DNA from: Macrostomum lignano
Lineage: Eukaryota
NCBI GenBank assembly: GCA_002269645.1
Contig: NIVC01002001.1
Coordinates: forward strand, 124,001-188,000
DNA length: 64,000 bases
Reading direction: 5' to 3'
The notes beneath the pieces were generated by a model. It had not been told where the DNA came from. It made no database searches and saw nothing but the letters and a program-made list of their open reading frames with translations. A program made the translations under genes and the position numbers. How positions within the stretch are numbered: the stretch's first letter is position 1; each line of letters opens with the position of its first letter. Below are positions 1 through 64,000 of this stretch, one piece after another.

Positions 1-17
1 CAGACAGATAGACAGAC

Positions 18-64
<47 letters not shown>

Positions 65-89
65 TAGACAGACAGACAGACAGACAGAC
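1..89. repeat. (CAGA)n microsatellite
   Basis: Near-perfect CAGA/TAGA tetranucleotide run. Confidence 0.97.
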
Positions 90-90
90 G

Positions 91-905
91 GTGAGTGAGT
101 CACCTGCCCCACCTGTAGCTTGATGAGAATCTATATGAAGGGTCACCTTCCCCTAGCACCTATAACTCCATGGGATTCTTTTTTTTATTCTCTCTCATCA
201 AGGAACTAAATTTAAACAAAAGAATTGAATACTATTAATAAAGTTAATTAGTGTTGTTGAACTATTCTTACCTTTTAGCAAGCCATTAAGCCTGCTGACT
301 GAGCGACGCCCGAAAAAGGGATTTGGTTGGATTGGCGCCCCGTTTGTGGAGGAAGTTTAGACTTTATATAATCCAACTTTCCTGCCCAAAGCCAGCTAGC
401 TGTTCTGAGGCACTGTACTCTCTCTGTATTCTCTGTACAATTTATATAACTCTACGTAGCCACCTCTGACGGTCTGAATACAGTGCGCGCAGTAGTACAG
501 TCAAGAATGACGAGTGTAGCGCGGAGGGAAGCGTGTTTCTTGGAAATGAGACGCACTTTTAGGCTGGCGGGTGCGTATGGGGCGACTATTGTTTAAATCT
601 TCGCGTATAATAGTAACGTCGCTTACAATTACTAATAACGCAAACTTGTTATAATAGTCTGTTTAAGCAACCACTTGGAATGGAAACTTGTACATGTAAC
701 TATTCCAAACTATCCCTGAAAACTATTGAAATAACGAAATACCGGTAAATGTGATGTCAAAATATTTAGGGTGGTCAACTGCCCCCTCCCCTCCGTTACT
801 TCTACAAAGACCCTGCAGCTTCCTGGGATTCATAGTAGAAGGGTTTCAATATACAGGCCCCGCGGCTTCATAAGATTCGTAGAATTTGGGGTCAACTGCC
901 CCCTC
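91..905 (+). repeat. Dispersed non-coding repeat module, copy 1 (diverged direct copy at ~8250-9600)
   Basis: Collinear shared blocks, e.g. CTCCATGGGATTCTT, AAGGAACTAAATTT, TTGGTTGGATTGGCG, TTCTCTGTACAATTTATATAAC, ATACAGTGCGCGCAGT, GGAAATGAGACGCACTTTT, GTTTAAATCTTCGCG, ACTTGGAATGGAAACT, GGTAAATGTGATGTC. Both copies follow a CAGA run and contain GGTCA(C/A)CTGCCCC motifs. Confidence 0.85.
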
Positions 906-1604
906 TCATCACTGACATTGTTGGGTTCTTGATATTGATAAAAAACTGATGAAACCGCAGGCAATGCGCCGCAATCAGCCTGCAGGCAGTCGACGAAACG
1001 CGGAGTGCGCGCCTCTATTTTAATTTAGCAAATTTCTTGTCTCCTACGAATTCTCTCTCTGCCCGGAAACTCCACGGAATTGCCCTGGAAATATCGCGGA
1101 TTTGCCGCCCGAACATGGAACCTTTTCTCTTTCCTTCCTTCTCTTGCTATGAAAAGTACGCTTTACTAATCAGCCAACATTTTGCTAGCTGCAATTCGCT
1201 AGCAAATATAACTATCGACTATTTGAAACTAAAGTTCGCAATGGATAAACAAAAATAATTGAATTTTGTTATAACAAATTATTTCAATTTATTTTTTGCT
1301 TAGTTAAAAACGGAAAATAACAGTTAAAGAATTTAAATATATATATCAAACTTTTTCTGGGGTCTTTGGAATACAGTATGAAATAAGAGAAACTGGTACA
1401 CATATAGACATATAATAATTACAGAAAAACGTAGTAGGAATTACCAATTTTTTTGAAAGAACAATAAGAGAATATATGGAGTTTATATATATATAGGGCA
1501 TGCATTTTAGATTCATTTTAGCGGATAAATATACAAAAACTGTTTACTTTTTGACTCCTGCACTGAAATAAGTAAGATTAGCGATTGACAGACAAAAGAC
1601 AAGT

Positions 1605-2051
1605 TTAAAACTCAACGCCCAGGTGGGACAAATCAAATACTACAGCAGTTTCACTGACAGCCAGAGTCACCTGCACCGCTCCATCAGACGTCACTCCTCT
1701 GCTGCTGTCTTCAATACGAAAGCGGCCAGATGCTCTCTGAAGAAGCTCCTTGAGGTCACCATTGCTTTCCCAGCCGTCGTGAAGCTTCACCAGCATGCAG
1801 GTATAAAGTTGGAACCGGCCAGGTTGCTCAGAAACATTCGTTGGAATTCGGACTCTCAATCGCAGCTCAGCGAGACTGAACTCGGCGAATCCTGGATCGC
1901 CAGTCTGCACTGGTGGCAGGGGTTGGAAGGTGCAGACGTCTCTAAACTTTCGCATTTGTTTATCGCTTATAAAATGTCGATCTTTGATTGACTGCAGGAC
2001 AATGATGTTTTGTCCAACAGGTTTGTTTGGTCGGCTTGTAACCGTCGGCAT
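1605..2051 (-). CDS. Uncharacterised 148-aa protein, paralog of 6122-6595
   Basis: ATG ORF. Aligns by eye with the 157-aa ORF at 6122-6595 (RHFISDKQMRKFRD vs RKFISERLLRQHRD; YTCMLVKLHDGWESNGDLKELL vs HECYLVKLHDGWETNAPLRRLL). No family recognised. Confidence 0.7.
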   Translation of the reverse strand: MPTVTSRPNKPVGQNIIVLQSIKDRHFISDKQMRKFRDVCTFQPLPPVQTGDPGFAEFSLAELRLRVRIPTNVSEQPGRFQLYTCMLVKLHDGWESNGDLKELLQRASGRFRIEDSSRGVTSDGAVQVTLAVSETAVVFDLSHLGVEF

Positions 2052-2246
2052 AGTTAATCGGAAGACTTAAACCAGTTGTAGAACACGAAGCAGCATCTGG
2101 GAACACCAATCGGGCCATCTCGCAAACCAGCAAGCATTTAGACAATCAGCATTTGATGTTGGCCGTCTTACTTTGAAAGCTCGATCTTGGACTAAGCATT
2201 TGTTGTAGTTGTTATTCACGACGCATTTATCTTTCTTGTGCTCGGC

Positions 2247-2982
2247 TGCAAGGACCACTATAGCACTACTATCCCATACAGCAATCCGACATCGTCAGGG
2301 ATGTCGGTTGACGTTTTCGACATCCATCGATGTCGATGACAGATAAGTACTTTTACATTACACCGACTTTCAGCCGACGTATGACACCGTTATCTGTCGA
2401 TGTAATGTAAAAGTATATATCTGTCATAAACTTCGACAGATGTCGGAAACGTCAGCCGACTTCCGTGACATCAGATTGCTGTACGGTACTGTAGCACTAC
2501 AATGATCCTTGCTCTGATGATGATGACACTTCACCAAATCCTACTAATCGAATTGAGTTCAACTGAGTTCGATTGATAGGATCCGGCATGACACCCGTAC
2601 AGCAGTCCGCCGTCAAGTGCATCGGCAGACGTTCCCGACATCCATCGATGTCGATGACAAATACGTGCTTTTAAATTACATCGACAGATAACGACGTCAT
2701 ACGTCGGCTGAATGTCGGTGCAATGTAAAAGTACTCATCTGTCATCGACATCGATAGATGTCGGAAACCTCAACCGACATCCCTGACGTCGGACTGCTGT
2801 ACGGGATAGTAGGACTACAGTAGTCCTTGCTCGGATGATGATGACGTTTTGCCAAATCCAATCAATCAAACTGTTTGATAGAATTGTTTGATTGATAGGA
2901 TTCAGCATGACACACGTACAGAAATCCGACGTCGGGATTGAACCAACGTCGGTCGACATCCCGGACGTCGGATTGCTGTACG
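2247..2982. repeat. Array of imperfect ~210-bp palindromic units (U1 2277-2486, U2 2595-2804, deleted U3 2915-2982) separated by ~110-bp direct-repeat spacers
   Basis: Each unit begins (CG)TACAG(C/A)A(A/G)TC and ends GA(T/C)TGCTGTACG. Inner arms of U1 are TGACAGAT..TACTTTTACATTACA / TGTAATGTAAAAGTA..ATCTGTCA. U2 is the reverse complement of U1. Confidence 0.9.
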
Positions 2983-5900
2983 GAACAACCACTTCAGCGA
3001 CAATCGCTGACAGACGCCGCGCAGAATGCTTGCTGTATGCGAGATCGCCCGATTTTTAGTGCTGGTGATTCCCAGTTTACTGCTGATTGCCGACAAAAAC
3101 TTTTACCGAAACTTAAGAACGGTCAGGTCCGATCTTACAAACCGAAGCGGTGCGGCAGTGTTGCTCTCCTCAGAGTATTCAGCTATTCGAAGAAATCTCA
3201 TTGAGCTTATGACTGCGAAATTTGAACTGTATCCAAAATTGTATTAGAAGTACACGATCTCCAGATCAGCCAGAGCTAGTATAACAGAGTTCGTTCAGCT
3301 TAAACAGCAAGGTAGCTTAACCAGAGAGTTCTGAACTGACCACCTTTCCGAAAACTGATACATCAGTCGATTGAAATATTAGGTAGAAAGCGTTTCATTG
3401 CTTGTCAAGCTACATGGCGACAGAACAAAACTAATAACAGTTTGTCGACGTTCGTTAACGAAAGGACGACTTCTGCGTAGGCACATTCCAGTCCTTCTAT
3501 TTGGTATCACCAGGCGTGCCGAAAAAAAGTAGAAACTACGCTTGATAGCGAAAGCATTGACTACTAATATTGGACAATCGTCCACGACGCTATGACTAGG
3601 CGGGGCTGATTCCGAAAGTTCGGATACCACGCGCGTAATCGAAGTGTCGGCTGAGGCAAGTATTACCTACTGCGGCAACAAGTCGCCTCTGCTTCCGACG
3701 AGTCCGGGAACGACGTTCAACTCCACTTGAGTCTCACACATGTTCGCGCACGCTCTACCAAATAAGAGTCAGAATTGTATGAGGGAAAGGAGTTGAAGGA
3801 AATATAAAAAAATAAACAAACTGTAACGGGTAATACTGAAGACTTAAACGCAAATAATATTCTAAGAGCAAATAAACGAAAACAATTAATAGTGGCTATT
3901 GGAATTCGAAGAAAGAAAAGGTGAGGTGATAGGTGAGTAGATGAGATCTTTGAGCACTCCTCCAATCCGAAATAATAAAAGCCGTCTCAGAGTCTCTCGG
4001 GAGTTGCTGCAGATGGTTGAACTCCGTCGAGATTTCCGGTCAGCCATTCACTCTCAGATGTTGGATCTCTTTCATCCTTGAAAGCCGTCGCAAATTTAAC
4101 CCCGCTCGCCACCCCGTTGGCCCCCCGAATACCGCTGCTGACTCTGTGGGGGGATACATTTGGTACGAAAGGATAATGATTCTCAGATTGGCGATTCACA
4201 TAGCATATACTGTCAACTACTGTCAATATATAATTACCCACTGCTGCCAGTATAGTCCGCGCCGAGCGTCATGGGATTCTATGAGGAGGTCATCTGGGCT
4301 CCCTTCTACCCTTTACAATAATCTGTTGGATACTTAGTTCTTGATCCGTCAATACGTCACTAGCTTACATAGGTGTGTGATCGTTTTGAAAGGATAAAAA
4401 ACAGTCTACTCACCACAGCCAAGCCATACGCAAAACAATTGCGGCTTCTGTAGATATTAACTGGTCTGTTCTCTCTGCTTAATGTCTGCCCAGGAAATTC
4501 TGGCTTTATATATTGAGCGATAGACGGGGTGATAGAGGGTGAGTGATGAGTGATGAGATTACGCGCGTTTTTATCGCATACAAACGTACTCGTAGCTCAA
4601 GTACATCACACACACAATAGGCGTGAGTTGTATTCGCAATAAATTTCTTGGAATTTAAATTTCTCTCTTTTGCAACCGTTACTTCATGCGTATGACGAAA
4701 CGTTTTACTTCAGCATTTCCTAGAATTTGCTGTTAGTATTGCTTTATTTAGCTACCAACTGAAAACCCGTTCCTTAATTAGTCTGAAACGGGGAATGGCA
4801 ACACGACATAGAACGATCCTAGAACAAGGACTACGTACGCTACAGCTACATGCTCGTATACTAAGTAGGATTCCTGTCCAGGGATTTCTATAGCACTGTC
4901 CTTGGGCCATGCATGCAACAAAAGAAAACAACACGCACAATGCTGACGATTTGGGCTATGCATGGTTACTGGGTTAGGGTTTAGGATAGGGTGCAGGGGT
5001 CGCCATGGATTTTATGTTGGGGGAAACAAAGCCAATAATTCTATACAGACTAAATTCCTATTGTACATTATTTTGGAAATCGATGTTGCTAGCACCTCAT
5101 TTTGGCGTCGCAGACACTCTGATACATAAATTATTAATTCCCACAACGGGTCACAAGGTAGGTTTATACATATACATTTCGAATGGTATAGTCGATGTCA
5201 CTTATAAATAAAAAATTGCTTATAAAATTTATCGAACACTCATTATTTATTAATTATGTACTTTACGTACATGTATGACTAGATGAAACATTTTTATATT
5301 TAAATTTAAATTTCATTTTTATAGGTAGAGATATTATTTAATGAGTTATCAACAAAAATTTGGACTCGTTATAGTTAAAGTGAGCGATGATGACGAAATT
5401 TTGAAAATAAAGCACTACTTGGTTTTTTTTATATTTAGCAATTTCTCAGAGAGAAATAATTGCAGTAGCTAGCTCGAATATGGGTATAGTACCGTATATT
5501 AAAATTAACAATTATTCCAGCTTTCGAGATAATAACTTTACTGCTCGCATATTACATAAATGAAGCATAAGTGGCTACAATTAGAAGAAGAATAGAAACG
5601 AAGTTGCAATTCTAATTACGAGCGTATATACATATATATATATATATATATAAATATATAATAATTATTATATATGTATTTGGTTAAAACAATAGCTTTC
5701 GCGCAAAATTTTATGAAAAAGCTACTGTGTTTGAATGAAAATTAAATAGTTAAAAAACATAAATAATATGAATTTTTGCCATAAAAATTGAAGCAATTCT
5801 AAAAAAATTATGAAACATTTAATTAATTGATCGACAGTTATTGCAGTAGATATATAATAGTATATGCATAGGATGAGTATCTCGTACACTGATAATTTTT

Positions 5901-6121
5901 TAAATAAAAGTACTAAAGTATTTTGTAAAAAGATTTTTGAGAAGTACTTACAAAACATCCGGTTTTAAAGCTTAAATAAACAAATTTTGAGTTTCAATTA
6001 ACTAAGTTTTCTGCATGAGTTAGCTGCTGAACAACAACAATAATACGATATCAGCAATGCGAGTACGGAACGCAGGCACTATAACAAAACTGCGCTAGCT
6101 TTATTCGCTGTAGATGATCAA

Positions 6122-6595
6122 TCAAGACCCGGAATCGCAGTGCACATACAGCAGCTCAGAGTCAGCACTTCTGCAAGCCGACAGCATGCGGCAACCACTT
6201 GAAGCCGCCGCTAGGAGTCTTCGGAGCGGGGCGTTGGTCTCCCAGCCGTCATGCAGCTTCACCAGGTAGCACTCGTGCAGGAAGCTGCCCTCCGGTAGCC
6301 TAGCAGCAACAGCGGACGTCTGTTGCACACTTCTCGAGCTGGTCGTCTTGATTCTCAGCGCCGGAAAATCATTTTCAACTTCGTTGAAGTTGAAAATCGT
6401 CGAGCAGAAATTGTTGTCAGACTGCTTAACTGCTGGACGATACACTGTGACGTGGTCTCTGTGCTGACGAAGCAATCGCTCGCTAATAAACTTTCGACTG
6501 GATATTGACATTGCGAGAAGCAGATATTCTCCAACATCGGGTGGCATCGTGTCCCAGAGAGGTTGGGTTGGCAGACAGGTTTCTCTTAATGTCAT
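6122..6595 (-). CDS. Uncharacterised 157-aa protein, paralog of 1605-2051
   Basis: ATG ORF sharing LVKLHDGWE and other blocks with 1605-2051. Confidence 0.7.
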   Translation of the reverse strand: MTLRETCLPTQPLWDTMPPDVGEYLLLAMSISSRKFISERLLRQHRDHVTVYRPAVKQSDNNFCSTIFNFNEVENDFPALRIKTTSSRSVQQTSAVAARLPEGSFLHECYLVKLHDGWETNAPLRRLLAAASSGCRMLSACRSADSELLYVHCDSGS

Positions 6596-7120
6596 TTGTC
6601 TTCGAAATAATATGATTTCAATCGCAGCTACCGGAAACGAAAAGGCTTATCTCGCAAACTAGATGGTTAAAACAAGCTTTCGTTGGCGAATATCCCGATG
6701 TTGAACCCATTTATTCATGTCTAGGTCAATTTTGATCGTAGTGTGTAGGCCCGCGCTTGTCTTGTTGATTCCCCATATCTTTAGTTAGTTAGTCGAAGGA
6801 TGAAGTTTACGACCATGCTGCCTTGTCGAGTCTCAATCCAGAAGACTCTCGACAGCACGATCGATTTACAAATTCTCCCATCGGCTTAGAAGATATCTCT
6901 TCAGTTTGAAGCTTCTATCACCAATGGCGTCGGTTTTGCTGACCCGCAAAAATTATACGGTCAGTAAGTGTAGCCCATTTACGTCCTACCTGAGACCGAA
7001 TTGTTTATTCGTCACGCGTAGTAGGCGTAGTCATAGAGGCTGCTGTCTCCGATCAACTCCAATTAATAATTAGTTCTTTAGTAGGAAGACTAATTATGTT
7101 GGGTCGCAAGTTTGACAGCT

Positions 7121-7134
7121 GTTGCCATGGCATC
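7121..7134. promoter_or_regulatory. Near-perfect RFX X-box (GTTGCCATGGCATC)
   Basis: One mismatch to the palindromic X-box GTTGCCATGGCAAC; about 530 bp upstream of the 6595 start codon. Confidence 0.4.
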
Positions 7135-7344
7135 ATCGCCGTGGGCTTAAAAGTCGTTCCTCGAATGGGAGGAACTCTTCCGCCGGAATTTGGTTCACAA
7201 AACCAAAAACCGATGTGACGTAAGAATTTTGAGGGGAAGTAACAGAAATAAAGGCTGGTTAGGTGGGATGAATGAGAGTTAAGATAAATTAGAGTCCCGA
7301 ATATGTAGGGTCGAGACTATTAAAATTATACCACTAAGGAATTC

Positions 7345-7705
7345 AGGTGAACTACAGGGTTACCACCATCCAAAGTACAGGTGAACTACAGGATTCCCCC
7401 CCCCCCTAGGTATCCAGGTGAACTACAGGATTACCCCCTAGGTATCCAGGTGAACTACAGGATTACCCCCTAGGTATCCAGGTGAACTACAGGATTACCC
7501 CCCCCCTAGGTATCCAGGTGAACTACAGGATTACCCTCCCCCCTAGGTATCCAGGTGAACTGCAGGATTACCCCCTAGGTATCCAGGTGAACTACAGGAT
7601 TACCCCCCCCCTAGGTATCCAGGTGAACTACAGGATTACCCCCCCCCTAGGTATCCAGGTGAACTACAGGATTACCCCCCCCCCCTAGGTATCCAGGTAA
7701 ACTGC
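7345..7705. repeat. ~29-33-bp minisatellite (CCTAGGTATCCAGGTGAACTACAGGATTACCCC)
   Basis: About 11 tandem copies differing mainly in C-run length. Confidence 0.95.
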
Positions 7706-8212
7706 AGGGCTACACCTGGATGAGAGGCCATGCAAGTACATGTGAGACCATAGATTAGGGTTTCCACAGAGAGACAGGGACCCTGGGTTATTTAGAGACA
7801 ATACTATCTATGGAGATGGAGATGGAATGATTAATAAAATATAAAAATACAAAATGAGAGTTAATGAAATTAGAGACGGACCAAAAACGGAAAGAAAATT
7901 AAATGATGAATATATTAAAAGAGGGAGTAAAGACGCGATGACGCGATTGATGAAGCAGATGACATCGACGAGTGCTCCGACCGTCGTTAGTGAGCGGTTA
8001 AATCAATTCGAACTCAATGTTGCACCAGCATTGAGTTCTTGTTCCATCTCTGTTGTTATCTCGTCCATTCCCCTCTCGCGCAACTCCCAGCGCTTTCCTC
8101 ACCCGCTGCGATTCCGGAAAGCCGCTGGATCTGCGGATGTGAGAAGGGATACTTGGGGATCTTGGTTGGTACCAAGGACTACTAGAAATAAGGACGGTAA
8201 CTTCTTGACAGT

Positions 8213-8250
8213 CAGACAGACAGACAGACAGGCAGGCAGGCAGGCAGGCA
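8213..8250. repeat. (CAGA)n(CAGG)n microsatellite
   Basis: Direct reading. Confidence 0.9.
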
Positions 8251-9600
8251 GGGGGTCACCTGCCCCCCTACAGTACACTCACTAACCTCAGCTTCACGGG
8301 ATTTTGTGAAGGGTCACCTGCCCCCCCCCTACATGTACGAAGTTAACCTTAACTTAACTTAACCTACTCATTAACCATGTAGCTTCACGGGATTATGAAG
8401 GGTCACCTGCCCCCCCCCCTACATGTACAGTACACTCATTAACCTTGTAGCTTCACGGGATTGAGAAGGGTCACCTGCCCCCCCCCCCTACATGTACAGT
8501 ACACTCATTAACCTTGTAGCTTCACGGGATTGTGAAGGGTCACCTGCCCCCCCCCTACATGTACAGTACACTCATTAACCTTGTAGCTTCACGGGATTGT
8601 GAAGGGTCACCTGCCCCCCCCCTACATGTACAGTACACTCATTAACCTTGTAGCTTCACGGGATTGTGAAGGGTCACTGCCCCCATACTAACGCGTAACT
8701 GGTACTGGTACCTCCATGGGATTCTTAAAGCGGTTTCCCCCTCCATCAAGGAAGGAAGTTAAGGAACTAAATTTCAACAAACGAATATTTTGGATTCTTT
8801 CGAATTATGAAGTTAATGATAGCCATCGCTAATCTGCTCTTACCTTCTAGTAAGCCATTGGGTAGACTGATTGAACGACGCCAAATAATGAATCAGGAAT
8901 TGGTTGGATTGGCGGTCCTCTAGTGAAGAAATGTTTGTCTATATATAATCAAGCCTTCTGTACTGAGGCAGAGGCCCTGTCTGTACAGCTCTCTCTGTGT
9001 TCTCTGTACAATTTATATAACACGACGTGGCCACTTCTGACGGGCTGATACAGTGCGCGCAGTGACAGACCGGGCAGACTGCAGTACAGTCTAGAAAGAG
9101 GAGGGTGGCGCGGAAGAGGGGACGGCGACGGGGCGTGTTTCTAGGAAATGAGACGCACTTTTATTCGGGCGGGTGCGTGTGGGGCGACTATGTTTAAATC
9201 TTCGCGCGTTGAGAATGACTCATAGTGCAAACTGGTTTCTTTTTAGCCATGGACGCCAGTCTGTTTACGAAAAAAACTTGGAATGGAAACTATAATACTT
9301 GGTAAATGTGATGTCGAAATATTTAGAGAGGTCACCTGCCGCCCTTTTGCTTCTAAAATGACCCCTGTAGCTTCAGAGGATTCGTTTAAGGGGGTCACCT
9401 GTCTCCATCTCCTATATAATGAGCCTTGCAGTTTAATGCATAGAAGGGGGTCACCTGCCCCCTCTAATTACCAACCTTGTTTTTTACTTCTAAAATGACC
9501 CCTGTCATGGGATTCGTTGAAGGGGGTCACCTGTCTCCTTCTCCAATATAATGAGCCTTGCAGCTTACTCCATATAAGGGGGTCACCTGCCCCCTCTCAT
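8250..9600 (+). repeat. Dispersed repeat module, copy 2, including a ~68-bp tandem array at ~8305-8685
   Basis: Homologous to 91-905. Unit GAAGGGTCACCTGCCCCCCCCTACATGTACAGTACACTCATTAACCTTGTAGCTTCACGGGATTGT occurs about 6 times. Confidence 0.85.
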
Positions 9601-11221
9601 TACCAACCTTATTTGGTTTTTGACATTGATTAATTGATAGATAAATTTCGAGAATGTTAGAGTTTTCTCATCAAACTGAAAACACCGTCTGCTTCGTGCT
9701 TCGGAATAGGCTACTATGGTAAGTAAGCAAGTTCGCATTTATTTTTCGGTATTTTCTGCAGTTTACTATAAACTGCAACTGACAGTTTGTATTTATCATT
9801 TCCTGTGTGTGTTTATACGAGAGAACGTTTGGTGGAACAGAAACAATCCGAACAAAACTTTTATTGCAGTTCCGGAAAAAAATCCAGCAAAATGTTTTCT
9901 TTACGTGAATTTGCCAATAAAACGGCGACCCGTGAGACCCCTTCACTACTGATCAATGTATACATTATAATTCATCCCATACATGTACGCGAAAGACTTT
10001 CCAAATTATATAATACGGTATTACTAGGATATTACTTATTTATTATGATCGTACTGTGATAGAGCCTTGCCATTTAAATTTTAAAATGCGTTTCTTCTGC
10101 TTCTCGGGAAGCTACTAAGTGGGTCAATAGGTTTTAAAAAAACAGACGATGCCGCATCTAAAAGTCACGAGACCCACTCTGGATAAAAAATATTATTTTT
10201 TCACTTTCCGTGCCTGTATCCAATGTGACTAATTGTGCTGCAACATGCGGTTGTACTTGTACCATAATACAATAACAAAAGCGCAGCCAAAAATAAACCA
10301 CAATTATACCGTAGTCAGTCAGCATGTATCACTACAATGCCAAGCAATTTAAAGATTAACGCCCTGTTATATGCATGTCTTCATACGCTCGTACTCATAG
10401 CTAATTTTAGCTGCCCTCGCCAGCTCACGCCTTCACCCCGGGGCCGCCGGTCAGACGGGCCGCCAGGACAGCCCGCCCAGCCCAGCTGCCCAATACCCTG
10501 CCCCCCGCTGCGAGTTAAAATTATCTCTTGCAATGTACAAGAAACTGTCGTCATTATTGTGTAAGACAAGTTTAGTGTGCGTACAATTTAAATAGAATGT
10601 ACATGCCCCTTCACCCCCCGGCCCGCGGCCCGGCCCGAACCCCCGGGGAGTGGGGTGGGGCTGTTAAATTGGGCCCAGCGCGCCAGACGCTGGACCTTGG
10701 CGAGGCGAGGGAGACGGGGGGTTACCCTTAACCCTTAACATTGCGGCTCTTAGAGGAGAAGCGGAAAAGGGAAAGATGTGAGTGAGTCACTCGGAGGGGG
10801 TGGGGCTGTGGTCGACCCCGCTCTTCTCCCTCTCTCACACTCTCGCCCAATCCTAGTCCAATCCAATAAACGATCTGGAGCGAATTGTAGTAAGAGAGAG
10901 GCGAGCGAGGCAAGGGGTAGAAGGCGGGCGTATTACGATTGTAAAAAGCCTATTATTCATTTCTGCGGAATTTCATAGCTCCACCCCGACTAACGAGTAT
11001 ACAAAGCCAAGCAGAGGTTTGGCCTTGTCAAAGAAACAGCCAGAAAATAAAAAAAAACTGTTTTTATTATTCTTCGGAAGGTGATTCCCGGAACAGAGAA
11101 ATAAAATTTCAGCCGACGCACTCCCCCGGATTGAATCAATAGGAAAAAGAAGTATTCAGAAATCCGGAAAATAAATTTAAAAACACATTTGAAGAAGTGT
11201 TCCTTCTTTTACCATTTTTTG

Positions 11222-11288
11222 CACGTGACTACATCCGCGTCATTGGACAGAAACGCCTAGCAGAAGGATCGTGTCATCTGTATAAATA
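11222..11288 (+). promoter_or_regulatory. Putative core promoter of the BH3-only gene (E-box CACGTG, inverted CCAAT, TATAAATA at 11281)
   Basis: The motifs are in the expected order, about 170-235 bp upstream of ATG 11456. Confidence 0.45.
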
Positions 11289-11455
11289 AACCTACAAACC
11301 GCAGCGTGTTCCCCATAAAAATACAGTTAAAATTTCCCCTTAAAGAGGAAATTGCCAGCCACGGGAAGGACAAATCCTCTGAACTTCAAATGCCCGCGCT
11401 GGCAAGCAACGGAAAAGTTCTCTTCTGAAACGCAACCATCATCACGGATTTCATC

Positions 11456-14400
11456 ATGGATTCCTTGGAGTCGAACGATGACCATTCACTGCAGCAGCCT
11501 GCGGGCACAGCAGGTGCCTACAGAGGCCTGAGCAGACCCATCGCCACCTACTCGCCGATGGGCGCAGCAGACAGTGGCTACCAGACTGATTCGCCAACCC
11601 CTGTCACTGCTGCCAACTCTTCAGCGACAAGTTACACCCCGCCGCCAGGCACCTTCAGGCCGGTGAGTCCGGCTGAGCAACCGGCAGGCCAGCTCCGCCA
11701 CGTGAGCACCCAGACCTCACTGACGGAGCAGATTCTGCAGCAACAACAGCAACAGCAGCCTCCGCCACCGCCGCCGCCTCTGTTGCTAAGCCAACAATCC
11801 ACGGGATTCCGGCCGGCATCGGCGCCTGTCTACGACCTTCCTGACGTCGGCGCCCGTGGTGGCGGCAGCGACGTTGGCGGAGCCTTCGGCGGCGGCGGCG
11901 TCGGAGGGATTGTGGAATTCGAAGTCGACGATCTCGATTCGGAATTCGACGAAGAAGTTTATCGAACTGCCGCTGGTGAGTTTGCTTGTTGAGGTTGTCA
12001 CAAAGGAAGGATGCAAGATTTTATAAACAATTTAAAATCGCGCCAAAATATTTAAAAAAATTAAAAATTTAAAAAGGGTTTTCAATCAACTATAGATAGT
12101 TTAATTTTTGAGTTTTTTAAAACCAATTTTCTTATGGAAAATTTCCGGCTTTTTTAAACCTTTGCTTAAATGCTTAATAAACGTAAGCTTAAAAAACAAA
12201 ACGGGATTGCAATCATTGATTGTTATTGTGAACGAAAATGCGAGTGAGTTCCGCCATTCTGCATTTTAGGGGACCCACGTGATCCGTTGCCATGGCAACT
12301 ATACGCTTTTGTTGCAACACTTAGTAGACAAGTTATACGCATTAGTGCATACAAAAGAAAGCACGTGATTCTCCACGTCTCTCTCTCCCTCCAGCCCTAG
12401 CTCCCGTCCCTTCTCTCGGTTCCAGACTAAATTTATCCTACACGTCATTCTCGACTTGGGCTTGAACCGAAGTGGGGTGGGGGACGCTCAGCCAGACAGG
12501 GCAGGCAGACAGAGAACTAATCAGAAGACCTCCATAGCTCAAATACTAGGCGAGGTCAATGATGAAGCGGGAGAGACTGAAGAGAAAGTAAAGGATGACG
12601 TCATTTTTCTGGCCCCAGCCAGAGTGTCTGCAGCGTGCTTGTCAGACGACTGACTACTGGGGAATCCCCCTAAATGCTGCTCTAAAAATAGCCACAATGG
12701 TCTGCGGTAGCCACTATGCATTAACAAAAAAAACCACCGTTTAAGTCTTCTTTAGTTTAGTGCAAGTGAACTTAAACCAAAGACAAGTATAAATTCAACT
12801 CTAACTGGGACTACGAAGGCGGGTTTTGCTCAGTTAGTCATAATTCCATGTTTTTTTCACTTGGGCGTGACAGAACTTTGCCGTATAGATATGAGGAATA
12901 ACTTACAACGGTCTAATAAGTGTAGTGGGTCACATGACATAGCTGGGTTAAATATTGCACTAGCTAGCATAGCTTGCCGCGCATTGCGTGTGGGCGGGAT
13001 TGGAGCATATGACTAAGTGCTTTGAATTGTTATTCTATTCTAACTGTTGCACAACCTATTCGCTTCTTAATTAGTTGGGATTGCGAAACACTTGGAGACA
13101 AAATAACTTGTTCAAAACTGGAGCACGTAGAGAAGATAAAGATGAAGGGAGCATATAAGATTGAGAGAAGTCTACGGGTAATCACTTTAATAGAAAGATA
13201 TAAAAGACAGAATAATCCCATACATAGGAACAGGGCAAAAGAAGCAGCCTGGAGTGAAGCAGAGGGAAGCAGGGAGAAGCCGGGAAAGAAGCAGGGAGAG
13301 AGAATCAGGGAGAGAGAAGCAGGGAGAGAGAAGCAGGGAGAGAAGCAGGGAGCTTGAAGGCTGAAGCAAGGAGAGAGAAGCGGGGAGAGAGAAGCAGGGA
13401 GAGAGAAGCAGGGAAAGAAGCAGGGAGAGAGAAGCAGGGAGAGAGAAGCAGGGAGAGAAGCAGGAAGGGAGAAGCAGGAAGGGAGAAGCAGGGAGAGAGA
13501 AGCGGGGAGAGAGAAGCAGGGAGAGAGAAGCAGGGAAAGAAGCAGGGAGAGAGAAGCAGGGAGAGAGAAGCAGGGAGAGAAGCAGGGAGAGAGAAGCAGA
13601 GAGAAGCAGGGAGAGAGAGAAGCAGGGAGAGAGAAGCAGGAAGGGAGAAGCAGGGAGGGAGAAGCAGTAAGGGAGAAGCAGGAAGGGAGAAGCAGGAAGG
13701 GAGAAGCAGGAAGGGAGAAGCAGGGAGAGAGAAGCAGGGAGAGAAGTAGGGAGAGAGAAGCAGGCAGAGAGAAGCAGAGAGAAGCAGGGAGAGAGAAGCA
13801 GGGAGAGAGAAGCACGAAGGGAGAAGCAGGAAGGGAGAAGCAGGCAGAGAGAATCAGAGAGAGAAGCAGGGAGAGAGAAGCAGGGAGGTAGAGGCAGATT
13901 CAAGAAACAATGAGCCAGCCAGAGACAGTCAGAGCCGCAGACAGACGGGCATATAACTTTCATAAAATAATAGATGTACATCATGATCCAGTCAAATGCC
14001 TTATACAATTCTTAACTTCTTAACTTTAATAAATGGACTTATGCAGCAATGAAACTTACAAAATCAAAAGATCCAAAAGCTAAAAATAGATTCCCAAGAA
14101 GGAAATCCTGAAATTTCCCCTTTCCAAATTTAGGCGACCAAATATATTTTAATAAAGTCCTCTCGGGCTCCCGCGCGACAGACAATAGTTAACTAATGAG
14201 CCTGCACAGAACACGAAGTGCATGTAAAATCTCTGTATAAATATGCGGCTTCAGTGTCTGACACAAACTGCCCAATTCCATTCGCAATGCTCTATTCGTT
14301 AATAACAATAATTTCAGCTGCACAGAATCTGCAGCCGTTGCCTGATCTGCTACAGCGGCAGGCGGTGCCGAGTTCAGATTCTGGAGATGCTGTGAGGCTG

Positions 14401-17400
14401 AGAACTCGCTCAGTGCCGGTGCCGGACCTGGCCAGCAGGCACGAGAGGGTGGCGCTGCTGCTCAGGGAGATTGGGGATCAGTACAATCGGAGCAGGGGAC
14501 AGTCGCCCGCCGCTGCTGGGACCGCTGGAGGTGGAAGCGGTCGAGCCTCTCTGGTAAGTCTCTCGGCTGCTGCGGCTGGCAGATTTTTCTCTGCCTGCTT
14601 CTCTCCCTGCTTCTCTCCCTGCTTCTCTCTCCCTGCTTCTCTCCCTGCTTCTCTCCTTGCTTCTCTCTCCCTGCTTCTCTCTCCCTGCTTCCCTCTCCCT
14701 GCTTCTCTCTCCCTGCTTCTCTCCCTGCTTCTCTCTCCCTGCTTCTCTCTCCCTGCTTCTCTGCCTGATTTTCTCCCTGCTTCTTTCCCTGCTTCTCTCT
14801 CCCTGCTTCTCTGCCTGCTTTTCTCCCTGCTTCTCTCCCTGCTTCTCTCGCTTCCATTTCTGTCTCCTATCACTCGCCCAGCCCGATGACTCAACCTCAG
14901 CCCCTTAGACAGCCTTCGCAACTGCAGCGGCAGAGAACTGGAAAACACAATCTGCACCGAACTTCGCAGTCACAGCCAGCCGTCCCCTTCTCTCTCTCTC
15001 TCTCTCTCTCGGGACCCTCAATTTCACTCGCTCTTGCTTCATGCACTCTGCAAGTCCCGCGTTTCTCGGTGGGCCGTTTTCAGTCGGAGGTCAGGAAACT
15101 GGGACTATTAACAATTTGACTGCAAAGTTCCACCAAACTCTGCAATTTTCCTACCGCTTTCGTGCCTACCAAAAATGTAACGGTCTGTGTCTTCTCGTAG
15201 ATAGTGTCTCTTTAAATCTCTTATTCTATAGTTATTTTCATCGATTATTTGCAGCGGAGTTCGACCGTACCTATACCTATCTGTCTGCAGCTTTAAACGG
15301 TTTTCCCCACTGCAGTGTCTTTGTATTGAATGTAATGCCTCTAATCTCCTGGAACAAAGACTGCACAGAGACAGAATTCAGAGCGAATTTGGTCCGCGCT
15401 GAGCCAGTAAGCTTAGAACCACTCGGTGGCTGAAGGATTTCGATACAAAAAAATAGCAAGAGAAACGGAAGAAGAAGAAGGCGGTTGCGCTGTCTTCTGC
15501 TTTTTCTGTCTTTGCAGCTGCAAAAGCAGATCCAGAGTGGCAAAACTCGTTTCTGGGACAAGGGGGCTTAGATTACATACATCCTGTATGAGACCGTAGA
15601 CTGCCGCTGCTTATTTATGGGACTGGTGACCTCACATCCTTGTGCTTCGTCATGTTGATATTCCATGCTTTCTGGTGTTCAGACTGCCGCAATTTTGTTC
15701 ATGGATAAACTAATTTTCATCCATGTTGGCTAGATTAGCAATCCATTCTAAACTCATTTTCATTCATGTTGGCTAGATTAGCAATCCATTCTAAACTAAT
15801 TTTCATTCATGTTGGCTAGATTAGCAATCCATTCTAAACTAATTTTCATTCATGTTGGCTAGATTAGCAATCCATTCTAAACTAATTTTCATTCATGTTG
15901 GCTAGATTAGCAATCCATTCTAAACTCATTTTCATCCATGATGGCTAGATTAGCAATCCATTCTAAACTCATTTTCATTCATGTTGGCTAGATTAGCAAT
16001 CCATTCTAAACTCATTTTCATTCATGTTGGCTAGATTAGCAATCCATTTTCTAAACTAATTTTAATCCATGTTGGCTAGATTAGCAATCCATTCTAAACT
16101 CATTTTCATTCATGTTGGCTAGATTAGCAATCCATTCTAAACTCATTTTCATTCATGTTGGCTAGATTAGCAATCCATTTTCTAAACTAATTTTAATCCA
16201 TGTTGGCTAGATTAGCAATCCATTCTAAACTCATTTTCATTCATGTTGGCTAGATTAGCAATCCATTTTCTAAACTAATTTTAATCCATGTTGGCTAGAT
16301 TAGCAATCCATTCTAAACTAATTTTCATTCATGTTGGCTAGATTAGCAATCCATTCTAAACTAATTTTCATTCATGTTGGCTAGATTAGCAATCCATTCT
16401 AAACTCATTTTCATCCATGATGGCTAGATTAGCAATCCATTCTAAACTCATTTTCATTCATGTTGGCTAGATTAGCAATCCATTCTAAACTCATTTTCAT
16501 TAATGTTGGCTAGATTAGCAATCCATTTTCTAAACTAATTTTAATCCATGTTGGCTAGATTAGCAATCCATTCTAAACTCATTTTCATTCATGTTGGCTA
16601 GATTAGCAATCCATTCTAAACTCATTTTCATTCATGTTGGCTAGATTAGCAATCCATTTTCTAAACTAATTTTAATCCATGTTGGCTAGATTAGCAATCC
16701 ATTCTAAACTCATTTTCATTCATGTTGGCTAGATTAGCAATCCATTTTCTAAACTAATTTTAATCCATGTTGGCTAGATTAGCAATCCATTCTAAACTCA
16801 TTTTCATTCATGTTGGCTAGATTAGCAATCCATTCTAAACTAATTTTAATCCAGGTTGGCTAGATTAGCAATCCATTCTAAACTCATTTTCATTCATGTT
16901 GGCTAGATTAGCAATCCATTTTCTAAACTAATTTTAATCCAGGTTGGCTAGATTAGCAATCCATTCTAAACTCATTTTCATCCATGATGGCTAGATTAGC
17001 AATCCATTCTAAACTCATTTTCATTCATGTTGGCTAGATTAGCAATCCATTCTAAACTCATTTTCATTAATGTTGGCTAGATTAGCAATCCATTTTCTAA
17101 ACTAATTTTAATCCATGTCGGCTAGATTAGCAATCCATTCTAAACTCATTTTCATCCAGGTTGGCTAGATTAGCAATCCATTTTCTAAACTAATTTTAAT
17201 CCAGGTTGGCTAGATTAGCAATCCATTCTAAACTCATTTTCATTCATGTTGGCTAGATTAGCAATCCATTTTCTAAACTAATTTTCATCAATCTTGGCTA
17301 GATTAGCAATCCATTTTCTAAACTAATTTTCATCAATCTTGGCTAGATTAGCAATCCATTTTCTAAACTAATTTTCATCAATCTTGGCTAGATTAGCAAT

Positions 17401-19389
17401 CCATTTTCTAAACTAATTTTCATCAATCTTGGCTAGATTAGCAATCCATTTTCTAAACTAATTTTCATCAATCTTGGCTAGATTAGCAATCCATTTTCTA
17501 AACTCATTTTCATTCATGTTGGCTAGATTAGCAATCCATTCTAAACTCATATTCATTATTTCCATTTATCACTGGGCATTTAATCTCAATCCTCTTAACC
17601 TAATCTCTATGCCGTGCTGTCCAAATTTAGGATCAGCCGAGCTCAGATGAGCAACTCAACTCACTTCTTTAGCCATCTTGACTTTTGTGCATAGCAACCC
17701 ACTAATTTGGTTAACAAGGGCTGTTTAGAACGAGTAAGACCTATCTTACAAAGCATATTTATACAAAAGTAAAAAATAAAGTTTTAAGCAAAAGTTGTCT
17801 ATCGAAAAGGAGACGACACTTACTATTTAAGAATTTCTTTGTTAGAGATAGGAGAACCTGAGAGTGTTGAGTCATCCTGGAGTCTTGAAACAAAGTTATG
17901 GATGATATTGACACCTTCTGAGCTACAAGCCTTCGCTGAATCTGCGCTGCGATGCAAAAGCAAACAATTCCTAGCAAGGGGCCATTAAGAGAAGAGCTGT
18001 AATATATCATTCTTCTCTGGTGTTTTCTGCTATAGGATGCAAAGTAAGCTCATTTTTCACTCAAACCTACATACTACTCATGCTATCAGTAGGCTTTCAG
18101 TTTTCTATCAATAAGTTGATTCTGTGTTTAATCAAAATAATTTTTTATACGCTTCAAGTTATGTAGAATTTTTCATAAAAATAAAAAGAAATTGCAGTTC
18201 ATAAATAAACATGTAAATAAAAATAAATGGGAGAGATACACTCTCTATAAGAGATAGACAGAGAAGAGAAGAGGAGAGGACAGGAGAGATGAGAAAGGGA
18301 GAGAAGAGGAGAGGAGAGGAGAGAAGAGGAGAGGAGAGGAGAGGAGTGGAGAGAAGAGGAGAGGAGAGGAGAGAAGAGGAGAGGAGAGGAGAGGAGAGGA
18401 GAGAAGAGGAGAGGAGAGCAGAGAAGAGGAGTGGAGAGGAGAGGAGAGGAGAGGAGAGGAGAGGAGAGGAGAGGAGAGGTGAAAGAGAAGAAAAATGAGA
18501 GAAGAGGCGAGAGAGGAGGCAAGAGAGAGTAGAAAGAAGAGGCGAAAGAGTAGAGAGAAGAGGCGAAAGAGTAGAGAGAAGAGAGAAGAGAGGAGACAGA
18601 AGAGAGGAGAGAGAAGAGAGAAGAGAGAAGAGAGAAGACAGAAGAGAGGAGAGAGTAGAGAGAAGAGGGGAGAGAGAAGAGAGGAGAGAGTAGAGAGGAG
18701 AGAGAAGAGAGGAGAGAGTAGAGAGAAGAGAGAAGAGAGGAGACAGAAGAGAGGAGAGAGTAGAGAGAAGAGAGGAGAGAGTAGAGAGGAGAGAGAAGAG
18801 AGGAGAGAGTAGAGAGAAGAGAGAAGAGAGAAGACAGAAGAGAGGAGAGAGTAGAGAGAAGAGGGGAGAGAGAAGAGAGGAGAGAGTAGAGAGGAGAGAG
18901 AAGAGAGGAGAGAGTAGAGAGAAGAGAGAAGAGAGGAGACAGAAGAGAGGAGAGAGTAGAGAGAAGAGAGGAGACAGAAGAGAGGAGAGAGTAGAGAGGA
19001 GAGAGGAGACAGAAGAGTGGAGAGAGTAGAGAGAAGAGGGGAGAGAGAGCTGTGAAGAGACACAAACCCCGGTCAAAGGTTTCAAAGGACCCGAGGGCCG
19101 GATAGAGGTGTTTTGCGGTCCAGAGTTTGCCGATCCTTCACTAGAAGCAGACCTGTCATTTCACCCCCGCTCTCCCGCACCGCAGCAACTGTTCTCCCAC
19201 ACTCGCCGAGACCGAAGTCTGAGTCTTCGGACTGCCGAAATCGACCCCCTGCTGGGAGAGCGCGCGATGGGCGACGAGAACTGGCGCCAGTCAATCCTAG
19301 GCTGGGTGGCGCAGATGGCGCGCACTCTGTCAGGCGCTAATATTGCGCTAGATGACGAAGAAGGCGAACTTGAAGACGGCTATCAGTGA
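11456..19389 (+). CDS. BH3-only protein, Bim/Bmf-like architecture (319 aa, 3 exons)
   Basis: Exons 11456-11975 (G|GTGAGT, phase 1), 14318-14553 (TTTCAG|..CTG|GTAAGT, phase 0) and 19186-19389 (pyrimidine tract..CGCAG|) give 960 nt in frame. Motifs: DSGYQT (11570-11587), RHVSTQT (11696-11716), VALLLREIGDQYN (14449-14487), and a C-terminal amphipathic WRQSILGWVAQMARTL. Confidence 0.75.
12286..12299. promoter_or_regulatory. Perfect palindromic RFX X-box GTTGCCATGGCAAC in intron 1, next to CACGTG E-boxes (12277, 12362)
   Basis: Exact 14-bp match to the X-box consensus. Confidence 0.6.
13244..13885 (+). repeat. Purine-rich ~14-bp satellite (AGCAGGGAGAGAGA)n in intron 1
   Basis: Direct reading. 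It produces the spurious low-complexity ORFs 13030-13815, 13187-14008 and 13354-13749. Confidence 0.95.
14586..14848 (-). repeat. The same satellite in inverted orientation (TCTCTCTCCCTGCT)n in intron 2
   Basis: Reverse complement of the 13244-13885 unit; starts about 32 nt after the exon-2 donor. Confidence 0.95.
15706..17551. repeat. 43-45-bp minisatellite (CATGTTGGCTAGATTAGCAATCCATTCTAAACTCATTTTCATT), about 42 copies
   Basis: Tandem units with variant blocks; no unique spacers. Confidence 0.97.
18255..19045. repeat. Polypurine (GAGAA/GAGGA) low-complexity array just upstream of exon 3
   Basis: Direct reading. The Leu/Ser-rich ORFs 18159-19085, 18199-19065 and 18245-19063 are artefacts of it. 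Confidence 0.95.
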
Positions 19390-19744
19390 GGCCAGATCGG
19401 AGTCACAGTACACTGTGTACTTTATATCTCAAGCTTTCACCAAGTTTTTACTCTATTAATTCATTTCTGTTTTCCATCTCAATGCAGGCGCCTGTTGTCA
19501 ATAACAGTTTGACTATGTCAAAACTTCAAAATTATGATTATTAAATTGTTGTTGTCAAATTTTTCCCACCCTACACAGCTAGAGTGCAATCGGTATAATT
19601 TATTGCTCGTTTCTTGCAATGTACTTTTTCATTAGCCTAATTGTGTGCGTTACTCCTATGTATGTGGCTTTAACATGCTGTTTATTGGCTTTGGCTCAAA
19701 AAATTAACACCACCCCTAAATTTTCACAATAGCTTTGCAATGAA

Positions 19745-20005
19745 ACCACTGGGACTCTCTGTAGGGGTCAACTGACCTCTCAGGTTATCTGTAGGGAGTC
19801 AACTGACATACCAGACTCTCTGTAGGGAGTCAACTGACCTCTCAAACTCTGTAGGAGTTAACTGACCTCTCTGACTCTAGGGACGGGCCTCCCAGACTCT
19901 GCAGGGGTCAAGTGACTTCCCAACCTCTGTAGGTAGTCAATTGACCTCCCAGCCTCTGTAGGGGTCAACTGACCTTCCAGACTCTCAGTATGGGATCAAC
20001 TGACC
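19745..20005. repeat. Degenerate ~30-35-bp repeats containing GTAGGGGTCAACTGACCTC
   Basis: About 7 imperfect copies; the core resembles the GGGTCA(A/C)CTGCCCC motif of the 91-905/8250-9600 module. Confidence 0.7.
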
Positions 20006-20539
20006 TCTCGAGGCCTAATAAACATTGCTCCCCTTGTCATTAAAATGCAGCAACACAGGACAAGCATGACTGCATCAGAGTAATTAGTTGTTCATCACAT
20101 TTTAATAGCATCAATATTACATTACGGATATCTGCTTATGTTCTCATCATTAACTGGCATACTCCCCGTAATATTTACCTGTAGTTAGTCATTTTCGTTG
20201 TATATTAATTCATATTATCACCAAGATCCCATTGTTCGGCCTATTTCATTTTAACAAAATCAGTTTTATCAACTCATTTGTAAAAAAGCATAAAAAATCG
20301 AATCTTTTGCGTTTCAACTGCCTCGCCCTGAGCATTATTTCATCGGAAGTAAATTCAGTAGTATGAGTAGCTGGATTTTGCCTAAAAAATAGCACTACTG
20401 CTCAAAAACTAAGCATGCTTGCCATAACTTGCTTGCCAGAATCCTTTTCACTGATTCATTTTAAAGGCATATTTTAGTAAGCGAATGAGAAGAGAGGGTG
20501 AGAAGAGAGATCGGAGAAATAAAAGCTGGGAGAGATGTG

Positions 20540-21128
20540 AGAAGAAGACATTTGGGAGACATTAGAAGAGTGAGACATGAGAGACTTGAGAGACATGAGA
20601 GACACATGAGAGACATGAGACACATGAGACACATGAGACACATGAGACACATGAGAAGACACGAGACACATGAGAAGACACATGAGACACATGAGAGACA
20701 CATGAAAGACATGAGAGACATGAGAGACACGTGAGAGGCATAAGAGACAAATGAGAGACATGAGAGAGATATGAGAGACATGAGAGACATGAGAGACACG
20801 TGAGAGAAATAAGAGACATGAGAGACACATGAGAGACATGAAGGACATGAAAAAGCATGAGAAAACATGAGACTCATGAGAGACATAAGGGACATGAAGG
20901 ACATGAAAAGACATGAGAAGACATGAGAGACATGAGAGACATGAGAAGACATAAGACACATAAGAAGACATAAGACACATGAGAGACATGGGGGAGGGAA
21001 ACACAAGAAGACACATGAGAGACATGAGAAGACATAAGACACATAAGACACAAGACACATGAGAGACATGGGGAGGGAAACACAAGAAGACACATGAGAG
21101 ACATGAAAAGACACATGATGAGACACAT
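20540..21128. repeat. GAGACAT/GACACAT-based low-complexity satellite
   Basis: Direct reading. Confidence 0.92.
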
Positions 21129-21584
21129 GGTACATTACATTCGACGTTGACAGATTTCTACTAAAGCAAAGGGTCTCTTTCTAATTTTTATTCATTCATT
21201 TGCAAGCGCAAAGCTACAACCAGTAAAACTCATTTCATTTTTCACAAAGTGGCTACTTGTACTCAGTCAGCTAAAACGATGCTAAGGAGAAAAGAATATA
21301 ACCGAAAATTTCTCAGACCAAATGAGGCACTCAAGTAAAACAAGTCTCACGGCATGCTATTGTAGATCTGCTCTATTTGTTAACTTTTATTTGTGATAAA
21401 ACTCTCAGCGAAGGAGAGGAAAGATGAGGTGAGCAGCAAATGGCTGCTGTAGAGTTGCACTGTATGCCACTGTGAGACACGTTTTTATGCTTTGATGAGG
21501 GTAGAATTGCAGGTAGATTAGAGGCAGATAAGATGCAGACGAGAGGTTGTTAAGAAGTTGGTGAAAAGTTGACGAGAGGTAGAT

Positions 21585-23181
21585 CAGAGGTAGATAATAA
21601 GTAGATAAGAGGTAGATCCGTGGTAGATCAGAGGTAGATCAGAGGTAGATCAGTGGTAGATCAGTGGTAGATCAGAGGTAGATCAGAGGTAGATCAGAGG
21701 TAGATCAGAGGTAGATCAGAGGTAGATCAGAGGTAGATCAGTGGTAGATCAGAGGTAGGTCAGAGGTAGATCAGAGGCAGATCAGAGGTAGATCAGTGGT
21801 ACATCAGAGGTAGATCAGACGTAGATCAGAGGTAGATCAGAGGTAGCTGATCGGAGGTAGATCAGAGGTACATCAGAGGTAGGTCAGTGGTAGATCAGAG
21901 GTAGATCAGAGGTAGATCAGAGGTAGCTGATCGGAGGTAGATCAGAGGTAGATCAGAGGTAGATCAGAGGTACATAAGAAGTAGATCAGAGGTAGATCAG
22001 AGGTAGATCAGAGGTAGATCAGAGGTAGAGATCAGAGGTAGATCAGTGGTAGATCAGAGGTAGATCAGAGGTAGATCAGAGGTAGATCAGAGGTACATCA
22101 GAGGTAGATCAAAGGTAGATCAGAGGTAGATCAGTGGTAGATCAGAGGTAGATCAAAGGTAGATCAGAGGTAGATCAGTGGTAGATCAGAGGTAGATCAG
22201 TGGTACATCAGAGGTAGATCAGAGGTAGATCAGAGGTAGATCAGAGGTAGATCAGTGGTAGATCAGAGGTAGATCAGAGGTACATCAGTGGTAGATCAGA
22301 GGTAGATCAGAGGTAGATCAGAGGTAGATAAGAAGTAGAACAGAGGTACATCAGTGGTAGATCAGTGGTAGAACAGAGGTAGATCAGTGGTAGATCAGTG
22401 GTACATCAGAGGTAGATCAAAGGTAGATCAGAGGTAGATCAAAGGTAGATCAGAGGTAGATCAGAGGTAGATCAGAGGTAGATCCGAGGTAGATCAGGGG
22501 TAGATCAGAGGTAGATCAGTGGTACATCAGAGGTAGATCAGAGGTAGATCAGAGGTAGATCAGAGGTAGATCAGAGGTAGATCAGAGGTAGATCAGAGGT
22601 AGATCAGTGGTAGATCAGTGGTAGATCAGAGGTAGATCAGAGGTAGATCAAAGGTAGATCAGAGGTAGATCAGAGGTAGATCAGAGGTAGATCCGAGGTA
22701 GATCAGAGGTAGATCAGAGGTAGATCAGAGGTAGATCAGAGGTAGTTCAGAGGTACATCAGTGGTAGATAAGAAGTAGAACAGAGGTAGATCCGTGGTAG
22801 ATCAGTGGTAGATCAGTGGTACATCAGAGGTAGATCAGAGGTAGATCAGAGGTAGATCAGAGGTAGATCAGAGGTAGATCAGAGGTAGATCAGTGGTAGA
22901 TCAGATGTAGATTAGAGGTAGATCCGTGGTAGATCAGAGGTAGATCAGAGGTACATCAGAGGTAGATCAGAGGTAGATCAGAGGTAGATCAGAGGTAGAT
23001 CAGAGGTAGAGCAGAGGTACATCAGAGGTAGATCAGAGGTAGATCAGAGGTAGATCAGAGGTAGATCAGAGGTAGAGCAGAGGTACATCAGAGGTAGGTC
23101 CGTGGTAGATCAGAGGTAGATCAGAGGTAGATCAGAGGTAGATCAGAGGTAGATCAGAGGTAGATCAGAGGTAGATCAGAG
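21585..23181. repeat. 11-bp satellite (AGAGGTAGATC)n, about 145 copies
   Basis: Clear 11-nt period. Confidence 0.97.
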
Positions 23182-24159
23182 TGTATACCGCTGAGAGGTC
23201 TAGTATTAAAGTGCACTCAGTGAGTCAACACCTCACCGTGTGAGTCAGTCAGACAAGCGACTTTCGTCTGCAGTCTAACTCATAAATTAAAGGGACTGGA
23301 AGCAAAAAACTGACTGATTGATGCGCGAGGGCTCTTCCTAGTCTAGACAGCGATGGGGAAGAAAGTTAGACTTTTACCAACGCTATCGTCATGGACTGGT
23401 GGGTATTTCAGCTGGGACATTAGAAATTATAGGATGAGACAGACTAGTCCTTACTTATTGTGGGGTTGAGAGCAAAGAATAAGTGAGTGAACGAGTAAGT
23501 GAATAAACTAGTGAAGGAATGAATTGTTGAGTAAATTAGTGAGTGAATGTGTGAATTAACTGCCCGACCTATACGCTATGTACTTTTAGGCGTGCCTTCG
23601 ATGTCGCGGCAAGGTCGATCGCGCAACACGCAGTGGCGGCGGACCCTTTCCCCCTCAATGCGACAGTCGCTATAGGGTTTCTCCCATTGTAGTCTTAACC
23701 GCGCCTTATCCAAGCATCTGAGCGCGAAATCTCGTCCCAAACCTGCAGTTGGACAATGAGTCATACGCAGCTTAGTACAATGGAGATGGACAACTGGAGA
23801 AGAGATAGAAGGTACAAGACAGTGAGCCGTCTCTCTTTCTTCTATTCATGGTCTCAGGAGCTCAGAGCTGTGTGGGTGGATCCGAGCACATAGCCGTCCC
23901 ACCCATTCCAGCCTCAAGACCCAAGCTTCTCTGCCTCCCCATCGCCCTTATCTTCGCCACAAAAATCCGAGACAACCTTTTTGGCACAGAAACTGGAATA
24001 ATATATCTTTTTTGAAACAATCAGAAAAGCAAGGGAATAAGCCCACAGACCCGTGCCCTTATCTGCTCGCTGGGTCCTTTCTCTGTCTCTTTTCTTGTCT
24101 TTTTTAATGCCCACTGCCGCTGGTTTGCAGTGAATCTACTTGGACAATTCTAAGACGCA

Positions 24160-25311
24160 ATGGCAGCGAGAAAGCTAGCCAAAGCGCCTGTTCCACCGCA
24201 GCAGCAGCAGCAGCAGCCGAAGCACCCGGCCCTAGAAGAGGTTGTCAGCTCCATAAGCTTTGGTGCCGAGAGCAGCAGCGACGGCGGTAGCGAAGTTGCC
24301 GACGTTCGACTTCGAGGACAGGCGAGCCGGATGGTCAGGGGCACAGTCACCGACTCGCAGCAACAGCAGCAGCAGCAGCGGCAGCAGTCCACTGACCAGC
24401 AACCGCGGCAGCGAAGGACCGCCTACATGCCAAACAAGGCGCCGCCACCGCCGCCGCCGCCACTGACGCAGCACCAGTCGCCAGCGAAGCCGCCGGAACG
24501 CCCCGCAAGCGCCAGCAGTGCCGCCACGATTGTGCACCAAACCGTGTACACCAGAGCGAAAGAGCCGGACAGCACCAGCCGCAGGACAAATCTGTTTGCT
24601 CCAACGCCTCGACCGCTGAGCCAGCAGCCGCAGCCATGGGCGGTCAATAATGGAAGTCTTTCAAGGAAGTTCTCGTCAGACAGTAGGCGCAGTCTGTATA
24701 TGCCAGGTCAACAAGCAGGAGGCGACGGCCACCGCGGCGGCGGTCACACACTCAAGGGCCGACTTACCAACCTGTTCCGACGCAAGAGTCGGAAGCCACT
24801 ACCTGAGCAGGAGCAGCAACGCTGGGCAGGAAATCAGACCTACTGGCAGCAGCAACAGCAACAGCAGCAGCAGAGGCAGCGCAGGCATTCTGGAGGCTCA
24901 ACACCAACGACCGCTTTTGCATCGCAGCAGCAGCAGCCGCCGCCGCCTCAGTCGCCGCACCAGCTGGCCAGTCGAAAGAGCTTGCACACCTTCACCTACA
25001 CGGATGCCAAGATTTACCATCCCAACAATAACATGCAGCACATTGCAGGGCCGGCCAATGTTAACCCTACCGCTAGTGCGGTTGCTACCCAGTCTCCGGG
25101 GCCTCGGATACTGAAAAGTCAGGCGCCGCAGCCTCCACCGCCGTCATCAACCTCGCCTGCGGCAGCAGAGGAAGATTCGTCCAACAGGAATACAGTGTGG
25201 TGGGACATGCGGACAATGGGAGCAACTCGCAGTGCCTACAGCACGGACGTACTGCTGGTCAGGAATCCGGAGCCGATGCCGGATTACGAGACCGAGACGA
25301 CTCGGTTCTGA
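24160..25311 (+). CDS. Uncharacterised intronless 383-aa Gln/Pro-rich protein ending in a class I PDZ-binding-like motif (ETTRF)
   Basis: Long GC-rich ATG ORF with poly-Q, poly-P, a basic patch (LFRRKSRK) and a more complex C-terminus (TVWWDMRTMG..LLVRNPEPMPDYETETTRF). Confidence 0.8.
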   Translation: MAARKLAKAPVPPQQQQQQPKHPALEEVVSSISFGAESSSDGGSEVADVRLRGQASRMVRGTVTDSQQQQQQQRQQSTDQQPRQRRTAYMPNKAPPPPPPPLTQHQSPAKPPERPASASSAATIVHQTVYTRAKEPDSTSRRTNLFAPTPRPLSQQPQPWAVNNGSLSRKFSSDSRRSLYMPGQQAGGDGHRGGGHTLKGRLTNLFRRKSRKPLPEQEQQRWAGNQTYWQQQQQQQQQRQRRHSGGSTPTTAFASQQQQPPPPQSPHQLASRKSLHTFTYTDAKIYHPNNNMQHIAGPANVNPTASAVATQSPGPRILKSQAPQPPPPSSTSPAAAEEDSSNRNTVWWDMRTMGATRSAYSTDVLLVRNPEPMPDYETETTRF

Positions 25312-25542
25312 GGCCACGCGAGCGATTTGCGTTTGATGACTAACCTGTATATTGATAAGTTCAGGGCTGTACCATTGTCAGAATTAGTCATAGTAGTAGT
25401 ATTACTAACAGCTCTGGTGTTTCCACGTTCCTCACTGCCTCCGTAAGAAAAGTTTATTCATCACCGTCACCAATTTTTGATGTTGACTCTGAATACGTTC
25501 CATGTTCACCTCTAGGAGCGGTTAAATTCAAGAAGCCCTCTG

Positions 25543-25710
25543 TAGTGGGTAGCGCTGCTTCATCTACCAGATTCTCTAGTGGGTAGCGCTGCTTCATCTA
25601 CCAGATTCTCTAGTGGGTAGCGCTGCTTCATCTACCAGATTCTCTAGTGGGTAGCGCTGCTTCATCTACCAGATTCTCTAGTGGGTAGCGCTGCTTCATC
25701 TACCAGATTA
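25543..25710. repeat. 34-bp tandem repeat (TAGTGGGTAGCGCTGCTTCATCTACCAGATTCTC), about 5 copies
   Basis: Direct reading. Confidence 0.95.
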
Positions 25711-26757
25711 TCTGCTGAGTGACGCTGCAAGTACACGTACCTCTTCCCCAGATGTCTGTATGTTTTTTTAAGCGTAAGTACATTTAAAGATTCTCATACC
25801 CATCGCTATTGCCCATAAGCTACTTGAGAGAATATTGTCAGAATAATTAGTATTTAAACCGCATATTTACTATCTCTAAACCTGCATACAGTAACAAACT
25901 TATTATTATTCGAAGACTTTTCTGAACATTTGCCAGTCTATTGGCGTTGACTTAAAATCAATAAAATCAATATTTATTGATTAGGGGCACGACTAGAACT
26001 ATAGAACTGCTGCTGAAAATAATGTAGAAGTAAATTCAAGTCATTTAAAAACGCATAATCCAACAATTTATCTGAGGACGATAATATAGTTAGTAGTTCT
26101 GTATTTATAAAACAGAAATAACCCGTTTTTTTCTCAGGGTGCAATAAAAAGCTATCAGAAATTCGTGCAGGTGTGTGGGCTAACTAACGAGACACGCCAA
26201 TCAAGCAGGGGTCTGACAGAGGAATAGCAAAAATTGGATCATTAAAGCTGTTTGCTTCACATGCAGGCATGAAATTGTGGGAACTTGTTTTCCCGATAAC
26301 AGAGGTGATAATTATAAAACAAAGAGTAGAAAACGTGATAGGGGGGGATTACACGAACAAAGACTGATTGGACTGACTAACGTATAAGATAATAACTGCG
26401 CATACAGGCTACAAAAATACAACGTCTTTCTAAATCTTTAGTTGCTGTAAACACAAAAGCAGGTAAAAAGCTAGGGTTTTTGCAACTAAAAAATAAAAGG
26501 GACTAGAAGCGGCAGAAGCATTGAAACTTAAAAACAATAATATTCGCGATAAAAATGTTAGTAATATTGATATTTTATGACTTTTATCATTGAAGAATGG
26601 TTTCAGAAAATACAAACATAATCGCTTTAGAATGACTATTTCGATGTTAACATGTTTTGAACTTCCATTTTGCTGACGTTAAAACAATATCTTTCACTCA
26701 CTTTGAGTGTTTATTGAAAAGTAAAATGTAAAAGTACATTCATTTAAACCACAATAC

Positions 26758-27265
26758 ACTCGTCGCTGATTGGCTGGCCGAAATTCTAGACTCGTCAGCT
26801 GACCCTAACTTCTCCCCCAACCCATTCTTGTCGCTGATTGGCCGGCCGACATTCTAGACTAGTCAGCTGACTGACCCTAACTTCTCCCCCAACCCATTCT
26901 TGTCGCTGATTGGCTGGCCGAAATTCTAGACTCGTCAGCTGACCCTAACTTCTCCCCCAACCCATTCTTGTCGCTGATTGGCCGGCCGACATTCTAGACT
27001 CACTCGTCGGCTGACCCTAACTTCTCCCCCGACCCCATCTCGTCGCTGATTGACTAGCCGACATTCTAGACTCGTCAGCTGACCCTGACTTTTTCCCCAA
27101 CCCCATTCTCGTCGCTGATTGGCTGGCTGACATTCTAGACTCACTCGTCGGCTGACCCTAACTTCTTGCTCAACCCATTCTCGTCGCTGATTGGCTGGCC
27201 GAAATTCTAGACTCGTCGGCTGACCCTAACTTCTCCCTCAACCCCATCTCGTCGCTGATTGGCTA
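26758..27265. repeat. ~64-72-bp minisatellite downstream of the SERINC stop codon
   Basis: About 7 copies of TCGCTGATTGGCTGGCCGA(A/C)ATTCTAGACTCGTC(A/G)GCTGACCCTAACTTCTCCCCCAACCC. Confidence 0.93.
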
Positions 27266-27336
27266 CACGACAATCACACGATACAGCAACTAAAAATATC
27301 AAAGTTTTGCGAATAAAAAGAGTCCTTTTCTTTTCT

Positions 27337-30300
27337 TCACGAGAAATCTCTGTCCTGAAGTACAACGGGAGCCCAGAGGGTCCACACGTACAACAGTAGG
27401 CATAGCCAAGATGAAACCGTCTTAATCCACAGGGCGGCATTGTTGGTTTGCATAGTCTGCAGATTGGAGCTCGGGCTGTACCAGTTAGTGATGGTCATCA
27501 TTACGTACAGCGAGGCCAGGGCCAGCATCACGTGCAGCATGCAGTAGCTATAAGCAACGCATTCCTCTTCGTCGTTTACAATCGTTTGACCTTCCTTGTC
27601 CTGACCGCTAGAATTGTCATTAGTCTGTAAATTTACAAGAGATTGAAAGCGCCATGTTCTACTTTCGTCAGTAGGAGACAGGGGAATTATTTTTAAATAA
27701 AAGATTAATGTCGTTTGAATAAAAAAGGAAGGGTTTAAGTTGAAAGAAACTTAAAAGAAGGGTCCTCAGGGTAGCTACTCAAGGGTCCTCAGGGTGACTA
27801 CTTAAGGGTCCTCAGGGTGGCTACTCAAGGGTACTCAGGGTAACTACTCAAGGGTACTCAGGATAGCTACTCAAGGGTACTCAGGGTGGCTACTCAAGGG
27901 TACTCAGGATAGCTACTCAAGGGTACTCAGGATAGCTACTCAAGGGTACTCAGGATAGCTACTCAAGGGTACTCAGGGTAGCTACTCGAGGGTACTCAGG
28001 ATAGCTACTTAAGGGTACTCAGGATAGCTACTCAAGGGTACTCAGAGTATCTACTCAAAGGGTACTCAGGGTATTAGTTCTCACAAAGTCAGAATATAGC
28101 GGAAAAAAGAGTTTTAAAACAGAATAACAATGTAGACAAACAAAAATTCATACTTTCCAATTCGCTAAAATGCTGGGAACTTACTTCAACAGGCTCCAAA
28201 AGAATTGGATTTTCCATGCCATCCCGAGTCTAAAAAATTAATCAAAGCAAAAACAGTAAACTTCAAATTGAAACTGAAGAATAACTTGATTAAATAAACA
28301 ATTAACACAATAGGACTTGAATGAAACAATTTGAAACACCAAATAATTTCAAAGCTTACATTCATGTCTAATCGACCGACACTGCTATGAGCCGACGTGC
28401 GCAGGGTTGAGTACAGCACGGCCACAATGAACACGGCAAGAGTTGCCCAAGTCTGAAGTTCGAATCCCACTCCGACAGAGGTCTCACTGTGTTTACTGCT
28501 ACCTTCGGGACTGTGCCGAGTGTAATTGTTCAACGTGAGTGTCGGGTTGCAGGCTGGCAGAGTGCTGGAACTCACTGCAGACCAGGTCAGGTACATCACG
28601 TATAGAGAGATGAGGCCGCCCTGAAGCAGGCCGGAGCGCTGGTGCTCCTGAACTGCCGGCAGCACCGACATGGCGCTGGCAATGATGCAGAAGATCAGAT
28701 TCACCGAGATGAGGGCTTGGTTTGTGACGCATAGGGCTGCGGGATTGGAGGGTAACGTTAATTCAGTTGAGAATGTATGGAGGTATTATTGAGTACACAG
28801 GGCTTCAGGAGGCTGCTCATGTCGCTTCAGGAGGCTGCTCATGTCGCTTCAGGAGGCTGCTCATGTCGCTTCAGGAGGCTGCTCATGTCGCTTCAGGAGG
28901 CTGCTCATGTCGCTTCAGGAGGCTGCTCATGTCGCTTCAGGAGGCTACTCATGTCGCTTCAGGAAGCTACTCATGGCGCTTCAGGAGGCTGCTCATGTCG
29001 CTTCAGGAAGCTACTCATAATGATTCAGGAAGCTACTCGTGACGCTTCAGGAAGCTACTCATGGCGCTTCAGGAGGCTACTTATGACGCTTCAGGAAGCC
29101 AGCCCCTATCTCTTCAGGGAAGCCAGCCCCCATTCCTTCAGGGAAGCCAGCCCCCATTCCTTCAGGGAAGCCAGCCCCATTCCTTCAGGGAAGCCAGCCC
29201 CTATCTCTTCAGGGAAGCCAGCCCCTATCTCTTCAGGGAAGCCAGCCCTCATTCCTTCAGGGAAGCCAGCCCCCATTCCTTCAGGGAAGCCAGCCCCTAT
29301 CTCTTCAGGGAAGCCAGCCCCTATCTCTTCAGGGAAGCCAGCCCCCATTCCTTCAGGGAAGCCAGCCCCCATTCCTTCAGGGAAGCCAGCCCCTATCTCT
29401 TCAGGGAAGCCAGCCCCCATCCCTTCAGGGAAGCCAGCCCCCATTCCTTTATCTCTCACCATTAGCCCCGTAGTACACGTAGAGCAGGACAGTGAGCGCA
29501 ATAGCGGCAGAGTAGAACAGCACGGTGAAGAACAGCAGGCCGCAGTAGTACCAGTTACTGCCAGACTCTTCGTAGCCTTCTGTCCATCTTTCATTCCAAC
29601 AGTGAGCAAAGTCAATGAGCAGCACCAGCTGGATGATGATGAACAGCAGGCTGCCGCACATGCCGAAGATCATCCACACTGTGGTGAAGTCGCTGCTAGC
29701 CGGGATAAAGAATGCCCCGACCCACAGTAGGATGAGGGCCAACAGTTTGAAGAACCAGAAGCCGTTGTGCAGAGTGGCGCGAATGTCTCTGGGTGCATTG
29801 GGGCGAGAGGGGTGGAAGTCTCGTGACTGGCTGCTGGTGGGAGAGGCCGGTTCGAGGTGAACAGGAAATCAATGGGTAATAAAAAGAAACGTAGGGATGG
29901 TGGAAGGGAGAGATGAAGGGATGCTGGAAGGGAGAGATAAAAGGATGCTGGAAGGGACAGATGTAGTGATGATGGAAGGGAGAGATGAAGGGATGATGGA
30001 AGGGACAGCTGAAGGGATGATGGAAGGGAGAGATGAAGGGATGACGGAAGGGAGAGATGAAGGGATGATGGAAGGGCGAGATAAAGGTATGATGGAAGGG
30101 AGAGATGAAGGGATGGTGAAAGGGATATATGAAGGGATGATGGAAGGGAGAGATGAAGGGATGATGGAAGGGAGAGATGAAGGGATGATGGAAGGGAGAG
30201 ATGAAGGGATGATGGAAGGGAGAGATGAAGGGATGATGGAAGGGAGAGATGAAGGGATGATGGAAGGGAGAAATGAAGGGATGATGAAAGGGAGAGATGT

Positions 30301-31211
30301 AGTGATGATGGAAGAGAGAGATGAAGGGATGATAGAAGGGAGAGATAAAAGGATGCTGGAAGGGCGAGATGAAGGTATGATGGAAGAGAGAGATGAAGGG
30401 ATGATGAAAGGGATACATGAAGGGATGATGGAAGGGAGAGATGAAGGGATGATGAAAGGGATACATGAAGGGATGATGGAAGGGAGAGATGAAGGGATGA
30501 TGAAAGGGATACATGAAGGGATGATGGAAGGGAGAGATGAAGGGATGATGAAAGGGATACATGAAGGGATGATGGAAAGGAGAGATGAAGGGATGATGGA
30601 AGGGAGAGATGTAGTGATGATGGAAGAGAGAGATGAAGGGATGATGGAAGGGATACATGAAGGGATGATGGAATGAAGAAAAAGAAGTTGAAGGGATGAT
30701 GGAAGGGAGAGGTGAAGGAATGAAGAAGGGAGACAAAGGGATGATGGAAAGGAGAAATTTAAGGAAAAGACAACCAGAGATAATAAGGGCATATAAAGAT
30801 AAAAATCATGCGACTCTAAAAGTACACAGTCAAACGGACTCACTTGCTGTGCCTCACTTTAATAGTGAGCAGGGCCATCAGCACAAAGAACGCCGTGGCT
30901 CCGAACTCTACCCGATAGACCGCACCAAATCCAAGCACAAGATCGCAATTGAAGCCGCTCTTCACGCCTGTGTCAATTTTGCCAATCGACGTGTCGATCT
31001 TGTAGGTGTCGCACAGGGCTGGCACCTTGGCTAGAAGAGTTTTCATGCCTGGAGCCAGCATGATGCAGGACAGAATGGTGCTCAGCAGGAACAGCAGCGA
31101 GTACATCAGCCGAGTGGAGGTTGAGCTGCGGCATGAAGGACAAGCTGAGCAGCAGAGAGATGCGGCCGAGCTGCAGAAGCAGCAAGCCACTGTGCTGATG
31201 CAGCAGCCCAT
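27337..31211 (-). CDS. SERINC: Serine incorporator (SERINC/TDE) multipass membrane protein, 468 aa, 5 exons
   Basis: Exons 31211-30844, 29788-29460, 28736-28360, 28229-28185 and 27624-27337 total 1407 nt, all GT-AG and phase-consistent. Family motifs: MGCC..CC..CPSCRSSTSTRLMY, HNGFWFFK, QLVLLIDFAHCWNE, RSGLLQ..YVMYLTWSA, LASLYVMMTITNWYSP, WTLWAP. Confidence 0.95.
27762..28074. repeat. 23-bp minisatellite in SERINC intron 4
   Basis: GCTACTCAAGGGTACTCAGGATA tandem units. Confidence 0.93.
28801..29449. repeat. Two adjacent minisatellites (22-bp CTTCAGGAGGCTGCTCATGTCG; ~24-bp TTCAGGGAAGCCAGCCCCTATCTC) filling SERINC intron 2
   Basis: Direct reading; the two units share a CTTCAGG core. Confidence 0.93.
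29895..30750. repeat. 24-bp minisatellite (ATGGAAGGGAGAGATGAAGGGATG) filling SERINC intron 1
   Basis: Direct reading; explains ORFs 29696-30736, 29869-30843 and 29897-30676. Confidence 0.95.
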
Positions 31212-33861
31212 TGCTTAATGCTTTATATTGTATCAAAATTTTAACCAAAGAAGGTAGCAATGTCTGATGCTTAACTCTGTTGTGTATGCATGCAGTTAAT
31301 TTAATTTAATTGTTTACAAATCACTTCAATGGTAAAATCAGTGCATTCAATCAGAGATATTTTTGTTTTAATATTTTTAAATAACAGCTAGAGAATCCTG
31401 TTTTATAAAGTAAAGCTTAAAATAACATGAAAATTCACAAACCTTTTTAATTAAAAAAGTAAATTGTATATTTATTTGAACTACAAGTATAATGCAATGA
31501 TAATGCAATAATTTTGGAAACTTAATGGTTCAATTCAAAAGTTCAATATCTGAAAATGAATAACTAATTATTGCATTAAAAGAATAATTTTTTTCATGTA
31601 CTATTGTAGATGTTATTATAGTAATATTCCTAAGATAGTAACCCTTTTAAATAATAAATAAGGCCTATCAAGGAACCCTTGCAATGAAGGCCCATTTCTA
31701 ATACTTATTATTTCATTTATAATTTCTCAATAGTTGCTACAATCTATATTTGTATATTATAGATATCTATATCCACATGGATATCTTTATATCCATAAGA
31801 AAACTTGAGTTGAAACTTCTTAAAAGAATGATTTCTTTATAGAGATAGAAAAAATGAATACCTAATAAATGCTACTATCATTAGCAATGAGAATGTCTAT
31901 GGCCATTTTTGCTAATATGTATGTTTATCAAGGAAACTGTCTCTTAGCATTAATAAAAAAATAAGATTCTTAATGAATTAATGGTTTTTAAAAGAATATT
32001 GGCCTAATATTAGCTTATTATAATAATATTATGGTAATAGCAATAGCAACAATAATAATAGTAATATATTACCAATTATGACAAAAGCCATATAAAAAAA
32101 CATTAAATAGATATACTATATGGTTATTTATACTCATTGTAAATTATGTATTTAGGCCTATGTATTACGAGCTAAGACATATAAGCTCCAACAAAGACAG
32201 TGCCAAAATTATTATATATATGAAAAGATACAATGGCTGGTTATACATTTGCTTACATAGCTATATAATTATGATTACCTAATTAAATAGGCCCATACAT
32301 ACCTTACATTCTAATAACCTATATGTTGTTGAATTACAATTTTTAATATGAAGTATATGGATAAATACTGTTTTATTTTTTTATGCTCTAATATATTCAA
32401 TTGGTCTCCTCATCTGGCATGTATAACTTATTCTATATCTATATATCTGTATTATCAAGGGTCCTATCCATTGTTGATTGAAGAATTTCACACATGAAAA
32501 TGATTACCACATGCGAATTAGAATTGGATACTATAGCCAAATTGAGTCTATGCAGTTGTTCACCTATCATCAGAGACTTAACACCATTTGCTTACGTCAA
32601 AGTGTAAACAAAATCGTGGTAATTTAATAAAAAATACATAAATGCTTACATAAACAAACATGTTTATGAATAGATTGAATAATAAATTAATGAATTAAGA
32701 AATAAGAAATGCCTACCGGTAAAAATAATTGATTAAGAGCAAGAAACAGTCCAGCTATTACCTAATAAAATTTTTTTAAGCAACTGACTGACAAATTCAC
32801 TTCTATTTATACTCCATGCTATAGTATATAAAAACAGACAGACCTTAGAGCTTTAGTATATTGTGATTGTGATGAAGGATCGTGTCACCTGATAATTCGA
32901 AGAAATACCGCGGATTTCAAAAAATTACGTTTACAAGATCGAAACTGCAATCAAACAAACGAGTTTAAAAAAGATTGTGTTGTAACAAAAACTATTACTT
33001 TTACAGTTTTAAAAGTTCAAAAGTTTAAAGTTTATTTTCTTTTGTATGTACCGATGCTTATTAGACAAAATAGTTATAAAGTTTCTAACGAAGGACACAT
33101 TACCGTAACATTGTACATTACCGTACATTACAGTGTACATTAATACTTTATAGTAATAAAGTAACAGCTTCTAAAGACCTCCTTGTTTTGTACTGCCACT
33201 GTCTACATTTATATACAATTTAAAATAGAATAACGCCATAGTACAGTGTGCACTTATTTTTTTGGCAAAATTATAATTTTTCGAAGTTGTGATTTTTATT
33301 ATCAGAATGTAAAACAACGATTGGCAAAGAAACGTGAAAAAATATTCAAAAATTTAGTAAGAAACAAAAACCAATTAATCGCGTATATGATGGCATGGGT
33401 ATATTCGAATTCAATAGAAAATGCAATCGACAAATTAGTAAAAAGTGAAAAATACAGTATAAGATTTCAGCATCAAAGCGAATGAAGAACTGCAAAGAGA
33501 TTCAGCCGTGATCAATACATTTATGGAGAAATATGTGTCGACGAAGTTATCCATATCAAGAACAATAATCACTATTAGCGGAATCTTGGGAATTTAAAAA
33601 TTCTATTATCTTATCTTATATAATTTCGTGTTTCGAAGTTTATGCCCGCGTAAAACATCTCGTTAAGTGTAATCACGTTGAAAAACTACCATCACGAGAA
33701 GAACAGTTCGACCGGACTGGGCTTTCTCTGTATAATATAATTCAAATCCATGCAGCCGATCAGAGTCAAACATTTTTGAGTTTGATTTTTGATTTTTGAT
33801 TTTTGAGATTCTTTCAATTTTCAGACATCGATGTCGTAGAAACAGTTGCCTGAACCAAGTT

Positions 33862-36842
33862 CTACTGACACGCTTTGTAGACGTACATATAGTTCCTTCC
33901 AGCATTATTGTCCCAGTGCACCTGCCCGTCAGCCGAGTAGCTCAACGCCAGTTCAAATGCGGCCGCGCCAGCTGGCACCTGGAGTCGAGCTCGGAATCTC
34001 TCTTGACCACCAGGATGGCAATCGGCCAGAGTCTGGCAGTAGCGCAGAGACCAGTCAGACTGGTGACGCCAATTGTCAAAGGTGACCCGGGCCATGACCC
34101 GCTTCTCCGGGGCGATGTTCAGCACGCGAGCGGTCAGCTCGAGAATCTGACTGGGCTCAGAGAAGAAGCGGACGGATTCCAATGCAATGGGACGGCCGGG
34201 GCCTGCGGTCTGAGCGGGATCCCAAGGCGTTATCGATGTCCAGTTGGGATCTTCAGATTGGTGCAGCAGAGACTGTTGGGCAACAGTTGACGGCGACATT
34301 GGAGAGCAAGACTGCAGCAGAGATTCGGTCTCCGTTGCAAATATTCTTCCTCTGTTCAGCTCGCTGTTCTCTGCCGCGGTGTCGCCGGACTGACCGAAGC
34401 CGCTGAACATTCCCTGAACATCCGCTGCAGCTGCGGACGCGTAAAACTGAAAATTGAAAATTAGTAAGGTCCATAGCTTCACTGAGAGTAAATGCACTTG
34501 TTCCAGTTTAAAAATCTGGATACACACGCGTCACACAAAGGTGTACAACGGCCCTTTGACTTTCTAATTCGTCAGACATGTACATTCTCTGTGCCTTGGG
34601 GGTTGGCCCTGATCATGGCTGTGAATCTCACGAACAATTTTTCTGCACAAGCCCCAAGTTATTGTGGCTGCACACGATGGTCAACTTTCCAGGAAAAATT
34701 CACTGTGCAGACAGAAGTTTTATTCGCGTCGAGGCATCGAAAAACATTGAGTTTCGATGATGTTCTTGTGTAAGTTGATTCACTGATCTACCAATGACTA
34801 CTCATCTACCATCATCTACTATGACTACTCATCTACTAATCTACTATGGCTACTCATTTACTATGACTACTCATCTGCTATGGCTACTCATTTGCTATGA
34901 CTATACTCATCTGCTATGACTACTCATCTACCATCGTCTAATAAGACTACTTATCTACTATGACTACTCATCTACCGTCATCTACTATGACTACTCATCT
35001 ACTAATCTACTATGGCTACTCATTTACTATGACTACTCATCTGCTATGGCTACTCATTTGCTATGACTATACTCATCTGCTATGACTACTCATCTACCAT
35101 CGTCTACTAAGACTACTCATCTACTATGACTACTCATCTACAGTACTATGACTACTCATCTACCGTCATCTACTAAGACTACTTATCTACTAAGACTACT
35201 CATCTACCGTCATCTACTATGAATACTTATCTACTATGACTAGTCATCTACTCATCTGCTATGACTTCTCATCTACCATGACTACTCATCTGCCATGGCT
35301 ACTTATCTACTATGACTACTTATCTACTGACTAATCATCTTCTATGACTACTCATCTACTGTGCCTACTCAACAGATATGATGAGAATATTAACTTACAT
35401 CAAGCAGCAGATCCTCATCGCTGAGAAATTGAGCTCCGAATTCGATGTTGCTGCGAGCAGCAGCGGCTCCAGCAATGAGCACAACGGACGCCAGGTCGAA
35501 GCCCAGCGCGTCGGCAAAGCGAACTCGCTTCCGCAGTCGGGCTGGAAAATCCAACGAATCTCTGGCGGCATCTGACGGCCGCGTTTTAAACTTCTGCGCT
35601 GTTGGTGGAGGCGGCGCCGGCTGCGGCATGGGGCGCTGTGGGTCTCCATTGCTTCCACCGTTGTCGTCAGCGTCATCTCGGTCGCGATATCGGTGACTCG
35701 ATAGCCAGAGCAGCTCCTGAGCTGAACCGAACTTCTGCCGCAGTGTCGTCGCTCCTGAACGAGTCCTTCGAGCTTGCGGACGATGAGCAGTTAAATCGTT
35801 GTCAAGGTAGCAGTAGTGCAGGTTTCTGGCGCCAGCTGGAGTTGCTACATCCAGGTGAGAATCTGTGTCGGCAAGCTGAGGCAGGAAGCCTGCGGCAATG
35901 GCCGTGTTGTCAGCGTCGCCGCAAACGGCCGTCTCGTTTGTTGCTGCTTGCGTGCGCTGTGTTGGCAAAATTTGGGTATGATCCGATTGTAGTTTAGTAT
36001 AGGGTGCGGTGCTGTGTATCCCCGATACTCCCGTAGATTTTCCGCATCCAATTGCTTTAATAGACTATACTCGCTGGTAATTGAGCAGGTTTTTCTGCTA
36101 GTCCTGATGACACTTTAAAACTTTTTGCATGCAAACCTCTGATATTCACTCGATACTTTCCAGGTAGACTTGTACCTACATGTACCTAGCAAATTGAAAT
36201 GCATGTTTAGCAAAAAACCCACACCTTTGCAGCGGCATTCAAATCCTGCGGACGAGATAGCGTCATCGTAGGAGCACCTGGAATCTGTTGCTGCTGCAGT
36301 TTGCTCAATCCGGCCAGGGAAGCGCTGGATGACGAAGCTAGAGGCGGTGGGAACTCGTCCGCGTCGTCGGGATTGCAGTCCTCAGCAGTGTTGATGCCGC
36401 TGTAATCCAACGGTCGCGTTGACCGGGCCGCTCCGGCCGTGACTGTTGACGAAGCAACAACAATTCGACCATCGTCGGTGGTCTCGCTGCCGCCAATCAT
36501 TGGCGAAGACGGCGACTGCGACTGGCAGCTCTCGCCGCCCAGTGTTCGCTCCAGATCGCCGGCCAGGCAGGCGACGAAGTCGGCGGCGTCGGCCTGATGC
36601 TGAGCTCCGCCGGCGCCGCCGGGGCCATAGCAGCCGGCGGCTGAAGAGTAAGATGCTTCCAGCGACAGCGGACTGTTGCTAGCGGTTAGAAACTGGGCCT
36701 CATCGTCGGTGTCCGAGGAGTAGCAGCAGCAGGCGTTGTCGACACCGTGACGATGATGATGATGATGATGCGGCTGGCGCTGCTGGCCGTTTGTTGGACG
36801 CAAATCTTCGCAACAGCTGTGAAACGATGCGTCATCTGTCAT
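33862..36842 (-). CDS. PPP1R3: Glycogen-targeting protein phosphatase 1 regulatory subunit (PPP1R3 family, CBM21), about 586 aa, 3 exons
   Basis: Exons 36842-36225, 35956-35399 (acceptor is the best guess) and 34446-33862, all phase 0. RVxF motif KRVRFADALG; CBM21 motifs ARVLNIAPEKRVMARVTFDNW and FELALSY..HWDNNAGRNY. Confidence 0.88.
34795..35362. repeat. ~17-bp degenerate repeat (CTACTATGACTACTCAT) in PPP1R3 intron 2
   Basis: Direct reading. Confidence 0.92.
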
Positions 36843-38069
36843 TGTTAGCTAGCTTTTTCAGTTGTCGCAGCTGGCATGCAGTTTGTGAGAGAATTGTGTG
36901 AATATAGGTAGCTAGCTAAAGTTGCTGCTAAAGTTGCTGCTCTGGTTATAAAGGTTTGCTAGTTTGCACTCAGTTTAATCAATTCTCTCAGGCTAGGAGC
37001 TACGGCTGGAATGCAAGGATCGATGAATACGCTATGTACATCAGATGTACAGTCGATTTTTCATCGTTTCGTCTGTCCCTCCCCCCTCACGGCGACTGCG
37101 CCAAGCCCTCTTTGTACGATAACTTAAACAGCCACCTCAGCATGACAGTGTAAGAGTGAACTCTATGATGGTAAAATCAGTAAAGTCAACAAACTTAGCT
37201 CAAAATACGAGTATTTGAGTTCTATTCAATGTCAATTCTATTGATTCATAACTGCATCGACCACCAGTACTCGCAAACTTGCGTGCAAATTTGTAAAAGA
37301 AATGAATAACAAATAAATTATTAAACACACCCATGGCCTCATTCAATATGCAGTCACGGTTGTCAGGCCCCGCGGCCACGAGTGTAAAAGAAACTACGAG
37401 AACTCGAAATGGCACCATTTCTTCGAGTGCGCATTCGGGACTTCGAGAGCTGCAATGGCGCAAGGCTGGTGTGATTCACCACACCCCCGGCTAAAGTTTC
37501 ACGAACTCAATTATAGGCGACTGCTGTTGCAGTTTCCAAGAATAAATTACGATAATCCTCTGCAGGCAATATAGGCAAAAATGGGTCACCAGAAATGACT
37601 CAGAGATATGGCAACACTAGTGGGAGAATCTGTTTGTTCACTACTCTATTGTCAGTTTTATTAGCTTTGATAAACCGGCAAAAAAAGAGCTAAATGAGGA
37701 CCTTAATGCAGAGCCGCGGGATCGGGCCATATGGCGCAGTTAAAATAGCAATTTTGGAGGTACATTCCCATTAGATTAGCAACAAGTCTCAAATTAATAA
37801 ATAGGGCGCCTCCACTGCGCCATCAAACTGCTCACTTACTAAGACTATTAACACGTCTGAAACACGTCCTCCGAAAAAATTGACGCAATGAAACTACTCC
37901 TGATTGCTCTGGTGGCCTGCTTCATCGGCGCCTCGGTCGCTGGTAAGTCCGTGGACAGAATTTGGCTAATAGGTCAAACAATTTTCGTAGGAAGGACCTT
38001 AGAGCTTCTGTAGCAGTGTCCAAAAGATACTTGAAGTAGATTTGAAATTGGCGGTCTTCATCACTGGGA

Positions 38070-38516
38070 ACCTGATCCCTACCTGACTCATCAACCTGAT
38101 CCCTACCTGACTCATCAACCTGATCCCTACCTGACTCATCAACCTGATCCCTACCTGACTCATCAACCTGATCCCTACCTGACTCATCAACCTGATCCCT
38201 ACCCGACTCATCAACCTGATCCCTACCTGACTCATCAACCTGATCCCTACCTGACTCATCAACCTGATCCCTACCTGACTCATCAACCTGATCCCTACCT
38301 GACTCATCAACCTGATCCCTACCTGACTCATCAACCTGATCCCTACCCGACTCATCAACCTGATCCCTACCTGACTCATCAACCTGATCCCTACCTGACT
38401 CATCAACCTGATCCCTACCTGACTCATCAACCTCATTCCTACCTGACTCATCAACCTTATTCCTACCTGACTCATCAACCTGATCCCTACCCGACTCATC
38501 AACCTGATCCCTACCT
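38070..38516. repeat. 24-bp minisatellite (CTCATCAACCTGATCCCTACCTGA) in PLB copy A intron 1
   Basis: Same unit as 45625-46612. Confidence 0.96.
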
Positions 38517-38965
38517 AAGATTTCCTCACCTTAAAGCGCATAGCACGAGCTACGAGCGAATTTCTCATCACCTGACAGACCACCAGCACGAGCGCGACGC
38601 CATCAACTACCTGACCGGCCGTATCCCGGAGCTCCGCTCAAAGCACTCGCCCAGCGGCTCCGCCTGGACTAGCGCCATGTACAAGATCGTCAGGGAGCTG
38701 GACGAGAGCGCCGAGTTCCGCGACATCCTGGCCGCCAAGCCCGAGAAGCTGGAGGCTGAGCCGCTTGCCGACAGCGCACCGTTCAGCTGCCAGCTGGACC
38801 GGTCGCCGAGCCGGCCGACCTCCGCGCACCGACTGCGACCTGGCGACATCGACGTAATCGGCGCCATGGGAGACTCGCTGACCGCCGCTAACGGCGCCCT
38901 GGCCACCAGCATCCTGGACTGCTGACCGAGTACCGCGGCTACGCCTGGAGGTTCGTTGATTATCC

Positions 38966-39181
38966 GACTACCTACCTACCTACCTACCTACCTACCTACC
39001 TACCTACCTACCTACCTACTACCTACCTACCTACCTACCTACCTACCTACCTACCTACCTACCTACCTACCTACCTACCTACCTACCTACCTACCTACCT
39101 ACCTACCTACCTACCTACCTACCTACCTACCTATCTACCTACCTACCTACCTACCTACCTACCTATCTTTCTACCTACCTA
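38966..39181. repeat. (CTAC)n microsatellite in PLB copy A intron 2
   Basis: Direct reading; absent from copy B. Confidence 0.97.
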
Positions 39182-42100
39182 ACTGCCATTTGACATACTT
39201 AACCGCCTCTCTCTGACCCATAGAGTTACACATGACGTGATAATCGATAAAAAGTTTTTTTTCGATAGTAAACTGTAAAAACGTACCCTAAAAAACATTT
39301 TCAGCATTGGCGGTCAGGTCTCACTGAGCAAGCACACCACTATAGCTAGTACGTTAGCAAACAGTTTGGCATGATGTTTAGATTAAATTTGAATAGCTAT
39401 TGAAAATAAGAGAAAAAATCTATTTCACTTGCAGACGTGCTGAGGCACCAGAACTCCAATTTGTACGGCCACTCCACCGGCTCTGGCAAGGTGAGCAGCA
39501 GCAACTCCGTGCTGAACGTTGCCGAGCCCGGCAAGGTCGCTTCGTAAGTTCTTAAATTAATTAACAAGCTACCACTTTTTCTATCGTCTAAACTTGAGCT
39601 GATACTGACTAACTAACGAAGTGACTTCAGTGGTCCTTGATAAATAAACATAGCTACACTTAACAACATAAAAAATTCACCAAATTTTTTTAGCGACATG
39701 CCCGGACAAGCTAAGGAGCTGGTCAGAAGGCTGCAGTCTGACTCTAATGTGAACTTCAACAAGGATTGGAAGCTCATTACCCTGTTCATTGGTGGCAACG
39801 ATGTTTGCGACTACTGCAAGGACAAGGTGAGTGCCAGGTTCGTTAGCGTACGCAGATGGGGGACTTGAACTGCAGCCCCCTCCCAATCGTCCCTATATAA
39901 TTTCACTCCTCCAAGAACAAAATTAAAGATCGGTTAGGCCTACCAAGCTCGATGAATGACACCAGTTCGACTTTTGTCACCTCTTGGATCCGTGGCATCC
40001 ACTGGCCTAAGAATCAGGAGTAGAGGCGCCCACCAGGACGCCAAGTATTGGCATCCCTTAGCGTTGCGGCATCCTGTAATTGAAATGCCTGCGTAGTGCG
40101 AACGCCACCGTACTATAGGTTGTCGAATTGTCGGCGAACAGTAATATTATTTACAGTGCACGATGAGAACTCGTACTTTGAAGTTGAGAACAATTTGTCA
40201 CTTTCAACTAACCAGAACGAGTTTAGCGCAGACAACTACATCAGGTACATTCGCGAGGCACTCGACTATCTGCACGCCAATGTGCCCAGGGCTTTTGTCA
40301 ATGTTGCCGAAGTTCTGGATGTCTCCCTGGTCAAGGATCTGAAGGACGGCAGCTCGATCTGCCGGGTTCTGCAGGGCTCTTTTCTGTGCAAATGCGGCGC
40401 CATGCCGGAGAACGAGGCCGAGGAGCGCGAGATCCAGGCCATCATCGGCGAGTACCAGGCCCGACTCCGTCAGCTGGTCGACTCTGGCCGATACGACACT
40501 CGCGAGGACTTCACCGTGGTGACCCAGCCGTTCTTCAGGAACAGCAAGCCGCCAAAGATCAACGTGAGTACCTGTTGTTTTATTGGAAGCGAATGATAAA
40601 CTACGCTCAGGATGTGCTGAGGGTCAGCGGTATGCGGAATCGACATAGTTGCCTCACCGCTGCTTGTCTTAGGATGATGTAGTCGAAGGCGTAGCGCCGG
40701 GTGCTCACAACTCTCCTGCGAATATTTATATAATATTTTTTCCTCCAACAACTACTACTCAACTACATATTTTTATAAAATTGTGCACTCATTGACCTTA
40801 ATGTCAGGAGCCAGACGAAGAAAACCACAAAAAATATCTGCTTGAAAGTCTAGCGAAACCATAGTAAACTGACTTATGACAACGTTCGCAAACAGTAAAA
40901 ACATGTGTTCTTCGCAGCTCAAAATTTAAATTGCTTGAAACCAAATTTTCCCAATTCAGGGCAAGTACGACCAGTCCTACTTCGCTCCCGACTGCTTCCA
41001 CTTCAGCCGGAAGGGTCACGATGAGAGCGCCAAGGCTCTGTGGAACAACATGGTGAGTTATTTGTGCTCCTTAGGAAAGCACATGCAGTCACACACTGTG
41101 ATAGAAAATCAGACTATAGCTACCCTTGATACTAAATACCGCGCCAAATTTTCAGATCGAGCCGGTTGGACAGAAGTCGACCTCCTGGACTCCGAATGGC
41201 CCGTTCAAGTGCCCGACAAGTGTAAGTGTAGAAAAATTATGTTAGGGTGCACCTGCGAACGAATTTGTGAGCACGTACAGGTTTCAGGTGTCAGACTGCT
41301 TGCCCCTCACTGCTGGCTAAGGGTATCGTGAAAAGTTCCGGCAAACATTCATACATGCGACATAAACATCGGTTTTAATGTAAAAGTACCCCTTGTTCTG
41401 CGACGTCTAACTGGCTAAAAAAACTGTTTCAAAGTCGTCAGTTCGATTCACAGTTAATGCAAGTTTATATAAATTTTTGACGCTAATTTTTTTTCAGGCC
41501 CGGCCCTACCTGTCGACCAGAAAGAACTAAACCTGTCGATTTCAATGCCGTCGAAAGATTGATTGATTTTTTGCGCGGAAAACAACTGACTTAATCTAGA
41601 TGCGCCAACCGGCATCTTATCGGGAGTATTTTCACTGATTTTGGTCAGCGCAATGTCAAGATATTAAATTAAATATAGAGAGATACTAAATATGTGTTTT
41701 TCAAACTAAAATATTCCGCTTTTGTTTTAAACGTTTTTTTTTATTTTAAAATTTAAAACCGTTTGTATGTTAGTGCGTATTCACAAGAGCGATTAGCGGC
41801 CTGTGACCCAAATTAATTTGCACAATACTAACTGTGAACTTACTTGTTCATTCAAGACTTGCATTCAGAGCGATAAAGACGCTGTCTGTATATCAGTTGC
41901 CAAGCAACCAACAGAAGATCATTCAAAAAGCAAAATCACTGGATGGCAACAATCGATTAAAAAGATGGAACTGTCATGCGAAACTTGCAACCCTACATCC
42001 TGGACTTAAACGTATTAAACGACTTAAACGTATAAAGGTCTTATAAATAGAATCTTACAAATGCTTGCTATTAAAGTAGACTTGAAGAGATTACATAATC

Positions 42101-42439
42101 CATGGCCATGACAACAATTTCTCGGTTCAAGACTGTACTATTCTGTACTTTTTGCGTCAGCCCGTAGTTCTCTCGGTAGGCTGTCGAGTTTTCGCAACTA
42201 GAATCCAGAGTCCTCCTCGCTCTTCAGCCGGGACGGGAGGGCTGATTAAGCGCGCCAGGAATAAGCGCGCACGTGTATTTTTTTGCACACGTCGGAATAA
42301 GCGCGCAGGGAACAAGCGCGCACGGAAAAATGTCGGAATAAGCGCGCAGGGAACAAGCGCGCACGGAAAAATGTTGGAATAGGCGCGCTGCGATATATCA
42401 AAATACTGTAATAAGCGCGCATCGATATTCCTAGGTACT

Positions 42440-42885
42440 GGAAAGAGTCCAGAGCCGGCTGGAGCTGCTGATACGAGACAGGCTGAGAGTCCAGAGCCGG
42501 CTGGAGTTGCTGATACGAGACAGGCTGAGAGTCCAGAGCCGGCTGGAGCTGCTGATACGAGACAGGCTGAGAGTCCAGAGCCTGCTGGAGTTGCTGATAC
42601 GAGACAGGCTGAGAGTCCAGAGCCGGCTGGAGCTGCTGATACGAGACAGGCTGAGAGTCCAGAGCCGGCTGGAGTTGCTGATACGAGACAGGCTGAGAGT
42701 CCAGAGCCGGCTGGAGCTGCTGATACGAGACAGGCTGAGAGTCCAGAGCCGGCTGGAGCTGCTGATACGAGACAGGCTGAGAGTCCAGAGCCGGCTGGAG
42801 CTGCTGATACGAGACAGGCTGAGAGTCCAGAGCCGGCTGGAGCTGCTGATACGAGACAGGCTGAGAGTCCAGAGCCGGCTGGTCG
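42440..42885. repeat. 42-bp tandem repeat inside the MULE, about 11 copies
   Basis: GAGTCCAGAGCCGGCTGGAGCTGCTGATACGAGACAGGCTGA units. Confidence 0.96.
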
Positions 42886-42954
42886 GCTTGCCGTTTTGTT
42901 GCCATCATTTGGTCAGCCATTTTCTCAGACGCGTGAGACACCAGCGTCAGAAAC

Positions 42955-43690
42955 TCAGTTTTCCCGTGCACTGAGAGGCGCTGGACTCCAACGCGGAAAA
43001 TCCAGAAGCTTTCTAAATACATGTAAATTCTTCCTATTCAGCAAAACATACAGCGTCGGCCAAAAGCTGTCGTTTTTTATAAAACCAATTGTGACAAGCT
43101 GATAAAAAATTCTCGGCACGGTTTTAAAAGTGCCATCAATGCCCCACGTGTCTGCTTGCTTGAGGCGTGGCAGTAGGTCAGGATGTCCAAAAAAAATTGC
43201 AACTCCGCCATCTGCAGACGTAACAGAACCCTGCAAAACACACACGTCGCCGCAGTGCCGGAATCTCTCTGGTGCATCCATAATGGCGTGACAGGCAGCA
43301 CCGGCGTCAGCCGGCAGAGGAGGCAGAATTCGGCGGCGCTGTTTATACAGGGTCGACTCTATCTCTGCAAAGCCGATGGATGCTGCACCTTGACGATCTA
43401 GCAGTCTCGACATCAAAAATGTCTCGAAGAGTGGCACTCGAATCTTCAGCTCTTCTTTTAAGTCTACTCTTTAAGTACAGAAGCTCCAGACGCTGTCCCT
43501 CTGCTTCGTGATTGTGGACTGATGTCACACTCAGGCTACCGTCTTGATGCTGCAGTAGGCGACCAGGACAGTGTTTGTCGCAGCAGCGGAAACCGACTTT
43601 GCTTCTATCTCTGCCACTGTCTTTTCGATAGACGAATTCGTCCTTTACAAAAATTTTTGAACCGCGACGGTTTCCTTCTATGCACTCCAT
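42955..43690 (-). pseudogene. Frameshifted, internally deleted FLYWCH-MULE transposase
   Basis: FVKDEFVYRKD..FRCCDKHCPGRL..HNH, a 1-nt frameshift near 43395, then YKQRRRILPPLP..DGTFKTVP; it stops before the rest of the DDE domain. Confidence 0.88.
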
Positions 43691-45553
43691 AGCTAGAAGT
43701 AAATCTGAATAATTTGATCGCAGTGTAATCGGCTTTTAAACGCCGCAATTGAAAGTGTAAGTCAAATCAGGCCCACAACCTGATTTGCACGCTCCATGCG
43801 CTGGGCACTGTACATTGCACCCCTCTCCCCTGCAGCCAATCAGAAGCCGAGAGAGCCAACTGTGGCCAGTCAGTCAAATATTGAGCCTAAAGGCCCATCC
43901 CCATGCCCTTTGAAAATTTCAGGCCCCTGCAGTCAGTCAGTTAAAATCATCATTTGCGCGCTTAATCCCGTCAGTACAAAAGCAGCTGCGCGCTCATTCC
44001 GAAAGCGGGTAAAATTTTGGCGCGCTTGTTCCAAGTCTTGGGAAAACTCGTGCGCGCTTCTTTCTGTATCGATCAAAAATACTGCGCGCTTATTCCGGTC
44101 TGTGGAAGGTTAACTGCGCGCTTATTCAGGTTTTGGTCCGTTCTCCTGCGCGCTTATTCTGAACCATGTAAAATATGTGCGAAAATGCGCGCTTGTTCCT
44201 GGCGCGCTTAATCTAGCTACCCGCCGGGACAGTCCGCTGCCAGCTGTTCGTGTTCGACAAGTGCAGCAAGTCCGTGAGGGACTGCGGCTGCTCCAGGAGA
44301 GGCCGGGTGTTCTTGAAGCGCTGTGTCTGTCTGGCTACGAAGACGACCTCGAGAAAGCTGGTCAGTGCAGTGACAGAAGTTGCAAGTCAGAGAGCGGTTT
44401 GGTGATCATGGCGGACGCGTGACGCGGACCCCGGGCAGTGGGGATCCAAGCGGAGGCTGAAGCTGGGCATCGTAAATGTCGACTCCAGGCTGTGGGATGG
44501 CGGCGAGTCCAACAACGCGGCAGGTGGCACCGAGAACGCTATTTTTGCCTGTACTGCCTTGGGAGACGCGGAGCTGTCCAGAATCCACCACAGAGTCGGT
44601 CTGTGCGAGTGCTGGTTGCCCTTTGACTGATAGTGAGGGGGAAGTTCGTCCTGCCCTGTGCGCCGATCCTTTGACAGAACGCCTCTCTCTCTACGCTCAG
44701 CGTCCAAGACTTAACGAACTGCAAAATAAAGAAGCATGCTTGGCCCACGGTATAAGCGGTTTAAACAAGCCCCATCAAAGTTTTGTTTTTCAAATGGAAA
44801 CCTTTAGTTTAGAACGAGTCACGAACTTGGAATTCCGTCAAAAATTGATGGTAAATGGTCCCTTTTCAATCATAACAGCGTCTTCGCACTAATCTAGGTG
44901 TGCGGCCTTCTCTTCAGCTAAAAGTGAAACCCAAAAAGACTTCATATTTGTGTACAGCTTGGCCATAGACAAAGCATCTAAACGAGCCTAAGACCTTTAT
45001 CACCATAATTCGCAAGTTTACCGTCCAGAGAGATGAAAAAGTCCTTGAGGTCATCTCTGTTTGTTTAAAGATCGATAAATCAATAAAATCAATAAATTAT
45101 AAAACGAGAGAGGCTGTTATAACAAAATTTCAAACTCCAAGTGTATCTTTTTTACCGAGTTGATTTTAAATACTGATTTAATTGGATGAGGCGTTTTTGC
45201 AACTTGGATAACTTCTAAGAAAAATGACAATAGAATCGTAAATTCGGAACATTAACTGATAAAACAGCTGCTGAGCTAATTTAAAGACACCTACCCGGGC
45301 CTACTCAGAAAACGGCAGGTGTGTTTTCAGGGGTTTTAATAATTTCGTAACTACTAGCTGACTATATTTTATTGCCTAACATGATAAGCACTAATTAAAC
45401 AATGAGAGCCGGTCACCTGCTGTTGGGAGTCCATATCAATTTAGCTACCAACTAGGACAAACAATAAAAGCAAATCCATTAAATTGGCTCGGTCAGTTAA
45501 TTAGATTTTTGTTTATTTCAAGTTACAATCGAATACAAGCAGACAAAACCAAC

Positions 45554-48500
45554 ATGAAAGTGCTGATCATAGCAATTATCGCCTGTTTAGTGAATGCTTC
45601 GCTTGCTGGTGAGTTACTCAATACCCGACTCATCTACCTGATCCCTACCTGACTCATCTACCTGATCCCTACCTGACTCATCTACCTGATGCATACCTGA
45701 CTCATCAACCTGATCCCTACCTGACTCATCAACCTCATTCCTACCCGACTCATCTACCTGATCCCTACCTGACTCATCAACCTGATCCCTATCTGACTCA
45801 TCAACCTGATCCCTACCCGACTCATCAACCTGATCCCTACCTGACTCATCAACCTGATCCCTATCTGACTCATCAACCTGATCCCTACCCGACTCATCAA
45901 CCTCATTCCTACCTGACTCATCAACCTGATCCCTACCTGACTCATCAACCTGATCCCTACCTGACTCATCAACCTGATCCCTACCTGATTCATCAACCTG
46001 ATCCCTACCTGACTCATCAACCTGATCCCTACCTGATTCATCAACCTGATCCCTACCCGACTCATCAACCTCATCCCTACCTGACTCATCAACCTGATCC
46101 CTACCTGACTCATCAACCTGATGCCTACCTGACTCATCAACCTGATCCCTACCTGATTCATCAACCTGATCCCTACCTGACTCATCAACCTGATCCCTAC
46201 CTGACTCATCAACCTGATCCCTACCTGACTCATCAACCTGATCCCTACCTGACTCATCAACCTGATCCCTACCCGACTCATCAACCTGATCCCTACCTGA
46301 CTCATCAACCTGATCCCTACCTGACTCATCAACCTGATCCCTACCTGACTCATCAACCTGATCCCTACCTGACTCATCAACCTGATCCCTACCTGACTCA
46401 TCAACCTGATCCCTACCTGACTCATCAACCTGATCCCTACCTGACGCATCAACCTGATCCCTACCTGACTCATCAACCTGATCCCTACCTGACTCATCAA
46501 CCTGATCCCTACCTGACTCATCAACCTGATCCCTACCTGACTCATCAACCTGATCCCTACCTGACTCATCAACCTGATCCCTACCTGACTCATCAACCTC
46601 ATTCCTACCTGACAGACCACCAGCACGAGCGCGACGCCATCAATTACCTGACCGGCCGTATCCCGGAGCTCCGCTCAAAGCACTCGCCCAGCGGCTCCGC
46701 CTGGACTAGCGCCATGTACAAGATCGTCAGGGAGCTGGACGAGAGCGCCGAGTTCCGCGACATCCTGGCCGCCAAGCCCGAGAAGCTGGAGGCTGAGCCG
46801 CTTGCCGACAGCGCGCCGTTCAGCTGCCAGCTGGACCGGTCGCCGAGCCGGCCGACCTCCGCGCACCGACTGCGACCTGGCGACATCGACGTCATCGGCG
46901 CCATGGGAGACTCGCTGACCGCCGCCAACGGCGCCCTGGCCACCAGCATCCTGGGACTGCTGACCGAGTACCGCGGCTACGCCTGGAGGTTCGTTGATTA
47001 TCCTTCTAATCCACTTTCTGACCCTGCATGCACTTGACCCATTTAACCATTTGACCTACCTACGAGTATATGAAATTTGTACATCTGTGGTGTAATTTGG
47101 ATAGTTAGTCTGATGGCAGTTAGGAACAAGTTACCAGTATTTACAGAACAAATGACATTGCTAAGGCGGTGAATTTAAACTTCCGTGTTCTCCCCCATCA
47201 GTGCCAGCCAACATGCCTTACAAATATAGAAAATCAGAGACGCTGGAACGCCACTATGTCCATGCGGTTTTTCCTTACATGTAGCCTTGCGCATTAACAT
47301 CGAATGCACATAGCACTAAAACCTTTTTTTAGCATCGGTGGGCAGGTCTCGCTCAGTCAGCACACCACTCTTGCTAGTAAGCTAATCCTTCATTCTACTT
47401 GTTTGATGCTACGAGTGTTCAGTAGAACGACCTGTGCATAGCCAAAGTCCTCATTTGTTTTCAGACGTGCTGAGGCAGAACAATAACAACCTGTACGGCC
47501 ACTCCACTGGTTCCGGTTCCGTTCACAACCGCAACTCGGTGCTCAATGTGGCCGTGCCAGGCAACGTTGCTTCGTGAGTGACGCTCAAGTTCGGTGTTTT
47601 ATATTCACTGAAACTTCTCTAAATGTTCAAATTATTTGATGGCAACTTGAAAACATTGCAGCCACATGCCCGGCCAGGCTAAACTGCTGGTCAGCAAGCT
47701 GCAGTCTGACCCAAATGTGAACTTCAACAACGATTGGAAGCTCATCACCCTGTTCATTGGTGGCAACGATGTGTGCAACTACTGCAAAGACAAGGCAAGA
47801 GAAATATACATTCTTTGGGTTGGTTCATGCTGTCTCCAACTGATTGATTGTAACCTGACTGCACATTCTGTAATATCTAATGAGCAGAAACTCACTCATC
47901 GAACATTTCAGAGGGAGTTCAGCGCTGACAACTACATCAAGCACATCCGCGAAGCTCTTGATTATCTACACGCCAATGTGCCCAAAGCTTTCGTTAATGT
48001 TGCTGAACTTCTGGATGTCTCCCTGGTCAAGGAGCTCAAGGACGGCAGCTCGATTTGCAACGTGCTTCAGGGCTCCCTGCTGTGCAGGTGTGGCGCCTTC
48101 CCGGAGAACGAGGCGGAGGAGCGCGAGGTCAAGACCATCATCGGCGAGTACCAGACCAGACTTAGTCAGCTGATCGAATCTGGCCGATACGACACTCGCG
48201 AGGACTTCACCGTGGTGAACCAGCCGTTCTTCAAAAACAGCAAGCCGCCGAGGATCAACGTGATTACCTGTTGTTTTAGTAGGCTAGTCTTTGTTCGAAA
48301 GTATTCTACATCATAAACAAATCCCCCCTCTATCTGCAGGGCAAGTACGACCAGTCCTACTTCGCTCCTGACTGCTTCCACTTCAGCCGGAAGGGTCACG
48401 ATGAGAGCGCCAAGGCTCTGTGGAACAACATGGTGAATTTTTAAGTGCAACTTAAAAAATTGCAGACATACGACTTGAGCATAAGCAACATCAAACGACG

Positions 48501-48686
48501 CTCTTTTCAGATTGAACCGGTTGGCCAAAAGTCAACCTCCTGGACTCCTGGTGGACCATTCAAGTGCCCGACTAGTGTAAGTTATTAAGATTGCTGTTGT
48601 CCACTTTCAATCAACTTTATGGCTATTCTCAGATCTGCCTTCTCTTGTCACAGGCCCGGCCATACCTGTCCACTAGGAAGAACTGA
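45554..48686 (+). CDS. PLB1: Phospholipase B1-like secreted SGNH/GDSL lipase copy B, 417 aa, 9 exons
   Basis: Exons 45554-45608, 46616-46988, 47333-47376, 47465-47573, 47662-47794 (GC donor), 47912-48259, 48340-48432, 48511-48576 and 48654-48686 total 1254 nt. Signal peptide [18 protein letters not shown]; [15 protein letters not shown] and PDCFHF catalytic blocks. Confidence 0.93.
45625..46612. repeat. 24-bp minisatellite filling PLB copy B intron 1
   Basis: About 40 copies running up to the acceptor CTACCTGACAG. Confidence 0.96.
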
Positions 48687-49090
48687 TGCTGCCTAATTAA
48701 CTTCTTTGGCGCTTGACTGAAGACTTCTGTCAGACTCACTCATGCACTGAGCTTTGTTTGGTCTATCAAACTACAACATATATGTCCCAAAAGAAACCAA
48801 TGTTAAAGATTTTTACGCAGTAAAAATGATTAAAAATTTTGAAGAAAGAAAGTTTTTTCCTTGAGTTTGCCTCAGCTCAGAAAATTTGATTGATACAAAT
48901 ATAAAAAAGCAGGGATACCTCACTGCACAGATAACAACACTGAATAGACCACTTGTTACGAGTATCTAAAAAATCAAATATACGAGATTTTACTAAGAAA
49001 ACAAAAATGCTGTGCAAGTTGTTACCAAAAACACAAACATGCATTAAAAATTGAATCATATAATATTACCTTAGAATTTCTACATTGAAA

Positions 49091-50909
49091 ATTGTGTCTA
49101 GTTTCGTTTGGGCCACAAACGATTGCGTCGACGGAAATTGTGAACTAAGTAAATTTTTGCGCGCCTTTCAGGCATCGAAACAGGAATACAACAGATTGCT
49201 TATCTGCGAATAGTCTATGGTCAAGCTGCCCCCCATCTTTAGATAGCTATTCCCAACGGGTTATATTTGGATATACCCATTTGCAGATGAGCAATCTTTA
49301 TATTCCTGTATCAATGCGTTTGCGAGGATATTTTTTATTCAATACAACAAAGCTGAATAAACAGATTGCATAAATATACGAAAACGGTAACGTGGGCATA
49401 ATGAAACGTGGACCAATTGTTACGCAATAATCGATGAGTAGAGCTAGAATCGACAGTTCATTCAGTCCTTCCGATGAATGGTAAATGTGCATTTGGTGAA
49501 CGTGCAGGTAGAAAACTGAAATCCAGCAGGACCCGACTTCACCGCACCAACAAACGTGGAACCACTGCTTTGAACTTGCGACTGACGCTCTTCCACGAAG
49601 TTGAACCCTGACTAGGCTGAACAGCATTCACTGGACTCTGCATGGCCTGAGGCTGCTCCACGAGGCGAGACTCGGGCTGAATAGGCTGAACAGCATTCAC
49701 TGGACTCTGCATGGCCTGACACTCAAGTCGCTGAGAAAGTTGACCTCATTTCCATTCAAGCCGTCAATGCTTTCAATCGGCAAATTCGACCAATTTATCA
49801 TTCGTATGAGTGGCATGAATATAGGTTAGGGCAAACAGAAGAAACAGGAACATGTATCCTCTGCTGCAGAGCTCCAACTTATAAGACCACAACTTCATTT
49901 AACATGTTTCGTCTATGGTAATTTCAGACTGTTCCGCTAAAAGTTCCTCTAAAGGCCTCGACGCTATGGCAGTTGTGTGTGAGGCTTGACCTCTTGATAG
50001 TGGAATTGTGTCTAGTTTCGTCCAAAAACCAATTCAAAACGGCTAGGACACAACTTCCCAGACGGGAATTGTTCACTGAGTGATTCTAGGAATTTGTGTC
50101 ATAGGCATTTTCCACTTGGCGCAAGCCAAATGATGGCCATAGTCTAAACGTCTCGAACGAAAGTTAAGCGGAACAGTCTGAAATTACCATAGACGAAACA
50201 TGTTAAATGAAGTTGTGGTCTTATAAGCAGGAACTCTGCAGCAGAGTATACATGTTCCTGTTTCTTCTGTTTGCCCTAACCTCTATTCATGCCACTCATA
50301 CGAATGATAAATTGGTCGAATTTGCCGATTGAAAGCATTGACGGCTTGAATGGAAATGAGGTCAATTTTCTCAGCGACTTGGACGTGACGAGGCGGATGA
50401 CGAAGAGTTAGTTGATGGAGTTGATCCGATTCATTGAATGCGGTAACCATGATGCTCTGCCACCACTGCCAAGCGAAGAAGAGGCTTGCCCCGAGGATCC
50501 CATGCGGAACAAACCATGCAATTCGGCCGATGTGAGTGTAATTATTGTCGATTCTAGCTCTACTCATCGATTATTGCGGAACAATTGGTCCACGTTTCAT
50601 TTTGCCCACGTTACGGCCGTTTTCGTAAATGTATACAATCTGTTTATTCAGCTCTGTTGTATTGAATAAAAAATATCCTCGCAAACGCATTGATAAAGGA
50701 ATATACAGATTGCTTATCTGCAAATGGGTATATCCAAATATAACCCGTTGGGAATATCCAAAGATGGGGGGCGGCTTGACCATAGACTATTCGCAGATAT
50801 GCAATCTGTTGTATTCCTGTTTCGATGCCTGAAAGGCGCGCAAAAACTTACTTAGTTCACAATTTCCGTCGACGCAATCGTTTGTGGCCCAAACGAAACT
50901 AGGCACAAT
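49091..50909. repeat. 1.8-kb foldback: outer inverted arms 49091-49455/50546-50909, inner inverted arms 49724-49940/50164-50381
   Basis: The arms read as near-identical reverse complements (e.g. ATTGTGTCTAGTTTCGTTTGGGCCACAAACG / CGTTTGTGGCCCAAACGAAACTAGGCACAAT); the segments between the arms are unrelated. Confidence 0.93.
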
Positions 50910-51853
50910 ACAGAGTTTTGTTGCCAATTTGATCTGCTTACTACGCCTAAGATAATGCTAAACTAAAGCAGTCAGTCTGCCTGACCAAATTGTCTGGGCT
51001 TATCAACAGAACAGCTTGGAGATTTGCACGGAATAACACATTGGCCTACGAAGGCTACGCTAACTATCGTGGTAAACTTCAATGGAACGTTTCAAAAAAC
51101 GTTCAATGTATATCTGGTATAGGAAAACGTAGCTACTTAGAGTGGCTGACAGCTCAACAACATTTCGACCACTTCCTCATCTTCAGAGCAGCTCACCCAA
51201 AGTGAGTGCTTATGAGTGTTTACAGCCGTTAGTCTTGAGAACTAGCCAGGACTTCTCATTCGGAGGGGTCGCCACATGTACTTTTACAAACTTTTTGCTT
51301 TGATTGATATTCTTACTGTTTCTTGAAATGTTAATTTTTCTCTTTTTCTTGGCGCAAAATGCCAGTCTTTTCTCAGGGCATTTTGAACTTCTGCATTCAA
51401 TAAATCCCGTGCACCATAAATATTCGCACTGCTCATATTTTTTTTTCAAAATCGACCGTTCAAGAAAGTTCAAAGTACAATAAATAGTGGTTCGACGACA
51501 TTTGACAAATCTTATCACCCGAAATAAACAGCTTTTGGGGGCAGTTTGGGCTAGAAGGAAACCACGCGCTGGGTTCTCAGCATCCGAATAATTGTCCAAT
51601 TATTTTTTATTGTGTCTTGCGACAGAAGAAACTTATCTGTTTTTTTTGTTTAAGTTTTTTTTCTGGGCCTATCGAATGCAAAACCTGTTGGGAAATCGTC
51701 AGCTGTGTATGAATGACCGCTTGCATGACAAATAGCTGGTCCGAGCATAGGTAATTCCTTAAATAAAATGGGATTCCTGGGTGGAACTGGTCTTTACTCT
51801 CGCCTAAAACGTTATTGCAGGTGTAGAAAAAATAGCAATAAGACTGTTGAATC

Positions 51854-54800
51854 ATGAAGGTGCTGCTCATTGCAGTCATTGCCTGCTTTGTGGCCACTTC
51901 CTGCGCTGGTGAGTTACATAAATTCAACTGATTCCACACCTGATTCCTATCTGACACACCTGATTCCTATCTGACACACCTGATTCCTATCTGACACACC
52001 TGATTCCTATCTGACACACCTGATTCCTATCTGACACACCTGATTCTTATATCTGACACACCTGATTCTTATATCTGACACACCTGATTCCTATCTGACA
52101 CACCTGATTCCTATCTGACACACCTGATTCCTATCTGACACACCTGATTCCTATATCTGACACACCTGATTCTATATCTGACACACCTGATTCCTATCTG
52201 ACACACCTGATTCCTATCTGACACACCTGATTCTATATCTGACACACCTGATTCTATATCTGACACACCTGATTCTATATCTGACACACCTGATTCCTAT
52301 CTGACACACCTGATTCCTATCTGACACACCTGATTCTATATCTGACACACCTGATTCCTATCTGACACACCTGATTCTTATATCTGACACACCTGATTCC
52401 TATCTGACACACCTGATTCCTTTATCTGACACACCTGATTCTTATATCTGACACACCTGATTCCTATCTGACACACCTGATTCATATATCTGACACACCT
52501 GATTCCTATATCTGACACACCTGATTCATATATCTGACACACCTGATTCCTATATCTGACACACCTGATTCTATATCTGACACACCTGATTCCTTATCTG
52601 ACACACCTGATTCCTATCTGACACACCTGATTCCTATCTGACACACCTGATTCCTATCTGACACACCTGATTCCTATCTGACACACCTGATTCCTATCTG
52701 ACACACCTGATTCCTATCTGACCCACCTGATTCCTATCTGACACACCTGATTCCTATCTGACACACCTGATTCCTATCTGACACACCTGATTCATATATT
52801 TGACACACCTGATTCCTATCTGACACACCTGATTCCTATCTGACACACCTGATTCATATATTTGACACACCTGATTCCTATATCTGACACACCTGATTCA
52901 TATATCTGACACACCTGATTCTTTATCTGACACACCTGATTCCTATCTGACACACCTGATTCCTATATCTGACACACCTGATTCTATATCTGACACACCT
53001 GATTCCTATCTGACACACCTGATTCTTATATCTGACACACCTGATTCTTATATCTGACACACCTGATTCCTATATCTGACACACCTGATTCCTATATCTG
53101 ACACACCTGACAGACCACCAGCACGAGCGCGACGCCATCAACTACCTGACCAGCCGCATCCCGGAGCTTCGCTCGAAGCAGCCCCTTGCCGGTGCCGCCT
53201 GGACCAACGCCCTGTTCAAGATCGTCAAAGAGCTGGACAGCAGTGTCCAGTTCCGCGACGTCCTGGCGACCAACAAACCCGCCGAGCCGGTCTCTGCCGA
53301 GCCCACCTCGTCCTTCAACTGCCAGCTGACACGCTCGCCGACCAAGCCGACCTCCGCGCACCGACTGCGACCTGGCGACATCGACGTCATCGCCGCTATG
53401 GGAGACTCGCTGACCGCCGCCAACGGCGCCCTGGCCACCAGCATCCTGGGACTGACCACTGAGTACCGCGGCTACGCCTGGAGGTGAGATGATCGAGGAA
53501 ATTTTCTGGACGATGTCTGGACGAGGGGCGCCAGCACCAGGGGCGCCAGCACCAGGGGCGCCAGCACCAGGGGCGCCAGCACAAATCATTCATTTGGGGT
53601 GGACTACAATTAACCAATAGACTATGGAAAAGACGTAGATAGTCTCTTCTATGAATCTTACACATGCATAATGAATTTACGTTTTTCCAGCAACATTTTG
53701 TGCACTTTTATTGCCTAAAATCCTATCAAAACATGGCAAATATTAAATAAACTCGTCACTTCAGCATCGGAGGTGAAGCGTCACTGCGCCAGCACACCAC
53801 CCTGGCCAGTAAGTGAAAATTACTAATCAATAAATTCTAAACTAAAAATATCCAAGTTACCAAACTATAAATTAACATATTTCACTTTTAAAGACATTCT
53901 GAAGGACCAAAACAGCAGACTGTATGGCTACTCCACTGGCAAAGGTGCCATCTCGAGTTCAGCTGCCGTGCTCAATGTTGCCGTTCCCGGAAATGTTGCC
54001 TCGTGAGTTGAACCTAAAAACCAATTCCTCGAATCAGAGCCAGAGGTGAAGACCTGATAACTTAGCTTTGATTGGTCTAATTTCACCCCATTGTAGTCAC
54101 GTTCCCGGTCAGGCCCGCCTACTAGTTGAGAAGCTGAAATCCGATTCTCGGGTGAACTATAACAACGACTGGAAGCTGATCACCCTGCTCATTGGTGGCA
54201 ACGATGTGTGCGCTTACTGCAAGGACAAGGTGAGCTTACTGATAGAGGGCTTGCGACTATGAGGACCTTCAGATCATTCAGATTTGAAGGTAGCCTCTCC
54301 AGTTATCATAGACTTGAAGGTAGCCTCTCCAGTTATCAAAGACTTGAAGGTAGCCTCTCCAGTTATCAAAGACTTGAAGGTAGCCTCTCCAGTTATCAAA
54401 GACTTGAAGGTAGCCTCTCCAGTTATCAAAGACTTGAAGGTAGCCTCTCCAGTTATCAAAGACTTGAAGGTAGCCTCTCCAGTTATCAAAGACTTGAAGG
54501 TAGCCTCTCCAGTTATCAAAGACTTGAAGGTAGCCTCTCCAGTTATCAAAGACTTGAAGGTAGCCTCTCCAGTTATCAAAGACTTGAAGGTAGCCTCTCC
54601 AGTTATCAAAGACTTGAAGGTAGCCTCTCCAGTTATCAAAGATTTGAAGGTAGCTTCTTCAAATGATCAGACTTAAGGTAAAGACTTACTTAAGTTTACA
54701 TCGTCAAAGTCTCTCACACACTGCAGAGAGCATTCAGCGCTGACAACTACATCAGGTACATTCGTGAGGCTCTCGACTACCTACACGCCAACGTGCCCAG

Positions 54801-55701
54801 GGCTTTCGTCAACGTAGCCGAAGTTCTCGACGTCTCCCTGGTCAAGGAACTCAAGGACGGCAGCGCGATCTGCGGAGTGCTTCAGGGCTCCCTGCTATGC
54901 AAATGCGGCGCCTTCCCTGAGAACGAGGCCGAGGAGCGCGACGTCAAGACCATCATCGGCGAGTACCAGGCCCGACTGCGTCAGCTGGTCGACTCTGGTC
55001 GATACGACACTCGCGAGGACTTCACCGTGGTGACTCAGCCGTTCCTCAGGAACAGCAAGCCGCCGAGGATCAACGTGAGTCTTTGTTTATTGGTCGGGTG
55101 ATGCAAGCAGCTCATTAATTTGTGTCCTGCTGCGCTTTCGAGAAAGATAAGTCTTTTCAGCATGCACTTTTAACCACTTCTTACCAACTCTAGGGCGTGT
55201 ACGACCAGTCCTACCTGGCTCCCGACTGCTTCCACTTCAGCCGGAAGGGTCACGATGAGACCGGCAAGGCCCTGTGGAACAACATGGTGAGCGGTTTAAT
55301 TCAAAGGAAAAAGAGATTCGAATTCGAATTGACGTCACCGTTTTCTGTAAAGATTGCTGGTTGTTGTGTCATCTTGCTAGTGTCAAGTGAAGTTTATCAG
55401 AAGTGGGGATTAAACCAAAGGATTGTAAGGAGTGAGCATTATCAAGTGAAAGATTGTCAGGAGTAAGGCTAATTTCTGTTTATAAATTCGCATAAATTGT
55501 CACACTTTTCAGCTCGAACCGGTCGGTCGGAAGGCGACCGAGTGGAATATTGGAGGCCCTTTCAAGTGCCCGACTTCGGTAAGAGGATTAATAAAGCTAG
55601 AAGCTCGTATTTAGTAATTTCTGAAATTTTTCCAATCACATAAAAGTTATTTTAATTAACATTTTCAGTCGAGGCCGTACTTTGCTACCAGGAAGAATTG
55701 A
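51854..55701 (+). CDS. PLB1: Phospholipase B1-like secreted SGNH/GDSL lipase copy C, 416 aa, 9 exons
   Basis: Exons 51854-51908, 53114-53483, 53765-53808, 53894-54002, 54097-54229, 54727-55074, 55194-55286, 55513-55578 and 55669-55701 total 1251 nt. Same intron phases as copy B; GDSL, GGND and DCFH blocks intact. Confidence 0.93.
51935..53110. repeat. 20-22-bp minisatellite (CACACCTGATTCCTATCTGA) filling PLB copy C intron 1
   Basis: Direct reading; related core to the 24-bp unit of copies A and B. Confidence 0.96.
53525..53582. repeat. 15-bp repeat (GGGGCGCCAGCACCA) x4
   Basis: Direct reading. Confidence 0.9.
54286..54655. repeat. 30-bp minisatellite x12 in PLB copy C intron 5
   Basis: GACTTGAAGGTAGCCTCTCCAGTTATCAAA units. 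Confidence 0.97.
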
Positions 55702-58700
55702 TGCGCCCAACCCAGCTCATGGCTTTCTGTGATGATTTTTTCAGCCAAGTTCCAATTTCAACTTGGAACTTTGTGCTTGTAGTTGCAGTTTAAAACTAAA
55801 TTATAAGCGTTTAAAATATAACTGAGTACTGGAACAGTTCAACAATTATAATTAATTGATATCAATAATCTCGGATTCAATCAAGTTTTGCATCCTCAAT
55901 TGGGACAATCACTGGAAATTCTAGCGCTTAATGAAATTACGAATGACATGGCATCAAGTAACCTTGAGTCCAAATGCTCTACAAATGATGGACAAAGTAA
56001 AAATTTGTTGCTCGGGTAAATTACGCATTACGGAGTGCATAAACATAGTAGGTTCAATTAAAAAAAAGCCAATGAAAATGGAGCACACTTTCCGAGTCAA
56101 CCAGAAAACGCAATCAGTTATTTTAATTACCAGTTATGGTGCTTTCCTAATTTAATCCAATCTGCCTGTTCCCCTTCTCCATGTCAAAAGTGTTAAGCCA
56201 GCGGAGATTATCGGCAGCTTAAACTCTGCTAACCACAGACAAACTTTAACTTGATAGTGCACGTACATTTAACAGAACAAAAGTCAGTCACACAGAACGT
56301 CAAAACGGCAAACAAGTGTATTTCAGTTTGTTTAGTTAATGTTGAACACTGACGTTTGTCGGTGAACCAAAATTGACAGTGGTTGGGCCATAGAAATTTA
56401 GCACTGTTCTTTGAGGTTTTAGGTTGATTCTAAAGTGGTGTAGTTCGTCCATTTCATTCTTAAACACCGCTCTCTCTATTAGATTGGCAATGATCAGTGC
56501 TCATTACTCGGAACTGGAAACTACAAAATTTGACGCCGATCTATCAATAACTTTGTCCTCGAAAGGCACTACTTGGATTTACAAGCAGGTCTGTGTCCGA
56601 ATACAGAATAGTCTGTGCACACCGACGGTTAACTACGTCGCCATGCGTCATGCTAAACCCCTTCGTAACTGATTCACAAGACATTGTGCCTTGCTGTATC
56701 GAGTAAAGGCTGCAAGGACAGATACAGCCAAGAGTAGCAAATAATTCAATTGATTAAAAGGAACCAATTGTGATTTTCAGCTGTTTGTTCACTTTTTATT
56801 TTGCTCACATACAAGTCTTATCACGTAACCCGGGCTGCATGAGAACACCTGTGCAACCCCTAGGCTCTGGCGCTGAAAGGTACAACCACCAGGTCTCGTT
56901 CCTTAGACTTCGTCCGCCTCTGGATGGTGCGGTAGCTGACGTTGAGGCCAAGATCGCGTTATCTAGACAGCGGGCCCAGGTCGTTTGAATGAGCATCGCC
57001 AGAGATGTGGCCGCCACCCAGTTACCTGTGCGGGAGTTCACCCGCGGTAAAAGACTCTCACTAGTGAGACGGGACTCTCGGTCTGTAACAGACGAAGGTT
57101 TTTGACTCCAACTGAACTAGAAATGGCCGATTGGGGGACTCTGTGCGAGGCATACAAAGGACAGCTAGTCTAGTCAGTGCTGGAAACGATCGGACTTTTG
57201 CATAGCGGGATCTTAGCGATTCTGGACTGCGATTCCCTCCTCAGCCCCAGGATCCAGGATCCCAAGGATGTATGATAGAAGGTAAACGCCATTGTGACGT
57301 TGCTAGTTTAAGTGGTCCCGCAAAAGGGCCGTTGGACTATAGTTTCCCTTGTAATTGCTCATATTAATTTCTCCAATAGTTTATTTTAACGTTTACTTAT
57401 AGTAGCGTGCAAATAATCTGTATCAACTGCTATTTCACTGTGTATTTGGTAGGCCTTGCGCTCGTCTGTGAATTTTGGCACGATCGATAATTTTAAGTTC
57501 TCTCGCCAGCCAATGAAAACCACTTGTGCTTCGCGCTACCCCCTCTGCGCTCCTTTATTAAACCCCCGCCTGGCGGCGGGCACTCCTCACTCCCTGTGTG
57601 TCCTTGGCCTTGTGTGTGTTTTTGCGTTCTTGTCTGGCTGCCTCGAGCCTCCTTATTTCTCGCCACGGCCCCTCTGTCTGGGCCAGCCTACTCACACGCT
57701 TACTTGACTGTCTCACGCCACGGCTGACGCCAATCTCGCCACTGCTACTCACTGCCTCCACTGTGCTCATTGCCATTGCTCACCACGTTACGTCGCCATT
57801 GCATCATTCGCCTGTCACTTGACTTCATATCCAAATTATATTCAACCCATTGTTGCAGCCGCCAGTGCCCAGGAGCTATAGTTTGTGTATTGCCAGTAAC
57901 AACCAAACCTAATATTGATATTAACAATAAAAACAACTACGGCAGTTTCCTGCCTTTATTGCCGAGTGCTCCGCTACACCATCCGCTTTGCAAGGGTTGA
58001 TTTTAACTTATTTTGGGACTACGACTTACTGCAACGCTTGTTAAAACGGCCCTTTTAAGGGTCACAGCCATAGTTAGCCGCTACGCCAACATCAATAATC
58101 GTGACACCATTATAATTTCCTTCCTCCCAGATGGTTTCAATGCGGCAGGGGATTGGGTTTTGTTACCGCTATGATTATTTGGTTATACTCTGATCCTCAA
58201 CTTCTATTCCGCCTTGCGACAGGCACAATAGCTCTCTACTCACACTTCATGCCAAGACTCGTGGTAAATAAGTACAGACAGAAGCAACAAAGAGTTGAAT
58301 GGCTAATACCCTGCTGCATTTGCTGGCCCTAAACTTGGCCCTAACAGTTCAGGTAATTATGATATTATAACGGAATATCTTTAAAGTTAATAGTGAAAGA
58401 TTAGATGGTGATCACCATGGGGGCGACCGGGCTGACGATACCCAAGGGCAGCGCAACGTGATCGATAATGGGAGTTTACGAACATGTACATGTAACAGGC
58501 GGGAAAAAGCTTGGGCCGGGAGATTGTAAGGGGTCCGTAGAGCTGTCACGCGCATGATTGATCTCGAACAATAGAAAAGGAGGTTGGGATTTGGTGCTCG
58601 GGGAGTGGGGTGAAACGATCAAGGAACACTGTAGTAGAGTGGTACCTACTACAGATACCTAAACAGACCTAAACAAAACTGGTACCTAAACAGATATTAC

Positions 58701-58823
58701 CTACTACAGTGGTCTTTGGGAGCGATAAGCATGAGTCATTGCCCCATCCCAACGAGTCATCCCGGGGGTAACAGGAATTAAGGGAGGAATCCAGGGTCCA
58801 CAAAACTAGTGAGGGGCGTGCCT

Positions 58824-58824
<1 letters not shown>

Positions 58825-58857
<33 letters not shown>
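58825..58857. repeat. (CAGA)n microsatellite
   Basis: Direct reading. Confidence 0.95.
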
Positions 58858-58858
<1 letters not shown>

Positions 58859-59988
58859 TCACTTACATGTACTTGATTTTTATCCTCCTAAATTATACTT
58901 GCTTGAATTGTGCATCTGCACGTTGCTCAATTTTTACTTAACATTGTAACGCCGAGTTTTATGTTATAAGCTATAATTGTGCTGTATCATGATTGTTTGT
59001 TTGTCTGCTCGATCAAATCAACAGCAAAAATGACAAACCATGCATGCATAAGAAGCTAATTAATTAACTTTTTGTGATTCTAAAAAAATAATAGCTATAA
59101 AAGATCGACTTTTTACTTTTTAGACTTGCACGATGATTAATTGCCCGTTCAGGATCAGGGGTCCGACAGCGAATTAAGCGCCGCTCTGTTACTGTACATC
59201 ACTTTACCAGGGCCATGCCTACCAGCCAAGTTGACAGCCTTTTCGTCAGATGACGGTTTTCTAGAAGGTCAAACCAATCAAGTTCACTGTAAATTTACGG
59301 TATACCTGTACCTGTATGAGCAATTTGTTGAAATTTAATCAAACTACTGCATGCGTTGCTCTCACTTTGCCGCATTCATTTTCACTACTGCAATGTAACG
59401 CTTTCCGAACTTGTAAACAATTTTAAAAAATAGTTATGTATTACTTTTGTATTTATAGAGTCAAAACAGTCTATTTAGCCAAGATTTGTTGATTTCTCAA
59501 AGATTAAGTTGGAATTGCAATTTCTGTGTAAAAGCATTTGTTTTTTTGTTTAACAATTTAAAATATCGAATTATTAACTTTTAGAGCAGCTGCTAGCTAA
59601 CTTGTGCATATTATAATATGAAAACTTAAGACTGACTTTTAAATTGCTAACTTAATTTAAAGAACTTTTTGGAATTTGAATCTAAACTTAACTTGTTCTC
59701 GATCAAAGCCCCATAGTAGGATAGAACATGGTTCTTTCTGCCATTTAAACTATGCCTATATCTTATATGTATTTGTGATTCACTAAATTGTATCTTTTCT
59801 TTATGATTATGCCTAGGCTTAAAAAAGCAAGATTCCAAATTATTATTATAACTAAGGAATGAAGAACCTATGCCAAATACTAGAGACTTCAATGCCAGAT
59901 ACTTCAAAGTTCAATATCATTTCACTTACAGTGTTTTGACTGTAGGAGTACTGGTTGTGCATGAAACTCAATTCATGTATATTAGTTG

Positions 59989-60098
59989 CAGATGGCTAGG
60001 GCCTAATCATTGTAGCTAGGCAAAAGTTTTTTATTTGAAACTAAGAGGAGGCTGGTATTACAGCAAGTGGACTTTGACAATGTGGGACTTGGGACATA
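59989..60098 (+). repeat. ~105-bp direct repeat, second copy at 61412-61513, flanking the gag remnant (possible LTR relics)
   Basis: Shared AAAGTTTTTTATTTGAAACTAAGAGGAGG..AGCAAGTGGACTTTGACAAT..GGACTTGGGACAT. Confidence 0.7.
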
Positions 60099-60740
60099 GG
60101 CCTAGAATACAATAGAAAGCATAGAATAACTTGGGCTTGAACACCCTAACATGTCCTTGTGAAAAAGGCATATTGTAAGTTGCATGGAAATAGCATGGAA
60201 GCAATAGATATTAGAGCAACAGTTATGCAGTAGATTTCATGGTGTATATAATAAAGCAATCAACAAAAATATATCCAAACCTAAACTGTAACAATAATAA
60301 TATAAATGAGTTTGTATTGATTGTTGATGGTAGGATCAAGTGGTATATATTGTCACATAGTATATTGTTTCAATGGCCCTGGCAGCTGCTTTATTCATAG
60401 GCCTAACAAAGTCCTTTATTTGATCAGCCTATTGGATGAAGTCTATGATGTCTATAACTGGCAGAAGTTCTTTGGTTTAGAATGCTTTGAGTAGGCCTAC
60501 CCGTTGCTAAGTTTATAGGCAACATATCCTAGCAACCAAAGTCAGGAAGGTGGCACAGTGTATGCCAGAATACATTTTTTGGGATGATCTATGCACCGTC
60601 TGTGCACCATGTTTGTGCCCTTATTTTATATAATTTACATAAGTTTATAGGCAATAGACAAATTTACAAAATTCTTAGAATTCATGTAGACTTAATATGA
60701 TACACTAGTTTTATGCTAATAAAGATTCTACTTTGATTCC

Positions 60741-61290
60741 TTATGTACCAAAGTTGTACACAGCACCACATATGTCAAAGACCTTATATGCCGCATGTGC
60801 TAAGGACCCCAGTGTGTGCCATGATTGTGCACTACATGCGCCAGGGACCTCAGTATGCGCCAAGTGTGCCAAGGACCCCTTGTGTACGCCAGAATTTTCC
60901 ATGTCAAAGGCTACCTTCTTGACTATGGCATGGCCTAGCAATTAAAGCCAACTTGATCATCTCTTCTTTAGGGCTCTCCACCATCTTCAATGAATCAAAA
61001 TTGCAATGATTGGCAGCTTTATATAGTCTATTTAGAAAGTCCAACAATACTTCACCTTCATTCTGTTGCAGAGTAGAATTTTGTGTGCTTTACTAATATA
61101 ATTCAGGTCTTAGGCTGCAAGTAAGCTGTGATGGCCTCTTGTATTGCGTGTGTCTCAATAGCTTTTGGAGCAAGTAGAGCTATGAGCTTCTCTAGTATTG
61201 GCAAGCCACAAATGGCAATGAAATTATCTACAATCTGTTTTCTATCTTCATTATCTTGCCATTGTTTTGCTTAGGCAAGGGAATAAAATG
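60741..61290 (-). mobile_element. Decayed Ty3/Gypsy-type gag remnant
   Basis: Manual translation: FIAICGLPILEKLIALLAPK..YLQPKT*IILVKHTKFYS(fs)QQNEGEVLLDFLNRLYKAANHCNFDSL..EEMIK. This follows the retrotransposon gag pattern (KF..R.Q..GE....F..RL...A..C.F); it has stops and a frameshift. Confidence 0.7.
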
Positions 61291-62841
61291 CTGTCAGCCA
61301 AGTCTGTATGATCTGGTTCAGCTAGATTTTAATGTTTGAAATGTTGTAATGCTATTATTTTTGTAACTGTAGGATATACTAGTTGTATAGAAAACTTAAC
61401 TCATATTATTCACAGATGGCTAATCATTGTAGCCATGCAAAGTTTTTTATTTGAAACTAAGAGGAGGTTAGTATTATAGCAAGTGGACTTTGACAATATA
61501 GGACTTGGGACATTGAATATACACTAGGCCTAATACTTAGTTATATACATGACATGTATATATTATGCATCATGCATGCTTAAGTGCTTAGTGCTTATGA
61601 TTAAGTTAAGCTACTTTGAATGATAATACTTTCTAGTTTTGTTTTAAGTAACATTGATAAATGAGTGTTAATATTTTTAATAGCCAATCCTATATAATAT
61701 TTTGTTATACTTATAGGCCTGACTATTTTGTATTTTGTAAATTTATATTTTTTATATGAATTTAATTAGGTAAATTGACAAAAAATTATCTAAATTGAGT
61801 TATATAGGTATATATTTTTTTTCCTATATTATTATAAAAAAAATATATATAGGATTTATTTAATTATATATATTTCCCAAGATATGAAAGAGGTTTCAGT
61901 TGTATTGTTGACAAGTCATTTTAGTAACAGTTTGCTGTTTGAATAACAAATATGCATTTTGGTGATAAGTTAGGCCTTAATTCAGTGACAAACACACTTC
62001 ACATTTTGGTAACACATAAACATAGAGGCAAAAAGAATAAGATTGAGAAAGCAACAAGGTTGGGAAAAGTTACAATAAGTTCAATAAATATGAAAGATTG
62101 TAATTCTATAAAGTAAATAAACAAAATTAAATAAATCATTACTTTACCATTTTATTTTAGCAAACATCTTAAATTTAAGCTTTATTTAACTTAGGATGGG
62201 CAAGATAACTTTATGCTTGAAACTGCTGTAAAATAGCTGTAACCAAAAAGGTCTTCTTGTCATCAAAATGACTTGCTTGTCATCAAAACAACTGTCACCA
62301 AAATGACTATAATCCTATAAAAAAGGCCTATTCTTAGAATAAAACAAGATTTTTAGTTTATCACTAAATATATATATTAGTGTATATATACCATATAAGT
62401 ATTTAATTTTAAAAGAAAGAACAATTCTTTGCAACTTTCCATTTTTTTATAAAGCTTCTTCTTGCTCTGGTACCAAATTGTCTGAAAACAAAAATATCTA
62501 ACATAGAAAAACAAAAGACTGATATAAGTTTGAACTGCTTGCCTGAGTAGGCACACACAAGTGTATTAAACTTCACTGTGCCTTGGGCATTGATTGTATC
62601 AGCAGACTCAAGGAAAGGTTGCTATTTAACTCCAAAATGAATTTTACTGCACTTGGAATCTAGCCTGGGCCACTGGCACATCAGAGCGGCATGCTCGTCC
62701 ACTGGGCTACAACCCTCATGTGTCATTAATAGCTGACTACTGATTGCTTTGTTTTGAACTGACCCTGTCTTATTTTGAAATGTTCCACTTTGTTTTGAAC
62801 TGACCCTGTCTTTTTTGAAATGTTCCAGCTCAACAATCAGC

Positions 62842-63300
62842 ATGTCGCTAATCATCCCGGGAAACTTCAAGCACATCATCCGCATATCCAACACTAACAT
62901 CGATGGCAAGGTGATGGCTCGGACAGCCTTCACTTCCATCAAGGGTGTGGGCAGGCGCTACTCTGACCTGGTGTGCAAGCGCGCCGGGATCTCGCGCGAC
63001 AGACGCGCCGGCCAGCTGTCCGACGACGAGATCGAGCAGGCGGTGACTATCATCATGAACCCGCAGCAGTTCAAGATCCCGCACTGGGTGCTGAACCGGC
63101 AGAAGGACATCAAGGATATGAAGCACCGGCACGTCATCAGCAACCAGCTGGACACTAAACTGCGCGAGGATCTGGAACGGCTCAAACGTGTGCGCGCCCA
63201 CCGGGGCCTGCGTCACTACTGGACCCTGCGCGTGCGCGGTCAGCACACCAAGACCACCGGCCGCCGCGGTCGCACCGTCGGAGTGTCCAAGAAGAAGTAA
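62842..63300 (+). CDS. RPS18: 40S ribosomal protein S18 (uS13), intronless CDS, divergent
   Basis: 152 aa from ATG 62842. [20 protein letters not shown] and [43 protein letters not shown] are present. Confidence 0.97.
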
Positions 63301-63559
63301 GAAGAAATGACAAACAACTATTCATCTCCTTGAGCTGTTCTGAATTTCTAAGCAAACTAAGCAGACTGTGGAGTGTTTCTGCCTGTGCAGGAATTAATTG
63401 TGGGTGGAAATTTTTAAATAAATTTCGGCCATGGTCTCTGACTAACGATCCGGTAACGCTTTGATCAACTGGCAAACAATTTTTGGAAGCAAGAAAAAAA
63501 TCAATATTGATGTTGTGTTTTGCAATATGACTTCTTCTTTCTTGTTAAACTCAAATCTT

Positions 63560-63735
63560 TAACATCTTCCCTGACACCTCACTGTCTTCCCGAACACCCC
63601 ACTGTCTTCCCTGACACCCCATTATCTTCCCGGACACCTCACTGTCTTCCCGGACACCTCACTCTTCCCTGACACCCCTTCATCTTCCCGGACACCTCAC
63701 TGTCTTCCCTGACACCTCACTGTCTTCCCTGACTT
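63560..63735. repeat. ~19-22-bp repeat (TTCCCTGACACCTCACTGTC)
   Basis: About 8 imperfect copies. Confidence 0.9.
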
Positions 63736-63840
63736 ACTTTGACTTAGCTGCAGGGTGGTCCGTAGACACAGCGGGGAGGCGAGGGTCGCCCATTCCGCTA
63801 GCCCCTGAAGGCCCGCAGACAGGCAGAGGCGTGGGGCCGG

Positions 63841-63999
63841 TCAGGGTGGTCCGCCGGTCCGTCCTGCAGCGTGATCTTCCGTTGGGAAGAAACTGGCTCG
63901 TCTAGTCGCCCGAAGGAACTGGATGAGCCGTGGGATGCTGTCGGGCTGGCAAACCTCGTCAATGGACGGGTTCGGCCCGAGGTAGCGTAGCCGGTCTCT
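63841..63999 (-). mobile_element. Possible C-terminal end of a non-LTR retrotransposon ORF2 (runs off the window)
   Basis: Open frame RDRLRYLGPNPSIDEVCQPDSIPRLIQFLRATRRASFFPTEDHAAGRTGGPP*, which resembles the 'R..YLG.....L..FL..T' tail of RNase H-bearing LINEs. Short, and recognised by pattern only. Confidence 0.35.
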
Positions 64000-64000
64000 G

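What the first reader, a model, noticed from the sequence alone, without database searches (positions are those of the whole stretch)
11456..19389. Candidate invertebrate BH3-only apoptosis initiator with the full Bim-like motif set
Seen: a three-exon, phase-consistent 319-aa model. It is mostly low-complexity but carries, in order, DSGYQT, several S/T-P sites, RHVSTQT, VALLLREIGDQYN and an amphipathic C-terminal helix. Established: BH3 = hydrophobic-x3-L-x2-hydrophobic-G-D-x-hydrophobic (Bim IAQELRRIGDEFN); Bim and Bmf bind dynein light chain LC8 through (K/R)xTQT motifs; beta-TrCP recognises DSGxx(S/T); Bim has the order degron, TQT, BH3, membrane tail. BH3-only genes are easily missed by BLAST. 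Inference: a Bim/Bmf-like pro-apoptotic gene in a non-vertebrate, regulated by LC8 sequestration and phospho-degradation.
Basis: partly seen in the sequence, partly recalled or inferred. Interest (0 to 1): 0.85.

Follow-up and report, generated by a model that had tools for sequence, protein, structure and literature searches.

The report
Candidate flatworm BH3-only cell-death gene
This is a real, expressed but uncharacterised gene of the flatworm Macrostomum lignano whose disordered, lysine-free protein carries a very good copy of the short "BH3" death motif, so it may start cell death; but no relationship to vertebrate Bim or Bmf can be shown, and the function is untested.

Summary
The three-exon model (11456-11975, 14318-14553, 19186-19389, + strand) has GT-AG introns. 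It translates to 319 aa identical to GenBank PAA61742.1, a Macrostomum lignano "hypothetical protein" from an RNA-seq-based annotation. A second genomic copy differs by 7 synonymous and 1 non-synonymous change (pN/pS 0.05), so the frame is under purifying selection.

VALLLREIGDQYN scores 17.7 bits on a matrix of 17 known BH3 motifs. That is mid-range for real BH3s and has a chance of 1.5e-4 per protein, but about 8 chance hits are expected per proteome. The motif sits in a predicted helix of an otherwise disordered, domain-free protein. RHVSTQTS breaks none of the published LC8-binding rules.

- **S/T-P sites:** these occur at chance frequency.
- **DSGYQT:** this has a 4% chance of arising, and the protein has no lysine to accept ubiquitin.
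- **C-terminus:** this is not a membrane anchor.
- **Bim/Bmf kinship:** none is detectable. Pfam gives nothing and hhalign aligns only the BH3 (9% probability).
- **Orthologues:** none exist in 1.84 billion representative proteins, so motif conservation could not be tested.

Verdict: a plausible (about 50%) new flatworm BH3-only candidate. It is not a demonstrated Bim/Bmf homologue.

The parts
11456..11975 (+). Exon 1 (aa 1-173 plus 1 nt). Disordered N-terminal part, with polyQ/polyP, a Gly-rich stretch and an acidic patch.
   Evidence: ORF from the first ATG after an in-frame stop, with a GT donor at 11976. Identical to PAA61742.1. AF2 pLDDT below 50 over nearly the whole exon.
11570..11587 (+). 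DSGYQT (aa 39-44). Matches the beta-TrCP degron regex DSGxx[ST].
   Evidence: Read directly. Occurs in 3.7% of composition-preserving shuffles. There is no lysine anywhere in the protein to accept ubiquitin.
11696..11719 (+). RHVSTQTS (aa 81-88). Candidate LC8/DYNLL-binding 8-mer with a TQT anchor.
   Evidence: Read directly. It violates none of the positional exclusion rules in PMC6607443: -5 R, -4 H polar, -3 V large enough, -2 S, +2 S not hydrophobic. The rule-compatible pattern arises in 1.3% of shuffles and bare TQT in 7.4%. The region is predicted disordered.
14318..14553 (+). Exon 2 (aa 174-252). The BH3-bearing exon.
   Evidence: AG acceptor at 14316-14317 and GT donor at 14554. Three synonymous and no non-synonymous differences from copy g2.
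14449..14487 (+). BH3 core VALLLREIGDQYN (aa 218-230): h1 V, small A, h2 L, R, h3 I, G, D, h4 Y, N.
   Evidence: Scores 17.7 bits on a matrix built from 17 known BH3s, about 9th of 17 against their leave-one-out scores. P = 4.3e-7 per position. It is the only real hit in the six frames of the window. It is the top BLASTP HSP against human Bim: 7/13 identical, 10/13 similar, E = 0.028 for the pair.
14428..14493 (+). Predicted 22-residue helix LASRHERVALLLREIGDQYNRS (aa 211-232) enclosing the BH3.
   Evidence: AF2 helix H208-229 in P0001 numbering (equals 211-232 here), pLDDT about 50, flanked by residues with pLDDT below 50.
19186..19389 (+). Exon 3 (aa 253-319 plus the TGA stop).
   Evidence: AG acceptor at 19184-19185 and phase 0. 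Two synonymous and one non-synonymous (R278G) difference from copy g2.
19276..19332 (+). C-terminal helix ENWRQSILGWVAQMARTLS (aa 283-301). Moderately hydrophobic, not a transmembrane segment.
   Evidence: AF2 helix H280-298 in P0001 numbering, pLDDT 50-57. Best 19-residue Kyte-Doolittle mean is 1.0 and the hydrophobic moment is 0.21.
19348..19386 (+). Acidic C-terminal tail DDEEGELEDGYQ with a second GYQ.
   Evidence: Read directly. An acidic end argues against a mitochondrial tail anchor.

Best explanation
Mlig012262 is a genuine, expressed M. lignano gene, present as two near-identical copies. It encodes a lysine-free, intrinsically disordered protein whose one strongly non-random feature is a canonical BH3 helix. 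The most likely mechanism (inferred, not shown) is that of a BH3-only death ligand. On a stress or developmental signal, the BH3 segment (aa 211-232) folds into an amphipathic helix in the groove of the worm's Bcl-2-like survival proteins and/or Bak. That releases or activates Bak, leading to outer-membrane permeabilisation, cytochrome c release and Apaf-1/caspase activation, the pathway already documented in planarians and schistosomes. Docking of RHVSTQTS onto the LC8 dimer is a plausible second layer that would dimerise or sequester the protein. Its ancestry is open. It is either a lineage-specific BH3-only protein whose motifs arose independently, or a homologue diverged beyond detection. 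It should not be called Bim or Bmf. Shown here: the gene model, expression-based annotation, purifying selection, disorder, motif quality and lack of other domains. Inferred: binding, killing and LC8 regulation.
For: Gene reality:
- The product is identical to PAA61742.1, from an RNA-seq-based annotation.
- 7 synonymous against 1 non-synonymous difference between copies, pN/pS 0.05, binomial P = 5e-4.
- GC is 62.5% in exons against 40-44% in introns.

BH3:
- 17.7 bits, mid-range of real BH3s, with P = 1.5e-4 per protein.
- Every key position fits: hydrophobic h1-h4, a small residue after h1, and invariant L, G and D.
- The BH3:BH3 alignment is the best HSP against Bim and the only hhalign match.

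Context:
- No Pfam domain, whole protein or fragments.
- AF2 mean pLDDT is 41.9, with a helix exactly over the BH3.
- The BH3 lies on a single exon, as reported for other BH3-only genes (PMC8998228).
- In the human proteome, chance BH3-like binders almost all lie inside folded domains. The rare disordered ones stood out (PMC4072508).

Pathway and LC8:
- Flatworms keep Bak, Bcl-2-like proteins and Apaf-1, and schistosomes have BH3-only proteins.
- The LC8 motif passes the published rules.
Against: - BH3 is a degenerate short linear motif, and sequence patterns have poor predictive value (PMC9171138). Under a random-sequence (i.i.d.) background model, about 8 hits at 17.7 bits or better are expected in a proteome of roughly 44,000 non-redundant genes. 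This assumes about 400 aa per protein, and real sequences probably give more.
- No orthologue was found anywhere, so conservation of the motif is untested. The two copies are too similar to inform.
- There is no detectable similarity to the schistosome BH3-only proteins, to Bim or to Bmf.
- The AF2 model used a single sequence and is of low confidence.
- No binding or complex prediction could be run.
- The supporting motifs were picked post hoc by a reader looking for Bim features.
Confidence: 0.5

Rival explanations
1. This is a lineage-specific disordered protein with an unrelated function, for example a signalling scaffold or transcriptional co-factor with Q/P-rich and acidic segments. The BH3-like, TQT and DSG matches are chance short motifs that a motif-hunting reader assembled into a Bim-like story.
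For: About 8 chance BH3-grade hits are expected per proteome. BH3 patterns are known to over-predict. TQT arises in 7.4% of shuffles, DSGxx[ST] in 3.7%, and S/T-P sites are at chance. There are no homologues and no family hits. The sayonara paper itself treats the first BLAST resemblance to BIK as fortuitous.
Against: The BH3 match satisfies all nine informative positions at once and sits in the only long predicted helix of a disordered, domain-free protein. That is the context which separates real BH3-only proteins from chance hits. An LC8-rule-compatible TQT co-occurs upstream (1.3% by chance).
Confidence: 0.33
2. This is a true, highly diverged orthologue of the vertebrate Bim/Bmf lineage. 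An LC8-tethered BH3-only sensor was then already present in the bilaterian ancestor.
For: The order of elements is the same as in BimEL: SGY-type Ser-rich site, then TQT, then BH3, then C-terminal helix. The BH3 is closest to Bim's, at 7/13 identical. Bim is also very lysine-poor, with two K in 198 aa. The BH3 is on its own exon, followed by an exon for the C-terminal helix.
Against: There is no Pfam Bim_N, Bclx_interact or BMF hit, even with fragments. hhalign gives 9% probability, with only 20 aligned columns. BLASTP against Bmf finds nothing. The conserved K of DK(S/A)TQT is absent. The C-terminus differs in character, with an acidic end against Bim's basic hydrophobic end. The exon 2/3 boundary lies 22 residues after the BH3, against about 6 in Bim (inferred from the isoform break at about residue 166). 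Published searches found Bim/Bmf-like genes only in deuterostomes with any confidence.
Confidence: 0.08
3. This is a BH3-containing protein that does bind Bcl-2 family members but is not a death initiator. It could be an autophagy-type (Beclin-like) or inhibitory BH3 ligand, or a client whose main biology runs through LC8.
For: Non-canonical and even anti-apoptotic BH3-only proteins are described (abstract of 10.1101/2022.07.24.499430). At 319 aa the protein is large, with extra conserved-looking segments (acidic patch aa 152-170, C-terminal helix) of unknown role.
Against: There is no similarity to Beclin, BNIP or any such family. The BH3 is of the high-affinity Bim/Bak type rather than the weak Beclin type (17.7 against 11.9 bits).
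Confidence: 0.08
4. This is not a protein-coding gene, and the model is an annotation artefact in repeat-rich DNA.
For: The introns and flanks are full of tandem repeats, and long spurious ORFs occur in them.
Against: 7 of 8 substitutions between copies are synonymous and the only indel is in frame. The annotation is transcript-based. There is a sharp exon/intron GC contrast. A third database entry (224 aa) spans both junctions.
Confidence: 0.01

Closest known systems
Vertebrate Bim (BCL2L11; Pfam PF06773 Bim_N + PF08945 Bclx_interact)
   Same: - A disordered, lysine-poor protein.
- The BH3 is closest in sequence: IAQELRRIGDEFN against VALLLREIGDQYN.
- A TQT site lies upstream of the BH3 and a Ser-Gly-Tyr site upstream of that.
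- The BH3 is on its own exon, and a helix is encoded by the last exon.
   Different: - No profile or pairwise similarity outside the BH3.
- No Lys before TQT.
- The C-terminus is acidic and only mildly hydrophobic, rather than a basic hydrophobic membrane-binding segment.
- 319 aa against 198 aa, with polyQ/polyP/Gly-rich inserts.
- The intron after the BH3 is at a different distance.
Vertebrate Bmf (Pfam PF15185)
   Same: An LC8-type TQT site plus a BH3. From memory, a C-terminal hydrophobic helix followed by a polar/acidic tail. This last point is a lead only.
   Different: BLASTP finds nothing and there is no Pfam hit. The C-terminal resemblance I suspected (NLALNGEEN against NIALDDEEG) was not recovered by any alignment tool.
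Schistosome BH3-only proteins (Lee et al. 2011 PNAS, as summarised in PMC8998228 and PMC7022251)
   Same: The same phylum and the same presumed pathway: a tripartite Bcl-2 / Bak / BH3-only system leading to cytochrome c release.
   Different: phmmer of the M. lignano protein against 1.84 billion representatives, which draw on NCBI proteins, found no flatworm relative at all. Any relationship is therefore undetectable by sequence. The schistosome sequences themselves were not available to me for a direct alignment.
Drosophila Sayonara (CG14044) and candidate echinoderm BH3-only proteins
   Same: These are precedents for invertebrate BH3-only proteins recognised only by the motif. They are of similar size (350-373 aa for the echinoderm candidates) and are thought to have acquired the BH3 independently.
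   Different: Sayonara belongs to a conserved coiled-coil family and has experimental proof of BH3-dependent killing. The M. lignano protein has neither a family nor experiments.
LC8/DYNLL client motifs (LC8Hub; Jespersen et al. 2019)
   Same: An 8-mer in a disordered region with a TQT anchor, a polar -4 residue, a -3 residue at least as large as Val, and a non-hydrophobic +2 residue.
   Different: It lacks the favoured K/R at -3 and the favoured P/D/E at +2, so it is predicted permissible rather than strong. There is a single site only.

Membership tests
BH3-only proteins (functional class) | BH3 core: hydrophobic-x3-Leu-x2-hydrophobic-(Gly/Ala/Ser)-Asp-x-hydrophobic | tested here: met
   VALLLREIGDQYN at aa 218-230. 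It scores 17.7 bits on a 17-motif matrix, within the range of real BH3s (3.6-30.4, median about 17.7). P = 4.3e-7 per position.
BH3-only proteins (functional class) | No BH1, BH2 or BH4 motif and no Bcl-2 fold | tested here: met
   No Pfam hit of any kind at E up to 10, for the whole protein and six fragments. AF2 shows no globular domain.
BH3-only proteins (functional class) | BH3 lies in an accessible, disordered context and can form an amphipathic helix | tested here: met
   AF2 gives mean pLDDT 41.9, with 260 of 316 residues below 50. Helix 211-232 covers the BH3. This was a single-sequence prediction, so confidence is modest.
BH3-only proteins (functional class) | BH3-dependent binding to Bcl-2 family proteins and induction of apoptosis | not testable with these tools
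BH3-only proteins (functional class) | Motif conserved in orthologues | not testable with these tools
   The only relatives found are the two near-identical M. lignano copies and a fragment. None of the 8 substitutions between the copies falls in a motif, but the divergence of about 3% is too low to be informative.
Bim (PF06773 Bim_N, PF08945 Bclx_interact) | Significant match to the family profiles or alignment | tested here: not met
   hmmscan finds no hit. hhalign against a 17-species Bim alignment gives 9% probability, with only the 20 BH3 columns aligned.
Bim (PF06773 Bim_N, PF08945 Bclx_interact) | C-terminal hydrophobic membrane-binding segment at the extreme C-terminus | tested here: not met
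   Maximum 19-residue hydropathy is 1.0. The helix ends 18 residues before an acidic C-terminus. Compare the invariant LRLL..I.R..WR end of Bim.
Bmf (PF15185) | Significant match to the family profile or sequence | tested here: not met
   No Pfam hit.
LC8/DYNLL-binding clients | TQT anchor with permissive flanks in a disordered region | tested here: met
   RHVSTQTS checked against the positional rules of PMC6607443. It arises in 1.3% of shuffles. Predicted disordered.
LC8/DYNLL-binding clients | Measured or modelled binding to LC8 | not testable with these tools
   No complex prediction was possible. The cited paper notes that many TQT peptides do not bind.
SCF-beta-TrCP substrates | DSGxx(S/T) phosphodegron | tested here: inconclusive
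   DSGYQT is present but arises in 3.7% of shuffles. Phosphorylation is unknown.
SCF-beta-TrCP substrates | Acceptor lysine(s) near the degron | tested here: not met
   There are no lysines in the 319 residues. P = 4e-4 given the CDS base composition.
Tail-anchored mitochondrial proteins | Transmembrane segment of about 18-22 hydrophobic residues at the C-terminus with basic flanks | tested here: not met
   No window reaches the usual transmembrane hydropathy (maximum 1.0). The C-terminal 13 residues carry seven acidic and no basic residues.

The most novel reading that the evidence does not exclude
The protein is a functional, LC8-tethered BH3-only death sensor in a free-living flatworm. It would be either an ancient Bim/Bmf-lineage gene, pushing LC8-sequestration control of apoptosis back to the bilaterian ancestor, or a striking convergent re-invention of the same TQT-plus-BH3 logic. 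Complete avoidance of lysine would be an added way to escape ubiquitin-mediated turnover.
Probability: 0.15. Interest if true: 0.75.

Novelty: new member of a known kind. Interest (0 to 1): 0.45.

Why it matters
BH3-only proteins are the stress sensors that decide when the mitochondrial death pathway fires. They are almost invisible to homology searches. Outside vertebrates, C. elegans, Hydra, schistosomes and recently Drosophila, hardly any are known. M. lignano is a regeneration and stem-cell model with working transgenesis and RNAi. A validated BH3-only gene there would give a handle on how neoblast and germ-cell death is triggered, for example after irradiation or starvation. If the TQT site also proved functional, it would bear on whether LC8 tethering of death ligands is ancient or convergent. 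As it stands, the finding turns an anonymous "hypothetical protein" into a specific, cheaply testable hypothesis. It does not yet change what is known.

Tried and rejected
1. **Homologue searches.** The full protein by word-indexed search found only the second M. lignano copy. Exons 2-3 alone found nothing. Exhaustive phmmer against 1.84 billion representatives found only itself.
2. **Pfam.** Scans of the whole protein and six fragments at E up to 10 found nothing relevant.
3. **PDB.** A phmmer search with the 34-aa BH3 region found nothing at E up to 10, because the query is too short for this method.
4. **Bmf C-terminus.** My own idea was that the C-terminus resembles Bmf (WWQILL...NLALNGEEN). 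BLASTP did not recover it, so I dropped it as evidence.
5. **Bim degron region.** I also wondered whether DSGYQTDSPTP aligns with Bim SSGYFSFDTDRSPAP. Neither BLASTP nor hhalign recovered it, so I dropped that too.
6. **Invertebrate Bim relatives.** The last homologue search used human Bim, hoping for invertebrate Bim-like bridges. Only the best 120 hits are listed and all are amniotes. It served only to verify the Bim sequence and build the profile.
8. **Third database entry.** A look-up of the 224-aa entry for transcript contigs found it not on record.
9. **Literature.** A search for Mlig012262 found no paper. Lee et al. 2011 and the Aouacheria 2013 and 2015 reviews are not held.
10. **Foldseek.** Not run, because the model's confidence is too low for matches to mean anything.

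Full report
**What is there**

The window is genomic DNA of the free-living flatworm Macrostomum lignano. Window 1456-29389 is base-for-base identical to GCA_002269645.1 contig NIVC01002001.1:125456-153389.

They join in frame into 960 nt, and every intron is GT...AG. The ATG at 11456 is the first start codon after an in-frame stop nine codons upstream.

The 319-aa translation is exactly GenBank PAA61742.1, "hypothetical protein BOX15_Mlig012262g1". A second copy, g2, is 316 aa and sits on contig NIVC01000667.1 with the same exon structure. [quoted passage not shown] The two proposed junctions therefore already rest on transcript evidence. A third database entry, a 224-aa fragment, also spans both junctions.

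**Is it really coding?**

The two genomic copies are colinear through exons, introns and flanks at about 91-98% identity. This fits the known chromosome duplication in the sequenced DV1 line.

Within the CDS the copies differ by eight substitutions, seven synonymous and one non-synonymous (R278G). There is also one in-frame 12-nt change in the polyQ run. By Nei-Gojobori counting, pS = 0.028, pN = 0.0014 and the ratio is 0.05. The binomial probability of at least 7 of 8 changes being synonymous is 5e-4. The CDS is 62.5% GC, against 40-44% for the introns. The reading frame is therefore under purifying selection, and the "not a gene" reading can be dismissed.

**The protein**

No Pfam family matches the whole protein or any of six fragments at E up to 10. 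A single-sequence AlphaFold2 model has mean pLDDT 41.9, with 260 of 316 residues below 50. It predicts three helices, given here in the numbering of the window's protein:
- a short one at aa 165-172;
- a 22-residue helix at aa 211-232, which encloses the BH3 match;
- a helix at aa 283-301 near the C-terminus.

The protein is thus a domain-free, largely disordered chain. It is rich in Ala, Gly, Ser, Pro and Gln, and strikingly has no lysine and no cysteine. From the CDS's own position-specific base composition, lysine should make up 2.4% of residues, so the probability of none in 319 is 4e-4. The neighbouring Q/P-rich 383-aa ORF has 13 lysines.

**The BH3 match**

The Bim core was later verified.

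- VALLLREIGDQYN scores 17.7 bits. This is about ninth of 17 against the leave-one-out scores of the real motifs, which range from 3.6 to 30.4. It is level with Bcl-xL, Hrk and Bmf, and above Bid, Bad, Noxa and EGL-1.
- The exact tail probability is 4.3e-7 per position. That gives 1.5e-4 for a protein of this length and composition, and 0.03 for all stop-free 13-mers in the six frames of the window. The only other six-frame 13-mer above 8 bits was a low-complexity string.
- Every informative position fits: h1 Val, a small Ala after it, h2 Leu, Arg, h3 Ile, Gly, Asp, aromatic h4, Asn.
- In a blind BLASTP against human Bim, the best HSP is precisely BH3 on BH3 (7/13 identical, 10/13 similar, pairwise E = 0.028).

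The caution is the size of the proteome. With about 44,000 non-redundant genes, and assuming about 400 aa per protein, the random-sequence (i.i.d.) background model alone predicts roughly eight hits of this quality. The literature stresses that BH3 is a degenerate short linear motif whose patterns over-predict (PMC9171138).

What raises the odds is context. In the human proteome, BH3-like peptides that bind survival proteins but have no known death role are almost all buried in folded domains. Disordered examples were rare exceptions (PMC4072508). Here the motif is in the main predicted helix of a disordered, domain-free protein. It is encoded on a single exon, as reported for other BH3-only genes (PMC8998228).

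**The other motifs**

- **RHVSTQTS (aa 81-88).** I checked it against the positional rules of Jespersen et al. (PMC6607443). The TQT anchor is intact. Position -4 (His) is polar, -3 (Val) is "at least as large as valine", -2 (Ser) is not bulky, +2 (Ser) is not hydrophobic and -5 is basic. No exclusion rule is broken, although the favoured Lys/Arg at -3 and Pro/Asp/Glu at +2 are missing. A rule-compatible pattern arises in 1.3% of composition-preserving shuffles and bare TQT in 7.4%. The same paper warns that many TQT peptides do not bind. LC8 binding is plausible but not shown.
- **DSGYQT.** It fits the beta-TrCP regex but arises in 3.7% of shuffles (9.4% with the looser spacing). The protein offers no lysine to ubiquitylate, which fits poorly with canonical SCF-mediated degradation.
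- **S/T-P sites.** The six sites match the shuffle expectation (mean 4.4, P = 0.26) and carry no information.
- **C-terminal helix.** Its best 19-residue hydropathy is only 1.0 and its hydrophobic moment is low, at 0.21 against 0.60 for the Bim tail. It is followed by DDEEGELEDGYQ. It is not a tail anchor, and "amphipathic" is generous.

**Is it Bim or Bmf?**

No test supports kinship.
- The Pfam models for Bim_N, Bclx_interact and BMF are silent.
- I retrieved the Bim family, which also confirmed my recalled human sequence at 100% identity, and aligned 17 mammals and reptiles. hhalign against the flatworm protein aligns only 20 columns around the BH3, with 9% probability.
- BLASTP against human Bmf finds nothing.
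- Two resemblances I thought I saw by eye were not recovered by any aligner and are discarded. These were Bim SSGYFSFDTDRSPAP against DSGYQTDSPTP, and Bmf NLALNGEEN against NIALDDEEG.
- The shared order of elements (Ser-Gly-Tyr site, TQT, BH3, C-terminal helix) is real but consists of short motifs in disordered sequence.

BH3-only proteins are widely regarded as polyphyletic, with motifs that arise by convergence. An independent origin is therefore at least as likely as extreme divergence.

**Orthologues**

None could be found. The word-indexed search of 5.8 billion proteins and an exhaustive phmmer scan of 1.84 billion cluster representatives returned only the M. lignano copies. The library draws on NCBI proteins, so the parasitic flatworm proteomes are probably covered. 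If so, the protein is also not detectably related to the schistosome BH3-only proteins described by Lee et al. 2011 (summarised). I could not obtain those sequences for a direct comparison. Genomes of M. cliftonense and M. hystrix exist and are the obvious place to run it.

**Biological plausibility**

Flatworms retain a single Bak, a few Bcl-2-like proteins and Apaf-1. Cytochrome c release and BH3-peptide-triggered permeabilisation have been shown in planarians and schistosomes. A BH3-only ligand is therefore expected in M. lignano, and none has been named. A literature search for the locus tag found nothing.

**Weighing it**

- From the motif alone, the odds are somewhat against. A handful of true BH3 genes stand against roughly eight or more chance hits per proteome.
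- The disordered, domain-free, helix-over-motif context favours a genuine BH3-only protein several-fold.
- An LC8-compatible TQT adds a further modest factor, discounted because it was chosen after the fact.
- I settle on about 0.5 that this is a functional BH3-only-type ligand of the worm's Bcl-2 family proteins.
- Within that, I put about 0.3 on a functional LC8 site, about 0.1 on a functional degron, and under 0.1 on true Bim/Bmf orthology.
- The main rival, at about 0.33, is a lineage-specific disordered protein of unrelated function carrying chance motifs.

A direct in-silico docking test was not possible, because the structure tool refuses sequences from outside the session.

**Verdict**

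If confirmed, it would be a new member of a known kind (invertebrate BH3-only proteins) in a tractable regeneration model, with a possibly interesting LC8 link and an unusual lysine-free composition.

Noticed in passing
window 11456-19389 (the CDS): The 319-aa product contains no lysine and no cysteine. Given the CDS base composition, P(no Lys) is about 4e-4, and the neighbouring disordered ORF has 13 Lys. A 'lysine desert' would protect the protein from canonical ubiquitylation. Vertebrate Bim is also lysine-poor, with 2 K in 198 aa.
   Followed up: partly
window 11570-11587 and 19372-19386: The tripeptide GYQ occurs twice in acidic context: DSGYQT near the N-terminus and EDGYQ at the very C-terminus. 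This might be a repeated short motif rather than a degron. About 0.07 occurrences are expected by composition.
   Followed up: no
window 13274-13887, 14587-14849, 15706-17557, 18260-19048, 20568-21125, 21575-23181: The introns and 3' flank are packed with tandem arrays. A 14-bp GAGAAGCAGGGAGA array (45 copies) lies in intron 1, and its reverse complement starts 34 bp after exon 2. Intron 2 holds a 43-bp array of 42 copies and a purine-rich 21/35-bp array that ends about 140 bp before exon 3. Downstream there is an 11-bp array of 145 copies. These create long spurious ORFs on both strands.
   Followed up: partly
L001 (NIVC01000667.1) against window 2415-27661: A second, colinear copy of the whole neighbourhood is 91-98% identical, with array-length differences. 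It fits the duplicated large chromosome of the DV1 line. In that copy the gene starts ATGATG (an extra Met) and has four fewer Gln.
   Followed up: yes
window 24160-25311 (+): A single-exon 383-aa annotated gene encodes another Q/P-rich, low-complexity 'hypothetical protein' with no Pfam hit on record, 4.8 kb downstream of the candidate.
   Followed up: no
window ~27340-31210 (-): A Serinc (PF03348) gene, identified from the Pfam annotation recorded for that locus.
   Followed up: no
window ~40080-41330, 47650-48310, 54690-55460 (+) and 62779-63297 (+): There are repeated ORF pieces that look like GDSL-lipase / phospholipase-B-type exons (for example GGNDVCNYC and [12 protein letters not shown]), possibly tandem paralogues. 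A ribosomal protein S18/uS13-like ORF lies near the window end. These were judged by eye only.
   Followed up: no
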